The position numbers and the translations under genes are program-made. 64,000 nt of DNA from Promethearchaeota archaeon (GTDB taxonomy: Archaea > Asgardarchaeota > Hermodarchaeia > Hermodarchaeales > Hermodarchaeaceae). The stretch spans positions 1 through 64,000 of the forward strand of contig JBHLPH010000005.1 in NCBI GenBank assembly GCA_048939625.1, in the 5' to 3' direction. Numbering within the stretch: the stretch's first letter is position 1; each line of letters begins with the position of its first letter. Below the pieces are notes generated by a model. That model saw only the letters and a program-made list of their open reading frames with translations, was not told where the DNA came from and did not search any database. Of this stretch, positions 1 through 64,000 are shown in pieces.

Positions 1-249
1 GATGAAGCCTTCAAGTATCTGACTGACTTCTTTGAGGATCAGAAAGAGAAAGGAGTAATTCAACGCGAAGTAAACACGAATACATTAGCCCTCGGATTGA
101 TTGCGTTACAGGATGGGTTACAGGGTTATGAGTTGTTTGGAATGGCTCGCACTGAAACTGGAGAAGCTTGGTCAGAGATTTCTAATATTCTACTCCGTGG
201 TGTGATGGCGAACGAACAGAGTGCAACCGAGTACAAAGATAATAAGTAA
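1..249 (+). CDS. 3' part of a probable TetR/AcrR-family regulator (C-terminal ligand domain), truncated by window edge
   Basis: Frame 1 is open from base 1 to TAA at 247-249: DEAFKYLTDFFEDQKEKGVIQREVNTNTLALGLIALQDGL..., resembling the 'G.I...D...LA' pattern of TetR C-terminal domains. Confidence 0.45.
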   Translation, partial: DEAFKYLTDFFEDQKEKGVIQREVNTNTLALGLIALQDGLQGYELFGMARTETGEAWSEISNILLRGVMANEQSATEYKDNK

Positions 250-302
250 CCGCTGACATTCTTTTCTAATACTTTTAGCGTTTCTGAGAAGGTGCCCCCT
301 AA

Positions 303-1757
303 ATGCAAGGTGAAATCCTGAAAAATTACATAAATGGTCGCTGGCAGGAATCCAAATCGAAGGAAACCCGCGAAGTCATCAATCCAATAAATGGTGAATT
401 ATTAGCAAAGGTGCCTATGTCGACTGCTGAAGAAACCCAAGAGGCCATCGCAGCTGCTAAAGCAGCATTTTGGAGATGGAGATCCACTCCAGCACAAACG
501 CGTATACGGTACCTGTTCCAGTTCCGTGATGCTATAGAAGAGAATTTTGAAGAGCTATCTAAAACCATCACAATTGAACATGGCAAAATCCTTGATGAGG
601 CGCGAGGGGAGTTTCGGCGAACAATTGAGAACGTAGAGGCGGCCGCAGCAATTCCACATTTACAGATGGGTTACAATTTCGAAGATATCGCGAGTGGGAT
701 TGATGAAGTGCTCATTAAACAACCGATGGGCGTCTTCTTCTGCGTGGCACCCTTTAACTTTCCCGGGATGGTGCCTAGCTGGTTCTGGCCATATGCGATT
801 GCCTGCGGGAATACCTATATTGTCAAACCCTCTGAGGTCAAACCCATCAGCCAGACAAAGCAATTTGAGCTCATTGATGAGATTGGATTTCCAAAAGGCG
901 TTTTAAACCTGGTCCATGGGGGTCCAGAGGTTGTTAATACCCTAATTGAAAGCCCAGATACGATAGGGATGTCGTTTGTGGGATCAACCAAGATTGGTCG
1001 ACTCCTATACAAGAAATGCGGGGAACATGGAAAACGCGCACAGGTTCAGGCAGGAGCCAAGAATTTTCTGACAGTGATGCCAGATGCTGATATTGAAAGA
1101 ACGGTTCCCAACCTCATGGGATCCTTTTTCGGGAACTCAGGCCAACGATGTCTTAGTGGTGCAGTATTGCTCGCAGTTGGAGAAGTTTATGAATCGCTCA
1201 AAGAAGCTGTTCTTGAAGCGACTAAACGCCTTGTTGTTGGTAATGGGCTGAATGAAGGGATTCAAATGGGTCCTGTGGCCACTGAAGCAGCATTGGAACG
1301 CGTTAAAAAATACATTGACATTGGAATCAAAGAAGGGGCGAAACTTATTCTTGATGGACGAAAAGCCAAGGTGCCCGAATATCCGCAGGGCTTTTTCATC
1401 GGACCTTCAATATTTGATCAAGTCAAACCAGATATGACAATTGCGAAAGAAGAAATCTTTGGGCCTGTGATGTCAATTATTCATGTGAAAGATCTTGATG
1501 AAGCCATCGATATTATCCACCAGAATCCTCACGGAAATGCCTCCTCAATCTTCACGTCGAGTGGCAAGTCAGCTCGAGAGTATCAATACCGAGTGCGAGC
1601 AGGTAATATTGGCATCAATATTGGTGTCGTAGCGCCAATTGCCTCATTTCCATTTTCAGGGATGAAAGATTCCTTCTTCGGTGATCTACACGGACAAGGT
1701 CGAGATGCCGTAAACTTCTTCACTGAAAATAAAGTCGTCATAATCCGATGGTTCTAA
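303..1757 (+). CDS. mmsA: CoA-acylating methylmalonate-semialdehyde dehydrogenase (ALDH family)
   Basis: PFNFP, GNTYIVKPSE, SFVGST, catalytic GQRC, EEIFGPV and the MMSDH-typical FPFSGMKDSFFGDLHGQG. Confidence 0.88.
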   Translation: MQGEILKNYINGRWQESKSKETREVINPINGELLAKVPMSTAEETQEAIAAAKAAFWRWRSTPAQTRIRYLFQFRDAIEENFEELSKTITIEHGKILDEARGEFRRTIENVEAAAAIPHLQMGYNFEDIASGIDEVLIKQPMGVFFCVAPFNFPGMVPSWFWPYAIACGNTYIVKPSEVKPISQTKQFELIDEIGFPKGVLNLVHGGPEVVNTLIESPDTIGMSFVGSTKIGRLLYKKCGEHGKRAQVQAGAKNFLTVMPDADIERTVPNLMGSFFGNSGQRCLSGAVLLAVGEVYESLKEAVLEATKRLVVGNGLNEGIQMGPVATEAALERVKKYIDIGIKEGAKLILDGRKAKVPEYPQGFFIGPSIFDQVKPDMTIAKEEIFGPVMSIIHVKDLDEAIDIIHQNPHGNASSIFTSSGKSAREYQYRVRAGNIGINIGVVAPIASFPFSGMKDSFFGDLHGQGRDAVNFFTENKVVIIRWF

Positions 1758-1781
1758 CCAAGAAGAATACGAGGGAGCCTT

Positions 1782-2219
1782 ATGGAATTGGGGACAACCA
1801 GTGCGATTCTCACCTTTGCCATTGAATTAACAGAAAAATCCAAAACCTATTATCATCAGGCTCAGGAAGCGACTGTGGAATCAAAATTCCATGAAGTCCT
1901 CCAATCGATGTTAAAGCGGCAATCAAAACTAGTTAAACGTCTTCAACGCTTTCGACGCGAATTGGTCACTGAAATGATTCTTGAACCAATTCATGGATTC
2001 ATTCGCGAAGACTTTAATATCGAGCTCCAACTCGCGTCCGAACAATCGATTAGTGTAATTGTGTCAACGCTATTAGATAACGAACAGAATATGAGAAACT
2101 ATCTTCGAATGGCCTCAGAGAAACTGGCATTTCTTCCCGAATTGAGCAACCAATTTCTGCTACTCACTGAAGATGTAGAAACCAATATCCAAGCCCTGAG
2201 AAGGTTCGCACAAACTTAG
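1782..2219 (+). CDS. Ferritin/rubrerythrin-like four-helix protein
   Basis: All-helical; FAIELxEKS..YY and RRExVTEMILEPIHG pattern; GGAG RBS upstream. Confidence 0.5.
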   Translation: MELGTTSAILTFAIELTEKSKTYYHQAQEATVESKFHEVLQSMLKRQSKLVKRLQRFRRELVTEMILEPIHGFIREDFNIELQLASEQSISVIVSTLLDNEQNMRNYLRMASEKLAFLPELSNQFLLLTEDVETNIQALRRFAQT

Positions 2220-2234
2220 GAAAGAAAGAAGGAG

Positions 2235-2255
2235 AAGCGCGGGAAGACCGCGCTT
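2235..2255. terminator. Hairpin between convergent genes
   Basis: AAGCGCGG-gaaga-CCGCGCTT; pyrimidine/T-rich tract follows on the minus strand. Confidence 0.6.
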
Positions 2256-2263
2256 TGAAGTAA

Positions 2264-4426
2264 TTAGTGAATTCGTCGATTTTGTCGTCGAACGAAAAGA
2301 ATAACACCCATACAGAGAAGGAGTCCCAAAGCAACTGCAGCGATGGGGAAGCCAGGTATGAATGTTGGTGCTGGCAGAATGTATATGATGATGTGATGCG
2401 TGTCAGAGTTGCCTGAAGGGTCGAATGCTGTGATGGATAGTATGTATGCCCCCGATTGGAGATGAATCAAATTGGTAATGCTAATACTCGTGGAGGATTC
2501 GACGGTGAAGCTGAAGTTAGTTACATCAGAAAGCTCCCAACTACCAATACCGTCAAGATCTCTGGCTTCGATTATGACCCCAGCAACCGGTACACCATAG
2601 TTAAATTCCCAATAGTCCTGATCTGTGATAATTTCAGGGTCAGTCGTGTCTTCCACTATGACTGCGAAGCTTGCGCTTTGAACGTGTCCCAAGGTGTCAT
2701 TGACTGACACTTGGATTCCGTAGACCTTTACTGCGAGAGCAATAGTGTTCGTGATAAGACCCGAGGTATCGATGGCAAAAGTAGTGGTATCGTTGATCCA
2801 CCAGGTGTCAAGTCCGGAGCGATCCGTGGCGTCTAAATTATAGCTCAGATCCTGTCCCAATTCAAGGGTTTGGTCTGTTGGTGTTTGCACCCATGCAGGT
2901 GGTGCTGCCGCTTCGATAGTGATTGTGATATTGGCGTTGATGCGATTATCGAGTGTGTCATTCGCCCATATTTGCAGCCGATAGATGTTCACAGCTAAGG
3001 GTGTGCTATTGGTGATTAAGCCTGTTCCGTCGATCGCGAAAGTCGATGTGTCATTCAACCAGTATTCATCGATGCCAGTGAAAGCCGAAGCTGTTGTATC
3101 GTAGCTAAAAGCCGGTCCGAACTCTTGAATTCGGTTACTTGGTTCAGTAACCCACCAAATATCGGGATCCGGCAGACGAAGCAACCAGAAATCCTCAAGA
3201 CCACCGCCATAACTTGCGGTTTCACCTGCAACAATAAACCCGCCACCAGATACTTCAAGAATTATTAAACCAAAATCGGGTTGTGAACCACCGTAGGTAT
3301 GATGCCAATAGAGATTGCCTGAAGCATCGGTGCGTACGACCCAAAGATCTCGCTCACCACTGCCAAAGCTAGTAGACCATCCGGCTAAGGCAAATTCGCC
3401 ATTAGTCAGCTCAGCGATACCAGCAAGAACATCGTTATATGCGTAACTGAAGGTCTGGTTCCACAGGTGACTACCAAGTGCGTCAGTTCGCACAAACCAG
3501 GCATCACCATATGGCTCGAAACTGCGCGTAATTGATGTAAAGGCATAGCCTCCACCGCTGATCTCGATCAAACAGGCAGAAACTTCATTGCCAATCCAAC
3601 CGTAGGTTTGATTCCAAAGATGGTTCCCAGAAGCATCCGTATGAATTAACCAGTTATCTTGTCCTCCTGCACCAAAGCTACTGGTTGTACAAAGTAGGGT
3701 GAATCCTCCACCACTAGCTTCAACCATCCAATCTCCCCAGTCATCTTGTGGCCCACCGTAGGTTTGATTCCAGAGCTCATTTCCGGAGGCATCTGTTCGA
3801 ATCAACCACGCATCACGGTCTCCTGAGGTAAACTTAGTTGTTCCAGCAGCAATCGCGAAGCCACCAGTACTCGCTTCAACAAAAGCATAGACTATACTAT
3901 CATCACCGGATCCACCAAAAGTAGTGTTCCAGAGATGATTGCCAGCAGCATCAACGCGAACCAACCAGATATCCTCAGCACCGGCACCATAGCTTTCCGT
4001 GTATCCGATTAGAGCGAAACCACCTGTGCTCACCTCTACAAGGTTACGGGCGACGTCCCAACCCGTTCCTCCGTAGGTTTGGTTCCAGAGCTCATTTCCA
4101 TTAGCATCTGTGCGGATCAACCAGAAATCTCTAGCATTAATCGCGCCTGTATCCTTGGTTCCAAGTATCGCGTAGCCGCCAGCACCGACGTCAATTATTA
4201 GGGGACTTTCTTCCCGACCTGCTCCACCGAAGGTTTTGGTCCAGAGGGGATCGAGGGCGCCAGGAAGTGGGAGTGAGTTGATAGACGGGTTGTGAATTGG
4301 TGTTGTTTCTGATTTCGCTGAGAGTTCATTCGGGGGTATTTGCGAGTAAGTAATAAATTGACTCGCAAAAAGAACGATGAAAAGCATTAGAAGAGAGAGT
4401 CGATTTTTTTTCATTTTAGAGTCCAT
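2264..4426 (-). CDS. Cell-surface protein: signal peptide, beta-propeller-type repeats, Ig/cadherin-like stalk, IPGF C-terminal sorting signal
   Basis: Repeated D.WLIRTDA.GN.LWNQTYGG units; WWINDT..FAID stalk repeats; ends IPGFP-TM-RRQNRR. Confidence 0.8.
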   Translation of the reverse strand: MDSKMKKNRLSLLMLFIVLFASQFITYSQIPPNELSAKSETTPIHNPSINSLPLPGALDPLWTKTFGGAGREESPLIIDVGAGGYAILGTKDTGAINARDFWLIRTDANGNELWNQTYGGTGWDVARNLVEVSTGGFALIGYTESYGAGAEDIWLVRVDAAGNHLWNTTFGGSGDDSIVYAFVEASTGGFAIAAGTTKFTSGDRDAWLIRTDASGNELWNQTYGGPQDDWGDWMVEASGGGFTLLCTTSSFGAGGQDNWLIHTDASGNHLWNQTYGWIGNEVSACLIEISGGGYAFTSITRSFEPYGDAWFVRTDALGSHLWNQTFSYAYNDVLAGIAELTNGEFALAGWSTSFGSGERDLWVVRTDASGNLYWHHTYGGSQPDFGLIILEVSGGGFIVAGETASYGGGLEDFWLLRLPDPDIWWVTEPSNRIQEFGPAFSYDTTASAFTGIDEYWLNDTSTFAIDGTGLITNSTPLAVNIYRLQIWANDTLDNRINANITITIEAAAPPAWVQTPTDQTLELGQDLSYNLDATDRSGLDTWWINDTTTFAIDTSGLITNTIALAVKVYGIQVSVNDTLGHVQSASFAVIVEDTTDPEIITDQDYWEFNYGVPVAGVIIEARDLDGIGSWELSDVTNFSFTVESSTSISITNLIHLQSGAYILSITAFDPSGNSDTHHIIIYILPAPTFIPGFPIAAVALGLLLCMGVILFVRRQNRRIH

Positions 4427-4544
4427 CCCTTAAGCTCCCGAGGGAGTATGGTCCCTTATACATGATGTATATTATATATTCATAGGATTGAAAGAAACGC
4501 TACTAAAAGCCCATTAAAACGGGGTTTTTACAGCATCAGTATAC

Positions 4545-5327
4545 ATGTCTTCAAAACCTGTCTTAACAAATAAAAGTACACACATCAGATATTTTGTAAT
4601 GGTCGGTGGGTTGGGTTTGAAAGAAGAAGCGTTTCGGAAGTTTTTGAAACAGGGCGGACGAAAACCTCACACTGTTGATAATATCGTCAAAATCGTTCGG
4701 AGCTATGAGGCCTACCTTCAGAAATTTGCGGATGGCAAAGGTATTGAGGATGCTAGCCCCGAAGATGTTCAAGCGTACGTCGAATGGTTTGAAAGTGAAG
4801 AGGAAACCTCGGCCAAAGGCCAACTGTGGGGAATTCGATATTATTATCGGTTTATTGGTAATCGCTTACTAGCCCGACGAGTAGCGGAGTTGCGTGAGGA
4901 ACGCACGGCTAAAACGCGGAAATCCTTTTTATTACGGGATTTTCGAGGGGTGGATTCTAAAGCTGTTGCACGACTTGAAGCGGTTGGGGTTCGTGATGTG
5001 AAACAAATGCGAGAGCATGGAGCGACACCGGTGAAACGTGCAGCACTCGCGAAAGAAACCGGTGTATCAGAAGGAACGATTTTAGAATTTGTTAAACTGT
5101 CGGATTTGGCAAGATTACCTGGCGTGAAAGCAATTCGCGCACGGTTATACTATGATGCGGGTATTGATACACTAGAGAAGATGGCAAAATGGGATCCTGA
5201 AGCGATGCGATTAATGTTGATTGAGTTTGTTGAAAAAACTGGATTCGAGGGGATTGCTCCACTCCCGAAAGAGGCCGCAACTTCTGTGAAAGTGGCAAGA
5301 GAGCTTCCTCAGCTCATTGAGTTTTAA
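4545..5327 (+). CDS. DUF4332 helix-hairpin-helix protein with an integrase-SAM-like N-terminal domain (real start probably TTG near 4617)
   Basis: FRGVD..VARLEAVGV and SDLARLPGVKAIRARLYYDAGIDT HhH motifs; N-terminal F..FL...GRKPHTV...I..YYRF. Confidence 0.65.
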   Translation: MSSKPVLTNKSTHIRYFVMVGGLGLKEEAFRKFLKQGGRKPHTVDNIVKIVRSYEAYLQKFADGKGIEDASPEDVQAYVEWFESEEETSAKGQLWGIRYYYRFIGNRLLARRVAELREERTAKTRKSFLLRDFRGVDSKAVARLEAVGVRDVKQMREHGATPVKRAALAKETGVSEGTILEFVKLSDLARLPGVKAIRARLYYDAGIDTLEKMAKWDPEAMRLMLIEFVEKTGFEGIAPLPKEAATSVKVARELPQLIEF

Positions 5328-6472
5328 GTCACCGCATCAAGGGTTTTTCTCTTCCGACGATACAAGACCATGGCAGTAATTGTAATTACGATTGCGAGGA
5401 TTGCTATAGTGAAAAGCAGTAGATGGATGGGTTGTATCGGATTGTTGCTTCCAAGGAGATCTGTTATTGCTACCTTTCGGTAATGAATATCCCCATTAAC
5501 AGTGAACGCACCGAACAGTGGGTCATTTTCCTGAAATCCAGCCACACCAGATTGGACTGCTGCTAATTCGGTATCCAAGTTGAATGCGGTGATGTGAGAG
5601 TAGTCCCGATTATACCACAAGTAGACATCACGCGTCACACAATCAAACACATTGCTATACTTTGTTGCATAGGTTCCATCCTGGTGCACCGCGTTCAGCA
5701 CATCACGACAAGCTTCAACAGTGAGAGCACTTTCCGAAGAAATCCCTGTCAACATAGCCATTGCCGTGCTGTAACGCCAGCAATCATAGACATCACGCGA
5801 TGGATCTGCAACATTGATGTTGGTTGAGACTAGACAGGAATTGGATCCGATTCGCGTAAAGGCAATTTCATGATCAGAACCCGCACTTACGACAAGGGCA
5901 TCGCCAGTCGCATCAGCATAATGAAGTTGATAATTCATTGAGCTACCAATTGTATGGGTGAGAAACCAAGCTTCTACTTCATCGACTGTAGCACATTCCC
6001 ACAAGACCTGAGCTAACAAGGCACAAGAAGGTGGCTCTCGCTCAGAATGGGCGTTAATAGTATAAGGTCCTAACCCGTTGCCATCCATACACAATCCTTG
6101 ATCATTCATCCCACCTTGTGGATAGCCATCTGCAACATCACCATTCTCATCAAATCCAAAGAAGATAGCCCCATATACTGATTCATCGCCTGTATAGAGT
6201 CTAATAGTCTGAGCAGGAACAAACCAAGCGAAAATGCCCCACAGCCGATAATCCTCATTGTTCCCAAACAACACACGATTGCCAATTGTGGCAGTAAATA
6301 TCGTACATGACTCACCAATGGGAATATCCAACGCCAGTAATGGCGGGTTGTCAGAGGTTATTGAAGAGATCCCTACACCGGAGAGTAGTAAACACAAAAC
6401 AACAAGAGAAACCCCGGTTAGCCGAAGAGCTGAATAAAAGGAAGTAAATCGGATCACACTAATCCACTTCAC
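5324..6472 (-). CDS. Secreted, membrane-anchored Ntn-hydrolase (peptidase C45/choloylglycine-hydrolase-like)
   Basis: Signal peptide, then SCTIF (N-terminal Cys nucleophile), LFGNNED, GGMNDQGL, STN; C-terminal TM plus RRKRK. Confidence 0.75.
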   Translation of the reverse strand: MKWISVIRFTSFYSALRLTGVSLVVLCLLLSGVGISSITSDNPPLLALDIPIGESCTIFTATIGNRVLFGNNEDYRLWGIFAWFVPAQTIRLYTGDESVYGAIFFGFDENGDVADGYPQGGMNDQGLCMDGNGLGPYTINAHSEREPPSCALLAQVLWECATVDEVEAWFLTHTIGSSMNYQLHYADATGDALVVSAGSDHEIAFTRIGSNSCLVSTNINVADPSRDVYDCWRYSTAMAMLTGISSESALTVEACRDVLNAVHQDGTYATKYSNVFDCVTRDVYLWYNRDYSHITAFNLDTELAAVQSGVAGFQENDPLFGAFTVNGDIHYRKVAITDLLGSNNPIQPIHLLLFTIAILAIVITITAMVLYRRKRKTLDAVT

Positions 6473-6588
6473 TCAACTCCGCTTGGACCAAATTTAAAAT
6501 CCTATGGTTTCCGGAACCTCAGGTAAAAGCTATCGCATTTATATGAAGGGCTCTGATACTGGCGGCTATACACAAGGAGGAAAAGAGC

Positions 6589-7278
6589 ATGAATCTCAAA
6601 GATGAAACAGTGGCAGTTGTCGCCATCATCATTGGTGTCTTTTTGATCTTCGTAGGGATTGCAGCATATTCCCTACTCCCAGCGCCGACCAATTTCAATC
6701 TAGGATTGGGACTCGGAGTACTGGGTATTATTGTACTTATTGGTGGAATTGTGATTGCTGTAACCGCGCGTGATTCGAAAAGACCCAAGACTGTCAAGAC
6801 CCGTGTCGAAGTGAAGGAAGATGAAGTGGCTTCTGGTCCAGAGGAATTTGTTCCTGAAGTGCTGCTTCCACAACCAGGTAAGAAGCAACTCCCAGTTAGC
6901 ACAGTTGAAGGCATTGGTAAAGCCTATTCGGAACAACTCAAGAAAGGTGGAATACATTACGTGGAAGACCTCGCTCTTTCAAAACCTGAAATCGTTGTCG
7001 AATTAGCCGGAGTAAAATTCATTGTGGCTCAGAAATGGATTGCGATGGCACGACTTACCTGGCTCGATGATGTGTCCAATGAAGATGCCGAATGCATTGT
7101 GTTAGGAGCAAACATCACTAGCATCGAAGAGCTAGCTGTTGTGGATCCAGAGGATCTTTACAACAAAGTATCCACTGCAGAGAAGTTCGGTCGCGTCCAG
7201 GTTCCGAAAGGTTACAAGATTACCAAAGACAAGGTCAAAGTGTGGATTGAAAGTGCACAGAAAGAAATGCCAGAATAG
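6589..7278 (+). CDS. Two-TM membrane protein with C-terminal DUF4332/HhH domain
   Basis: Two hydrophobic helices, then VEGIGKAYSEQLKKGGI and ...KVKVWIESA. Confidence 0.65.
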   Translation: MNLKDETVAVVAIIIGVFLIFVGIAAYSLLPAPTNFNLGLGLGVLGIIVLIGGIVIAVTARDSKRPKTVKTRVEVKEDEVASGPEEFVPEVLLPQPGKKQLPVSTVEGIGKAYSEQLKKGGIHYVEDLALSKPEIVVELAGVKFIVAQKWIAMARLTWLDDVSNEDAECIVLGANITSIEELAVVDPEDLYNKVSTAEKFGRVQVPKGYKITKDKVKVWIESAQKEMPE

Positions 7279-7352
7279 GCAACCTTCTCACTTTCAAGAA
7301 AAACAAAAGCCTATCCTCCAGGGTAGAACATTTCACCTTATTAGAGTTCCAA

Positions 7353-8159
7353 TTATTTACCGGGTTTGACGGCTTTGATACTCCAACTAAGTGGAAGCAG
7401 ATCCCCGTCTAATCGCCATTCCCCGTCTTGGTGTTTCTTTGCAAAAGGTATTGGCTTCCATGGTAAATGAGGAAATTCGTAAACTTCTGAAATTACGAGC
7501 CCTGCTTGGATTATTGCATTGAGAATATCACTAACGGTATGAGTCCATTCGTAGCTTTTCGTATTTGTCAACTTCATATCCGTGTCAATATAGGTCCCTG
7601 GTTCATCATAACTGAGGGGTTCATCCGAATGCCAGTAAGAATACTTAATCTTAAGATCCGTGGGATGATCATTGTCAAAGACCCAGAAGAATGGATGCCC
7701 TTCAACAATTAGGAATGTGCCTCTAGGTTTCAGAAAGTGGGCAACCACTTCAGCCCATCCAGTGATATCAGCGAGCCAGCATAAGACACCGAAGCTAGTG
7801 AAGACGATGTCGTATTGTTTTTGATGAATCTTCGGGAGGTCATAGAGATTACTGCAGATAAACTGCGTGTCAGCACCAACACGTTTAGCAAGTTCCTGGG
7901 CAAGTTCGATGGCGGTGTCGCTGAAATCAACACCAGTTGCTGTTGCACCAAGCCGTGTCCAGCTGATGGTATCGAGTCCAAAATGGCATTGGAGATGAAG
8001 TAACGTTTTACCTGAGACATCGCCTAAGGCATCGAGTTCCACTTGATGCAAGCTGGATTTCCCCTCAAGAAATCCCTTGAGGTCATATTCCTCCGACTGG
8101 GCATGAATCGCTACTAATTCATCCCACCGCCGTTTATTCGTTTCATAATAGTCATCCAT
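7353..8159 (-). CDS. Class I SAM-dependent methyltransferase
   Basis: LLHLQCHFGLDT, GVDFS, YDIVFTSFGVLCW. Confidence 0.85.
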   Translation of the reverse strand: MDDYYETNKRRWDELVAIHAQSEEYDLKGFLEGKSSLHQVELDALGDVSGKTLLHLQCHFGLDTISWTRLGATATGVDFSDTAIELAQELAKRVGADTQFICSNLYDLPKIHQKQYDIVFTSFGVLCWLADITGWAEVVAHFLKPRGTFLIVEGHPFFWVFDNDHPTDLKIKYSYWHSDEPLSYDEPGTYIDTDMKLTNTKSYEWTHTVSDILNAIIQAGLVISEVYEFPHLPWKPIPFAKKHQDGEWRLDGDLLPLSWSIKAVKPGK

Positions 8160-8243
8160 TATTATGCAGCCTCAATAGGATAAGAGCCTAATTTCATAAT
8201 TCAGCCGGTATTAATGAGCGTAGAAGTTCCTCGACTAAATCAG

Positions 8244-8771
8244 CTAGTCCCATTTAATCCGTTCCTTCCCCAGTGTTCGAAGGAACATGGTGAGTTCACC
8301 AAGGTGATAGGTGTTGTGACGAATAAGGTATATGTATTTTTCACGAATTGAAGCAAACCAATGGAATCCATCTTGTTCCCGTAAGTCTTGGTCAGAAAAG
8401 TTTCTGAGCCTCTCTCGGATGTATTTCGCAATTTCATCCATGTAGATGAGCATATCGCCTTTCTCGACTTTTTCTGCGGCTTCTTTGTGCGATATGCTTT
8501 CCCACCAATTAATCTTCCCCAGCCGTGCTCCCCACTGCATCCCTTCATGAGTATCACGGGAATAGAACTCAGCTGTTTCAATTATATGATAAACACGAAG
8601 TGAATAAAACCACTCCTTGTCTGTTTCAACACCCTGAGCCCATTTTTTATCAGGAATTAGTTCAATAGCCTCGCGGGTCATCGTCCACATGCCCTCCAGT
8701 TGATGAGCGATTTCGTAGGCAATTGGACCCTTGAACTCATTTATAGTTAGTTTTGTCAAAGTAATTACCAA
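8244..8771 (-). CDS. DinB/DUF664-family protein
   Basis: Helical; YHIIE and C-terminal RHNTYHLGEL His motifs. Confidence 0.75.
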   Translation of the reverse strand: MVITLTKLTINEFKGPIAYEIAHQLEGMWTMTREAIELIPDKKWAQGVETDKEWFYSLRVYHIIETAEFYSRDTHEGMQWGARLGKINWWESISHKEAAEKVEKGDMLIYMDEIAKYIRERLRNFSDQDLREQDGFHWFASIREKYIYLIRHNTYHLGELTMFLRTLGKERIKWD

Positions 8772-8823
8772 GAAACTTACTGGACTTCAAACGCTTTTAA
8801 ATCTTAAAAAAAGAACATGACCG

Positions 8824-9360
8824 GTGAACCCAACGATGTCTAAAAGGCAACATCTTACTGCCATACTGATTCTCCCGTTCACCGTAAATGTGATTATTCC
8901 AGCATTACTCTTCCTATTATCAGTGTGGATCGGATGGCCGTGGTTGCTTCTTTATCCTGTGACCTGGATCACCTTCCTCGTGGGAAGTGTTCCCATTATT
9001 TTGGGACTCGTGACTCTATACAAAACCAATCGGACTTTCGCCCGTGTCGGAAAAGGCACCCTAGCTCCCTGGGCACCCACCCAGCATTTTGTTGTTGTAG
9101 GCCTATATCAATATGTACGGAATCCAATGATTTTAGGTGTGCTCTTTGTCTTGTTAGGCGAAGCCATCTTTTTGGGATCTCTATTTATTTTCTTCTGGTT
9201 TGCCTTATTCTGGGCAATGAATCATATCTGGTTTATTCGGTGGGAAGAACCAGACCTTGAACAACGCTTTGGTGACGAATATCGTACCTACAAAGCTAAT
9301 GTGCCCCGATGGATACCTAGACGCTATCCGTGGCGCCAAAATTCAACTTCAGACAAATAA
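8824..9360 (+). CDS. Isoprenylcysteine carboxyl methyltransferase / PEMT-family membrane protein
   Basis: GKGTLAPW, GLYQYVRNPM, EEPDLEQRFGDEY..YKANVPRW. Confidence 0.85.
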   Translation: MNPTMSKRQHLTAILILPFTVNVIIPALLFLLSVWIGWPWLLLYPVTWITFLVGSVPIILGLVTLYKTNRTFARVGKGTLAPWAPTQHFVVVGLYQYVRNPMILGVLFVLLGEAIFLGSLFIFFWFALFWAMNHIWFIRWEEPDLEQRFGDEYRTYKANVPRWIPRRYPWRQNSTSDK

Positions 9361-9380
9361 CTTTGCGTGGACAAAATAGA

Positions 9381-10952
9381 TTACCCACTCGATTCCTCAG
9401 CAACCCGAGTTGTGTCAGGGATAACTGCGGCCTTATCAATTCGTTCTTGGGTCTGAGCAGGAATTTCTGCGGGAATTGGCAACTCTGGAATCCCAGCCTC
9501 AGGAATCACCGGAACCTCATCAGAAACTTCTCCGAGTAATTCTTCGATCGACTCGTCTTTCGGAATCGGATAGGAAAAGCCCTTACGAATCAAAATTGCT
9601 CCTGTAAGAGCTACCATCGCTGCAATGAAAAACACAATTGGAAACCCAAAGATTGGCAGCAGTTGGCTGATTACAAAGATTAAGGGAATTGAGAGAAGAA
9701 ACGCAATCGTCGGACGGAGACTATACATGCAATTTCGAATGCGGTTCGGAAAGACATCCAACATTACTCTTCCACTTAGCACCTCTGCCATTCGACCGAG
9801 AACGTCTGTTCCAACGAATACCACCCAAATCAAAACAACGGGAATAATCGAGACAATTGGTAAAACCATGAAAGGCAAAACAGTGAACGGAATAAACAAG
9901 GTGATGAACTGTGCTGCAGGTGTAGGTAAGGGGAAGATAGCCGTAATAGCTACAAGACCCATGAAGAAAGCGATACTGCCAAACTGAATAAACCGTAATC
10001 GAGGAATCCACTTCTTGGGGTCAAAGCGTTGAGAGACTATGCCACTCCGTTCCTGAGCAACCACCATAGGCGCAAACATTGATGTCCTGAAGGCAGACAC
10101 TGCAATATCACTTAATAGGTACCCGAAATAGAGTGGAAACAGGAGGATCTCCCACCAGACAATGCCGATGGCCCACATGAGCATTTCACCGACCATGGTG
10201 AAGGTGACGAACCGTGAAGAGCCCATGAATCGAATGCCATCTTTGAGGAGTCTGCCATATTCGCGGAATCCTGCTCGCTCACTTTCCTTTTTCCTGGCGC
10301 CAGGAAAATCACGAATTAGGACAAGAGCTAGGAGAGCTAAGAAGACGAAGAAGACTGCTTGAAGTTGAAAGACCCAATAGCGCCCAAGAACAAAGGCTAG
10401 CAAGCTACCAGGGATTAAGACGAGAGTTGAAATCAGTTGGAAGACCATTCCCGCCCGTGACCAAAAAACGCCATATTGTTTCCGATCCTTGTCATTGGGC
10501 ATCGCTACCCGGTAGTTGTTGTCAAACCAGGCGGGCATCGCGCCACTTTCTTGTGAAGCGCCTAATCCCATCAGAGCGTAGATGACTACAAAGACGAAGA
10601 AAGGCACATAGACAACGGCGACTGCGTAGGCGGTGAGCCAGAAGGCGATGGCATAGCAGATAAGTGCTGAGGCGAGGATCCAGCGTTGCCCAATGAGGTC
10701 CCCGAGTCCGCCAGTGGGATAATCTAAGACGACTTGTACGACGATCCGAATAATGACAAGAATACCCACCATCGCCATGCCTAATAGGAAGTCGCCACCC
10801 CCAAGTACGGTGGCAATGGATATCATCCAGAAAGTGGTTGAGAGTTGGAATGCAATGGACCAAGCGGAGCCTAATAGTAAGACCACTGAGGCAAGTCGCG
10901 TCGCTTTTGGTGACGCTTCAGTGAATCCGAGCATACGGCTATAACGGCCCAT
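9381..10952 (-). CDS. MFS transporter
   Basis: About 12 hydrophobic helices; DYPTGGLGDLIGQR motif A; SGAMPAW. Confidence 0.85.
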   Translation of the reverse strand: MGRYSRMLGFTEASPKATRLASVVLLLGSAWSIAFQLSTTFWMISIATVLGGGDFLLGMAMVGILVIIRIVVQVVLDYPTGGLGDLIGQRWILASALICYAIAFWLTAYAVAVVYVPFFVFVVIYALMGLGASQESGAMPAWFDNNYRVAMPNDKDRKQYGVFWSRAGMVFQLISTLVLIPGSLLAFVLGRYWVFQLQAVFFVFLALLALVLIRDFPGARKKESERAGFREYGRLLKDGIRFMGSSRFVTFTMVGEMLMWAIGIVWWEILLFPLYFGYLLSDIAVSAFRTSMFAPMVVAQERSGIVSQRFDPKKWIPRLRFIQFGSIAFFMGLVAITAIFPLPTPAAQFITLFIPFTVLPFMVLPIVSIIPVVLIWVVFVGTDVLGRMAEVLSGRVMLDVFPNRIRNCMYSLRPTIAFLLSIPLIFVISQLLPIFGFPIVFFIAAMVALTGAILIRKGFSYPIPKDESIEELLGEVSDEVPVIPEAGIPELPIPAEIPAQTQERIDKAAVIPDTTRVAEESSG

Positions 10953-10966
10953 AGTTTTCCACCGGT

Positions 10967-11143
10967 TGAGGAGTATCCTGTTTCCATAGACTCACTTGTG
11001 TGAGCGTATTAAAGGGGGACTCACCCGATGAGGTCACCTTTTGTGACTATTAGAATATGGTGTTGTGTCCCAGCGATGGCTCGATGACTCAATTCAATTA
11101 AAGTGAGTTCACCGCGCGACAGGATATTCTCAGTTAGTGAGAA
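10967..11143. promoter_or_regulatory. Highly structured non-coding element in the 5' region of the MFS gene (candidate cis-regulatory RNA)
   Basis: Near-perfect inverted arms TGAGGAGTATCCTGT (10967-10981) and ACAGGATATTCTCA (11119-11132) enclose several CTCA..TGAG hairpins. Confidence 0.4.
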
Positions 11144-11262
11144 CACTCTCTAATACTATGATATAAGGCTTTCTGTCAGGATGTGAAGTTTAATATCTAA
11201 ACAACCCAGAAAAAGCCCAACGCCCTTCTAAAAGCCGAGTTATTAATGCTCAAGGTGAATCG

Positions 11263-11718
11263 ATGATGACCGATAAGATTTCACAAGAAGAATGCGCCCG
11301 ACAAGTACGGAAAGTCGGGAACCAGGTTGGATTACTCTTCTACCATTTCGCCAAGACATTGGTTGACGAGCTAGGCGAAGCTGCCGGTAAAAACCTCGTT
11401 TTGAAAGCAATACACAGCTACGGTTCAGAAAGAGGTCATGCAATTCGGGAAAAAGTCTTGGAAGCCAATCTCGAGTTAACAATGGAAAATTTCTCAAAGT
11501 TTTATGACCTCCCAACGAGTGGTTGGGAATATAGTGACGAAGGAACAACCTACTGTTGCTATGCTGAAGCGTGGATCGATCGTGGAGTCGAGAACCTTGG
11601 ACGGTTATATTGCGAGGTGGACTTTGCGTTGTTAAAAGCCTACAATCCAGATCTACGAATGAAACGAGCTGGCAGCATTCTAGATGGAGATCCCTGTTGT
11701 AAAATGGAATTCGATTAA
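11263..11718 (+). CDS. L-2-amino-thiazoline-4-carboxylic acid hydrolase-like (V4R-related) protein
   Basis: LVDELGE..G..LV.KAI..YG.ERG; C.YAEAW...G...LGRLYCEVD; SILDGDPCC. Confidence 0.75.
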   Translation: MMTDKISQEECARQVRKVGNQVGLLFYHFAKTLVDELGEAAGKNLVLKAIHSYGSERGHAIREKVLEANLELTMENFSKFYDLPTSGWEYSDEGTTYCCYAEAWIDRGVENLGRLYCEVDFALLKAYNPDLRMKRAGSILDGDPCCKMEFD

Positions 11719-11734
11719 GACGGGAGCATTGAAG

Positions 11735-12289
11735 ATGACAAATAACCCACAGGTTCTCGGGATTAGTGGAAGCCCCCGTCGGAATGGAAACACCGAAACC
11801 CTAGTCCAAGAAATTCTTTCAAGTGCCGAACAGGCTGGCGCATCTACTGCATTGGTGATATTAGATGAGTTAGATATTCAACCATGTAAGGGATGTTTTG
11901 CCTGTTCAAAGACCCACGAATGTATGCAGCAAGATGACATGAATAACGTCGCGAAAAAAATGCAACAGAGTGTGGTGTGGGTGTTAGGCACACCCATTTA
12001 TTGGTGGGGTCCTTCAGCGCAATTCAAGGCATTCTTGGATCGTTGGGTCAGCATTTCTCGAGCGACTTTCCGCGGGAAAAAGGTCATTTTGGCCATTCCC
12101 ATGGGAGGTGGTTCTGAGAGCTATGCTCAACATACGCTAGCTATGTTCGAAGACATTTTCAGTTATTTGAACATGAAACACATCGCTACGGTTCTTGCGC
12201 CTGGCTCGGATCGACGTGATGCAGTTCGAAATTCACCGCAGATACTTGAGCGCGCTAGACAGATCGGAAAAGATTTGGTCAATAGTTAA
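11735..12289 (+). CDS. Iron-sulfur flavoprotein / NADPH-dependent FMN reductase (flavodoxin-like)
   Basis: GISGSPRRNGNT, CKGCFAC....C, DDM, GTPIYW; start moved to ATG 11735 after GGAG. Confidence 0.85.
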   Translation: MTNNPQVLGISGSPRRNGNTETLVQEILSSAEQAGASTALVILDELDIQPCKGCFACSKTHECMQQDDMNNVAKKMQQSVVWVLGTPIYWWGPSAQFKAFLDRWVSISRATFRGKKVILAIPMGGGSESYAQHTLAMFEDIFSYLNMKHIATVLAPGSDRRDAVRNSPQILERARQIGKDLVNS

Positions 12290-12385
12290 TCATGATGTCA
12301 ACGCGAGAGAAGTGCTTACTATGAAAGTATATTTTAATACGAATATCATGAATAGCCACTCACAGCGAGTTGGAGATTTGCAAGG

Positions 12386-12895
12386 ATGCCTATAAAGTTC
12401 GAGTTAGGATGTGAGCCAAATGAGTTTAGCCAGTATTACGCAGAAGTGCTAGAAAAAGCTGAAAATCGAAAAATCGGATTGAGGCTTTTCAAACAGAATC
12501 CCGACCAACTCATCATCTGGCGAGAAGACGCTGTAATCGTCGGTCATGCCCTGTGGCACAAAGCATCGACGGACGAACATCGAAAAGGTGACTCCCGAAA
12601 TCCTGATGATCAAGCGATGCTGCGAAAACTCTTTGGAGGAAAAATAGAGTTGGTAGAACTCCACGAAGTATGGCTAAAACAGACCCACCGCGGAAAGGGA
12701 TACGGCTCGGAGTTCTTCAAATTCTTTGAAATACTCATGCGAACAAGGGGACACACCGAAATTGCATACTATGCTTATAATCCTGTAGCCCTAGCGATTT
12801 GTCGGAAACGGGGTTATCAAGAGGGATGTTGCCTAGAACAACCAGGGTTTGAGGGAAACGTCGAACGAACGTACGTCTTTCGAATCTCCCTTTGA
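12386..12895 (+). CDS. GNAT-family N-acetyltransferase
   Basis: Motif A HRGKGYG. Confidence 0.75.
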   Translation: MPIKFELGCEPNEFSQYYAEVLEKAENRKIGLRLFKQNPDQLIIWREDAVIVGHALWHKASTDEHRKGDSRNPDDQAMLRKLFGGKIELVELHEVWLKQTHRGKGYGSEFFKFFEILMRTRGHTEIAYYAYNPVALAICRKRGYQEGCCLEQPGFEGNVERTYVFRISL

Positions 12896-13003
12896 GTGGA
12901 AATGGAACCCATTGTTGTTCAGTGTTATTAGTTCTTACGTTCAAATATTAGGAAACAAATAAAAGGGATAACTGCACCCAGCTCAGCTGCTGGGATCATT
13001 CTC

Positions 13004-13888
13004 ATGAACACTATGGATACTGAAACAGCCTGGAACGTGACTGGAAAACTAGGAAAAGACCTGGTCATTGTGCTGGGAGCCCTCGCAAATAAGAAGCGGT
13101 TACGTGCATTATCCGCGTTACTCATTCGTCCTCGATTGTTTAGTGAGTTACGTGAAATCACGGATTTAGGAAAAACCGCGTTATCCCATCACCTGGCATT
13201 ACTTGTGAAAGCAGATGTGATTAAGCAAACCGGACGAGGGCAGTATGAAATAACCCCCGATGGCCAGGCATTACTCACGGCGATTAGTTCCACGTATCTG
13301 GAATCTGACCGATACGAAACGCTGCAATCGACACGGACAAAGCGGTACATCGAGAAGATCTATGCGTTACGTAAAGAGAAGGAGATTGAAGATTTGTTTG
13401 TACAAGTAGTAGAGCTCGAACCCATGCGTGTAGCTAGCGTTCGAGCGTTTAGTGCATCACCAGAAGTTGATGCCTGGAAAATAATGCAAGCTTGGGCAGC
13501 ACCTCAAGGATTGCTGGACGATTATAACAAACACCCAGTCTTTGGATTCAATAACCCGAATCCTTCTCCAGGACAAAAGGAGTATGGATACGAGTTCTGG
13601 ATTCGAATGGGTTCCCTATTCAAGGGCGAAGGGGAAATAGAAGCCAAGGACTATGAGGGGGGCTTATTCGCTGTAACTACGTGTAAACCTTGGGAAGAAA
13701 TGCAATCCGACTTTGGAAAGAAACATGGATATTTAGAATCTTGGAAGAAGCTCGTCGACTGGGTGATTCTCAGTGAGAAATACGAGAATGATGAATCACG
13801 TCAGTGTCTAGAAAAACCCCACGATCAAGATGTCCCCTTCAAGGAACTGGTGCTGGACCTATATCAACCGATAAAAGAAATTCAGTAG
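13004..13888 (+). CDS. ArsR-type wHTH regulator fused to a GyrI-like effector-binding domain
   Basis: ALANKKRL...ALSHHL..L HTH; PMRVAS..PE..AW, FGFNNP, YGYEFW, GGLFAV, CLE. Confidence 0.8.
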   Translation: MNTMDTETAWNVTGKLGKDLVIVLGALANKKRLRALSALLIRPRLFSELREITDLGKTALSHHLALLVKADVIKQTGRGQYEITPDGQALLTAISSTYLESDRYETLQSTRTKRYIEKIYALRKEKEIEDLFVQVVELEPMRVASVRAFSASPEVDAWKIMQAWAAPQGLLDDYNKHPVFGFNNPNPSPGQKEYGYEFWIRMGSLFKGEGEIEAKDYEGGLFAVTTCKPWEEMQSDFGKKHGYLESWKKLVDWVILSEKYENDESRQCLEKPHDQDVPFKELVLDLYQPIKEIQ

Positions 13889-13898
13889 TCTTCTGGAC

Positions 13899-14411
13899 GT
13901 GTTTGAAAGGAATGTGAAAAAGATGGATGAAAAAGACATTCGTATTGTAACACTTCCCCCGATGCGGGTAGCAAGTGTAGTCGTTATCAGCGAAACACCC
14001 GAAATCCAAGCTTGGGCAAAAATGAGAGCTTGGGCAGAAGAGAAAGGTCTGCTAGGAGATTTAGAAAAACACCCTGTCTTCGGGTTTAATGAACCGCCTC
14101 CACAACAAGGAAAACGCGAGTATGGCTATATGTTCTGGATTCGTGTGGGTGATGACATCGAGTCAGATGAAGTAGTCGAAGTAAAAGAAGTTGAAGGCGG
14201 CGTGTATGCTGTAACGACTTGTGTGTTGAAAGAGGAATTAGAATCTGAATTCTTCAAAGAACGAGGAATTCTCGAATCCTGGTGGCGCTTAGGGCAATGG
14301 GCAAAGGAACAGGGGTACAAATATCGAGCTCACCCCGGTCTTGAGAAACCTCATGATCCGGATGCAGGTGCCGATCTAGTTATGGACTTTTACTATCCGA
14401 TTACAAAGTAG
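13899..14411 (+). CDS. Stand-alone GyrI-like domain protein, paralog of the upstream C-terminal domain (start may be ATG 13923)
   Basis: PMRVAS, PE.QAW, HPVFGFNEP, GGVYAVTTC, LEKPHD. Confidence 0.8.
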   Translation: MFERNVKKMDEKDIRIVTLPPMRVASVVVISETPEIQAWAKMRAWAEEKGLLGDLEKHPVFGFNEPPPQQGKREYGYMFWIRVGDDIESDEVVEVKEVEGGVYAVTTCVLKEELESEFFKERGILESWWRLGQWAKEQGYKYRAHPGLEKPHDPDAGADLVMDFYYPITK

Positions 14412-14459
14412 AGGATTTTCGCAGATGAGAAACGAGGTTAGAACGGAGGTATTTACAGG

Positions 14460-15005
14460 ATGGTGAAAGTAGATTTGACACAGCTGCAGTTTCTTGAAGC
14501 GACTGAAAAGGATATTCCGGTAATGACTGAGGTGATGACACGCAGCTTTGATGATGATTCACAACGGTTCCGTGGAGAGCCTGAAGGTGGCCCTGATGGA
14601 TACAATGATGGGCGGTTCTTTCAACAGTGGATGCAGACTGGAAAGTGCTGGAAAATTCAGCTAGGAGAACAAGTTATCGGTGTGTTCCTCATCTTCATGG
14701 ATTACCCAGAGAAAGGGTCGAATGTTCTCGGAACGATTTTCCTTGATCCGGAGTTTCAGAATCAGGGCATTGGTTCATATGTGATGGATTATGTGCACCG
14801 GACTTTCGCAGCAAAGCGTTGGATCTTAGATACTCCGGAATGGCATACGCGAAATCATCACTTCTACGAGAAACTGGGTTACCGGAAAGTTGGTGAACAA
14901 GAAGAAGTACATGCGGGGTTCACGCTTCGGATTTATCAGAAGGACATGGAGCGGGCTGTTTCTGGTGGTGGGATACAGTGCTTCTTCAGATGCATCGCGA
15001 TTTAA
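14460..15005 (+). CDS. GNAT-family N-acetyltransferase
   Basis: PEFQNQGIG, LDTP.W..RNHHFYEKLGY. Confidence 0.85.
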   Translation: MVKVDLTQLQFLEATEKDIPVMTEVMTRSFDDDSQRFRGEPEGGPDGYNDGRFFQQWMQTGKCWKIQLGEQVIGVFLIFMDYPEKGSNVLGTIFLDPEFQNQGIGSYVMDYVHRTFAAKRWILDTPEWHTRNHHFYEKLGYRKVGEQEEVHAGFTLRIYQKDMERAVSGGGIQCFFRCIAI

Positions 15006-15024
15006 TCGGTTCAATTGGTGGCTA

Positions 15025-15069
15025 GACTCCCTCATTATATAATAGGGCCTGATACTATTGGAGGGAGTC
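15025..15069. promoter_or_regulatory. 9-bp inverted repeat flanking a TATA-like box
   Basis: GACTCCCTC (15025-15033) and GAGGGAGTC (15061-15069) around TTATATAA. Confidence 0.4.
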
Positions 15070-15095
15070 ATTCTCTTTTTCCTGGGTGATTTGTA

Positions 15096-15238
15096 ATGAG
15101 CGAGGTTGTCTCGAAATGTGGTATGAAATGTGCGAGATGTCCTTGGTCTCCTATCACGCTGTGTGTGGATCGAATTGCACTGATTGTCCCATGCGTGAGC
15201 AGTTTGATTGCCCTGGTTGTCCTGTAGTTGTAAGATAA
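15096..15238 (+). pseudogene. Internally deleted Cys-rich gene (DUF3795-like)
   Basis: GGTGA RBS, then MSEVVSKCGMKCARCPWSP; a second frame gives AVCGSNCTDCPMREQFDCPGCPVVVR-stop. N- and C-terminal Cys clusters are joined out of frame near 15157. Confidence 0.6.
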
Positions 15239-15240
15239 TT

Positions 15241-16575
15241 TCACTTCATTGCTTGCCGTAACGCGTGTAGCGCTGTTGTTTCGGCCTCATAGACTTCATG
15301 AAATCGAGCACCCAATTCTTCAAAGAGAGTGGTGAGTTCACGATGAGTAAGTGGGAGTTCTTCTGAGAATTCGCTTCGAATACTTTGAAGATCCTTACTG
15401 AGAGCAGCAAGGATGGTTGATTTTGTGTCCCCATGGACTTTGAAGGTGTTGTGCCAGTTAAGGGCTGTTTGTCTTGCGTGGAGGAGTTCTGGAATATCGT
15501 CGTTGAGGGCTGTTGTTCCGATTTCGTCCCACATGATTCCTATATCTGAAAATCTGTGCGCGATAGGTTTGAGGTTGGGTTTCTTCAGAATTTCGCTTGC
15601 TTCTTCTAGGAAATCTGCGTATGATGATCGGAGGGCTCCACCATCACTGTTGTGAAAGGCGATTTGGGCATGAATACGAGTAAGTGTGTCGAAGAGCTGC
15701 CAGGGTTCGCTGAAAAGTGTCAACCACCCGGTTTTTTCTGAGAAGTTACTAATGCTGTTTGCTATTGCGTGCCAGGCTTTTGTTCGGAGATGAGCTCCAG
15801 AAATGACGGTTTTGTCGTGGAGTAAACTTTTGACACAGTCAGTGATTCCCTGTCGAATTGCTTTCTTTAAATCAGGGGCGGATTTTGGCGGACTAAGGGA
15901 AAATGCTGCGTTTTTCCAGCCTTTGATAATGCTTCGGGAGTCAGTAAGTTGCTGGACACTGATAGTTACGGGTTGGTTGCTGTAATCGGAGAGATATACT
16001 TGTTTGGTGTCCTCGTTAATGCCATATACTGTTGCCAGATGTCCTGAAATCCACGGATAGGGGAGGGAATAGTAGGGGAGGAATAAGACGAACTCGTCAT
16101 AGAGCAGTTGGGGAAACAGCTTTGGATTTGCGTGATATCTGTCACTAACTACTTGGCGAGAGTAGATACTCTGCCAAATAGATAATTGGACAATTATTGG
16201 ATTACCTGCCATGAGGGAGTCGAAGAGAAATTGGTCAGCGCGTTCTCGACTTGCTGTTTCTTTGACAGTTAATTGAGCTCCGATGCGTTTTGCGATTTTT
16301 TGGATGAAGGTTTCTTCTTTTTTCTCAATATAGTTTTTCACATGATGGAAGCGGAGATAGAGTTTGTTTTTACGGGGACGGGTGGGATCAATGCCCATGA
16401 AGGCCCAGGTGGCATATTCAGCGCCTAACCCACCTCCAATTCCCATAAGCAGGGCTTCGGTATATGCCTCTTTGCTATGGGGCGCAACAATACCATGGTA
16501 GTCCAGAATATTACGAAGGGCACCAGCTACTCTTTCTGTTGCCCCAAAATGAGAATAATCCTCAATAAGTACCAT
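15241..16575 (-). CDS. BtrH N-terminal / DUF4872 protein (papain-like fold)
   Basis: ALRNIL, TEALLMGIGGGLG, GHLATVYG, GGALRSSYADFLEEA; the usual Cys near the start is not evident (GATE). Confidence 0.7.
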   Translation of the reverse strand: MVLIEDYSHFGATERVAGALRNILDYHGIVAPHSKEAYTEALLMGIGGGLGAEYATWAFMGIDPTRPRKNKLYLRFHHVKNYIEKKEETFIQKIAKRIGAQLTVKETASRERADQFLFDSLMAGNPIIVQLSIWQSIYSRQVVSDRYHANPKLFPQLLYDEFVLFLPYYSLPYPWISGHLATVYGINEDTKQVYLSDYSNQPVTISVQQLTDSRSIIKGWKNAAFSLSPPKSAPDLKKAIRQGITDCVKSLLHDKTVISGAHLRTKAWHAIANSISNFSEKTGWLTLFSEPWQLFDTLTRIHAQIAFHNSDGGALRSSYADFLEEASEILKKPNLKPIAHRFSDIGIMWDEIGTTALNDDIPELLHARQTALNWHNTFKVHGDTKSTILAALSKDLQSIRSEFSEELPLTHRELTTLFEELGARFHEVYEAETTALHALRQAMK

Positions 16576-16582
16576 TCTCTGG

Positions 16583-17341
16583 CTACTCCGTGGTTATTTG
16601 CTTTGATTTTGCCTTGATGAGCATCACGTGGTGAAATCCCTTCTCTTCAAGGTCCATGTGAATTTTCCAACCTGTGTGTTGCACAGTGTCTTGGAATTCT
16701 TGGCGAGTAGGGAGCCAGATGGTGAACCAGGATCCAACATAACCCTGGTATCGGAAGCGAATGGTGATTTCGCCTTTGCGGCGTCCTGCGGCGAGATTTC
16801 GCTTATGAAAGGAAAGGTGGAATGGATTCGTCGTTTTTGACACATCAGCATATGACAAGAGTATTCTAGCGTTAGGTGTACCAAGCTGGTATAGATTTTG
16901 GAGTAACTTAATGGTATTGACAGGATCTCCACAGATACCAAAATTATTGAACAGAAGCAAGAAGGTGGTAAACTTCTGCTTGAAGGAAGGTAAATTACAG
17001 GCTGATCCTAGCACGATTCTTTTCAATCCACGCTTTTTGCACACGTAGACAGCGCCTTCGGAAAAGTCCAATCCAACGACCTCTAATCCTTGGTTTTGGA
17101 GATGGAGCGCATGACGACCAGCACCACACCCAATATCGAGAATCGATGACTTAGCGTGTTCAAGAAGCGCTCGTTCGTTTGCTGACCAATCATCCCATGA
17201 GCCAAAATACCTCTGAGTATTTGCGCAGTCGATATAGCCATCGTTTCGTTCTATGGAATGGTATAATTGCTCATTGGATTCGAGTTGCTGTTTGAGAATC
17301 AAGCCAAACAGATCGGGTGTTTCGGTAATATAAACTGGCAT
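16583..17341 (-). CDS. Class I SAM-dependent methyltransferase
   Basis: ILDIGCGAGRHALHLQ, GLDFS, NNFGICG. Confidence 0.85.
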   Translation of the reverse strand: MPVYITETPDLFGLILKQQLESNEQLYHSIERNDGYIDCANTQRYFGSWDDWSANERALLEHAKSSILDIGCGAGRHALHLQNQGLEVVGLDFSEGAVYVCKKRGLKRIVLGSACNLPSFKQKFTTFLLLFNNFGICGDPVNTIKLLQNLYQLGTPNARILLSYADVSKTTNPFHLSFHKRNLAAGRRKGEITIRFRYQGYVGSWFTIWLPTRQEFQDTVQHTGWKIHMDLEEKGFHHVMLIKAKSKQITTE

Positions 17342-17396
17342 TTAGTCACCTTCCAGCTGATGTAGACGATGGTGTGTTATCTATTACATAAGCCAA

Positions 17397-17945
17397 GTGA
17401 TTAGAGGTTTATATTCACAAACCCCGTATGCTTTAATATCCAGCTATAAGTATGAGTCTCAGGACCAAAACTGTGCTGAGAATTGGGATGAAATGTTAAT
17501 GATCGAAAATGAGCCTCATCAACGTATGTTTGATAGAACTCGTAAACTAACAGAAGCTGAAATTCAGTCCTTCATTGAGGATTCTGATGCTGTAAAGGCA
17601 TGGAATCACCTCAATGCGTATCTCAGCTCAAATTATGAACTAAATAGAGAGATCTTGTATTACGGAGACAAATATGGGTGGCTGGTTCGATATCGGAAGA
17701 CTAAACGGACACTTGTTTCCATCTTCCCTGAAAAACTAAGTTTCAGCTTTCTCATCGTTTTTGGGAAGCAGGAGATTGGTAAGTTCATTACCAGCCAATC
17801 CGAGTTCCAGCCGTCCATCGTTGAGGTATTTAAAAACACAAAGAAGCTACATGATGGAAAGTGGATATGGATTCGCGTCGTCGATGACTCGATTTTAGAA
17901 GACTTGAAGAAGCTTATTGCAATCAAGCGTAGCCCAAAGAAATAA
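17397..17945 (+). CDS. DUF3788-family protein (start probably later, near MIENEPHQRM)
   Basis: YGDKYGWLVRYRK..RTLVSIFPE, HDGKWIW, LIAIK. Confidence 0.7.
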   Translation: MIRGLYSQTPYALISSYKYESQDQNCAENWDEMLMIENEPHQRMFDRTRKLTEAEIQSFIEDSDAVKAWNHLNAYLSSNYELNREILYYGDKYGWLVRYRKTKRTLVSIFPEKLSFSFLIVFGKQEIGKFITSQSEFQPSIVEVFKNTKKLHDGKWIWIRVVDDSILEDLKKLIAIKRSPKK

Positions 17946-17975
17946 GATAGATAGGTTATCAAAAAAATAAGATTT

Positions 17976-18005
17976 AGAGGCTAGAAGGAAGCCTTCTAGG
18001 CCTCT
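17976..18005. terminator. Hairpin between convergent genes
   Basis: AGAGG-CTAGAAGG-aag-CCTTCTAG-g-CCTCT; T7 tract follows on the minus strand. Confidence 0.6.
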
Positions 18006-18020
18006 TCCTGGATGATGTAG

Positions 18021-18479
18021 TTATTTGTTCTGCTTATAGAGACCTTCAACGAAGGGTCCGAAGCCTTTCTTGCGGCCTTCGAAATCTTTCTTCTCTTCGC
18101 CTTGGTCTTTGCACCGTTCACACTTGAAGAACCATTCCAGTTTCTTTTTGGGATTGTCTGGCATGGTGTGTTTGACTTGGATTTTGTCTTTGTAGTTACC
18201 GAACTTTTCGATGTTTTCCCAGGGAATGAACCCTGCGAGCGCGCCGGCAGCCATGGATACTAATGTGACGTCAAAGAGACCGGATTTCGCAGCGTGAAAG
18301 GCGATGCCTTGATCAGTGACCGCGACAGAACCGGATTTCTTGTGGGCACCCATTCCTCGCTTGAGTACTTCAGCACGGGTAGTATATAGAATGGTTGCGC
18401 CGGCTGGGATGAGTTGCTGGAATCCAGGATCCAGTTGGTCTAAAGGAATGTAAAGATGTTCAGACATCGATATCCCCAT
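18021..18479 (-). CDS. Hypothetical protein, possible PH-like fold
   Basis: G.VAVTDQGIAF and FIPWENI beta-strand pattern. Confidence 0.5.
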   Translation of the reverse strand: MGISMSEHLYIPLDQLDPGFQQLIPAGATILYTTRAEVLKRGMGAHKKSGSVAVTDQGIAFHAAKSGLFDVTLVSMAAGALAGFIPWENIEKFGNYKDKIQVKHTMPDNPKKKLEWFFKCERCKDQGEEKKDFEGRKKGFGPFVEGLYKQNK

Positions 18480-18560
18480 GAGGCACGAACCGATGATGCT
18501 ATTTAAAGCGTGAGTTAACAGGGTTGAAAGCTTTTCCGGGATTGCGCTTCGCTTAATGAC

Positions 18561-19085
18561 CTAGCCGTATTTTCGGATAGCCGGGTTGCCATATTTTTGA
18601 CGGAGTTTTCGATAAAGAAATGGTTCATAGATTCGGTTCGGATTGAGAGGTCCTGAAGATTCATCATTCGAATAGGTTGAACACTCATAAAGAAATGTGG
18701 GTTTTGCTAGCCATTTGAGACGTTCAAGGTTCCCAGCGATTACACTGCTTTTGTTGACCCAAATTACAATTGCTGTATCACAGTCTTCAATCATGTTTCG
18801 TTCTCGTTCACGGAGATCATCGCCATATTTGATATCAGACCAATCACCAGCATTATATCGTAGACTACGGGCATGACCAACGATTACATCTCGGTACTTT
18901 ATTTTGTGAAGATAGTCTTGATAGAGGCGACAAGCGCCTTTCGCTTCGCCCACGATGATTGACATAGTGTGTTTGATGGCAGCATCAATTTGATGCTTTA
19001 CCATCTGGGGAAGTTCAGGCCTCTCGAAGGCTTTGCTACCCATGAGGAGCAACTTCTTCCCTTTACCTAGCAGTATGCCTTCCAA
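18561..19085 (-). CDS. SLOG-superfamily (YspA-like) protein
   Basis: LLMGSK, IIVGEAKGA..LYQDYL, RERNMIEDCD.AIVIW. Confidence 0.5.
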   Translation of the reverse strand: MEGILLGKGKKLLLMGSKAFERPELPQMVKHQIDAAIKHTMSIIVGEAKGACRLYQDYLHKIKYRDVIVGHARSLRYNAGDWSDIKYGDDLRERERNMIEDCDTAIVIWVNKSSVIAGNLERLKWLAKPTFLYECSTYSNDESSGPLNPNRIYEPFLYRKLRQKYGNPAIRKYG

Positions 19086-19230
19086 GTCGATTCACCGTTC
19101 ATGGAGCGTGAGTATTCGAAAAGTGAATTACTTTTAGTATTGTCTCTGTTTCGTTTTATACATTTAAGAAGACTCTTCGTGTAACTACAACAACTAAGAA
19201 TAAGCTTTAGATAATTCTGGGACGATGTAG

Positions 19231-22200
19231 ATGGACATCCACGTTAGGGGTGCACGTGAACACAACTTGAAAAACATCGATATTCAATTCGGTGATGGGC
19301 TTACGGTAGTTACCGGAGTTTCTGGGTCTGGAAAAACATCCTTGGTGTTTGACACAGTATACCATGAAGCCAATCGGCGATTCTTGGATGTTTTTTTGTA
19401 CGGACGTGGAGGCCAACGGCTTAGCCCTGCGAACGTTGAGTCCATCACTGGTCTTGGTCCTGCTATTGCAGTTGGCCAGAATTTACTCAATCGCAATCCG
19501 GGATCCACTCTTGCCACCGCTTCAGGATTGCATCCATTTTTCCGATTACTCTATGCAAATTTTGGAATCCGCTATTGTTTACAGTGTGATGCACCGTTAG
19601 GAGTGCTAACTGAAGATGAAATAATTGAACAATTAACCATGTTATCTAAGAAAGAGTCACTGAAAGTGTATGCACCTCTATTGCAAAATGTCCTTGGAAG
19701 CCATAGAACACTCCTCGCTGCATTGGATGGAGAATTTGAGAAACACCAAATCATTGTAGATGGAACAGAATGGACCGGAAAACCATTAGATGCTTCAAAA
19801 CCTCATTCCATTGAAATCGTTCTTGGATCAATCGATGCGAAATCATCAGTGAAAAAGATACGTGCGTTCACTCAGCAGGCAACTGCTTTGGGTTCTGGTG
19901 CAGTTCAGGTACAAGGACAGCAATTGTCATTAAATCTAACGACGATGCAAATTTGCAGTAGTTGTGGAGAAGGATTTCGAGAGCTACGACCTACCCATTT
20001 CAACCAACCGTGTCCATATTGCAAAAGGAAAGGGTGTGAACGATGTAAATGGACAGGTATGCATCCGCAGGCTGCTTCAGTTCGGTGGGAGGGTTTCCAA
20101 TTACCCGAGTTGCTAGCACTTTCGGTCGAAGAAGCTTGTGAACTCTTTAAGAACATGCCGTTCCCCACGACCGCTAAGCGTTTACATTCGGAGATTCAGC
20201 GACGCTTGGATGCATTAGAACAAGTTGGATTAGGGTATGTCTCGCTGAACCGAGCATCACCCACTCTTTCACGTGGTGAATCCCAACGAGTACGTCTAGC
20301 GATATCATTGTCTAGTCGATTGGAAGATATCATCCATGTCTTGGATGAACCAACGATTGGGCAACATCCTGCAGATATTGCCCGGCTTCTTCCAGCATTT
20401 CGAGATTTAGCGGGTCCAGTGATTTTTGTTGAACATGAGCGAGTTGCTGCTGCGGCAGCTGATCATGCCATTGATTTAGGACCGGGGGCTGGAAAAAGTG
20501 GCGGAGAAATTGTCTTCAACGGGTCTCCTGCTGAATTGTGGCTCGCTGATACTGCAACAGGACAATACTTCAGTCTCCGCGAACGAGTCACAACTCCAAA
20601 GCTACGCCCTAAGCCGGACAGCTTCATTACAATCAAAAAAGCCAACAAACATAATCTGAAGAATATACAGATTTCAATTCCCTTGAAAAGACTTACCGTG
20701 ATTTCAGGAGTATCCGGTTCTGGTAAAAGCACCCTTGTTGAGTATGTCTTAGTTCCCTCGCTTTCCAAAAAGGAAGCTATTGGATGTGAGGAAATTGAAG
20801 GACCAATCATCAAACCAGTCTTAGTGGATCAAAGCCCGATCGGTCGAAATCCACGCTCAAATCCAGCGACATATACAAAGCTAGCGGATATTATCCGTGA
20901 TCTCTTTGCGGAAGCAACCGGCTTATCAAGGTCGCATTTTTCGTTTAATCGTCCTGAGGGCGCTTGTCCTGTCTGTAAGGGTATTGGTGCCAGTGAAGTG
21001 AAAATGCAATATCTCCCATCGATTTGGTTGCCTTGTGAGGGTTGTACTGGACAACGGTTTAGCCCCGAAGTGCTTTCTGCCCATGTTGAATTTAATGGTG
21101 AACAACTCAATATTGCGGATTTCTATGCCCTCCCAATTGCTGAAATCGATGAGAAACTCAGCAAATCGAGATACCTCACTCCTGCGAAACGGGAAGCCGC
21201 ACAGCGTATTCTCGAAGCCCTCATGGATGTGGGGCTGGGATATTTAGAACTTGGTCAACCGTCTCCCACACTTTCAGGAGGAGAGGCCCAACGTATCAAA
21301 CTCACTAAGTATCTAGGGCGAAACAGGCTAACGAACCAACTCCTTGTGCTTGATGAACCTTCTACTGGACTCCATCCCAAAGATCTCAACGGACTCTTGG
21401 CTGTATTAGATCGGTTGGTTCAACATGGAGCAACAATTGTCGTTGTTGAGCATAATACCGATTTCATGCGGGCTGCCGATTGGATTATTGACCTTGGACC
21501 AGGTGCCGGACCTCGGGGAGGTGAGGTTCTCTACGAGGGGGAACCAGCTCAGCTTGAATCAGTTGACTCCTCTTTGACTGGACAGACGTTGAAGACTGAG
21601 ACTAAAGTACACCCACGAAAAACTGCCAAGAAAAAAGTTCGAGACCAAGTACCAGTAATTAAAATACGAAACGCACGGGTAAATAACTTGAAAGGAATTG
21701 ATGTCGATATTCCAAAAGACTCTCTGACCGTGGTGACGGGAGTTTCAGGTTCTGGCAAATCGAGTTTGGTTCAAGATATCTTGCAAGCGGAAGCACGACG
21801 GAGATACTTAGAGACGCTTTCAATGTATGAACGCCAAGGCATCCGTGAAGGAGCTGAAGCAATTGTCGATTCAATTATGGGACTTGGTGTTACACTAACT
21901 GTTACTGCGCACCGAGCCCACCTTTGGAGTCAAATTCCCCAATTTACTCGACGAAATAGTGTGGGGGAGTTAACAGAAATTAGTGCTCATCTAGCCAACC
22001 TTTTTTCAGCTTTGGGAAAACGCCGATGCATGAAATGCGGTGCTGACATGCAACGTGATGACCAATGGCAATGCCCTGAATGTCACGTCACTGCTCAGAT
22101 TGCGAAGCCCCAGCATTTTTCTTCAGCCCATTGGGTAAGCTCCTGTGAGAAGTGTGATGGGTTAGGAATTTTACGCCTCCCCCAGCCTGAGAAGCTCATT

Positions 22201-24159
22201 ATAAATCCGGAGAAACCACTTTGCGCGGGGGCGATGTATTCACCTGGTTACTGGCCTAAGACCTACCTCTGTAAAGATCAGCCCATAATCTCCGAATTAG
22301 GGAAGCGATATGGATTTGACCCCTTCAAAACACCTTGGAACAAAATGTCAAAAGAGGCTCAAGATGTTTTCTTTTACGGAGATGGCGAAACCTATCATTT
22401 CACATACATCAGTAAATCCACCGGGCGCTGGAAAGGAAAAGAAAGACAAACCAAGTGGAAGTGGAAAGGATTCTACCAAGATGAGAGCTGGCTATTCCAC
22501 TATGATATCCATGGAACATACACAAAGGAGGTTACCTGCCCCGAATGCCAAGGTGCAGGTTTGCACCCAGAATTTCTCGCGGTCACCCTTGAAGGAAAGA
22601 ATATATTTGAACTCAGTGAACTCCCTCTAACTCAGCTGGAATCAATTCTTTCTCAACTTCCTCCGATTCCCGATGATATTCCGCTGGTTGAAACAAGCCT
22701 TGCAACCATTCATCGCCGTTTACGATTCTTGCGCCAAGTTGGAATAGGCTATCTGCATTTGAACCGGCCCATAGGTACATTATCAGTAGGTGAAGCCCAA
22801 CGCATTCAACTAGCAAGTCTCTTAGGAAGTGACCTAACCTCGATAACGATTCTCGTCGATGAACCTTCAAGAGGTATGCATCCATCCGAGCTAGAAGCAC
22901 TCCTTGAAGCCTTACAGGAACTCCGAGATGAAGGCAATACAATAATCGTTGTCGAACATGATCTCCTCCTTATTCGAGCTGCGGATCATGTGATTGATTT
23001 GGGACCAAAAGCTGGAGCACTTGGAGGAGAAGTTGTCGCAGAAGGAACTCCATCCGATATTATTCAAGCAAACACAATTACCGGAAAATGGTTACGTAGC
23101 GAAAATGTTCGGTCTGGCTCACTAGAAAAGGGTCTAATACAATGGATGGATACGAGTCGAAGATGGCTACCTCAAAATTGGATGACTGTGAAAGGTGCTT
23201 GTGAAAATAATTTGAAAGGCAGCGAAGTCAGATTTCCACTCAATGCATTTACAGGTGTCTGTGGTGTCTCTGGTTCTGGGAAAAGTACACTCCTCATTGA
23301 TACTGTGGGTCGAGCACTCTTCAAACAACTCCATTCATCGTCCTTTGCGCGAGAGCCTCTTGAACCGGGTGCCCATGATTCCATAACAGGTCAGCCAAAG
23401 CGTTGTATTATTGTGGACCAGTCCCGGCGGGGTATTCGGAGCCCAGCAAGTTTCCTTAATCTATTAAAGCCTATGGCGAAGATTTTCATTGAAAGTGATG
23501 ATGCTCAAGCCTTAGGACTAGGCGAAAAGGATCTTACAGGTGGCTGTTCAGCTTGTAAGGGAAGGGGAATGCTGAGACTTGACATGGGGTTTCTACCAAA
23601 TGAACTAGTGGAATGTGAAACTTGCAGAGGTACTGGATATCGACCCGAAGCATGGAATGTACATGTTAGGGGAATTACTCTCCCTGAACTCAATCAACTG
23701 ACACTAGACGAAATCTATGAACAGTTCAAGGATGAATCACAGATCGCGAATTCACTTAAACTAGCGAAAGAAGTAGGGTTAGGATATCTAGTGTGGAATC
23801 AGCGAAGCTATACATTATCAGGAGGAGAGATTCAACGACTCAAAATTGCCAAGGAGCTCCAAAAGAAAACCAAGGAACCAACTCTTTACATTCTGGATGA
23901 ACCATCGGTTGGTCTTCACATGGAAGATGTCGCCCAACTGATTACCGTCTTGCATAGACTCGTTGATGCTGGACACACCGTGATCGTCGTAGAACATCAC
24001 CCCCATATTCTAGCAGCATGTGATTGGATTGTTGAGCTGGGACCTGGAGGTGGCCCTGATGGAGGAAAAATTATCGCAGAAGGCCCCCCAGAGGCTGTAG
24101 CAGAATCTGATACGCCAACTGCCCCATATCTTCGAGAAATTCTGGAGGGAAAAGAATGA
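19231..24159 (+). CDS. uvrA: Double-length UvrA-like ABC ATPase with four nucleotide-binding domains
   Basis: Four GVSGSGK Walker A motifs, four LSxGE signatures, four (L/V)DEP Walker B motifs, GA..HNLK strands and several CxxC pairs. Confidence 0.85.
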   Translation: MDIHVRGAREHNLKNIDIQFGDGLTVVTGVSGSGKTSLVFDTVYHEANRRFLDVFLYGRGGQRLSPANVESITGLGPAIAVGQNLLNRNPGSTLATASGLHPFFRLLYANFGIRYCLQCDAPLGVLTEDEIIEQLTMLSKKESLKVYAPLLQNVLGSHRTLLAALDGEFEKHQIIVDGTEWTGKPLDASKPHSIEIVLGSIDAKSSVKKIRAFTQQATALGSGAVQVQGQQLSLNLTTMQICSSCGEGFRELRPTHFNQPCPYCKRKGCERCKWTGMHPQAASVRWEGFQLPELLALSVEEACELFKNMPFPTTAKRLHSEIQRRLDALEQVGLGYVSLNRASPTLSRGESQRVRLAISLSSRLEDIIHVLDEPTIGQHPADIARLLPAFRDLAGPVIFVEHERVAAAAADHAIDLGPGAGKSGGEIVFNGSPAELWLADTATGQYFSLRERVTTPKLRPKPDSFITIKKANKHNLKNIQISIPLKRLTVISGVSGSGKSTLVEYVLVPSLSKKEAIGCEEIEGPIIKPVLVDQSPIGRNPRSNPATYTKLADIIRDLFAEATGLSRSHFSFNRPEGACPVCKGIGASEVKMQYLPSIWLPCEGCTGQRFSPEVLSAHVEFNGEQLNIADFYALPIAEIDEKLSKSRYLTPAKREAAQRILEALMDVGLGYLELGQPSPTLSGGEAQRIKLTKYLGRNRLTNQLLVLDEPSTGLHPKDLNGLLAVLDRLVQHGATIVVVEHNTDFMRAADWIIDLGPGAGPRGGEVLYEGEPAQLESVDSSLTGQTLKTETKVHPRKTAKKKVRDQVPVIKIRNARVNNLKGIDVDIPKDSLTVVTGVSGSGKSSLVQDILQAEARRRYLETLSMYERQGIREGAEAIVDSIMGLGVTLTVTAHRAHLWSQIPQFTRRNSVGELTEISAHLANLFSALGKRRCMKCGADMQRDDQWQCPECHVTAQIAKPQHFSSAHWVSSCEKCDGLGILRLPQPEKLIINPEKPLCAGAMYSPGYWPKTYLCKDQPIISELGKRYGFDPFKTPWNKMSKEAQDVFFYGDGETYHFTYISKSTGRWKGKERQTKWKWKGFYQDESWLFHYDIHGTYTKEVTCPECQGAGLHPEFLAVTLEGKNIFELSELPLTQLESILSQLPPIPDDIPLVETSLATIHRRLRFLRQVGIGYLHLNRPIGTLSVGEAQRIQLASLLGSDLTSITILVDEPSRGMHPSELEALLEALQELRDEGNTIIVVEHDLLLIRAADHVIDLGPKAGALGGEVVAEGTPSDIIQANTITGKWLRSENVRSGSLEKGLIQWMDTSRRWLPQNWMTVKGACENNLKGSEVRFPLNAFTGVCGVSGSGKSTLLIDTVGRALFKQLHSSSFAREPLEPGAHDSITGQPKRCIIVDQSRRGIRSPASFLNLLKPMAKIFIESDDAQALGLGEKDLTGGCSACKGRGMLRLDMGFLPNELVECETCRGTGYRPEAWNVHVRGITLPELNQLTLDEIYEQFKDESQIANSLKLAKEVGLGYLVWNQRSYTLSGGEIQRLKIAKELQKKTKEPTLYILDEPSVGLHMEDVAQLITVLHRLVDAGHTVIVVEHHPHILAACDWIVELGPGGGPDGGKIIAEGPPEAVAESDTPTAPYLREILEGKE

Positions 24160-25199
24160 CTTGGATACCGCTTCTCCTTGCAGATCCTTCGCCAAGTCTG
24201 CGCCTTCTGGTGCTTCGCGATTTATTACACCGTTCCAAATCAGATCCTGAAGTTGAAGAGTTACGAAAACTCCAACCCAATGATCCACGTGTGCAAGCTT
24301 TCCTCGCCCTGCAGGACAAGGATGGTTCTTTCAGACCTGGTGAAGGCGGTGGAGCTGTCTTGGGACGTATTCGAATGACCGCCCAAGCGCTGATGGGATT
24401 AGGATATTTCGGGATTGATTCTAAGCATCCAGCAATCAAACGTGGAGCAGAATTCCTCTTTTCCCAACAGCAAGCTGATGGCGCATTCCCACTAATCACA
24501 CAGGGTGCCGTGCTTGATGGTGCTCGATCTGCTGACGTTAAATATCATGCAATACCCGTTCAGACAGCTTTACCACTATTAGGACTAGCATGGGCGGGAT
24601 ACGCCACTGATAGACGTGCAGAAGCCGCTTATGAATGGTTACTCCAAGAAGAACTCCCTGATGGTGGCTGGCCCTCTGGTCGGCATAGGGATAAACTCAT
24701 TTTTGCTGCCGGTTATCGACGATTACCCCACTCAAAATTTGGATGTCGTACTAATACCACTGCTGCTGTGAGTGCTTTAGCGTTACATCCGTCGCGAAGA
24801 AGAAGTGAACCAGCTCGCCGCGGATTGGATAAACTTCTGGCGCAAGAACAGCGCCAAGCCCATACGCTAGGTTTTGAAGTCGCCCGTATTGTGGGCGCTG
24901 AACCCCCACGAGGTGGCTTTACGTATTTCAAACGATACGATGTAGGACAGATGCTTGATTTATCCTGGCGGATTGGAGCGAACCTCGACGATCCACGTGT
25001 TGCAGAAAACGTGAAATTTGTCAAAGATTTGCAGGGACCTTATGGTCTTTGGAAGTACGAACGTTATCCCGAATTATCTCACTGGGTCACATTTGACCTA
25101 CTTCGCTCCTTAACAAGGCTAGACCAAGAAAGTGACTGGCTAAGTAAGGAACCCCGAACACCCTTCCAAACGTATCCGAAGAAACCTCGTCGATTTTAG
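24156..25199 (+). CDS. Prenyltransferase/squalene-cyclase-repeat (alpha/alpha barrel) protein
   Basis: QW-like motifs QDKDGSF, QQADGAF, LPDGGW, QGPYGLW; ATGA overlap with the UvrA-like gene. Confidence 0.7.
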   Translation: MTWIPLLLADPSPSLRLLVLRDLLHRSKSDPEVEELRKLQPNDPRVQAFLALQDKDGSFRPGEGGGAVLGRIRMTAQALMGLGYFGIDSKHPAIKRGAEFLFSQQQADGAFPLITQGAVLDGARSADVKYHAIPVQTALPLLGLAWAGYATDRRAEAAYEWLLQEELPDGGWPSGRHRDKLIFAAGYRRLPHSKFGCRTNTTAAVSALALHPSRRRSEPARRGLDKLLAQEQRQAHTLGFEVARIVGAEPPRGGFTYFKRYDVGQMLDLSWRIGANLDDPRVAENVKFVKDLQGPYGLWKYERYPELSHWVTFDLLRSLTRLDQESDWLSKEPRTPFQTYPKKPRRF

Positions 25200-25264
25200 G
25201 AAAAATTGAATCATACTGGAATTCGAATTGAGTTCATATATCTCATCAGTAGAAAAGGAGTGGA

Positions 25265-25831
25265 CTAAGGACTCGTAGTGTCCAGGGTTTTGTGCAGAAT
25301 TTCCTTCGTAAAGGCTTTTACGTTTTCTAAATCTTTGGTATCTGGGTGCATTTTTAATTCTAGTTGATATTCTTTCCATTCTTCATCGTCAACAATGATT
25401 TCTTTATGGATAAATACCTCAATCGGTCCAGAAGCGGCACCCATGCAGTGAAAATATCCTAGGAAATCAATTTCCTTTTGCTGACATGTACGTTCAAATG
25501 TGGGGACGCACCTACCTGCCCAATTTTCGAAAAGTGCTTTTCGCCTAGCAGTGTCTTCCGGTGTATAGGTTGCATGGGTGAAAAAGCCTGCAAGTTTGAA
25601 CCTAGGATTATGAGGGAGCTTTTCTAAGAACCGTTTAAATGGACGCGCAAGATCTGTATCCTGACAGGCTGAACCAACAAAAATCAGGTCATATTTTTTT
25701 AGCTCATCAACTACGATTTTCTGGATCGGTTTAATTTCAGCTTCATTCTTGCTTGATGCCACTTCGTGTATTTTTTGAGCTATTTGCTTTGTATTCCCGG
25801 TTTCACTATAGTAGCCAACAAGAATTTTCAT
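25265..25831 (-). CDS. Flavodoxin-family protein
   Basis: MKILVGYYSETGNT..IA, YDLIFVGS, AGFFTH; start reassigned to ATG 25831. Confidence 0.8.
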   Translation of the reverse strand: MKILVGYYSETGNTKQIAQKIHEVASSKNEAEIKPIQKIVVDELKKYDLIFVGSACQDTDLARPFKRFLEKLPHNPRFKLAGFFTHATYTPEDTARRKALFENWAGRCVPTFERTCQQKEIDFLGYFHCMGAASGPIEVFIHKEIIVDDEEWKEYQLELKMHPDTKDLENVKAFTKEILHKTLDTTSP

Positions 25832-25875
25832 GAAGGCACATGCAAGTTGCACGTTAATAAATCCCCACAGTTTGG

Positions 25876-26802
25876 CTAGTCGTTGGGTCCTTGATCCCAA
25901 TATGCTGCATCTACCCACCGACTAGCGAACTGATCGGCATCTTTAGGATAAGTAAAATCTAATTTTTCAGCAACCTCTTTGGCCATCCACCGAAACAGTT
26001 GCATCGTATTTGCGAGGGCCTGCCAGACATCCTCTTCATCATAATGTGCAAAAACTCCTCTTAATTCTGCGATAATCCGAGGATCTGCCCATCGTTCCAT
26101 GAAGCGTCCGCGGAACCAAGTGTCGTAGCCGTGGAAGTGAACGAGGCGAGCATGCCATTCAATCATTGGTAAAAGGCACCGTCCCTTCATGAAGCAATCG
26201 AGACAAGCTTTCCCTTCCCATAGTTCACCACGTCGGATTTTCTTTGCGGCCCATACAGTATGATACCAGAAATCCTTGACGCGTTCAAGATATTCATGTT
26301 CTGTGGGAGGACCTGCTTTCGGTATTTTGATAGCCTTGTATTCCTTGAGAAAATTAGTCATTAGTTTGTCTTTGTCAATAAGTACTCGAATTCCCCGACC
26401 AATTACGTTTGCAGTCTCTTCAACAAGTTCGGGTGTAATCCCATTCTTTTTGGCTTTAAGCATTAGTTCAAATGGGTCAACCGCAAAATCCACGTCTAAG
26501 CCATTATTGTATAAAACCCGTCGTTCGTAGCTTTCGCCTGACCCTCCCGCAGTTGGTTCAATGAAGGTTATTACCGGATTACCAAATTTGTTTACCCAAT
26601 CTTCTGAATCAATGAGTTTGCCAGGATCTGTAGAAAAGATTACGATATCGAGATCCGACCACTGATCCGCGGGTGCCATCTTTCGCGCTCGAGATCCAAC
26701 AACCATGGCAAGACGGATATGGTCTTGAGTTTTTGCCCACTTGGTGAACTGTGTTTCGACATGTTTATAGAATTTTGTTGTTTCTTCCTTTGTTAAAATC
26801 AT
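25876..26802 (-). CDS. Aminoglycoside 6-adenylyltransferase-like (AadK/ANT(6)) nucleotidyltransferase
   Basis: VGSRAR...DQWSDLD, LDVDF, RVLIDKD, KKIRRGELW, GRFMERW. Confidence 0.8.
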   Translation of the reverse strand: MILTKEETTKFYKHVETQFTKWAKTQDHIRLAMVVGSRARKMAPADQWSDLDIVIFSTDPGKLIDSEDWVNKFGNPVITFIEPTAGGSGESYERRVLYNNGLDVDFAVDPFELMLKAKKNGITPELVEETANVIGRGIRVLIDKDKLMTNFLKEYKAIKIPKAGPPTEHEYLERVKDFWYHTVWAAKKIRRGELWEGKACLDCFMKGRCLLPMIEWHARLVHFHGYDTWFRGRFMERWADPRIIAELRGVFAHYDEEDVWQALANTMQLFRWMAKEVAEKLDFTYPKDADQFASRWVDAAYWDQGPND

Positions 26803-27953
26803 TTCATCACCTTCACATCAGAATCGATGTCAAAATATTTTCCCAACCTTTGTGTCTCGGCTTCTACCTCTTCGAGCTGCGATTTTGTGAGAGTTCTAAA
26901 CGGTTCTGCGGTGATAGTAATTTTCTTTGCTGTGCGTTTCTGTTTCCAAGTTCCAATCGCCGTTCCGTCTTGCAGTATAACTGGGGCAATCCAAGCGGCT
27001 TTTTTGAATACAAGCTTATAGTGAGCTTTATCAACGATGTGGACTTTATTTTTGTGCCCGAGGAGAAAGACATCAAAGTGCGAGAGGAGCCGCAGTGGAC
27101 GAGAATCAGTCGTCGTATTGATGAGAGCATCCAAGTCTGATTGGGGAATCCAATGTGATTTCCCATTTACCGTGATTTGGGCTAGTTGAGAGAGATTTCG
27201 TTCCCAAATTGCTTTAATTGGTGTCATTTTGAGACCCGACCATGCAGCGAAATCTTGTGGCGTGGCAGGCCCATAGCATTTGAGGAAGTATAGTAAGATC
27301 GTATTTTCCGCAGGTTCCTTCTCCAAAAACGGTTGTTTGTCAAGCCATTGTTCGGTGAGAACCAATGTTGCTTTACCTTCTAAATCTGGACCAAAGCAAA
27401 CTTTGCCCTCATAAGCTAGAAGCTTTGTTACGATATAATAGCCAGTATCAACCCACGGTCGGGCTTCTGGACCCACTTCCTCGGCAACAATATTAGCCAC
27501 TTCATCTCGAGTTGCTGGACCTGCTGCGAGAGCCTTTGTAACTGCGGATAGGATAGCTTCGAAATCGTGTTGTGATGGATCAAACTTAGCTACTTCACCA
27601 AACTCTCGAATCCCCCGTTTCGCGAGCCATTTTTTGTGTCTGGGAATTCGTGGTTCAATTATTGCTTTCAGGTAGGCTGGAAACTGGGATGTTGGGAGGT
27701 AATGAGCAGTTCCTCGCATACACCACGTTCGCACAAGGGTTTTTGTGGTCCAAAGAGCAGTGTTGACATCTTCAGGTTTTAGGTCTTGAATTCGTGACCA
27801 GAGTTGAAGGCTTGCGGCTTTTGGCATTTGCGCTTGGATGCCACACACCTGAGTGGCAACCAAGTCAATATCCTTCTTACTCGCTCTTTGGGTGAGAAAT
27901 TGTTGATCCATTCGGAATCCATTCACCTGCGCCTGTGTGATTTCAATGGTCAT
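26799..27953 (-). CDS. AlkZ/YcaQ-family (HTH_42) DNA glycosylase
   Basis: CGIQAQ (QxQ motif), RTWCMRGTAH, YGPATPQDFAAWSG, RLLSHFD.FLLGH. Confidence 0.85.
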   Translation of the reverse strand: MTIEITQAQVNGFRMDQQFLTQRASKKDIDLVATQVCGIQAQMPKAASLQLWSRIQDLKPEDVNTALWTTKTLVRTWCMRGTAHYLPTSQFPAYLKAIIEPRIPRHKKWLAKRGIREFGEVAKFDPSQHDFEAILSAVTKALAAGPATRDEVANIVAEEVGPEARPWVDTGYYIVTKLLAYEGKVCFGPDLEGKATLVLTEQWLDKQPFLEKEPAENTILLYFLKCYGPATPQDFAAWSGLKMTPIKAIWERNLSQLAQITVNGKSHWIPQSDLDALINTTTDSRPLRLLSHFDVFLLGHKNKVHIVDKAHYKLVFKKAAWIAPVILQDGTAIGTWKQKRTAKKITITAEPFRTLTKSQLEEVEAETQRLGKYFDIDSDVKVMK

Positions 27954-28098
27954 TTTGGAACCTCAGAAAAGGCAATTCATAGACCGTAGACTTCTGGAAT
28001 TCAAAGATTTTGTGTTATTCTACATCTTTATGAATGGAGCAACTTTTATTGTAGACGAAACGCTATTATGAAACCTATCAAAGGTTTTGTGAATAGCC

Positions 28099-28866
28099 AT
28101 GCCCTCTTCACGGATTGCCTGTGTCCATTCAGATACTGATCGAGCCTCTAAAGCCTTTGACACATTGAAAGCAAAATATGATTTTGTATCCGTTGAGGAT
28201 GCCGAAATAATTGTTGCACTTGGTGGTGATGGCTTCATGCTCCGATGTTTCCACCAATATGTGAATCAAGATGTCCACCTATACGGCATGAATCGGGGGA
28301 CGATTGGATTTCTCCTCAACAAATACAAAGAAGAAGGCTTACTGGAACGCATCAAGGTAGCGAAAGAAGAACAGATCTATCCGTTGAAAATGGAAGCACA
28401 AACTGCAGATAAGAAGACGCATCATGCCATTGGATTCAACGAGGTTGCCATCATCCGTCAAGCGCAGCAATCGGCGCATATCCGGGTCTCGGTAAACGGA
28501 AAGGTGCGACTTGAAAGACTCATTTGCGATGGTATTCTTGTAGCTACGCCCGCAGGCAGTACAGCTTACAATCTGTCAGCAAGAGGTCCAATTATCCCGA
28601 TTGGGTCGAATGTGCTGGCTTTAACACCGCTAAATCCTTTCCGCCCAAGGCGATGGACTGGAGCCCTTCTTCCTCAGACCGTCACTGTTGATTTCGAGAT
28701 ACTTGACTCCATCAACCGGCCTGTCTCAGTATCTGCGGATTTTGATGAAGTGAAATTCCCCCTTACTGTGCGGGTTCAAGAAGATCGCTCTCAGTTTGTT
28801 AAGGTCTTATTCGATGGTGGACATTCATTGGAAGAAAGGATAATCCAAGAACAATTCATTCAATGA
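28099..28866 (+). CDS. nadK: NAD kinase
   Basis: ALGGDG, G.NRGTIGFL, FNE, DGILVATPAGSTAYNLSARGP. Confidence 0.92.
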   Translation: MPSSRIACVHSDTDRASKAFDTLKAKYDFVSVEDAEIIVALGGDGFMLRCFHQYVNQDVHLYGMNRGTIGFLLNKYKEEGLLERIKVAKEEQIYPLKMEAQTADKKTHHAIGFNEVAIIRQAQQSAHIRVSVNGKVRLERLICDGILVATPAGSTAYNLSARGPIIPIGSNVLALTPLNPFRPRRWTGALLPQTVTVDFEILDSINRPVSVSADFDEVKFPLTVRVQEDRSQFVKVLFDGGHSLEERIIQEQFIQ

Positions 28867-28965
28867 GCCCAGATAGTGATTCTCTAAAACCGTATCATAA
28901 GCACAAAAGCTAATTATAGAAACTCAGTATATCTGAAGTCTACTCAGAGCATCTGAGGCGTTCAT

Positions 28966-30378
28966 ATGGCGAAACGTGCAGGACCGATGGACATCTATCC
29001 ACTACTTCCCCAAACCAATTGTGGAGAATGTGGTGAAGCGAATTGCATGGCCTTTGCAACCAAAGCTGCTGAATATACACTTGGTATCAAAGCATGCACC
29101 CCATTGTATCGGGAACGCGAATACGCAGAAAAACGTGACAAACTTGAAGAACTCATGCGACCACCAGTGAAGGAAGTTCAAATTGGATCAGGAGAGAACA
29201 AGGTCCTGATTGGCGGAGAACTTGTTCTTTATCGTCACGACCTGCGTTACATGCATCCGACTGCGTTCTTTGTTGACATAGCAGATACAGCCTCAGCTGA
29301 TGAGATGAAAAAGCGTGTTAAAGCCATTGAAGAATGGACATATTTGTATATAGGAATGAATCTCCGCTTGGATGGAATTGCCCTTCGATCGGTTTCTGGT
29401 GAGCCAAAGAAATTTGCTGAAGCAGCCAAACGTCTTGGTGAACTTACCAACTGGCCAATTATGCTATGTTCATTGAATCCGAAGGTTTTAGCCGCAGGCG
29501 CAGAACCTCTTCAGGGGCGGCATCCACTCTTATACGCAGCCACCAAAGACACGTGGCAGGAACTCGGTGAAATCGCTCTGAAGTATCAATGCCCGTTAGT
29601 CGCCTATGCACCGGGCGAATTATCTGAGCTGAAATCCATCGCTTCAACACTAGCCCAGATGGGCGTTGATGTTGTTCTCGATCCGGGTAATGAATTTGGA
29701 GCGGCATTAGGTGCAACGATTGATGATTTTACAATGCTCCGACGTGCAGCCACTCGTGAAAATGACCAAGGGGTTGGATTTCCGCTACTCGCTTCCCCCA
29801 TCTCGGTTTGGGGCGATTACAAAGAAGGGGAAGCAGAAGAATTGGCAAAATGGCAAGAAACACTTGCTGGAGCCTCGATGATAATCCGATACGCAGATAT
29901 CATAGTGGTGCACAGTCTCGATATGTGGGTCCAATTACCCCTAACATTTCTCCGCACAAACCTGTACACCGATCCAGTGAAGCCCGTTGCTGTTGAACCA
30001 GGACTTCGTGAGTTCGGGAATCCGGATGAAAATTCACCGGTCATGTACACATCCAATTTTGCCCTTACTTATTTCACGGTAGAGAGTGACATCAAACAAG
30101 CGGGGATCGATGCGTATCTCGTCGTGGTTGATACTGAAGGACTTAGCATCCAATCCGCGGTTGCAGGTCGAAAATTAACAGCGGATGTGATAGCTGAAGC
30201 CATCAAAGAATCAGGTGTCGAAAAGAAAGTTAAGCATCGCATCCTGATTAGCCCAGGAATGGCAGCGCGGCTTAGTGGTGAAACCGAAGAAGCCTCTAAA
30301 TGGACAGTCAAGGTAGGTCCGAAGGATTCCAGTGGTATCAGTCAATACATTGGCGAAGAAGTCTGGAAAAAAGAATAA
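28966..30378 (+). CDS. cdhE: Acetyl-CoA decarbonylase/synthase gamma subunit (corrinoid Fe-S protein large subunit)
   Basis: LPQTNCGECGEANCMAFA..C, IGGELVLYRH, LYTDP.KP..V, SPV..TSNFALTYFTV..D, W.V.VGP. Confidence 0.93.
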   Translation: MAKRAGPMDIYPLLPQTNCGECGEANCMAFATKAAEYTLGIKACTPLYREREYAEKRDKLEELMRPPVKEVQIGSGENKVLIGGELVLYRHDLRYMHPTAFFVDIADTASADEMKKRVKAIEEWTYLYIGMNLRLDGIALRSVSGEPKKFAEAAKRLGELTNWPIMLCSLNPKVLAAGAEPLQGRHPLLYAATKDTWQELGEIALKYQCPLVAYAPGELSELKSIASTLAQMGVDVVLDPGNEFGAALGATIDDFTMLRRAATRENDQGVGFPLLASPISVWGDYKEGEAEELAKWQETLAGASMIIRYADIIVVHSLDMWVQLPLTFLRTNLYTDPVKPVAVEPGLREFGNPDENSPVMYTSNFALTYFTVESDIKQAGIDAYLVVVDTEGLSIQSAVAGRKLTADVIAEAIKESGVEKKVKHRILISPGMAARLSGETEEASKWTVKVGPKDSSGISQYIGEEVWKKE

Positions 30379-30495
30379 CACTTCAAAATTCCACATCATT
30401 CTCCTAAATAATAAGGAAGAGTAAAAAGACAACTCTCGCCTCCCTTACAAAAGTAGTCGTGTATAAATATGGGAGTAGCAGAAAAGTGATCAACA

Positions 30496-30656
30496 CTGGA
30501 ACATGTACACCATTTCGAACACCGAAAGAGAGACCCATCTTCATATCGTCGGGTCGCTAGACGTTGGCTTCTCCTTGGAATCATTTTTACAAGATCTATG
30601 ATGGCTGTTGAATTGATTGGTGGAATACTTACTGGAAGTCTCGCGTTGATCGGAGA
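30496..30656 (+). pseudogene. 5' fragment of a cation diffusion facilitator (CzcD/ZitB-like)
   Basis: EHVHHFEHR...RRWLLLGIIF..MMAVELIGGILTGSLALIG matches CDF TM1-TM2; similarity stops at about 30656. Confidence 0.7.
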
Positions 30657-30835
30657 ACAGGAAAGTAGTGGTATTCGAGTCCAGGTTCAATAACAGGTTC
30701 TTCATTGAGCGAGTCTTCCATAGCAGATACCAATATTTTGATTCCTTCTTTGGCAAGGTATTTGAGGTCTTCCCGACTACGTGGAAAACTTGAACCTGCG
30801 AGGATGCCAGGTATCAAGTAGGTGAAAGTAGGCAT
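30629..30835 (-). pseudogene. 5' fragment of a dual-specificity (CDC14/PTP-like) protein phosphatase
   Basis: LAGSSFP...DL.YL..EGI..LVS...GLEYHYFPV, then runs into the antisense of the CDF fragment; no HCxxGxxR motif. Confidence 0.7.
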
Positions 30836-30850
30836 GAAAGATTCATCTGT

Positions 30851-31753
30851 TTAGTTCGTGGTTTTTCGACTTACGAGGAATTCCGAGATTCCGTAACCAT
30901 AACTTGGATCTCCTTTGAGGGTGAATTGGGAGACGATTTCGTAGATGTTGGTTTCATATCCGGGTTTAGCTTGGCGGGGAGGATAGACCATGGTTTGGAG
31001 TTTGGTGGAATCAAGCTGCCATTTTTTCTTTCCCTCATCGGTAAAGAAGACTGTGAACCCTTGGGGAGTTAGACCATTAGACTCGAAGTGATCGGTGAAC
31101 TTGATGTCGGTTAGATGTTGGTTTCCGATAAGACTTGACAAGAATCCTGCAGTTTCGTATTTCTTCCCAATATGTAGTTTGATGAGGTTAATGGTACACC
31201 ATGAAAATTGAGCGGCAATCCAGTTCCATTCATCGATGGCCGCATAATCACGGAGTCCCCAAGAGTGGTCGCGGTGACCGAAGCAACTGAGTTGGTATTC
31301 TTTGCCATTTGCGAGCCGGATGACTCCATCTACAAAACAACCTTGTTCATAATGTTCCTGTTCGATGACCCCTTTTTTAAAGGCCTGCTTTGAATCGTAG
31401 GCAAAGGGATCGAACCGTCCTGTAAATTCAAGATTTGCGACCCGTTTTCCATCATCGAAGGTGATTTTCCAGAGTTCATGAGGTTGAAGCAGTTCGAAGG
31501 CGAGCTTACCATCGCTAAGGACATCGAGTTTTCCGGATATCGGGAGCGTGTTAAGGTAAATATCAGTTTCACCATCTACTAGGAAGGCAACCAGATAGTC
31601 GCGTTTGGGGACATTGGGGTAAGCAGAGATGTAGAAGAAAGCTGCAAGTTTGACTTTTGGATCATAGAGTTGGAAGTAATAGGATTCTTTCCAATCAGGC
31701 GCAGTAGTAGGGTCATGGAACTGTTCGTTTGAGGGTTCTATGTCATAGACCAT
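30851..31753 (-). CDS. AttH/CrtC/tocopherol-cyclase-fold protein
   Basis: WKESYYF, HYEQ, GHRDHSWG.RD, W.W motifs. Confidence 0.65.
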   Translation of the reverse strand: MVYDIEPSNEQFHDPTTAPDWKESYYFQLYDPKVKLAAFFYISAYPNVPKRDYLVAFLVDGETDIYLNTLPISGKLDVLSDGKLAFELLQPHELWKITFDDGKRVANLEFTGRFDPFAYDSKQAFKKGVIEQEHYEQGCFVDGVIRLANGKEYQLSCFGHRDHSWGLRDYAAIDEWNWIAAQFSWCTINLIKLHIGKKYETAGFLSSLIGNQHLTDIKFTDHFESNGLTPQGFTVFFTDEGKKKWQLDSTKLQTMVYPPRQAKPGYETNIYEIVSQFTLKGDPSYGYGISEFLVSRKTTN

Positions 31754-31768
31754 AGTGGGTTGCTCCGA

Positions 31769-32935
31769 TTAGTCGAGGAGTTCGTAGAAGGAGGGATCTT
31801 TATCACATTCGTCTTTACTGCGGAAAAGTCGGGCCCAAGCGGGGTGGCCCATGGAGTTTAGCATGAGTTGAATGTAGTCACCGACAGTGTCTTCATCGAG
31901 ACCCATTGTGATTTTGTCAGTGATGTTTCCCATATCAGTAAAAATGTAGAACCATTTCAGGAATACGGAAGAACCCGCTTTGAGCCGCTTCACATCATCC
32001 CATTCGGCGAATTCAAGATACAGTTCGGTTTGCACATCGGTGGCAAATTTTTCTAAATCGCTGAGAATCGAAAAAGAAGTCGTTTCGATTTTATCTCCAT
32101 AACGGCTAAACAATGCAAATTGGGTAATATGGTCGGAGTAGTCCTCTGGTTTAGGAAATAGAGTAGCAAAGTCTGTGAAAATGAGTTCCTCCATATCCTT
32201 TACAACCAAAGCAACTGATAGATTGGGGATTGGAGATTTAGCTTGTGTGTCGTGCCATTCCCAAATAAGTCGTGAGCCATCGTAGAGGGGGGAAAATTCC
32301 CGAAAAATAAGGTATTCATTGTCTCCAAAAGCATATGGACCCATTTCGTGGATGCTAGCCCGACATTCACAATACGAGAGAAATTCAGCTAAATAGAGCT
32401 GAGCCATTGTTCGTTTCAGCTTCGCTCTTTGATCAGTGTCAATGGGTTGTAGTTCTTGTTTGACCATATCAAGGACATTGTCGGGAAGCACACATGCCGT
32501 ATCTTTGTTTTCCGCGGCAAGAGGTTTGTCACTGTCGTAGTAGCTTGTTGCCATGCGATACCAAAAATCAATCATGAACTTGGCTTGTTTACGCCGTTCA
32601 GGTAATTCGTTTTTAGCTCCGCCAGCATCGAAAAGGTCTTGCATCCGGCCAAGTCCCCAGAGTCCGATAAATGCCCAGACTCCAAGGATATTTGGATAAG
32701 CAGCCAAAGTGCGGCAGCGCTTTCCAATCTCTTCGGGAGAGATATGGTTTGCGAGTTTTTTGAACATATTAAATTGGTAGTCGCGGTAAATCTGGGCACA
32801 TGCTACACTATTATATGCTGTGACTGGAAAAAGTTTGGATTCAAGGGCTGTGCGTTGGGAGAGTAAGTAGGTGCTGGCATCACTTGCCCGGCGGAGGAGT
32901 GTGTTCGCTTCTTGGGTGCTGATATCACCTATCAT
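31769..32935 (-). CDS. Hypothetical soluble protein, candidate substrate-binding subunit of the split dikinase
   Basis: Long ORF co-oriented with the dikinase parts; RTALESKLFPV and CECRASIHEMGPY segments; no family recognised. Confidence 0.6.
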   Translation of the reverse strand: MIGDISTQEANTLLRRASDASTYLLSQRTALESKLFPVTAYNSVACAQIYRDYQFNMFKKLANHISPEEIGKRCRTLAAYPNILGVWAFIGLWGLGRMQDLFDAGGAKNELPERRKQAKFMIDFWYRMATSYYDSDKPLAAENKDTACVLPDNVLDMVKQELQPIDTDQRAKLKRTMAQLYLAEFLSYCECRASIHEMGPYAFGDNEYLIFREFSPLYDGSRLIWEWHDTQAKSPIPNLSVALVVKDMEELIFTDFATLFPKPEDYSDHITQFALFSRYGDKIETTSFSILSDLEKFATDVQTELYLEFAEWDDVKRLKAGSSVFLKWFYIFTDMGNITDKITMGLDEDTVGDYIQLMLNSMGHPAWARLFRSKDECDKDPSFYELLD

Positions 32936-33005
32936 GGCATCTCAACTCATGGAAAATAGGATGCCTGGATGTTGCATTTAAGGATTCTAGTGCGACCAGC
33001 ATTAG

Positions 33006-36000
33006 CTAAAGCCGTTCATCGAGTTCGCGAAGTTGTTCCAGCATTTTCAGGCGGTCCGTAATATCACGGCAAATACCTCGGAATCCAAGAAGTTCGCTAG
33101 ACTCATTGAAAATTGGGCGACCACGGGCTTCAAGAACCACATCGGATTCGTCTCTGTGGACCATCTGGATGACGATTGTACGAATTGGTCGTCGTCTTTC
33201 TTTGAGTTCAGCCCATGTATTTTGTGCTCGTTTCACATCTTCAGGACGTAGGAAGTCGCAGGGGGTTCGTCCAAGCACTTGTCCTGCAGAAAATCCGATG
33301 ATGTCTTCGACAGCATTATTCGTGTAGACGAATTTCCCAGAAATATCCATTTCCCAAACCCAGTCTGAAAGGTCTTCAACAAGCGCTCGGTATCGTTCCT
33401 CTGATTCTTTTAGTGCAGCTTCCGCTTCTTTTCTTTCGGTGATATCTATATAAGCTGCTTGAACAGCTGGTTCGCCTTGGTACTCGATTCGATGAGCAAA
33501 AATTTCCACCCACACAATGGTCCCATCTTTTTTCATCAATCGATACTCGTATTGATTCGGAACGTCTTTGCCCATCAATCTGTTTTCAGCGCGGTTAATT
33601 ACTAACTCACGGTCTGCGGGATGAATTAATTCTTGGATTTTCCTTGGTGTCATTGCAAGGAGTTCCTCGATAGTGTAGCCAAGCATATCTGAGAAGGCTT
33701 CGTTGGCAAAGAAAAAGCGGAGAGGAGGACCCCGGGAGATTAGAATTCCAAAGAGGGATTGTTCTACAAGGGTGCGGTATTTTTCTTCGGATTCTTTGAT
33801 TGCTTGGTCAGCTCGGATGCGTTCTGTCACATCTGTGAGTGTTACCTGGATTGCTGGTTTTCCTTGGTAATCGATTATTTTCACCCAGATTTCTACCCAC
33901 TGAATAGTTCCTTCAATTGACATCACACGTATTTCATATCGATCTTGTACCTTCTTTCCTGCAAAGCGATCCTGCATACGTTGTTGTATCCATGTAACAT
34001 CTTCTGGATGAACACGATCCCAAAACGCGTTGGGTGGCATATCTAAGAGTTCATCTTGGGTGATATCGACCACCTCTTTCATTTGTGGGTTAGCAAACAC
34101 AATATGATCGTCTTGAATGATAAGTATCCCTTGGAGGGATTGATCGACTAAGGCGCGATATTTAGCCTCTGATTCTTTCAATGCAGTTTCGCTATGTTTA
34201 CGATCCGTGATGTCCTCCAGTGTTCCTTCATAACACTCAATTTTACCGCTCTTATCACGAATAGCTCGTGCAGAAAGGTTGACCCAGATTGTTGTTCCAT
34301 CTTCCCGTTTGAATTCAGCTTCGATTCCTGTCACAACATCTTCAAGGGCTACGGCAGCTTCCCAGTGTTTCCGTTCTTCAGGATCAAGATAGAAGCTCGA
34401 GGCCTTTCGTTTTAAAAGTGGTTCTTTGGTATCAAAGCCTAACATTTCAGTTAAGGCGGGATTAGCATCCAGGATGGTGCCATCGGGAGTTGTTCGGAAT
34501 AATCCAACTGGAACGCTATCGAAAAGGTGACGATATCGGGCTTCAGCTTCCTTCCGTTCACTGATGTCTCGAATGACTCCAAGAAACGCGGATGCTTTGC
34601 CTTCTGCATCTTTGAGAAGGGTAGCATTGAGTTCAGCAGGATAAGTGGTTCCATCTTTTCGCAATAAGTGATATTCAAGTGTCCCTGACGTTCCCTCTTC
34701 CAAGGTTTTTTCCATGTTTTTCATGGCGATTGGTATGTCATCTGGAGAAATCAACTCGAAGGCGTTCACACCGATTAAATCGGCTTCTGTTTTAACACCA
34801 TACAATTGGAGCGCCTGTTGATTAACCATTGTGATTTTGCCTTCAAGATTCGTTACCGTGATAGCATCTGGTGATGTTTCAACTAGGGTTCGATATTTTT
34901 CCTCGCTTTCCTTTAAAGCGATTTCAGCTTGTTTTCTTTCAGAAATATCTCTTGCTGCACTTTGTATATGAAGGGGCGTGCCATCAGCATCAGTGACTAA
35001 AGCTGCATTGATTTCAACTGGGAACTCATCACCGGTTTTTTTCCTAAAAACCCTTTCATAAACAGGTACAAGATCGCCGGCAAGTAAAGCGCGTAACACC
35101 CGTTTACTGTCCTCATATTCGCCTTCTGCTACGATATTATTAACTGGCAGTCCAATGAGTTCATCCAAAGTATAGCCAAGCATCTCTGCGGCTCGTTGAT
35201 TAGCTTCAAGAGTCTTCATATCAAGTGAGATGATAAATACTGCATCGTGAGTGTGCTCAAAAAGCGCACGATACCTGCGTTCTCTTTCTTTAAGGGCTTG
35301 TTCGGCTTGAATTCTTTCAGTGATATCCTCGAGAGAGCCTTCATAATATTGAATGGCACCGGATTCGTCTTTCTTAGCTCGGAAACTGTCATGAACCCAG
35401 ATGCGTTTACCATCTAGCCGTTTGAATTGTACATCATGGCCAGTAATGATATCTTCAGTCCCAAGTTTTGCTTCATATTGTACGCGTTCCTGCCGGTCGA
35501 CATAGAAATCAGAGGCGTTCATTTTCAGCAGGGTTTCCTTATCCTTTGCTCCAAGAAGCTCAATAAGGGCGGGATTCGCATCAATGATATCTCCTTCTAT
35601 AGTTGTACGGTAGAGTCCAATGGGAAGTTCATCGAATAGACCTCGATATCGGGCTTCGGATTCTTGGAGTTTGATATCAGCTTCTTGCCGTTCAGTGATG
35701 TCAAGAAAGGTTGCTTGAACAGCTGGCTTTCCATTATATTCGGTAACAGATACAAACATTTCAAGCCAGCGTTCTTCTCCACCCTTTTTGATTGCTTTAA
35801 ACTGATAATGAGAAGGAACAGATTTACCTTTAAGACGATCACGCATTCGACCCCAAACACGAGCTTGATAATCAGGGTGAACTCTGGCTTGAACTTCTTC
35901 TGGGGATAGGGATAGGATTTCATCAATTGTATAGCCACTAATGTCAGCAAAAGCTTGATTTGAAAAGACGACCTGCATGTCTTGAATGATGATGAGCCCT

Positions 36001-36437
36001 TGGAGTGAGTGGTCAACAAGGTCTTGGTAGGCTTGAGCAACCTGTTTTTGATCGGTTATCTCTGACACCATTGCTAGAATCGCTGGTTTTTCATTTATTG
36101 TTATGGCCTTTGGGAGTACCTGCAACCATTGTTCTTCCCCTTTCTTGTCTTTGATGCGAATATCGTAAAATTTGGTCTTGATTTCTCCTCCCTCAACAGA
36201 TTTCAATCTGCGACCCGCTTCTAGTTTATCTGCATCTGCAACAAATTGAAGGAAGTCATCAGATGTCATTTTATGGAGATCTTGAAGGGAGTAATCGATG
36301 AGTTTAGCCAATTCGCTGTTGGCAAATAGGACTTTGTCTTCTTGAAAGACGATTATGCCAATAGGTGATTTTGTGGCTATTTCCTCATAGATTTTTAAAT
36401 TAGAGTTTGTGGTTGAAGAGGGCTCATCCGAGGGCAT
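33006..36437 (-). CDS. Protein of nine tandem PAS/PAC domains with no output domain
   Basis: Nine units of Y..L.E/D...N...DITERK-type; stop follows about 12 aa after the last DITDR. Confidence 0.88.
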   Translation of the reverse strand: MPSDEPSSTTNSNLKIYEEIATKSPIGIIVFQEDKVLFANSELAKLIDYSLQDLHKMTSDDFLQFVADADKLEAGRRLKSVEGGEIKTKFYDIRIKDKKGEEQWLQVLPKAITINEKPAILAMVSEITDQKQVAQAYQDLVDHSLQGLIIIQDMQVVFSNQAFADISGYTIDEILSLSPEEVQARVHPDYQARVWGRMRDRLKGKSVPSHYQFKAIKKGGEERWLEMFVSVTEYNGKPAVQATFLDITERQEADIKLQESEARYRGLFDELPIGLYRTTIEGDIIDANPALIELLGAKDKETLLKMNASDFYVDRQERVQYEAKLGTEDIITGHDVQFKRLDGKRIWVHDSFRAKKDESGAIQYYEGSLEDITERIQAEQALKERERRYRALFEHTHDAVFIISLDMKTLEANQRAAEMLGYTLDELIGLPVNNIVAEGEYEDSKRVLRALLAGDLVPVYERVFRKKTGDEFPVEINAALVTDADGTPLHIQSAARDISERKQAEIALKESEEKYRTLVETSPDAITVTNLEGKITMVNQQALQLYGVKTEADLIGVNAFELISPDDIPIAMKNMEKTLEEGTSGTLEYHLLRKDGTTYPAELNATLLKDAEGKASAFLGVIRDISERKEAEARYRHLFDSVPVGLFRTTPDGTILDANPALTEMLGFDTKEPLLKRKASSFYLDPEERKHWEAAVALEDVVTGIEAEFKREDGTTIWVNLSARAIRDKSGKIECYEGTLEDITDRKHSETALKESEAKYRALVDQSLQGILIIQDDHIVFANPQMKEVVDITQDELLDMPPNAFWDRVHPEDVTWIQQRMQDRFAGKKVQDRYEIRVMSIEGTIQWVEIWVKIIDYQGKPAIQVTLTDVTERIRADQAIKESEEKYRTLVEQSLFGILISRGPPLRFFFANEAFSDMLGYTIEELLAMTPRKIQELIHPADRELVINRAENRLMGKDVPNQYEYRLMKKDGTIVWVEIFAHRIEYQGEPAVQAAYIDITERKEAEAALKESEERYRALVEDLSDWVWEMDISGKFVYTNNAVEDIIGFSAGQVLGRTPCDFLRPEDVKRAQNTWAELKERRRPIRTIVIQMVHRDESDVVLEARGRPIFNESSELLGFRGICRDITDRLKMLEQLRELDERL

Positions 36438-36620
36438 TTACTTTCACCACTTATGAGCTTGGTGTAGAAAGTAGCAAGGTTTCGTAGATCTTTCGTTCCC
36501 CAAGCTTCGCTGAAGCCTGACGATACTCTATTGAAGATGCCATATATCTGCTTCGCTGATGTGAAATGTTGATGATTGATATTGAGATGGACTAAACAAT
36601 AGAAAATCAATTAACTGATG

Positions 36621-37625
36621 TCAAATTGTCGTGATTGGTCGGGTTTGGAGAATCACAAATTGATCCTTCTGAAGTGTCCATTCGATGTCTTGTGGATGTC
36701 CCATATGTTCTTCGATTTGCATACCAAGTCTAGCCAAACTAATAATTTCAGAATCCGTGAGGGAGAAGATTTTACGTTGCTTCTTAGGAGTTTCGATCAA
36801 CATTGTGCCTTGGGGGTGATCTCTAGGGTAGGGAGTACAGAGGAGGGCTTTTTCCCCGAGTTGGCGTTTGAGTATTTTCAAAGGGGTTTTTTGGAGAAGA
36901 AAAGAGTCGGGAATGACTTTTCCAGAAACGATGCTTTCTCCTATTCCCCATGTTGAGTCAATCATAAGTTGTTCGGAGTCATTGGTTGCAACATTTGCAG
37001 TGAACATTACACCAGAAATATCACCGATAATCATTTCTTGGACTATTACAGCCATTTGCATTTGATCGATTTTTATCCCCTTAGCTTGAAGATATAGAAG
37101 TGCCCTAGGAGAGTAAAGAGAGAGCCAAGTCATTTTCACTGCTTTAATAATACTAGGTAAGTCATGTACACAGAGAAAGGAATCAGCTTGGCCTGCGAAG
37201 GAGAAGTGTTCGCTATCTTCTGCGGTTGCTGAAGACCGAATTGCAAACCCAGTTGAGGATGGCTCGTGATGGGTGCGAAGAGAGCTAAATCCTCTACTGA
37301 TTTCCTTTTCAACTGGTTTGGGAATATCGTATTCGCTAGCAATTTTTCTGAAGGTTTCTGCTGAATGTAAAAGTTCTTCGAAGTTATTTTGCTCGAGTTG
37401 CAGCTTCTTATAAGATTCAAGATGTTTGCATTCTGAGATAAATGCGATAAAGCCCTTTATTGGAATTACAAACCCGCGTGGTATTGGAATTCCATTTTGG
37501 TGAAGTCGGGCAAGGTTAGTAGCTTTTCCACCATAAAGAGAAGGTTGATTGCTGGGAAGCTGATGCAAGAAGGAGATCTGGTAGCCAGATTGCTGATTAA
37601 GTTTCTTTGGATGATATTCCACCAA
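36621..37625 (-). CDS. Stand-alone ATP-grasp (nucleotide-binding) domain of the PEP synthase/PPDK family
   Basis: GGKATNL, AIRSSATAED..SFAGQ, MAVIVQEM, SGVMFT, GIGESIVSG, DIEW, LQTRPIT-stop. Confidence 0.88.
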   Translation of the reverse strand: MVEYHPKKLNQQSGYQISFLHQLPSNQPSLYGGKATNLARLHQNGIPIPRGFVIPIKGFIAFISECKHLESYKKLQLEQNNFEELLHSAETFRKIASEYDIPKPVEKEISRGFSSLRTHHEPSSTGFAIRSSATAEDSEHFSFAGQADSFLCVHDLPSIIKAVKMTWLSLYSPRALLYLQAKGIKIDQMQMAVIVQEMIIGDISGVMFTANVATNDSEQLMIDSTWGIGESIVSGKVIPDSFLLQKTPLKILKRQLGEKALLCTPYPRDHPQGTMLIETPKKQRKIFSLTDSEIISLARLGMQIEEHMGHPQDIEWTLQKDQFVILQTRPITTI

Positions 37626-37653
37626 GATACCCTCCTTAAGTAACTAAAATACC

Positions 37654-38049
37654 TCAGGATTCGGTTTCCGTGATTAGTAATAATAATCCAATCGTTCCGT
37701 TACTGGGCTCGATTCGAACCATTTGATTATTCAGATTACCATCAAAATTAATTTTTGTACCCATAAGTGCAGGAATTCCAAATTCCCGTGTCACTATAGC
37801 AAGATGAGATCCCAAAGCCCCTGATGTGCAAATAACTCCTTTTAATCGAGAGAGTACAGGAGCTAATGTGGTTGTTCCCGCATCTTCTACGAGCACAATC
37901 TTATCGCTGGTTACTCCAGAAGATTCCTCAGCTTTGAATTCTTTGAGTAATGAAAGAACATCTTCTATTGAACTAATTACTCGAAGTACGCCTTGAGCTG
38001 ATTTCTGAAGAGTTAAAAGCCCTTCTCCAATTTGCTTCATAGTTACCAC
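37654..38049 (-). CDS. Stand-alone phospho-histidine (PEP-utiliser mobile/swivel) domain
   Basis: GVICTSGALGSHLAIVTREFGIPALMG signature. Confidence 0.88.
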   Translation of the reverse strand: MVTMKQIGEGLLTLQKSAQGVLRVISSIEDVLSLLKEFKAEESSGVTSDKIVLVEDAGTTTLAPVLSRLKGVICTSGALGSHLAIVTREFGIPALMGTKINFDGNLNNQMVRIEPSNGTIGLLLLITETES

Positions 38050-38144
38050 CTAAATTTAAAATCATAAGCAGGTTTTGAAACTAAAAGACTTACTGGTTAG
38101 TTAAGAGTAGTTGGGCTAATCTGATGCCTTCAAGAAAGTAGATT

Positions 38145-41100
38145 TTATGATTCGCTTGAATCAAAATCAACTTTCTTCTTTCGCTTTTGGAGTTTGGGTT
38201 TTAGTACAGGCTCTTCAAGCTGTAAACCTTTCATTCGAGCCATCAGTTTCTTTATTGTTGCTTCTCGTTCTTCAGGAGTCATGATTATCAATTGTTGGAC
38301 TAATGCATCTTTGTCATCATCACTTATTACAGAGAACTGTTCAAGTCCTTCGCGGAGTACGGCAACCAATGATGCTTGTTCGACAGGACTTAACTGGCGT
38401 TCCTCAGATGTTTTCACAGGCAGATCTTCAGCTTCAGCTTTAACGTCACCCGTCTTGAGATAATCAAAGCGACCTTCCGCCATTTGCCGTTTCATATCTT
38501 CCATGAACCAAACTCGATCTTTCGCTGGAATCTTTTTCATCTGTTCAAAGAGCTGCTCTTTTTGCTTCTCGCCAAGACCTTCAAGGTGTTCAAGTTCGAT
38601 TAAAATTGCATCATCTTCTGACCTTCGCTCTATAGGAAGTTCAGCCAGAGGGAGAACTATTGGTTGAATTTCAAGACTCGTTGCTTCATAAGAAGGTGTC
38701 ATAATTGTAATCAATTGATTGTCACGGTCTTGAATTCGATGTATATCGCCTTTTGAAAGAGAAGGAGTGTGTCCACGGTCAATTGATTTACTCATCTTCC
38801 GCATTTTTCGGACAATCCAAGGAATTGAGTAAACCCTAGCATAAGCAAGCCAAATGAGTAGAGCAATGATTAAAACGACACCAATAATTGCTCCAGCTTG
38901 AATCGCGCTTCTCGCTACGGGACTTAGACTCACAATGAGAGTAGCCGATCTTTGTGATTGGGCATATTTCGGTGCCGCAGCTGACTCGATTGTAATTGGA
39001 GATGTTCCTTCAATTAATGCAGATAAACCAGATAGCGTATAGGTTCCATCTCCATTATTTACCATTGGTCGTAACTCTAGACCAAGGCTGGGAATAGTCA
39101 CATAAAGCGTTGCATCAGAGATGATGATGTTATGATAAGTATCTCTAAACGTTACATGGAGGGTGAAGGTATCACCTGTAAAGATGGTTATTGTATCTGG
39201 TAATCCTGTGATTTCAGTAGGTACTTGTATTACATTTAATTGGAAATAGGGAGCAGTGGCGGTTTCGAAGTTATGACGAGAGAGTGATATGGAAATTCCG
39301 TACAACCCTGGAGTTACGTCTGTGAGATTGATTTGGGCTACATAGAGTTCATCGATAAATTGTAGCCTACCACTACCCAATTCCCAAGAATAAGAACCCG
39401 TAGCATTGAAAATTATATTTCCATCAGCATCTGTAAAATTGAAATAAAGCCATAGCATATCCCCACGCGGAACATCCCAAGCTGTTCCATCTAGTGGGAT
39501 GATAATTTCCGCGTCATCTAATTCGGTATAAATTTCCTCAATAATCAATGTTGTTTGACGAGGTTGGATGTTTAATCCAATTGATGTGATTGCGAATTGA
39601 TACCCTTCATGATCACAGCTGAGGGTCAGTTGGTACACACCGACGGCAAAAATATCACTTGGAAGAGAGGTATTATACCAACCAGAGATGCCTGTTGGTT
39701 GTAGTGTCCCAGAAAGATTACCCCAGTTATAATGGATTGTTGCTCCTATTATTGGCTGTAGATTATTGTCATAGAATTCAGCAAGCACGGTGAAACTATC
39801 ACCCCATTCTACAAGGATGACAGGTGTATCTGATTCAAGGTAAGCAGGCATCACAATAAGAGCAACTGAAACGGTACGGAGTTGTTCGATAACGTTTGGA
39901 TGACTTGCAGTGATATAGATTGTATATTGGCCTGCATCTAGCCCTGAAGAGTTGATTATTACGCGAAAAGTAAATCCACTCACATAAGGTATAGTCGCAT
40001 TTCCTCCAGCCCAATTAAAGTAGACCGTCGCATTTGGTAATGCAGCACCATAAATGGTGCTGAAATTAGCAGATACTTGGAAAGAGTCACCTGCCACGAT
40101 TGCTGAAGCGGGTCCTTGCACAGTTAGAGTAGAATCAATTGGGAGAATATTTAGTAAAATGATTCCAATGCTGGTTTGATAATTAGGAAGATTACTCGCT
40201 TCAATTGTTACGAGATATGTCCCAACACTCTGATTGGCAAGGAAAGAAATATTGTATATTCCACTCCCCATAAAAACCAAATTCTCCGGATTAAGTCCTG
40301 CCCAATAGTAAGTAACCTGTGTATTGTTCATTAAACGGTCATATATGTCAGTGACACGAACTGAGATATTTACCGCAGTTTGGTATTCAGTGGTCCACGG
40401 TGAACTAGAAAGCACTTCTACATGAAGTAGTAATGGATTAATGGTGAATTGAACATGTTGCTCAGCCGTATCATAGTAAGAGAGAGAATACCGTATTGTG
40501 AAATTCGCTAGACCGATATCCTCTGCAGAACTGTTAATTTGTAGTAAGTATGTGCCATCTGAAAAATTTTGAACAATTGACCAAGATGGCCAGCTCAACC
40601 ATACCATTACTGACCCACCATACAATACGACGTCATTGTCGATATCGTGGTATGTCGCATTGAGGTAGAATAAATCGCCCCAATATACGAAGCTATCGAA
40701 ATCTAATTCGAGCGTTGTTTGGATTGATCGGACATACCCACTAATTGGAAGAGAATGGTTTTGGTAATAGGGTACAACGTTAGACCATGTTACATTGACT
40801 AGGAATCGATACCAGGCGTTTACCTCGATGAAATTATGAGTGCGAATGGTTATGAGATATCCGTTTAGACCGTTATTGAGCATCGTGAGTGTGAAATTCA
40901 AACTTACTGCTGGATGCGAAGTACAGGCGAGTGTAATGTGAACATACCCGGAGACGTTATGAATTGCAGCGCTGGTTTCACTGTCATTGTAAAATATAAT
41001 GAAAGTGAGGTTCTCGAGATAGGGAACAGGCTGTGGAGGAGCGAACGAGACGTAGGTGTTCCTACCCCGTAAATTGAATTGAACAGAAATCTGTTGTGAT

Positions 41101-44100
41101 TCAAAATGGAGGGCATTCAAAGTAATTAGAATTGTATATGAGCCTGCATCTCGATTGGTGGTGTTCAGTTCAACGATATATGTTCCGTTTTGATAATCAA
41201 AAATCGTGTAATAACCAGAATCCCAATCTGCGGTGATAAAAGCCCCAAGAACATATCCTCCATGATCAGTATCAAGGTAATCTATAGTGATACTGAGATT
41301 TACTCCCCAAGGATGTGAAGAGACATATAATGGATCAGCAGCATTATCTGTTTGAATGTCTCGAAGAGTGATTCTAACTTGGAGGTTTTGACTTGCGTAA
41401 TGCAACCAGGTTAGGGTGACTTGAGTTATATACAGACCATTTCCCCGGCAAGTAGTATTGAATTGGATGAGATATGTTCCATTACCAAAAGAGAAGATGG
41501 AGTAATAACTAGCGTTCCAATTAGTCGAAATCAATGCATTTGTGACATATCCCCCGTGATCAAGATCGAGATAATTGATTCGAACCGTGACATTATCACC
41601 CCAAGGATGCGAAGGAAAGACAGTGCTGTCAGCCTCAAAGTCGGTTTGGATATTGCGGAGAATAAGATCAACTTGGAGATTCTGGCTAATATAATGAATC
41701 AAAGAAACGTTGATGTCAATTGAATGACTTCCTACATCACGACAGGTAGTATTTATTTGAACAAGATAAGTGCCATTCTCAAGATCATAGATAGTGTAGT
41801 AGCCAGCATCCCAATTTAGAGCTAACAAAGCGCCTGAGATGTAAGTTCCGTGATCAAAATCAATGTATTCGATTTTTATTGTAACATTGTCCCCCCATGG
41901 ATTTGAGGGAATGTATGCTGGATTAACAGTGTATCCTGTTTGGATATTGCGTAATGTGAGATCAACTTCAACCAGTTGACTAACATAATGCAATTTATCC
42001 AAAATAATTTCAATGGAGTGTGTACCAGTTATGCGACAAGTCGTGTTCAGTTCAATCAAGTAGGTTCCATTACCGAGATTATAGATGGTGTAATAGCTTG
42101 CATTCCAATCTACGGTAATTAGTGCGTTTAGCACAAAACTACTGTGATCTTGATCCAAATATTCAATGCGGATGGTGACGTTATCTCCCCACGGATGAGA
42201 CCAGAAATAAGCAGGATCCACGCTTATGTCCGTTAGGATATTCCTAAGGGTCAAATCAATTTCCACTACTTGTGCAACATAATGACTTCGACTGAGCATA
42301 ATCTGGATAACATGAACTCCAATTTCACGGCAGGTTGTGTTGATTACTAAAAGATAGGTTCCGTTGCCAAGCCAGTAGATGGTGTGAAAGCTTGCATTCC
42401 AATTCGTGTCAACCTCAGCGAAGGGAATGTATACTCCATGATCTAAATCTAGGTAATGGACACGAATTGTGAGGTTATCACCCCAAGGCTGTGATGGAAT
42501 GAATAAGGGGTCAGCTTGATAATTGGTCTGAATACTTCGACTAACGAAGCTTTGGAGTGTCATGAAAGTCTGATAATGGGCTTTGCTTGCATAGATGTGG
42601 AGCGTATAGCTTCCTTCCAGTCGACTTTCAGTACGAATAGTAAGAATGTATACGCCTGATGAAGGATTGTAGAGATAACCCCAATAAAACGCGTCCCAAT
42701 CACATGTGAAGGTAGCATCAGGAATTGGATTAAAGTTATCATCGGTATCATTGAAGGTTAGTGTAATTACGAGAGTGTCACCCCAAGGTACGGAGGTGCC
42801 AGGATCAACAGATGTTATGTAAAGGGCTGTTAATCGGTCTCGAACCTGGAATGAAATCGATACTTGGGCAGTATCATAATGAGTTTTTGCAAAGCCAAAA
42901 TTAATCGAATAACTCTGAGATCCAGTGGCAACTTTACTTGTGTTGAGAGTGATTGTATAGGTTCCGTTGCCATAATCATAAATCCAGTAATCCACACCCA
43001 GAATATTATCGAGCCAACTAAATTCGATTGAAGCAGCACTTATTCCGATAAATCCATGATCCGTATCATTGAAAACTAATACAATTGTAACATTTTCTCC
43101 CCAAGGTACTGAACCAGACACAGCGGAGCCAGATGCGAAGGTTTTGATTGGGCGGATTGTTATTTCGAAGTATTGATTCTGAGTTGTATAGTTAGTTCGG
43201 CTGAAGTACACCGTGACATAGAAAGTGGCCTCTGTAACATTACCCCAGAAGTTTATTGCATATGTTCCATTGAGAAAGTTTTGGATTGAATACTTACCCG
43301 ATGCATAACCCTCAACTATTACGGTTGCATCTGTGATGAAGATGGGAGTTCCTGTAACGATATCCGTGAAGTTGAAAACGACTACAAAGTCATCATCATA
43401 AGGAATTTCCGCGGTAGATCGGGGATGGTCTTTCGTCAACTGAGTAACTCGAGACTCAACGATAATTCGAATTTTGATGGTTTGAGCTGCATGCGCGCTT
43501 CGAGTAGCGTTCACATAAAGATCTGTTTGCCCTAAGCCCACAGTGGTCGAGTTGAGAATATAGTAATAGTAGCCATTCGTTGTCTCAGTGAGTGGGATTA
43601 AACTGGTGCCAATGAGAATCTGTACATTTGCCCCAGTAACACCAGTTGATGTACTTTCATTGATGTATCGGACAGTGATATTGAATAATTCATTCCAGTA
43701 GACATGCGCTGTGTAAACGTCCGTATCATTATCGAACTGAGTCCAACCGTCACTCGTTCCTGAAGGAGGATAATTAATCTGGGTTCTTTCGGCATCAAGA
43801 TTTGTAGCAAAAGAAACAATTCTAATGATTATAGTGAAGTTTTGCCATTCATACTCCCAGCTATAAGAACCGACAACACGCATAGTTACAACATATTTGA
43901 CTGCTTCAACATCTCCATATGACGAATCATACCAGATGAAGACTGTAGGGTCTACTCCATCGGGGACGAAATCTCCAGTTCCAATGAGGGTCCAGCTTGT
44001 CTCATCAGCAGGGTCTTCATAATAGGTGTAATTGACACGAACGTTATCCTTCCAAATTCCCGAGTCATTTCGAACATATGTACTAAAATATGGATCATAA

Positions 44101-46229
44101 AAACGCACTTGACTTGTATACCCTTGATCTCGGGTCGTTTCTGCTGTGTATTCATTAGGTCCAGTCAATTGAGTAGGTTTAATCATGACATACTCTAAAT
44201 CATTGACTAGATTGATGGTTAGGGATAGGTGTGTGCCAGTATCATAAGTAGCATTCACATATCCATACCGGAAGAGTTCTACATAGACTTCTGCTGTCTG
44301 ACTCGGACTGATTGAATCGGTATCAAAAAGCAGTGAATATGCGCCGTATCCATTTGGTGTCATTGATTCATATTGCACTTGGAAATTGCGATCAATATAG
44401 CGAAGGCGGGCTGAAGCGTCCGTGATAAAGTCTAAAGTGTCATTATTCTGCCAGGTAACATTAACAAGAACTGTATCATCCCATATTACTCGTTGTTGGT
44501 TGACCGGGGAGATTTTAGTTGCTCGACTTGGAATAACAACTGTAAATGCTTCTTTTCGCATACCGCACTGAGTGGCATTATGAAAAGCCACCGTTGCGAG
44601 CCATGCACTTCCGGCATCCATTTCCTGGATACTGGGTATTTTCCAACCAGAACTTGTCAATGTCTCATTTTGATCATGGAATGTTGGTGAGGTTTCAGAT
44701 TTCCATAGAGTTTGGTTCGGGTAAAAGAAAGTGATATTCGCAAAGTTTCCTGTGGCTCCGAATGGACGTAATTGAGCCTTAAGGCGAATCCAGTCATTCG
44801 AAACAAAATATTCTCCTGAACTTACATTGGCCCAACCATTCACACCGTTTGAACTCTTTTGAAGGAATACTTGGAGAATATAATTGAGACTTATGGCATA
44901 AATCGAATATACTTGGTCAGATTGAACGACATCGTCATCTAATTTCACGAACCGACTAGAAGAATTATAGCTGTAGGCAGTTATCGATTGTCCTGTTTCA
45001 TTTTTTACTTCACTTAAGCTCCACAAGGATTCAAGATAAACTCCAAAGGAATAGCCGGTATGTCCACTTGGAGGTTGATTGCTTGTGTAGTTTATTTCCC
45101 AAATTGGATTGGCATCTACTGGAGCAGAAAAGGTGGTTGTCGCTTGGGTTGAGGATTGGTGCTTGATATACATCGAATATGAATAGTCAAAGGTGATAGT
45201 GAAGGAGGAATTGAATTGGAAGTTTTGAGTTGTGGACCAGCAATCCACAAGAGGGGTTTCTTCACGACTAGCAGGATCTGCATAGATGGTTATACTTCCA
45301 GTTTGGGCACCAGTATCCGAAATGGATTCATCATTCAGTGTGAGTGAAACCTCACTCGGTTTACTTGGAGTTTTCAAGACATACTGAAAATTATCAAAGT
45401 AGATGTGCCCATCAACGGAACTCCATTTAGATCCACCTTCCTTTTTCACTGTTATTCGAAGAGTGGCCGTGCCATTAATTGGAGTGGTGGTCATTGAGTG
45501 ATGGTCCCAACTCGTTGGATGATAACTACTAGTATTTTGTTGCCAGCTAGCAATGATCGAGGCTTGATATTCCAGAGTTACATTCACAAAGAGCCAGCTC
45601 TGTTGAGTAATATCATTAGAGAATTTGATATCAAACGAGAAGTTGAGGTTTGATGGAGAGATTGCTGACGTGTATTCAAATTCGCTTTCAAGATAGGCGA
45701 TTGCGGTGGTTAATCGTGTCCACCAATAGCGCAGGGTAATATCCATACAATCTCCGGTGGTCCCTCCTGTATTATTATCGATACTGTCGATAATTCGGTT
45801 GGCGTCGTTGTAAGGAACCTTACCATTTTGGGTCAGTGTCCAATTCTGTACTTCTTGATCGATATCACTGCCAGCAATGTGAAAATCTTCATTATACTTA
45901 TCAAAATCGCCGTTAGGAATTGGATCTTCCGTTCGGATGAGATTTGAAACACTTGTAACTAGTTGATATCCGCTATAACCCGGGTAAAACCAACTAGCAT
46001 CATAATCGAAAGTTGTAGAGTTGATTCCATCAGTAAAACTTGCACTATCATTGCGAGCAAACTCAAAAACATTGATTGACCCCCCACTTCCAGTATATGG
46101 TGAATTAGGCGGAGCACTACCGTAGACAGGAGAAATTGGATTCTCTGAAAATGAACCAAAAGATATGAAGGCGAAAAACAAGATTGCTGTCAACAGACGT
46201 ATTTTCATATTCCCCATATGTATCACCAA
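38145..46229 (-). CDS. Giant (2694 aa) single-pass surface glycoprotein with tandem Ig-like repeats and a ~230-aa cytoplasmic tail
   Basis: Signal peptide; many N-x-S/T sequons; repeated GNGTY and PWGD units; TM followed by IPWIVRKMRKM and a charged helical tail. Confidence 0.85.
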   Translation of the reverse strand: MVIHMGNMKIRLLTAILFFAFISFGSFSENPISPVYGSAPPNSPYTGSGGSINVFEFARNDSASFTDGINSTTFDYDASWFYPGYSGYQLVTSVSNLIRTEDPIPNGDFDKYNEDFHIAGSDIDQEVQNWTLTQNGKVPYNDANRIIDSIDNNTGGTTGDCMDITLRYWWTRLTTAIAYLESEFEYTSAISPSNLNFSFDIKFSNDITQQSWLFVNVTLEYQASIIASWQQNTSSYHPTSWDHHSMTTTPINGTATLRITVKKEGGSKWSSVDGHIYFDNFQYVLKTPSKPSEVSLTLNDESISDTGAQTGSITIYADPASREETPLVDCWSTTQNFQFNSSFTITFDYSYSMYIKHQSSTQATTTFSAPVDANPIWEINYTSNQPPSGHTGYSFGVYLESLWSLSEVKNETGQSITAYSYNSSSRFVKLDDDVVQSDQVYSIYAISLNYILQVFLQKSSNGVNGWANVSSGEYFVSNDWIRLKAQLRPFGATGNFANITFFYPNQTLWKSETSPTFHDQNETLTSSGWKIPSIQEMDAGSAWLATVAFHNATQCGMRKEAFTVVIPSRATKISPVNQQRVIWDDTVLVNVTWQNNDTLDFITDASARLRYIDRNFQVQYESMTPNGYGAYSLLFDTDSISPSQTAEVYVELFRYGYVNATYDTGTHLSLTINLVNDLEYVMIKPTQLTGPNEYTAETTRDQGYTSQVRFYDPYFSTYVRNDSGIWKDNVRVNYTYYEDPADETSWTLIGTGDFVPDGVDPTVFIWYDSSYGDVEAVKYVVTMRVVGSYSWEYEWQNFTIIIRIVSFATNLDAERTQINYPPSGTSDGWTQFDNDTDVYTAHVYWNELFNITVRYINESTSTGVTGANVQILIGTSLIPLTETTNGYYYYILNSTTVGLGQTDLYVNATRSAHAAQTIKIRIIVESRVTQLTKDHPRSTAEIPYDDDFVVVFNFTDIVTGTPIFITDATVIVEGYASGKYSIQNFLNGTYAINFWGNVTEATFYVTVYFSRTNYTTQNQYFEITIRPIKTFASGSAVSGSVPWGENVTIVLVFNDTDHGFIGISAASIEFSWLDNILGVDYWIYDYGNGTYTITLNTSKVATGSQSYSINFGFAKTHYDTAQVSISFQVRDRLTALYITSVDPGTSVPWGDTLVITLTFNDTDDNFNPIPDATFTCDWDAFYWGYLYNPSSGVYILTIRTESRLEGSYTLHIYASKAHYQTFMTLQSFVSRSIQTNYQADPLFIPSQPWGDNLTIRVHYLDLDHGVYIPFAEVDTNWNASFHTIYWLGNGTYLLVINTTCREIGVHVIQIMLSRSHYVAQVVEIDLTLRNILTDISVDPAYFWSHPWGDNVTIRIEYLDQDHSSFVLNALITVDWNASYYTIYNLGNGTYLIELNTTCRITGTHSIEIILDKLHYVSQLVEVDLTLRNIQTGYTVNPAYIPSNPWGDNVTIKIEYIDFDHGTYISGALLALNWDAGYYTIYDLENGTYLVQINTTCRDVGSHSIDINVSLIHYISQNLQVDLILRNIQTDFEADSTVFPSHPWGDNVTVRINYLDLDHGGYVTNALISTNWNASYYSIFSFGNGTYLIQFNTTCRGNGLYITQVTLTWLHYASQNLQVRITLRDIQTDNAADPLYVSSHPWGVNLSITIDYLDTDHGGYVLGAFITADWDSGYYTIFDYQNGTYIVELNTTNRDAGSYTILITLNALHFESQQISVQFNLRGRNTYVSFAPPQPVPYLENLTFIIFYNDSETSAAIHNVSGYVHITLACTSHPAVSLNFTLTMLNNGLNGYLITIRTHNFIEVNAWYRFLVNVTWSNVVPYYQNHSLPISGYVRSIQTTLELDFDSFVYWGDLFYLNATYHDIDNDVVLYGGSVMVWLSWPSWSIVQNFSDGTYLLQINSSAEDIGLANFTIRYSLSYYDTAEQHVQFTINPLLLHVEVLSSSPWTTEYQTAVNISVRVTDIYDRLMNNTQVTYYWAGLNPENLVFMGSGIYNISFLANQSVGTYLVTIEASNLPNYQTSIGIILLNILPIDSTLTVQGPASAIVAGDSFQVSANFSTIYGAALPNATVYFNWAGGNATIPYVSGFTFRVIINSSGLDAGQYTIYITASHPNVIEQLRTVSVALIVMPAYLESDTPVILVEWGDSFTVLAEFYDNNLQPIIGATIHYNWGNLSGTLQPTGISGWYNTSLPSDIFAVGVYQLTLSCDHEGYQFAITSIGLNIQPRQTTLIIEEIYTELDDAEIIIPLDGTAWDVPRGDMLWLYFNFTDADGNIIFNATGSYSWELGSGRLQFIDELYVAQINLTDVTPGLYGISISLSRHNFETATAPYFQLNVIQVPTEITGLPDTITIFTGDTFTLHVTFRDTYHNIIISDATLYVTIPSLGLELRPMVNNGDGTYTLSGLSALIEGTSPITIESAAAPKYAQSQRSATLIVSLSPVARSAIQAGAIIGVVLIIALLIWLAYARVYSIPWIVRKMRKMSKSIDRGHTPSLSKGDIHRIQDRDNQLITIMTPSYEATSLEIQPIVLPLAELPIERRSEDDAILIELEHLEGLGEKQKEQLFEQMKKIPAKDRVWFMEDMKRQMAEGRFDYLKTGDVKAEAEDLPVKTSEERQLSPVEQASLVAVLREGLEQFSVISDDDKDALVQQLIIMTPEEREATIKKLMARMKGLQLEEPVLKPKLQKRKKKVDFDSSES
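41071..42540 (-). repeat. Five tandem 294-nt (98-aa) intragenic repeats
   Basis: PWG codons recur at about 42481, 42187, 41893, 41599 and 41305 (period 294 nt). Confidence 0.8.
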
Positions 46230-46378
46230 CTAGTGAGAAGTAGCGTCTTCAGTCCCCGCTGCTAAGCCGCTTCTTCTAGGCTTAGGAACGGAATTTAAAT
46301 AGATTTTGTGAAATGCACATCTAAGTGAACGAGCATCAATTTTTCGTAACATGAAAAATAATTATATGACAAACCCAG

Positions 46379-47371
46379 TTGGAGAACAGGATTTCAATTA
46401 TGACAGTCAAGCGATTCAATCTTGTTGTTGTTGGGCATCTCACAATTGATCTCACGAAATTTGGTGACAAAGAACGGAAGGGGTTAGGTGGCCCACCAGC
46501 ATATGCAATGGTAACCTCAGCCTTGGGCTTAAAAAATGTTGGAATTGTGTCTCGAATTGGGAAAGACTTTCCACAAGAATACTATGATACTCTAATCGAT
46601 TCTGGATTGGATCTTGAGGGTATTATACGAAATGAAGAGACGACTCAATTTACTAACATATACGACCAAAATGGTGATCGAACTCAATTCGCAAGCCATG
46701 TAGCACCTCGTTTGACCAGTTCCGATATCCCTAAACCGTACTGGAACACTAATTGGATGCATTTCAGCCCAGTCATTGGAGAAGTCGATCCTGCCCTCAT
46801 TTCAGAAGCAAGGGGACATGAGGTTAAGGTATCAGTGGATGCGCAAGGATTTGTCCGTACAGTAAAAAAGAAAGACAACACCATTCAGGGCTGTGACTGG
46901 AAAGGATTTTCAGAATATTCAAAGATGATTCAGATTCTTAAAGCAGATACGAATGAACTCTGTCAACTCGCCAAAAAGGTTCATTTCAAAGAAGCTGCCC
47001 ATTCAATTCACCAAAGAGGAGTTCCTATCATCCTGATAACTCGAGGTTACAAGGGAGCCTACCTTTCGCAAAAAGATAGTCTAAATAAAATTCCAATAAT
47101 CCCCGTGGAGCGAGTAATCGACCATACCGGGAGTGGCGATGTCTTTGCCCTCAGTTTTGTTAGAGAATATGAAAGTACCCAACGCCCTCTATGGTCTGCA
47201 TATTTTGCAACAACAGCGGCATCCTTTAATCTAGAATCGCCAGGCCCAACGAATTTTCCTTCCTACAAGGAAGTTTTGCATCGACTCCGAGCATTTCTTA
47301 CCCTGCCTGAAAACCGTGAGCAAACGGAACTACTGTTGAACGAACCAGGACCTGGTCACTGTCCCCTCTAA
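46379..47371 (+). CDS. PfkB-family carbohydrate kinase
   Basis: GHLTID, LGGPPAY, ITRGYKGA, DHTGSGDVF. Confidence 0.85.
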   Translation: MENRISIMTVKRFNLVVVGHLTIDLTKFGDKERKGLGGPPAYAMVTSALGLKNVGIVSRIGKDFPQEYYDTLIDSGLDLEGIIRNEETTQFTNIYDQNGDRTQFASHVAPRLTSSDIPKPYWNTNWMHFSPVIGEVDPALISEARGHEVKVSVDAQGFVRTVKKKDNTIQGCDWKGFSEYSKMIQILKADTNELCQLAKKVHFKEAAHSIHQRGVPIILITRGYKGAYLSQKDSLNKIPIIPVERVIDHTGSGDVFALSFVREYESTQRPLWSAYFATTAASFNLESPGPTNFPSYKEVLHRLRAFLTLPENREQTELLLNEPGPGHCPL

Positions 47372-47426
47372 GATTCAATCTAGCGTCAATCGTAGTAACA
47401 AATTCGTAGAGTGTCCGTAAAGTTTA

Positions 47427-47457
47427 TATCGGTATCCGATAGTATCGCTTTCCGATA
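47427..47457. promoter_or_regulatory. Tandem palindromic operators (TATCG-N5-CGATA twice) overlapping the TATA box of the padR-ABC operon
   Basis: TATCGGTATCCGATA (47427-47441) and TATCGCTTTCCGATA (47443-47457) directly after TTTATA. Confidence 0.65.
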
Positions 47458-47492
47458 TTCCCTTCATCGACACATATTTGGTTGTTTAGGAC

Positions 47493-48119
47493 ATGCACCC
47501 CAAACTACATGAACACCCATCGGAATCTTCAAGCACCGTCAAATCTCTCGGGAAAGGGTATATGCGTGCGATTATACTTGCATTATTAGCAGAGCAGCCA
47601 CGATATGGCTATGAAATACTCTACACGCTCGCAGAATCTAGTGATGGGTGGCGACCATCTCCAGGCACAATCTATCCAATTCTCCATGACCTACATGAGC
47701 GTGGATGGATTATGAAAAAAGAGAGTGCGCAAGAAGGTCGACGCCGCATCATTTACCGCATCGGAGCAAAAGGAAAGCGCCATCTTGAACATGACGCAAT
47801 GGAGCACGCTCGCTTTGTAGCGATGATGCGCAATATTCTCATCAAACATGGTGGTCCACACTTTCCTGGACCCCCTGCGTTCAATGTGGATAAGGCATTA
47901 CAACGATTACAAAATTTTAATTTGATTCTTGATGAGGCGCCATTGCTTCCTCAAGATATTGCATCGAACGATCCAGAAAGCCTTGTATTATTAAAGCGTC
48001 GACTTCGGTTGTTAAAAAACCACCAGATAAACATTGGGAAAGCAATTCAAAATGTCCAGAAGGAAATTCAAAACCGCGAGGAGAATTCCTCGCATCATAT
48101 ATCAGAAGTGGAGAAGTGA
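47493..48119 (+). CDS. PadR-family transcriptional regulator
   Basis: IILALL...PRYGYEI, PSPGTIYPIL, RRRIIYRI...G. Confidence 0.88.
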   Translation: MHPKLHEHPSESSSTVKSLGKGYMRAIILALLAEQPRYGYEILYTLAESSDGWRPSPGTIYPILHDLHERGWIMKKESAQEGRRRIIYRIGAKGKRHLEHDAMEHARFVAMMRNILIKHGGPHFPGPPAFNVDKALQRLQNFNLILDEAPLLPQDIASNDPESLVLLKRRLRLLKNHQINIGKAIQNVQKEIQNREENSSHHISEVEK

Positions 48120-49339
48120 CAACAATTAGTATTATCGAAGTGAAAGAACTAACGAAAGTCTTTGACGAGGAGCTAACGGCCGTCGATCATGTTTCATTCA
48201 GTGTAGAAGAGGGTGAAATCTTTGGTTTTCTCGGACCAAATGGTGCAGGAAAAACCACTACCCTTAACATGCTTGCCACGATCCTCCGACCAACAAGTGG
48301 AACAGCGGTTGTCAATGGATTTGATATTCACAAAGATCCAGACTCAGTTCGCCGGAGTATAGGCTTTGTTTTCCAAGATCCGACTTTAGATATCGAGTTG
48401 ACTGGTCGAGAGAATCTCGATTTTCATGGTCGTCTATATGGGCTGACCAAAAAAGAACGACAGGACCGTATTAAAGAAATTCTTGAGGTTGTCCAATTAA
48501 CAGATCGGGCAGATGCGTTTGTAAAGACGTATAGCGGTGGAATGAAGCGGCGACTTGAGATAGCTCGAGGATTATTGCATTACCCTAAGGTGTTATTTCT
48601 TGATGAACCAACTTTGGGATTAGACCCTCAAACACGTCGAGCAATTTGGGATTATATAATCAAACTCAACCAGGAAAATAACGTCACCATCATCCTAACC
48701 ACCCATTATACTGAAGAAGCGGACCATTTGTGTAATCGAATTCAAATAATAGATTTTGGAAAAATCGTAGCAAACGATACTCCTGGAAACCTGAAGGAAA
48801 CACTACAAGGCGATGTGGTGGGCCTCATCTTCAAAAAGGCTGAAGATGCCCAGTTGATGTTTCCTAAACTAAATAACCTTGATTGGGTGCAAAATGCGCT
48901 CCCAGTATCCAATAGTAGCAATAATGTGGGAATGAGCCAGTTTAGCCAATTAATGCGGCAGATGGTAGGAGGTACAGGAATGAATATGATGGGAGGCATA
49001 GGTGGCATGGGTGGAGGAGAAAAACCTCAGATGCATAAGGACCCAGAAAAGGTAGCTGAAATGAAGAAGAAGATGCAAAGTCACAGCGGCCCCTTGAAAA
49101 AGTTCCGTCAAATTAACTTGCTCGTTGATAATGCAAGCAAAAGGATTCCACAACTAGTAAAAATTGTGGATCAAGCAGGAGTCGAACTTGAATCCGTGCA
49201 AATGCATAAACCGACATTAGACGATGTTTTTCTTTCAGTAACTGGTCGAAGTATCCGAGATGAATCGGGTAGTATGATGCAAATGTTTCGTCGATTTCGA
49301 ACGCTACGCCAAGCTCGAGGAGGGCGAACTCCCCATTAA
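48116..49339 (+). CDS. DrrA-like ABC exporter ATP-binding subunit with a Met/Gly-rich insertion
   Basis: GPNGAGKTT, YSGGM, FLDEPT, TTHY, PTLDDVFL. Confidence 0.9.
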   Translation: MTTISIIEVKELTKVFDEELTAVDHVSFSVEEGEIFGFLGPNGAGKTTTLNMLATILRPTSGTAVVNGFDIHKDPDSVRRSIGFVFQDPTLDIELTGRENLDFHGRLYGLTKKERQDRIKEILEVVQLTDRADAFVKTYSGGMKRRLEIARGLLHYPKVLFLDEPTLGLDPQTRRAIWDYIIKLNQENNVTIILTTHYTEEADHLCNRIQIIDFGKIVANDTPGNLKETLQGDVVGLIFKKAEDAQLMFPKLNNLDWVQNALPVSNSSNNVGMSQFSQLMRQMVGGTGMNMMGGIGGMGGGEKPQMHKDPEKVAEMKKKMQSHSGPLKKFRQINLLVDNASKRIPQLVKIVDQAGVELESVQMHKPTLDDVFLSVTGRSIRDESGSMMQMFRRFRTLRQARGGRTPH

Positions 49340-49343
49340 CGAG

Positions 49344-50141
49344 GTGATATGTGAAATGCAACCAATATCAGGACAAGCTATTTACGTAGTCTTACTTCGC
49401 GAACTTAAACGGTTCTGGCGAGCCAGAGCTCGAATTATAGCATCGATTGCTCAAAGCTTCTTTTTCCTCCTGATTCTAGGGTTTGGAATTGGAGGTTTGT
49501 TTGGAGGAGCAATGGGAGGTAGTTACCTTACTTATATCGCACCGGGAATTATTGCAATGTCATTACTGTTTGCTTCTGTCTTTTCAGGAGTTTCAGTGAT
49601 CTTCGATCGACAATTTGGCTTCTTCAAGGAGATGCTGGTTGCCCCAGTGAGTCGAACAAGCATCATTACAGGAAAGATATTTGGTGGGGCAATCACCGCC
49701 GTCATCCAAGGCTTGCTAATCCTCGTAGTATCAGCAGTCTTAGGAGCCTTTCTTCTCGATTTACGGTTCGCCATTGGCATTTTAGCAGGAATCGGAGTTA
49801 TGCTTCTCATTACTGCGGGATTTGTTGGGTTGGGTGTCGCCATAGGTTCAGCACTCACTGATTTCCATGCGTTCCAACTAATCAGCACCTTCATCATTTG
49901 GCCATTATTCATGCTCTCGGGAGTCTTCTTCCCCATTGACACTGCACCCATACCACTTCAAGTAGTCATGCTAGCCGATCCTCTATTCTATGGTGTAGAG
50001 CTCCTACGATTCTGTCTTGTAGGATATATAACGCCGATCCTTGGACCTTGGGGACCATTCATTGCGCTTGGTGTACTCGGAGGTTTCTCACTTTTGATGA
50101 TAGCGATCGGAACCTACCTCTTCTCCCGAGCTGAAGCCTAA
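49344..50141 (+). CDS. ABC-2 (DrrB-like) permease
   Basis: Six TM helices; DRQFGFFKEMLVAPVSR, LSGVFFPI. Confidence 0.88.
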   Translation: MICEMQPISGQAIYVVLLRELKRFWRARARIIASIAQSFFFLLILGFGIGGLFGGAMGGSYLTYIAPGIIAMSLLFASVFSGVSVIFDRQFGFFKEMLVAPVSRTSIITGKIFGGAITAVIQGLLILVVSAVLGAFLLDLRFAIGILAGIGVMLLITAGFVGLGVAIGSALTDFHAFQLISTFIIWPLFMLSGVFFPIDTAPIPLQVVMLADPLFYGVELLRFCLVGYITPILGPWGPFIALGVLGGFSLLMIAIGTYLFSRAEA

Positions 50142-50142
50142 A

Positions 50143-50676
50143 TTAGCCTTCGAATTCAGAAGCCAGCATATCATAGAGAAGGAGATCGTGATATGCTCCT
50201 TCGAAAAATGAAGCCTGACGGCGTCGACCGCCAGGCTTGAAACCTATTTTTTTATAGACCTGCTGTGCCGGAGTGTTGAGATCATGAGTGAACAGCACGA
50301 TTCGGTGAAGGTTTAGCTGGTTAAAGGCGTATCTGAGAAGGAGTTGTAAAGCTTCGGTACCCTGACCTTTTCCACGGTGTTTGTTTTCAAAGATTACTAT
50401 AAATAACTCTGCTTTGCGGTTTATTTTGGCGACATTAAAAAGTCCGCACATACCAATGAGCTTATTTGTTTTGGTAAGGTCAATGGCGAAGAAGTATTTG
50501 CTATGGCTTTTTCGACCATCCCAAGTGCTGCGAATCCATTGTTTTAAGTCATCAGAGGAAAGTGGGTTAACGTTGTCTAAGAATCGCCGAGCTTCGAGCG
50601 AATTGTACACTTGGGCGATGTTAGGAATGTCGTCTAGTTCCAGACTGCGAAGTCGAATGGTTTTACCGGTGAACAT
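50143..50676 (-). CDS. RimJ/RimL-type GNAT acetyltransferase
   Basis: HRGKGQGTEA, AFNQLNLHRI, YKKIGF. Confidence 0.85.
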   Translation of the reverse strand: MFTGKTIRLRSLELDDIPNIAQVYNSLEARRFLDNVNPLSSDDLKQWIRSTWDGRKSHSKYFFAIDLTKTNKLIGMCGLFNVAKINRKAELFIVIFENKHRGKGQGTEALQLLLRYAFNQLNLHRIVLFTHDLNTPAQQVYKKIGFKPGGRRRQASFFEGAYHDLLLYDMLASEFEG

Positions 50677-50679
50677 TGA

Positions 50680-51249
50680 CTATTGTTCCTCCTGTAGTGG
50701 ATAATGCGGGGGATGGTGCTCACGGAATTCGTCTTCAAGGATATCCATGAGGAGAGTGTTTTTGAAGCGACCATCTTGGAAAAGTGATTGGCGATGTGTT
50801 GCCGAGTGTTGGAATCCAACATTCTTGTACGCGTGGATGGCTCGGGGATTGTCTTCATTGACGATTAAGAAGGTGCTGTGTAAATTAAGGAAATTGAAGC
50901 CGTATCCCAAAAGGAGGTTAAGGGCTTCAGTGCCATAGCCTTTGCTCCAGTATTGCTTGTTCCAGATGGCGATACCTAACTCAGCAGATCGGTTGATTCG
51001 TTCAATAGAAAAGAGGCTGCAGGTTCCGATTAACAAGTGGCTGTCTTTGAGTTCAATCCCGAAGACGTATTCGGTTCCCTTTTGGCGATTTTCCCATGTG
51101 TTACGAATCCATTGTTCCTCTTCTTCACGACTGATTGGGATGAGATGTCCTAGAAAACGTCGCAGCTCCACGTCATTGAAGTGTTTGAGGATTTCTTCAG
51201 TATCAGACAGTTCTAATCCGCGTAATCGAATGCGCTTTCCTGTAATCAT
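50680..51249 (-). CDS. RimJ/RimL-type GNAT acetyltransferase (tandem paralog)
   Basis: YWSKGYGTEA, GFNFLNLH, NPRAI.AYKNVGF. Confidence 0.85.
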   Translation of the reverse strand: MITGKRIRLRGLELSDTEEILKHFNDVELRRFLGHLIPISREEEEQWIRNTWENRQKGTEYVFGIELKDSHLLIGTCSLFSIERINRSAELGIAIWNKQYWSKGYGTEALNLLLGYGFNFLNLHSTFLIVNEDNPRAIHAYKNVGFQHSATHRQSLFQDGRFKNTLLMDILEDEFREHHPPHYPLQEEQ

Positions 51250-51328
51250 GAGGACACGTCCAAGGTTTGAATTGAGATTGGAGGGAACGTTGTTCAGAGT
51301 GCTATTTTTCTGTTTCTTACCAGGATGT

Positions 51329-51862
51329 TTAATGTGGAAAATTCCAGCCCATCATCTCACGAATTGCATGACCTGTAAAGCTAGCCACTAGTATGAATGG
51401 CAACGCTAGCACGAGGAAGAGAATAAGACTCTGAGCATACAATAGCGAAAATGCCACAAGCACATCGGGAAGAATAGCCAACCAATCTGGGTAAACGCCC
51501 CACATCCATTGCCAGTGGGGAATTAACATAGATCCGTACGCAGGATTCTGATATAGGAGGAGTATTATGATGAAGTAGTTGAGAATGAGGAAGAGGAATG
51601 GTCCCATGAATCCAGCCACGACGACATCCTTGGTTTCAAAGCTGACGAGGAAACCAATTAGGAAAGCCATACCACCAAAAACAAACAAGTAAAAGAAGAA
51701 GTCAATTACAGCTGTGGGCGAAATAGAATTGATAATGTAAGTGAACTTAGTTCCAAAGATAAAGAAGTGGAGCCAATCGATCCCTAGGAAGCCTAGACAC
51801 ATGAGGAAAGCAATAAAGAAGGTGTGTCGCCAGCTGACTTTAGGTTTGATGTCCTGTGCCAT
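51329..51862 (-). CDS. Hypothetical 4-TM membrane protein (paralog of 52694..53248)
   Basis: Shares GIDWLH..IFGTKFTYI, FE.KDVVVAGF, HWQW.WGVYPDWL with the paralog. Confidence 0.75.
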   Translation of the reverse strand: MAQDIKPKVSWRHTFFIAFLMCLGFLGIDWLHFFIFGTKFTYIINSISPTAVIDFFFYLFVFGGMAFLIGFLVSFETKDVVVAGFMGPFLFLILNYFIIILLLYQNPAYGSMLIPHWQWMWGVYPDWLAILPDVLVAFSLLYAQSLILFLVLALPFILVASFTGHAIREMMGWNFPH

Positions 51863-51991
51863 GGATTCATGCCCCGTTTTTATGGTTAATAGAGATGTTT
51901 TCGACGGTTCCTAGGCTTCGTTTTGTTTGTATTAAAGTTGATGGTCTTGAACAACATTGCTAGCTGTTTTTTCAATGAAAATGCAGTAATA

Positions 51992-52510
51992 CTATAGGGG
52001 AACGAGGGTCGCACCGACATGAAAGATTAGACGATAAACCTCGACACGACCACTGCGAGTTTCAGCCAAGAAGGTTGTTTGAACAAGTGGTTCTAGTACA
52101 AGAACCCAGTTCCAATTCCCACTCGCCTCGGCTATTTGAAAGAGGTTTTGATCATTATCTGTCAGTGAATACTGCCAATTAAAATTCCGATATTCACCTG
52201 GTGGAATGACGACTCGACCACCTTTGAAACCGAACCCATAGTAGAGTTGATCTCCATTCAGAAAGAAATGTGTATCAGTATGAACTATCTCGGTTGAAAT
52301 GAAGAGCGCGGGATTGTAAATTCGCCCACTCACCTGCGCTCTCTGATATCTTCCAGTTGACTCATTTACAAAGACCTGAATTTCGGTTATCTCACATGCA
52401 AAACTCATGGAAGTATAAGTATCCGTTTGATAGATCATCGATAGCCCTAGTAAAACACTTGACCCGAGTATTACGGAAAGGAACAGGAGGATGCGTGTTC
52501 GCCGAATCAT
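51992..52510 (-). CDS. Hypothetical protein with an N-terminal membrane anchor and beta-rich domain
   Basis: N-terminal hydrophobic helix followed by a beta-strand pattern. Confidence 0.6.
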   Translation of the reverse strand: MIRRTRILLFLSVILGSSVLLGLSMIYQTDTYTSMSFACEITEIQVFVNESTGRYQRAQVSGRIYNPALFISTEIVHTDTHFFLNGDQLYYGFGFKGGRVVIPPGEYRNFNWQYSLTDNDQNLFQIAEASGNWNWVLVLEPLVQTTFLAETRSGRVEVYRLIFHVGATLVPL

Positions 52511-52693
52511 ATGAGTTCACACCCAGGTTTTTATCTTTTTCAATTTTCTTCTCCGTATTAACTCAGTGGTGGCGGCAATTATAATGTAGCGCTGGTTTTC
52601 TTAAATTATTTAACACTCAATTCCAATTCAGTTTATGTTTTGCTGAGCAAACTGAGAGGAGGAATGCGATTTCTCTGATTCTAACCTTTCTTG

Positions 52694-53248
52694 TCAGCGT
52701 GGTAACTTCCACCTCATCATCTCTCGAGCAGCATACCCTGTAAAGCTGGCTGCCAAGATAAAAGGGCTCGCCAGCAGAAGGAAGAAGAAAATACCATCGG
52801 AATAGAGTATTGTAAATACAGTCTGTACCTCTGGCAATATTTTCAACCAATCTGGATAAACACCCCAGTACCATTGCCAGTGGTGAACCAATGAGGACCC
52901 ATAAGCTGGATTCTGATGAAGTAAAGCTATGATGATGAAGTAATTCACTAGGAGAAAAAGAAAAGGACCGATGAATCCTGCTACAACCACATCTTTAGCT
53001 TCAAAGGTGAATATGAAACCAACTAAGAAAGCTAATCCTGCAAAGATAAAAAGATAAAAGAATAAGTCAAAAAACGCAGTCGGGGAAGCAGGATTAAGGA
53101 TATATGTAAATTTAGTTCCAAAAATCGCTAAATGCAACCAATCAATACCCAAGTACACCAAACAAATAACTACAGATATTACCAGAGCGTTACGCCATCT
53201 AACCCTAGTTCTAATATCCTGTGCCATAAACGTCAATACCCATTTCAC
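52694..53248 (-). CDS. Hypothetical 4-TM membrane protein (paralog of 51329..51862); start probably MAQDIR
   Basis: Clear end-to-end similarity to the paralog. Confidence 0.75.
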   Translation of the reverse strand: MKWVLTFMAQDIRTRVRWRNALVISVVICLVYLGIDWLHLAIFGTKFTYILNPASPTAFFDLFFYLFIFAGLAFLVGFIFTFEAKDVVVAGFIGPFLFLLVNYFIIIALLHQNPAYGSSLVHHWQWYWGVYPDWLKILPEVQTVFTILYSDGIFFFLLLASPFILAASFTGYAAREMMRWKLPR

Positions 53249-53475
53249 GAATTTATTGGTGTTGAACCCAAAATTAGGAATCCCGTATTAAAGGAATCGG
53301 CTATGCAACTCTAATCTAAAAGAAAGTTAAATACCCAAAAAAAAAGAGTAGACGATTAAAAATCCGTAATGGCTTTTGTTCGGTAATTTTCTTGATTTCT
53401 GTCCACGATAACAACATAGAGAGTATTTAAGGTTGAAGTCTGTAAAGATATCCTATTGGTAGAGGGTGTCTTGTT

Positions 53476-54879
53476 GTGGTTCGATTTAAGAAATCCCAAC
53501 TCTATGCACTCTGGCTAGTTCTCATTTTAGCCCTTTTCTTTACAAATTGGGTTGGACTTCGAGATCGATACCTCACAAATGCGTATCAAACGAATAATGT
53601 CATTCAGATTGCAATGGGCGAACTCGATATTTTAAAACCGGGACTAGAAATGGCATATATCACACCACAAACAGTAAATGTGATTGGGGGACTCACATCC
53701 ATTTCATGGCAAAATACTTCTTACCGGAATTTAAACTGGGAAACGAATCCATTTATCGCATTAACCGTTGGAGATTATGATAGCACTCGGAAGGGTGATG
53801 AAATGGCAGTTCTCTGTCAGAATGGGACCCTGTTCATGGTGTACCGTGGAGTTACTCAATGGGAGACTTCAAGGATTGGAATCCTGCCCGATGAAGCCCC
53901 CGTCTGGACGACCAATATTATGTTTTCTGGACAACTCATTAGTACCACTGATGAACACGAAATCGCCATCGTGGGGCAATACTTCAACTGGTCAACAACC
54001 TTAACTACCGGCCGCATTTTCGTAGCCAGCCGTTTAACAAATTTGACTTGGCAGCTAAGCCAAGTTCACGTAGAATCAACACCCTTACTATGTGGAACCG
54101 CAGGAGATGTGGACGATGCACATGTTGGTCAGGAACTACTTGCAGGTGGAGTAGACACTGGTGTTTTCTACCTGAGTTACAATAATGGGTCCTGGGACGA
54201 AGAACGTCTCATCCAATGGGTTGATCCCATCCGATCAATCGCAGTTGGAGATTTCATGGTTCACCCTTCGGGAAATGAGATCGCCTTAATTCGAGATCAA
54301 GATATCTTCATTTATCGCGAGATAACTGGAGTTTGGACACCCACTACAATTTGGTCCGCACGAATCACGCGAATAAGCATGAATTCAGTTTGTATTGGAG
54401 ATATCGACCCCTTCAGTCCAGGACAAGAAATTCTTGGTGTTGGTACCATCAGTGAAACTAGTCAGTCCGTTCTTGTGGTCTTGAAATATGGTTTACTTTG
54501 GGTTCCAAGTATTCTTTGGAATCTCGGGACACATCCAGTTAGTGTCACTGTTTCGAATTTTGATTTCAATCGGATGGGCACTGAAGTTGTTGTGGCGTAT
54601 ACGCCACAGACAGTTGTGCTTTCTGTACCGAGTACGACGGACCGAACGTTTCGTGCAGGTCAAACTGTGCTAGTGCCGGCCATATTGCTACTTCCAGGCA
54701 CTCTGATTCTTTTTGCTCTAGCTGATTATATGGGTCGCGTTGGCGAAGCGCGTCGTCGAAGACGGTCACTGGAGATGATTGCGAAAGGATATGTTAAATG
54801 TCCCATCTGCAAACGTTTCATACCGAGGGACAAAGCTGATGCTCACAGACGATATCACCGAACTGAGCAGTTTCGGTGA
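53476..54879 (+). CDS. FG-GAP/VCBS-like beta-propeller membrane protein with a C-terminal C2H2 zinc finger
   Basis: VGDYD..GDEM, AGDVD..GQEL, VGDF..GNEI, IGDID..GQEI repeats; TM; CPIC-x11-H-x3-H. Confidence 0.7.
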   Translation: MVRFKKSQLYALWLVLILALFFTNWVGLRDRYLTNAYQTNNVIQIAMGELDILKPGLEMAYITPQTVNVIGGLTSISWQNTSYRNLNWETNPFIALTVGDYDSTRKGDEMAVLCQNGTLFMVYRGVTQWETSRIGILPDEAPVWTTNIMFSGQLISTTDEHEIAIVGQYFNWSTTLTTGRIFVASRLTNLTWQLSQVHVESTPLLCGTAGDVDDAHVGQELLAGGVDTGVFYLSYNNGSWDEERLIQWVDPIRSIAVGDFMVHPSGNEIALIRDQDIFIYREITGVWTPTTIWSARITRISMNSVCIGDIDPFSPGQEILGVGTISETSQSVLVVLKYGLLWVPSILWNLGTHPVSVTVSNFDFNRMGTEVVVAYTPQTVVLSVPSTTDRTFRAGQTVLVPAILLLPGTLILFALADYMGRVGEARRRRRSLEMIAKGYVKCPICKRFIPRDKADAHRRYHRTEQFR

Positions 54880-54885
54880 AATCAG

Positions 54886-55977
54886 CTAGCATTTAAGAAT
54901 ACGACCAGGGAGTTCGTGGAGAACCTGAGTTGCTTCATTGACGATATCATCGATAAGCGAAGCAACAGTAGGGAGATCTTTAATCCGTCCTGTGACTTCG
55001 CCTCCAAACATTAACGCGGTGTCTGTTTTTCGATCCAGTAAATCTACAAATCCGTCCTGTTCCAATTTGAGAATCGCTTTGTTTGATTCCACAGGATCAC
55101 CAAGATAGAATCGTGGAACATCACCAAGAGTTTGTTCTACAAGCATTTCCGCTCGTTGATTCCGGAGAAAACGCATCGGACCAAAAAGCCCTCGACCCAC
55201 TAAGGTTTGTCGTTCCTCATGTGAAACAATAGCATCCTTCCAAATGCCTTCAAAGTCGGCTTCTTGTGTCGCGATAAACCGAGTACCCATTTGGACACCA
55301 ACCGCACCCAAACAAAGAGCCGCTGCTAAGGATGCACCATCACTAAAGCCCCCTGCACCGACAACCAGTGAGTTGACCGCACGAGCCACCGCTGGGATGA
55401 GGACCATTGAGTGGACAGGGTCCCATGAAACATGGGCACCACCTTCATGACCCGATGCAACAATGACATCTGCCCCAGACCTTTCAGCCTTCTTGGCATG
55501 ATATACTGACGGAACCACATGAATCCAAATTAACCCATGTTTCTTAACTTCTGTCCATGGAGCAGGATTGCCTGCAGATGTAATGAGTACCCTGAGTTGT
55601 CGTTCAATGTCAGAATCCGATTTTCGGGCTTCAATGACCTGCTCTACAAACATCTTCGAGGCAAGCACAAATTCAGCAGCCACAGGCACGTTTACACCAA
55701 AGATCCCTCTGGTTGCTTTGGTTCCCTTCGCTACCGCCTCCATTGATTTCTGTAAGAGAACCATGGGGGGATCATCACCAAACAAGCGTTTGGCATCAAC
55801 TGGAGCTGCTTCAGGCAAAAGTGTGGCAGCCATACCAATGCTACTAATCACTCCGAGAGCCCCAGCATTCGCTACAGCGATTGCTAGATCCTCCGTTTTA
55901 TACGGACCCATGCCTCCTTGTAGAATCGGAACTGAAATGCCCAATAAGTCACAGAGTTCGGTATGAAGGGACGACAT
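54886..55977 (-). CDS. Nitronate monooxygenase / FabK-like FMN-dependent oxidoreductase
   Basis: PILQGGMG, AVANAGALG, SGHEGGAH, GAGGF.DG, GVQMGTRF. Confidence 0.85.
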   Translation of the reverse strand: MSSLHTELCDLLGISVPILQGGMGPYKTEDLAIAVANAGALGVISSIGMAATLLPEAAPVDAKRLFGDDPPMVLLQKSMEAVAKGTKATRGIFGVNVPVAAEFVLASKMFVEQVIEARKSDSDIERQLRVLITSAGNPAPWTEVKKHGLIWIHVVPSVYHAKKAERSGADVIVASGHEGGAHVSWDPVHSMVLIPAVARAVNSLVVGAGGFSDGASLAAALCLGAVGVQMGTRFIATQEADFEGIWKDAIVSHEERQTLVGRGLFGPMRFLRNQRAEMLVEQTLGDVPRFYLGDPVESNKAILKLEQDGFVDLLDRKTDTALMFGGEVTGRIKDLPTVASLIDDIVNEATQVLHELPGRILKC

Positions 55978-56036
55978 GGTATAGCATGCCGTCTCGTAGT
56001 GATTTAAGTCTAGACCTAAAGACCATTTGAAGCTGC

Positions 56037-56432
56037 TTATTTCTGCGGAGCGTAGGCGATGACATCGATTTCAATTGCCACACCCTTGGGTAATGCAGCC
56101 ACCCCAATCGTGGTTCGTGCTGGAGGATCGAGATCGAAGTAATTGCCATATGCTTCGTTTACTTCACCGAAATCCGCCATGTTTGTAAGATAAATCGTTG
56201 TGCGAACGATATCGAAAATACTGACCCCTGCTTCGGTCAGAATGGCTTTGATATTCTCCATACACTGTCGAGTCTGAGCCGAAATATCTTCGGTGACAAA
56301 CTCACCAGTTTCGGGATTCACAGGGACCTGCCCAGCAACAAAAAGGAAATCCCCTGCCCGAATAGCCTGGCTATATGGCCCCACAGGTGTTGGGGCTTTA
56401 TTCGTAAAAACTCGTGATTTCTTCGGTGCCAT
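56037..56432 (-). CDS. ridA: RidA/YjgF reactive-imine deaminase
   Basis: GPYSQA, AGQ.P, PPART.IGVAALP, IEID. Confidence 0.9.
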   Translation of the reverse strand: MAPKKSRVFTNKAPTPVGPYSQAIRAGDFLFVAGQVPVNPETGEFVTEDISAQTRQCMENIKAILTEAGVSIFDIVRTTIYLTNMADFGEVNEAYGNYFDLDPPARTTIGVAALPKGVAIEIDVIAYAPQK

Positions 56433-56628
56433 TTCTTCATCTCCAAAAAGGAAGCATACGAGTGGAAACGAATCAATGCTTGTACTTATTATGCTTGTGA
56501 TTTAGGCGACCCGCTCCCTTTCAAAAACCTTGACCGAGTGTAACAGTTAAAAAACAAATACCGACCTGTGGAACTAATCTCTTCCTATCACTAATGGAGT
56601 AGAGAATCGTAACGGATGGAAAAGAACC

Positions 56629-56805
56629 ATGCCGCCAAAAGTAGACGAAGCGAAATGCACTGGTTGTGGCACCTGCGTCGATGTGTGCCCAAGCGAATGC
56701 TTCACCCTCGAAGCTAATAAATCCAAGGTCACCGATCCCGACGCCTGCGTTGAATGCGAGTCCTGTGTTGAAAACTGCCCCGAAGACGCTATTGTCCTTG
56801 AGTAA
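56629..56805 (+). CDS. 2[4Fe-4S] ferredoxin, 58 aa (absent from the ORF track)
   Basis: MPPKVDEAKCTGCGTCVDVCP...ACVECESCVENCPEDAIVLE has two CxxCxxCxxxCP motifs. Confidence 0.93.
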   Translation: MPPKVDEAKCTGCGTCVDVCPSECFTLEANKSKVTDPDACVECESCVENCPEDAIVLE

Positions 56806-56815
56806 TTGTTCCTAA

Positions 56816-57163
56816 GATTGGAACTCACCGTGGATAGTTGCGTCTGGTTTACTGGACAACAGGTATCTGAATACTACACTTTTAAGAAGAATAAGTCACG
56901 GCAACATCGAAGTTCTTTATATAACTAACACGGCAAATCTTACAGGTTATCTAGTGTTTGTTTTGCCTGCAACAAGTGGACTAGCCTCCACTTGACTAGC
57001 TGCAACCATGTATGCTTGGTTTCGTGTTGAATATATTGGATTTGTGATTGCAGGTTTGATTTTGGCCTTTGTGCATTAGCCTATTCTTGGTGCCTTATTT
57101 GCTAAACGAGAGTTCTTCTTTCTCCTTTCATTTAATGAATACATGTGGGAGTTGTGTCATTAG
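56816..57163 (+). pseudogene. Possible remnant of a membrane-protein gene
   Basis: One frame reads ...TGYLVFVLPATSGLAST*LAATMYAWFRVEYIGFVIAGLILAFVH*PILGALFAKR, with stops (56993 TGA, 57077 TAG) inside hydrophobic segments. Confidence 0.35.
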
Positions 57164-57694
57164 TCTATAATCTTAATCGACTGGTGGTCGTTTGGTCTTC
57201 GGTGGTTTGGTAGTTGGATTTGTGGCTTTCTGACTGTCTTACCGTGCATGTTTCCGAGATCCTAATGGGGATTCGTACTAAGCAAAGCTGTGGTTGAATT
57301 CACAGGCACTCCATGAAATGAGTTCGGATTTCATGCAAGTTTACAGATGTCTGATAAATTCGCATTTGAAGGTTACCAAGGATAGGGGTCTTGACCGGTA
57401 TCTGGCGGATGGTTTGTCATTATATCACCATTTGGGGGGTTGCAGGTGTTTTCAGCCAAGAATGGGATAAAAGGTGGTTAAAATCGGGTTTAGGTGGAGA
57501 GAAAAAGCGTAAACGTCATTAATAGGGGTTTGATTAGCCTACGGAGCCCTTTCAACAGTTATTGGAGATTTTAAATGGTTTTTAGTTGTGATCTCGATAT
57601 TATAATTTCGTCGGTCTGAAAAAAGTGAGAGGGGATTTTGGCTTTTGGACAATAATGTCTTGAAGTTTTTCGCCATAAGTAACGTTTTTGGGCT

Positions 57695-59116
57695 ATGAAA
57701 ATCGGTGTTATCTTCATGGCGGGAGTGATTGACCATCCATTGATTCAACTCGTTAATCAGATTGTCGCTAGAACACGTCCCGTTGATGAGCAAGCTAGAA
57801 TTAAGCAGCGATTATTCGACATCGTACTGTATATCAAACGGGTCGAAGGACACGAACTGACCCGTGAAGAAAAGGATTTTATCACGCACCACAAACTGGG
57901 TATGTGGGATTTCGCACCTTCGAAAGAGTTAGCAGAGGGTCTACGAGATCGAATCCGGATTATCGATGAGTATCAAATAGAATCAGCTTTTCGCATTCAT
58001 GAAATGCTTGAATATGGATTTGAAATAACTTCTTCTCGTACCCTTACAACAAGCCAAGTGTCAATTCTACAAGAACTTGTGAAAGACCCAATGATGAACG
58101 TGTCCCAATTAAGCAGACGGTTAGGTAACTCGCGGAATTTCATTACAAAGTCACTCCGCGAAATGGAAGAGCACTTTGCACTTCGTCGGACCTATGTCGC
58201 AAACCGCGGAAAGCTCAAGTTCACTCTTTTCTCCTTATTCTTTCGTACAAAATCATTTAACGAATCAAAAGCTCTTGAATCTTGGGTCCATAAATCAACC
58301 CCTTTATTCCATACAACCTTAGTTTTTGATGTGACTTTCCGGAATGGTATACTTGGGTTTGCTATACCTTCCCAACAACGGGCTCATCGCCTTTTCGAAC
58401 GCCGTGTACGACGGTTAGAACAGCAATATTTCGAGAGAACCCACTTGCACAAAGGTTTGGAACAATATTGGAATATCCGATTTGATAACTACGACTCCAA
58501 TACAGGCCAATGGCTGATACCTTTTGAATTTGAGAATCTGTATGAATTTCAAGCTTCGAACCAAACAAAAAGCGTGGCACTAACATACTGTTCCTATGCG
58601 GATCTAAGAGAAGCGGCCTATTTCGACCACATTGACTTGCTTCTCACACGAGCAAAAATCAATGTGAAAAACACCATTGCAGATATCCAATCTTATCTTT
58701 CCCAATATCATTATAACTTATCTCATAATGCAATTTCTCAACGACTAGCTCGGTTACGCGAGGAAGAGGTCATATTTCCTCATCTATATTTTAGTGGCGC
58801 AGGAATTGAAGAATTCATCGCACTAAGCATAATCTGTAATTCAAAAACTCAGAAAGAGCTGCAATTACTGGCTTCCTATTTTCCACTCTCTTTCACCTAT
58901 ATAACACAACAAGGCATAACGATTTTTGTCAAACGACCTACTGGATGGCGAGAATTTTTCACCAAGTTCATTCATGACCTTCCTTCAGTCTTTGACATCC
59001 AAGAATTAATGGTAGTCTACCAAGAGAGAAATTATGGAAGTGGACTTCGTGATCCAGTATATAATCGTTGGAATGAAAAGCGCCAGTATTGGGAGTTTCG
59101 AGAAACAGAAATTTAA
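57695..59116 (+). CDS. Large regulator with two Lrp/AsnC-like wHTH + RAM-like units
   Basis: ILQELVKDP...SQLSRRLG.SRN.I HTH; second HTH LSHNAISQRLARLREEEVI; ends WNEKRQYWEF. Confidence 0.65.
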   Translation: MKIGVIFMAGVIDHPLIQLVNQIVARTRPVDEQARIKQRLFDIVLYIKRVEGHELTREEKDFITHHKLGMWDFAPSKELAEGLRDRIRIIDEYQIESAFRIHEMLEYGFEITSSRTLTTSQVSILQELVKDPMMNVSQLSRRLGNSRNFITKSLREMEEHFALRRTYVANRGKLKFTLFSLFFRTKSFNESKALESWVHKSTPLFHTTLVFDVTFRNGILGFAIPSQQRAHRLFERRVRRLEQQYFERTHLHKGLEQYWNIRFDNYDSNTGQWLIPFEFENLYEFQASNQTKSVALTYCSYADLREAAYFDHIDLLLTRAKINVKNTIADIQSYLSQYHYNLSHNAISQRLARLREEEVIFPHLYFSGAGIEEFIALSIICNSKTQKELQLLASYFPLSFTYITQQGITIFVKRPTGWREFFTKFIHDLPSVFDIQELMVVYQERNYGSGLRDPVYNRWNEKRQYWEFRETEI

Positions 59117-59177
59117 TGACACCCAGATGGGGCATTCGTTGGAGGTGAATGCCCTGGTGCATATCTGGGTGTGGTGC

Positions 59178-59450
59178 CTAATCGCGGCCAATTATTCTAA
59201 GCTCAACCCCCCGTGTTGGCTCAGATGGCACGATGGTTATGGAATCTGGTTTGGTAACACCAAAATCCCGTGCTAATGCGAGAACGAGGAGATTGCACAC
59301 TGCGGCGAGATGTCGTGAAATTTCACGTTCAGAGAAACGATCTACGCAGAAGTGACGAACTTTACTCTCGGATACCTGGAGTCCTTCTTCGGTGAAGGAT
59401 AAAGTAGGTTCGGTTCTTTGAGGTTCATGGGCGGGAGTGTCGTTCGTCAT
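59178..59450 (-). CDS. Small hypothetical protein divergent from the second double-HTH regulator
   Basis: 90-aa ORF with a GTGA RBS-like site and upstream TTATAA. Confidence 0.5.
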   Translation of the reverse strand: MTNDTPAHEPQRTEPTLSFTEEGLQVSESKVRHFCVDRFSEREISRHLAAVCNLLVLALARDFGVTKPDSITIVPSEPTRGVELRIIGRD

Positions 59451-59797
59451 CCAGTATCACAGTCTCATCATGCATTAGGCTAGCTGGAGAAAGAGGAGGG
59501 ATAACAGACCAATATAGAATCTTTCTCCATTACTGACCTCATACCCGATGCTTATAAGACGGAGAAAAGGGCAACCAACGTACCTTATTTTAGAAATCCC
59601 CAATGAAGCAGGCTAGAAACGATTGTGAGGCGCTACTAATCGGGTTTTTTTCGATTTGAAGCGAATTCTTATCGGTTTAGTAGTTGAAAAAAAGAAGCCT
59701 TTAGCGAAAGATGTGACCGGGGCATCCGATTTGAACCATTTTTTCTTTTGAATCCCCACACTTATATTAAAACGAAGAAAATGAGTGGCGAACTGGA

Positions 59798-61198
59798 ATG
59801 GATGACTACAAGAAAGCTCTCCTAGAATGGTGTCAACAGATTATTGAGGCAATTCACGATAAACCGGCTAAAGAAAATCTGGTAAATCTCCTAAACCAAT
59901 TGATTATTTACCAATTTCGTGTTCGAAAACTACCTTTGCCAGATTTCAAACCACTTAAACCAAGCGAATTTGATGCTGAGTCTATTCCCATCTCTCTTGA
60001 AGTTGCTGCGGAAATAGATGCCCGTTTAGAACTCCTTGCTAGTTATCAATTAGGAGAGGCTCAAAGAGTTATAGAACTCCTTATAGCAGGACTACAAGTT
60101 GAGCAGCCTCCTTTATTCAGCTCTAATCAAATAGACTTAATTTCAATGCTTTTTCAGGAACCAGAAATAGGAACTGTGAAGCTAGCAGAGAAACTTGGAG
60201 TAAGCCCACGGACGGTGAACAAACAGAAAACTGTGCTATTCTCCCAATTCGGAATACGGATTGCTGAAATGTTTGATCCCCATCAACTCGGTTTCACCCA
60301 TATTGGGCTGAGGTTTCGAACACATTCACTTCAAGCTTCGCAGGAGCTCAAGGATCGCATATTTCAGGAATCTACTTCATCAGGAGCACTTCCGTTTATC
60401 CAAGGAGTATCCTTTGATATTAACCAACAAGACGGTTTCCTCTCCCTCTATTGCCTAAACCAAGTGAACGCAAGAAAATCGTTGGATGTGCTTATCAAGG
60501 AATTCACAGAGTCATTCTTTGAGGAATATGAGGACTACACAATCCTTGGGTTTTACACAAATGTGAACCTTGACAGTTATGACTATGTTTCGAAATCTTG
60601 GCAAATTATATCGGATTTACGGACGGAAGGTACACGGAGATTCCTTGAAGAGCATGGTCCACAATTCACCCCCCCGAGAGGTTTTATCTATCAAACCAAG
60701 AGGTTTGAATTCAACCAAGCGGATTGGCTCCTCCTTCTCAGTATCTGTCAGGGATTTCTTAAAAGAAAGGAACGGAAAGTCATGCTAGAAGGTTATGGAT
60801 TTCCATTGGCTGAAAAAACAGTTTGGGCTCATGAAAATCGTCTTCGGAAAGCACAGATACTCTTCCCCTATTTAGCGTTTAGCCCCATGTTGTTGACCGA
60901 AATCGTTTGCATCCCAATCAAATGCGAACGAATGACATTTGACTTTCTTCAACAATTCAGCACCCAATTTGCTACGAGTCGCCTTCTCCCAACCAAAGAT
61001 GGAATGATTCTCTTTATTGGAGTCCCCACGTGGGCATCCAGTCTTACACATCAACTCACCCATACCCTTCTCGATATGCCTGGCCTGCAAGATGTCACAG
61101 TTCTCCGATTGAAACGTGATATTCCACAGATTCCTTCAATTCATACGTATCAGCTCTGGAACCCAGCAACCCAAAAATGGAAAATTTCAGATAGGTAG
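59798..61198 (+). CDS. Large double-wHTH (Lrp/AsnC-like) regulator, distant paralog of 57695..59116
   Basis: LAEKLGVSPRTV HTH; LAEKTVWAHENRLRKAQIL; ends WNPATQKW. Confidence 0.65.
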   Translation: MDDYKKALLEWCQQIIEAIHDKPAKENLVNLLNQLIIYQFRVRKLPLPDFKPLKPSEFDAESIPISLEVAAEIDARLELLASYQLGEAQRVIELLIAGLQVEQPPLFSSNQIDLISMLFQEPEIGTVKLAEKLGVSPRTVNKQKTVLFSQFGIRIAEMFDPHQLGFTHIGLRFRTHSLQASQELKDRIFQESTSSGALPFIQGVSFDINQQDGFLSLYCLNQVNARKSLDVLIKEFTESFFEEYEDYTILGFYTNVNLDSYDYVSKSWQIISDLRTEGTRRFLEEHGPQFTPPRGFIYQTKRFEFNQADWLLLLSICQGFLKRKERKVMLEGYGFPLAEKTVWAHENRLRKAQILFPYLAFSPMLLTEIVCIPIKCERMTFDFLQQFSTQFATSRLLPTKDGMILFIGVPTWASSLTHQLTHTLLDMPGLQDVTVLRLKRDIPQIPSIHTYQLWNPATQKWKISDR

Positions 61199-61466
61199 GT
61201 TCTTTCAGCACACTCAGGTTCACAATCGGATTTTCCTAAAAAATGGTAATGTCGTAATCGGTGACTCATGATTAGCAGCTTCTTTCATTTGGAGCAACGC
61301 AAAACATTACACTGCGACAGGGGTTCTTTAAATACCTCGAAGCGGTCCTCTTAGTGCTTGTAATCAAAAGCCTGCCCTATTACATAATTCAAGCAAAAAG
61401 AAAACGCTAGTTTCTCCGAGGTTCAACCATCTAGCTAGAATGATTGTATTCAATTTCGCTGGAATA

Positions 61467-61844
61467 TCAAATTAATCCTATTAACCAATTCCACCCAAAC
61501 CACACCATGAGAATATTGAAGACAACTCCCACAATGATCAGAAATCTGTCATAGTATCCACGATAGGACCGCAGCCCTGCGAGATTGACCATTAAGAGTA
61601 TGATAGCAAAGATGATATTCAACCAGCCAATCACCGGATTGGGTAACACCAACGACAGGAAGAGCATGATTATGGGAACCAACATGAGCAAAGTGGCAGC
61701 AAATCAGGTTCGCTGTGTCGCTTTCTCACCAGCCATTTCACCCGTTACAAAATCACCGCTAAAGATCCGCAGCACATCTCCTAATAAATAAATGAACATC
61801 AGGCTAATCCATAATGCTGCAAGAATAATACGTACATCTTCTAT
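61467..61844 (-). pseudogene. DUF6326-like membrane protein pseudogene
   Basis: After a GGTGA RBS the start reads ATA (61844); EDVRIILAALWISLMFIYLLGDVLRIFSGD...TQRT-TGA(61706-61704)-FAATLLMLVPIIM continues in the same frame. Confidence 0.75.
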
Positions 61845-61923
61845 ATTTCAATCACCATAGCTTTTGTAAGAACAGTTTCTTCCTGTACAACTGCTCTCCT
61901 TTTAATATTCAGTGTGTTGAACC

Positions 61924-61951
61924 AAAAAAAGTGGTGCAAAAAAAGCACCAC
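61924..61951 (-). terminator. Intrinsic-terminator-like hairpin with T7 tract
   Basis: Minus strand reads GTGGTGC-T7-GCACCAC-TTTTTTT. Confidence 0.65.
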
Positions 61952-61952
61952 A

Positions 61953-62205
61953 CGATAGCGGGATGGGGCGTCCTAGAACGAGGACATAAAGGAGGAGAGG
62001 GGGAGAGGGGAATGAAAGACACAGGGAAGGAGACCCCATCCTATCGCCGTAGTAGTGTCGTTTTACCTCGTTCGGTGTGTTGTGTGTGGAGAACTGTGTT
62101 CCATGACGAGGTGGAGTTAGGGTTGGAAAGAGTGCTTTCTTCAAGTGAAAGCGCTTGTGTTGTGCTCTATTCCACCTCGGGGAACTCCCGTTATCCAACT
62201 GGATA
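61953..62205. ncRNA. Candidate ~250-nt structured non-coding RNA (unclassified)
   Basis: Nested stems CGATA/GGATGGGG..CCCCATCC/TATCG, CGAGGTGGA..TCCACCTCG and GAGTGCTTTC..GAAAGCGCTT, lying between TTTAAA (62220) and the terminator. Confidence 0.35.
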
Positions 62206-62301
62206 TAGGTTATACTGAATTTAAAACGTTTCCTTTTACTGTTGGAGTTTTTTCCGTAAATCAGAGTAGATTCGGAAAAAATGACTGAACAGCATGTTAC
62301 C

Positions 62302-64000
62302 TCAGGAAGTGTTCCGAGCTCTTCTGCGGAAGACGAGAGCAAGTGAAATAGTTAAGGTAAAGCCAATGATGATGGAGAGAAGAGGAAATCCAGGGATACC
62401 AGGTGGGGGAGGGGTCCAAGTCGAATCTTGAAATGTGACACGGAAGGTGATAGAAGCGGCATTACCATAGGGATCAAATGCTGTGACGTTCAGTCCAAAC
62501 GTTACTCCAGTAGCGCCTGTTGTACTTTCGAGAAGGCCTAAGTTAGATATTTCAAAATTAGATGTATCATTGACCAGCCAGTCGGTAATTCCAGAACGGT
62601 CGGTGGCATTAAGCCGGAGAACGAGTCCGAGGCCATATTCGACGATTTGATCTTCGGGGATGTTTAACCAAGTTGGAGCGATTGTATCGCGTATTTGGAA
62701 TTGAAAGGTGCTTGAGAGGATGAGCCCACTGGAGTCGTTAACGTGAACTTCGACTCCGTAGTCTCCAACCGCTAGTGAGGTTGTGTTTTGAATCAGTCCT
62801 GTGCTATCGATGGCGAAGTTGGTAGTATCATTGATCCACCACGTATCAACGGGATTAATGGAAAAGGTGCTGAGTTGGTAAGAGCACAAATCTCCAAATT
62901 CGATTTGTTGATCTGTAGGAAGGTCAGTCCATTCGAAAGGAAGATGGCCTGGAACTAGGTCAAAGGCTTCGAAGAGGTATTCACCAATGTCCGTTAGATG
63001 AGAGAAGGTGGGAAGAACAGTTGTGGTGTTGTGATAGACAAATACGGGTACTGGGGCGTCAGTATGATAGGTATCAGTGAATTGGTATTGCAACACGGGA
63101 TTAGTCATGTTGACCCAGAGACCACCGCATTCATGATCAGCGGTGACAATCAGGAGGGTACGGTTATTTTGCTGGGTGTACTCATAGGCAACTTGAACAG
63201 CTTCGTCGAAGGCAATGGTTTCGCCGATAGTGTGATTGATGTGCCAATCATGACAGGCGTGGTCAATCCGACCACCTTCGACCATGAGGAAGAATCCGGT
63301 TGAGCTCCGATCAAGGAATTGCAATGAAATGTTGGTCATTTCTTTCAGATGGGGTTCGATGAGAGGGTTGCGATCGTATTCGTAATTCATATAGTAATCA
63401 GTAAATAACCCGAGTAGGTAATCGGCACTTGCACTCGCAATCATGTCGTTTCGATTTTGCACAATCGTGTACCCAAGGCTAGTCGCTGTTGCTAGTTGAG
63501 AAGAGTAGTATTCGAGTCCCCCACCAAGGAGTACCTCAATGTCCTTGGTAATTTGTTGTTGAGCGATTGTATATTGATCATTGCGATTTGGGACATGTGA
63601 CGAAAAGGGAGCTGGTGTTCCATGCGTAAGAGTAGTGGTTGTCACTAAACCTGTGGCTTTATCTAACGCTTCAGCGGCTTCTAGAATCGTGGTCAACTTT
63701 TCACCAGTCGGTAACATAGCAACCATATTGTTGTTCGTCCGATTCCCGGTTGCGAGAGCTGTTGCAGCGGCAGCAGAGTCAGTCACTGAACTATCCAAAG
63801 AATACGTTTCGATATCGCCAAGGTACGACAATTCTTCCATAGTTAAATTTCCGGATGTTCCCAACCATTTCTTGGTAGCATTAATTTGTCCCCAGCCCAT
63901 GCCATCTCCAATCATCAAAATGACGTTCTCAAAAGGCGCATCAGGAGATGCAGGTGCAAGAAGAACATTTTGGCTAACCTGGGCCATTGGAGTGATCACA
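62302..64000 (-). CDS. phoA: Cell-surface alkaline phosphatase with Ig-like stalk and IPGF sorting signal (5' end probably beyond the window)
   Basis: NVILMIGDGMG, VTDSAAAATA (catalytic Ser), THGTP, VEGGRIDHACH, TADHE; ends IPGFP-TM-RRR. Confidence 0.88.
   Translation of the reverse strand, partial: VITPMAQVSQNVLLAPASPDAPFENVILMIGDGMGWGQINATKKWLGTSGNLTMEELSYLGDIETYSLDSSVTDSAAAATALATGNRTNNNMVAMLPTGEKLTTILEAAEALDKATGLVTTTTLTHGTPAPFSSHVPNRNDQYTIAQQQITKDIEVLLGGGLEYYSSQLATATSLGYTIVQNRNDMIASASADYLLGLFTDYYMNYEYDRNPLIEPHLKEMTNISLQFLDRSSTGFFLMVEGGRIDHACHDWHINHTIGETIAFDEAVQVAYEYTQQNNRTLLIVTADHECGGLWVNMTNPVLQYQFTDTYHTDAPVPVFVYHNTTTVLPTFSHLTDIGEYLFEAFDLVPGHLPFEWTDLPTDQQIEFGDLCSYQLSTFSINPVDTWWINDTTNFAIDSTGLIQNTTSLAVGDYGVEVHVNDSSGLILSSTFQFQIRDTIAPTWLNIPEDQIVEYGLGLVLRLNATDRSGITDWLVNDTSNFEISNLGLLESTTGATGVTFGLNVTAFDPYGNAASITFRVTFQDSTWTPPPPGIPGFPLLSIIIGFTLTISLALVFRRRARNTS

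What the first reader, a model, noticed from the sequence alone, without database searches (positions are those of the whole stretch)
30629..38049. Dismembered dikinase locus: free phospho-His domain, free ATP-grasp domain, PAS-only sensor, orphan, AttH-fold enzyme and phosphatase
Seen: six co-oriented minus-strand genes. The first two are the His-swivel domain (SHLAIVTREFGIP) and the ATP-grasp domain of PEP synthase/PPDK as separate proteins, and no PEP/pyruvate TIM barrel is encoded in the window. Known: rifampin phosphotransferase and phenylphosphate synthase reuse these two domains with a different substrate-binding module to phosphorylate non-pyruvate hydroxyls. Inference: this is a three-subunit dikinase-type phosphotransferase whose acceptor-binding subunit is the 388-aa orphan. 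It may act on a hydrophobic alcohol or phenol together with the CrtC/tocopherol-cyclase-fold enzyme. Alternatively it is a non-canonical ATP-grasp-to-His phosphorelay read or gated by the kinase-less PAS protein, with the now-broken phosphatase as eraser.
Basis: partly seen in the sequence, partly recalled or inferred. Interest (0 to 1): 0.85.

Follow-up and report, generated by a model that had tools for sequence, protein, structure and literature searches.

The report
Split kinase plus phosphate-eliminating lyase cassette
An Asgard archaeon carries a widely conserved but unstudied four-gene set that most likely removes an unreactive hydroxyl group by phosphorylating it through a phospho-histidine relay, one part of which matches no solved structure, and then expelling the phosphate with a relative of 25-phosphosteroid lyase.

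Summary
The six minus-strand genes are real and as described. Four form a conserved core:
- a free phospho-His swivel protein (131 aa);
- a free PPDK_N ATP-grasp (334 aa);
- the 388-aa "orphan";
- a DUF7065/DUF7064 protein (300 aa).

The "orphan" is not an orphan. Homologs occur in 113 of 400 Asgard genomes and in 344 protein clusters that include Bacteria. It nearly always lies directly beside the DUF7065 gene and usually next to the two dikinase parts. In some bacteria it is fused to the His domain.

Its confident model matches no solved fold. A complex prediction places the catalytic His against its most conserved arginines (score 0.83, best control 0.00).

The DUF7065 protein is a sequence and fold homolog of 25-phosphosteroid lyase.

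Best reading: a dikinase-type small-molecule kinase with a new acceptor subunit feeds a phosphate-eliminating lyase, giving ATP-driven dehydration. The substrate is unknown.

The PAS protein and the phosphatase occur only in this genus. The phosphatase is decayed in this window. The phosphorelay reading is not supported.

The genome has a complete separate PPDK, so this is not a broken PEP synthase.

The scan reached the same reading on other genomes (e1-5638274, e1-5655113). I saw those notes only after my own tests.

The parts
37654..38049 (-). Stand-alone phospho-histidine swivel carrier (131 aa), catalytic His82 in a GSH motif
   Evidence: PF00391, 41 bits. G80-S81-H82 is invariant in 13 homologs. 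It is the only free His domain in the genome.
36621..37625 (-). Stand-alone PPDK_N ATP-grasp subunit (334 aa), analogous to the beta subunits PpsB/CreI/HpeI
   Evidence: PF01326, 278 bits, full length. It is the only free PPDK_N in the genome. It is adjacent to the His gene in 14 of 20 sampled loci.
33006..36437 (-). Nine-PAS protein without an output domain. A lineage-specific insertion, not part of the conserved core.
   Evidence: Pfam and NCBIfam hit PAS repeats only. It sits between PPDK_N and the 388-aa gene in four congeners. It is absent at that place in G094 (L025) and in the clusters of all other genera sampled; in L040 a PAS gene lies a few kb away, outside the cluster.
31769..32935 (-). 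388-aa acceptor-subunit candidate. Member of an unnamed family that matches no solved fold. Conserved residues: R97, R192, G199, P200 (invariant); R28 and Y201 (at least 90%).
   Evidence: Homologs in 113 of 400 Asgard genomes and in 344 clusters. AF2 pLDDT 92. No Foldseek or VIA match. Fused to a His domain in bacteria. Complex with the His protein: ipSAE 0.83 against 0.00 for the best control.
30851..31753 (-). 25-phosphosteroid-lyase-like protein (DUF7065 + DUF7064, 300 aa) with an RDxSWGxR motif
   Evidence: Pfam. AF2 pLDDT 92. Foldseek top hits 9g4c, 9g2i and 9fzn, E 2e-15, TMq 0.79. Profile against the 25-PSL sequence, E 1.4e-8. It lies directly beside the 388-aa gene in 47 genomes compared.
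30629..30835 (-). Remnant of a Cys-based dual-specificity phosphatase gene. A genus-specific accessory gene, pseudogenised here; decayed sequence continues to about 30380.
   Evidence: Weak PTP-SAK hit. The intact 148-152 aa orthologs with CX5R in L021-L024 hit PTP-SAK and DSPc. The window copy shifts frame after about codon 61 and no frame keeps the motif.

Best explanation
The conserved core is a two-step machine.

Step 1 is a dikinase-type kinase built from three separate proteins. The ATP-grasp subunit (334 aa) uses ATP to phosphorylate His82 of the 131-aa swivel carrier. The carrier docks on the 388-aa protein and passes the phosphoryl group to a hydroxyl of a small, probably hydrophobic, substrate bound there. 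By analogy with PEP synthase and phenylphosphate synthase the overall reaction would be ATP to AMP + Pi + R-O-phosphate.

Step 2: the adjacent 25-phosphosteroid-lyase homolog eliminates the phosphate to leave a C=C bond. The net result is an ATP-driven dehydration of an otherwise unreactive alcohol.

Shown here:
- domain identities;
- the conserved four-gene neighbourhood;
- His-to-388 fusions;
- homology of the barrel protein to 25-PSL.

Predicted, not shown: docking of the His carrier on the 388-aa protein.

Inferred:
- the direction of phosphoryl flow;
- the AMP-forming stoichiometry;
- that the lyase takes the kinase's product;
- the substrate class (tertiary or otherwise poor-leaving hydroxyl, possibly isoprenoid-like).

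The PAS protein and the decayed phosphatase are genus-specific additions of unknown role.
For: 1. In 20 loci chosen only for carrying a homolog of the 388-aa gene, tblastn found the lyase in 19, the His protein in 17 and PPDK_N in 14. Gene orders varied, which argues for selection on the neighbourhood.
2. The phyletic tallies of the 388-aa gene and the lyase across 400 Asgard genomes match family by family. In 47 genomes compared, the two genes are neighbours on one strand.
3. The two have diverged as pairs. Pairwise identities correlate at r = 0.92. The genome's second pair on C9 groups with the same foreign subtype for both genes.
4. PEP-utilizers + 388-domain fusions exist in five representative proteins, including Gordonia and Citricoccus 'PEP-utilizing enzyme'.
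5. The lyase-388-His triad recurs in Rhodococcus and Methylibium plasmids.
6. Complex prediction for the His protein with the 388-aa protein gave ipSAE 0.83. The best of 3 controls was 0.00. This mark was reached by 58 of 80 solved complexes and 2 of 110 mismatched pairs. The runs agreed in at least 94% of contacts and the partner pLDDT was at least 89. The interface contains His82 together with R28 and R192 of the 388-aa protein. R192 is invariant and R28 at least 90% conserved across 31 diverse members.
7. Lyase homology rests on Foldseek (E 2e-15, TMq 0.79) to three 25-PSL entries and on a profile hit (E 1.4e-8) that includes the RDxSWGxR motif.
8. Precedents exist. Two-subunit dikinase-type kinases PpsAB, CreHI and HpeHI are known (PMC9618137). 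A kinase plus lyase performs ATP-dependent dehydration of a tertiary alcohol, whose phosphoester is as energy-rich as ATP (PMC8449060, PMC11061730).
Against: - No substrate is identified and no biochemical data exist for any family member.
- The 388-aa protein has no recognisable catalytic or ligand-binding motif beyond conserved Arg, Tyr and Gly-Pro residues.
- Its role as acceptor site, rather than adaptor or regulator, rests on context and a predicted complex.
- The AttH-like fold of the lyase also houses hydratases and pericyclases. Identity to 25-PSL is only 18-19%, so elimination chemistry is not assured.
- I could not read the 25-PSL structure paper to check catalytic residues.
- In Methylibium no PPDK_N lies within 8 kb.
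- The second 388/lyase pair in this genome has no dikinase parts beside it.
- Many other Asgard genera add two Fe-S proteins to the cluster. The model does not explain them.
Confidence: 0.6

Rival explanations
1. The three-protein kinase is as described, but the barrel protein is not a phosphate lyase. It would be a hydratase, cyclase or isomerase on the same pathway. Alternatively the phosphate ester is used for another purpose, such as activation for carboxylation or trapping in the cell, as in the Cre/Hpe phenol pathways.
For: The fold family includes AttH, kievitone hydratase and Diels-Alderases. Known dikinase-type kinases feed carboxylases and are followed by a phosphatase (PMC9618137). 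A phosphatase follows the barrel gene in this genus. Rhodococcus clusters hold biotin carboxylase genes.
Against: The profile search of all PDB sequences returned 25-PSL and no other member of the AttH-like fold, with the RDxSWGxR motif conserved. The phosphatase is genus-specific and decayed here. No carboxylase lies near the Asgard clusters.
Confidence: 0.2
2. The 388-aa protein is not the acceptor site. It would be an adaptor or regulator of the His carrier, or itself the phosphorylated end-point (a protein substrate).
For: It has no known fold or ligand motif. Binding to the His domain is all that the prediction and the fusions show directly.
Against: The family-wide conserved residues are arginines at the predicted His82 interface, as expected for a phosphoryl-transfer site. 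No other candidate acceptor domain is conserved in the cluster. The protein co-diverges tightly with the lyase. No conserved His, Asp, Ser or Thr stands out as a protein phospho-acceptor among the family-wide invariant residues.
Confidence: 0.1
3. One reading: a signalling phosphorelay from the ATP-grasp to His, read or gated by the PAS-only protein and erased by the phosphatase.
For: The PAS gene sits inside the cluster in five genomes of the genus: this window and four congeners. The phosphatase gene follows the cluster in those four congeners.
Against: Both are absent in congener G094 and in every other genus sampled, while the four core genes persist. There is no HisKA, HATPase or receiver domain. 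The phosphatase is a pseudogene here. The lyase partner points to small-molecule chemistry.
Confidence: 0.05
4. Remnants of an ordinary PEP synthase/PPDK split by mutation, completed by a barrel subunit encoded elsewhere.
For: The best NCBIfam matches of the ATP-grasp are PEP synthase models, though far below their cut-offs.
Against: The gene order is His before ATP-grasp. The split state is conserved across genera. The only PF02896 barrel is inside a complete 909-aa PPDK that has its own ATP-grasp and His domains.
Confidence: 0.02

Closest known systems
25-hydroxysteroid kinase (25-HSK) plus 25-phosphosteroid lyase (25-PSL) of Sterolibacterium denitrificans
   Same: The logic is the same two steps: phosphorylate an unreactive hydroxyl with ATP, then eliminate phosphate to form an alkene. 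The window's 300-aa protein is a sequence and fold homolog of 25-PSL.
   Different: The kinase there is a single APH-type phosphotransferase that forms ADP and is fully reversible (PMC8449060). Here it is a three-protein phospho-His dikinase-type system. No steroid-pathway genes lie nearby. Identity to 25-PSL is only 18-19%.
Two-subunit dikinase-type small-molecule kinases: phenylphosphate synthase PpsAB(C), CreHI, HpeHI, AcvAB
   Same: They have a free PPDK_N beta subunit and a swivel His domain that carries phosphate to a non-pyruvate hydroxyl (PMC9618137). A Rhodococcus CreH-type pair shows the same free ATP-grasp.
   Different: In those enzymes the His domain is the C-terminus of a ~600-aa alpha subunit. 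Its acceptor domain shows no relation to the 388-aa family (hhalign probability 0.2%; no NCBIfam hit). Here the His domain is free or N-terminally fused. Those pathways continue with carboxylases and phosphatases, not a lyase.
Rifampin phosphotransferase (RPH) and PigC/RedH (PRK06241 type)
   Same: They share the ATP-grasp and swivel His domains around a variable acceptor domain of about 400 residues. The window's ATP-grasp scores 230 bits on the RPH model over the ATP-grasp part only.
   Different: Those are single polypeptides ordered ATP-grasp, acceptor, His. Neither structure search of the PDB listed any rifampin phosphotransferase among its hits. They have no lyase partner.

Membership tests
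PEP-utilising / dikinase-type phosphotransferases | PPDK_N ATP-grasp nucleotide-binding domain | tested here: met
   PF01326, 278 bits against a cut-off of 27, profile positions 3-311 of 328.
PEP-utilising / dikinase-type phosphotransferases | Swivel domain with the catalytic histidine | tested here: met
   PF00391, 41 bits against a cut-off of 23. GSH is invariant in 13 homologs.
PEP synthase / PPDK proper | PEP/pyruvate-binding TIM barrel (PF02896) belonging to the same enzyme | tested here: not met
   The only PF02896 in the genome lies in a complete 909-aa PPDK on C29. The genome is 87.6% complete.
PpsA/CreH/HpeH-type alpha subunits | Acceptor domain homologous to the N-terminal ~500 residues of the alpha subunit, with a C-terminal His domain | tested here: not met
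   hhalign of the 388-aa family profile against a CreH-type protein (NF006153, 747 bits) gave probability 0.2%. No NCBIfam hit. The His domain is a separate gene.
RPH / PigC (PRK06241) type | Single chain with the acceptor domain between the ATP-grasp and the His domain, related to the rifampin-binding domain | tested here: inconclusive
   The genes are separate. No such chain was listed by Foldseek or VIA-align. By the tools' own rule this does not exclude a distant relation.
25-phosphosteroid lyase family (DUF7065 + DUF7064) | Sequence membership in both Pfam domains and homology to the solved 25-PSL | tested here: met
   DUF7065 at 56.4 bits (cut-off 27) and DUF7064 at 25.2 bits (cut-off 24.7). 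Profile against 9fzn/9g2i, E 1.4e-8, with RDxSWGxR aligned.
25-phosphosteroid lyase family (DUF7065 + DUF7064) | Same two-barrel fold over the full length | tested here: met
   Foldseek E 2e-15, TMq 0.79, about 337 aligned columns to 9g4c_B. The model has pLDDT 92.
25-phosphosteroid lyase family (DUF7065 + DUF7064) | Phosphate-eliminating C-O lyase activity | not testable with these tools
   Needs an enzyme assay. The paper on catalytic residues was not in the library.
His-Asp or His-kinase phosphorelay | HisKA/HATPase_c kinase core or a receiver domain | tested here: not met
   The PAS protein has PAS repeats only. No such domain occurs in any of the six genes.
Cys-based dual-specificity phosphatases | CX5R catalytic loop | tested here: not met
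   The window copy is truncated and frameshifted, and no frame keeps the motif. The orthologs in L021-L024 keep HCxxGxGRTG.

The most novel reading that the evidence does not exclude
Asgard archaea, and scattered bacteria, would use this cassette to dehydrate tertiary hydroxyls of isoprenoid- or sterol-like lipids without oxygen. The dikinase chemistry (two anhydride bonds spent) would make formation of an ATP-level tertiary phosphoester irreversible. The 388-aa protein would be a genuinely new phosphoryl-transfer fold. This would be an archaeal counterpart of the anoxic sterol side-chain pathway.
Probability: 0.15. Interest if true: 0.8.

Novelty: new variant of a known kind. Interest (0 to 1): 0.7.

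Why it matters
- It assigns a testable function to an unnamed protein family of at least 344 clusters. The family matches no solved fold and occurs in Asgard archaea, Actinobacteria and Proteobacteria.
- It extends the dikinase family to a third acceptor architecture.
- It suggests that kinase-plus-lyase dehydration, so far known from one anaerobic steroid pathway, is widespread and ancient.
- The cassette sits on catabolic megaplasmids of Rhodococcus and Methylibium. Its substrate may therefore be an environmentally relevant recalcitrant alcohol.

Tried and rejected
Tool availability:
Contexts came from the genome search, the fetch from genomes and the plasmid collection instead.

Searches on the 388-aa protein that found nothing:
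- A family profile against PDB sequences gave only chance hits.
- Foldseek against the PDB gave no hit with E <= 0.001.
- The first VIA wide search timed out. The rerun gave no Z >= 5.
- The ESM Atlas gave only a 0.76 lead to ChpXY, below the tool's own trust level, and I dropped it.
- PADLOC found no defence-system match for any gene.

Literature:
- Nothing was found on DUF7065/DUF7064 as such.
- The 25-PSL structure paper was not found.
- Nothing links phenylphosphate synthase to Asgard archaea in a useful way.

Other ideas tested and dropped:
- The C-terminal extensions of bacterial homologs are not lyase domains. They matched no A2 domain and are related only to each other.
- The PAS protein has no LOV motif.
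- The Fe-S protein seen in other genera's clusters has only one distant full-length homolog in this genome, on another contig. It is not part of this locus.


Full report
**Observation**

The window comes from an Asgard archaeon. Near-identical proteins carry Thorarchaeota and Hermodarchaeota labels. The genome is G000: 2.3 Mb, 87.6% complete, with the window on contig C58.

Pfam confirms most of them:
- a 131-aa protein that is only a PEP-utilizers swivel domain;
- a 334-aa protein that is only a PPDK_N ATP-grasp;
- a 1143-aa protein made of PAS repeats with no output domain;
- a 300-aa DUF7065 + DUF7064 protein;
- a 68-aa piece of a Cys-based phosphatase.

The 388-aa protein hits nothing in Pfam, NCBIfam or PADLOC.

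The phosphatase is intact in four congeners (148-152 aa, HCxxGxGRTG). In this window it shifts frame after about codon 61 and keeps the motif in no frame.

**Not a broken PEP synthase**

The genome has exactly one PEP/pyruvate barrel. It lies inside a complete 909-aa PPDK on contig C29 that has its own ATP-grasp and His domains. The free ATP-grasp and the free His domain of the window are the only free copies in the genome. Their order (His first) and their separation are conserved in other genera. The split state is therefore native.

**The 388-aa protein is not an orphan**

- A whole-genome search found homologs in 113 of 400 Asgard genomes, including a second copy in this genome on C9.
- A profile search of 1.8 billion representative proteins found 344 clusters at E <= 0.001. 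Several have bacterial members: Gordonia, Citricoccus and Burkholderia. tblastn with the Gordonia-type fusion also found homologs on Rhodococcus, Methylibium, Novosphingobium and Paraburkholderia plasmids.

I fetched 20 loci, chosen only for carrying a homolog on a long contig, and searched them with the window's proteins. The DUF7065 gene was present in 19, the His gene in 17 and the ATP-grasp in 14. Arrangements varied: co-linear in this genus, divergent (ATP-grasp and His on one strand, 388 and DUF7065 on the other) in most others.

Across the 400 genomes the per-family tallies for the 388-aa gene and the DUF7065 gene match. In the 47 genomes where I compared coordinates, the two genes are neighbours on the same strand: upstream in one, about 570 nt apart in another, under 100 nt apart in the rest.

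The two genes have also diverged as pairs. Pairwise identities correlate at r = 0.92 over 91 non-independent pairs. The genome's second pair on C9 groups with the same foreign subtype for both genes.

**Fusions**

Five representative proteins join an N-terminal PEP-utilizers domain to the 388-aa domain (P0056, P0072, P0119, P0145, P0167). Sources name them 'PEP-utilizing enzyme' or 'phosphohistidine swiveling domain-containing protein'.

Rhodococcus megaplasmids carry, in one cluster:
- two split His + 388 modules and one fused one;
- a DUF7065-like gene;
- a PPDK_N-His protein.

The Methylibium petroleiphilum PM1 plasmid carries DUF7065-like, 388-like and His genes in a row. The triad is therefore conserved across two domains of life.

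**What the 388-aa protein looks like**

With an 18-sequence alignment AlphaFold gives a confident model (pLDDT 92, pTM 0.91). It has an N-terminal helical bundle, a central sheet and C-terminal helices.

Three searches found no relative:
- Foldseek against the PDB gave no hit with E <= 0.001.
- An exhaustive VIA-align pass over 48,161 chains gave no Z of 5 or more.
- A profile search of PDB sequences gave only chance hits.

A profile-profile comparison with a genuine CreH/PpsA-type alpha subunit gave probability 0.2%. That subunit scores 747 bits on NF006153 and sits next to its own free PPDK_N. So the protein is not a recognisable relative of the known acceptor domains of split dikinase-type kinases.

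Across 31 diverse members the invariant residues are R97, R192, G199 and P200. R28 and Y201 are conserved in at least 90%.

**Docking**

A controlled complex prediction of the 388-aa protein with the His carrier gave ipSAE 0.83.
- The best of three controls scored 0.00.
- The mark was reached by 58 of 80 solved complexes and 2 of 110 mismatched pairs.
- The runs agreed in at least 94% of contacts, and the partner pLDDT was at least 89.

The interface includes the carrier's residues 76-82, with catalytic His82, and the 56-61 loop. On the 388-aa protein it includes residues 27-36 and 174-192, with R28 and R192.

This supports binding but does not show it. No similar complex is known to me, so a pass from memory seems unlikely.

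**The barrel protein**

Its model (pLDDT 92) matches three entries of 25-phosphosteroid lyase best: E 2e-15, TMq 0.79, 18-19% identity. Fungal Diels-Alderases, AttH and kievitone hydratase follow at E around 1e-10 to 1e-8.

A family profile searched against all PDB sequences found 25-PSL and no other member of the AttH-like fold (E 1.4e-8). The alignment covers the RDxSWGxR motif that is invariant in the Asgard proteins.

[quoted passage not shown] It follows an APH-type kinase whose tertiary phosphoester product has a group-transfer potential like that of ATP (PMC8449060, PMC11061730).

**Mechanism proposed**

1. The ATP-grasp phosphorylates the carrier's His82.
2. The carrier swings to the 388-aa protein and phosphorylates a bound hydroxyl.
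3. The lyase homolog expels phosphate to give an alkene.

The use of dikinase chemistry fits products with energy-rich phosphoesters (enol, aryl, tertiary). This is my inference from PEP synthase, phenylphosphate synthase and the 25-HSK thermodynamics.

The precedent for free ATP-grasp subunits and non-pyruvate acceptors is PpsAB/CreHI/HpeHI (PMC9618137). The substrate is unknown, and neighbours give no consistent clue:
- In this window the flanks are a CODH/ACS delta subunit, an NAD kinase, a PfkB kinase and a giant Ig-like surface protein.
- In other genera two Fe-S proteins join the cluster. B12-radical-SAM or HGD-D genes lie nearby in some.

**PAS and phosphatase**

The PAS gene lies between the ATP-grasp and the 388-aa gene in this window and four congeners. 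The phosphatase gene follows the lyase gene in those four congeners. Both are missing from congener G094, whose cluster is otherwise the same, and from the clusters of all other genera sampled.

They are therefore genus-level additions. The phosphatase has decayed in this genome. The phosphorelay reading has no support beyond position.

**Comparison and novelty**

The system works like 25-HSK/25-PSL, but its kinase is of the PpsAB/CreHI/RPH kind. Its acceptor subunit matches none of theirs and no solved fold. I class it as a new variant of a known kind.

Earlier follow-ups in this scan reached the same reading on a Lokiarchaeon and on another Asgard genome (e1-5655113, e1-5638274). I saw them after my own, so they agree with my result but are not independent evidence.

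New for this window:
- the genus-specific PAS insertion;
- the decayed phosphatase;
- the second 388/lyase pair on C9 that lacks its own dikinase parts;
- the co-divergence of the pairs.

**Limits**

- There is no biochemistry for any member of the family.
- The 25-PSL paper was not available.
- The genome is incomplete.

Noticed in passing
G000 contig C9:36123-38178 (locus L038:9406-11482): A second, paralogous 388-aa + DUF7065/DUF7064 pair lies in the same genome (31% and 27% identity to the window's pair). It has no His or ATP-grasp gene beside it. It groups with the subtype that in other genera carries its own dikinase parts. The single free His/ATP-grasp set in the window may serve both pairs.
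   Followed up: partly
L028:11698-12854, L029:6778-7943 and six further loci: In many other Asgard genera the cassette is joined by two Fe-S proteins. One is ~285 aa with a Cys-rich N-terminus and two 4Fe-4S motifs; the other is a ~92-aa ferredoxin. They are unexplained by the kinase-lyase model. This genome's only full-length homolog is on C61.
   Followed up: partly
L026:14576-19707; L039:11968-14407; L040:17220-19530: Three tandem B12-binding radical SAM genes lie next to the cassette in one genus. 2-hydroxyglutaryl-CoA-dehydratase D-component genes lie next to it in two others. These are possible hints of anaerobic radical chemistry on the same substrate.
   Followed up: no
L064 (Methylibium petroleiphilum PM1 plasmid RPME01, 480093-483884): A lyase-like, 388-like and His-carrier triad lies a few kb from genes for a B12-binding domain protein, an AMP-binding protein and MeaB. 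From memory, that is the 2-hydroxyisobutyryl-CoA mutase region of this MTBE/tert-butanol degrader, which handles tertiary alcohols. This may be coincidence.
   Followed up: no
L048 and L049 (Rhodococcus pyridinivorans pA, R. oxybenzonivorans pRB98): One catabolic cluster holds three His + 388 modules (two split, one fused). It also holds a DUF7065-like gene, a PPDK_N-His protein without a barrel, two AMP-binding ligases and biotin carboxylase/BCCP genes.
   Followed up: partly
P0071, P0081, P0117, P0119, P0145, P0167 (bacterial homologs): Bacterial members of the 388-aa family share an extra C-terminal helical extension of 200-350 aa. It ends in a conserved HTVW..LHEDLL..GR.R stretch and has no Pfam match.
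   Followed up: partly
window 38145-46229 (-): A 2694-aa ORF lies directly upstream and is co-oriented. It has only a weak Invasin_D3/Ig-like hit. It is present upstream of the cassette in two congeners (L022, L023) but replaced by a PfkB gene in others, so it is probably unrelated.
   Followed up: partly
window 28966-30378 (+): A CODH/ACS delta subunit gene (CdhD, 407 bits) converges on the decayed phosphatase gene. It is conserved at this place in the four congener loci that also carry the PAS gene (L021-L024).
   Followed up: no
G116:C1:3399417-3399821 and 1660678-1660998 (L052, L055): Another Asgard genome encodes 727-aa and 676-aa proteins with a C-terminal swivel His domain and unassigned N-terminal parts. 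These may be further dikinase-type enzymes with other acceptor domains.
   Followed up: no
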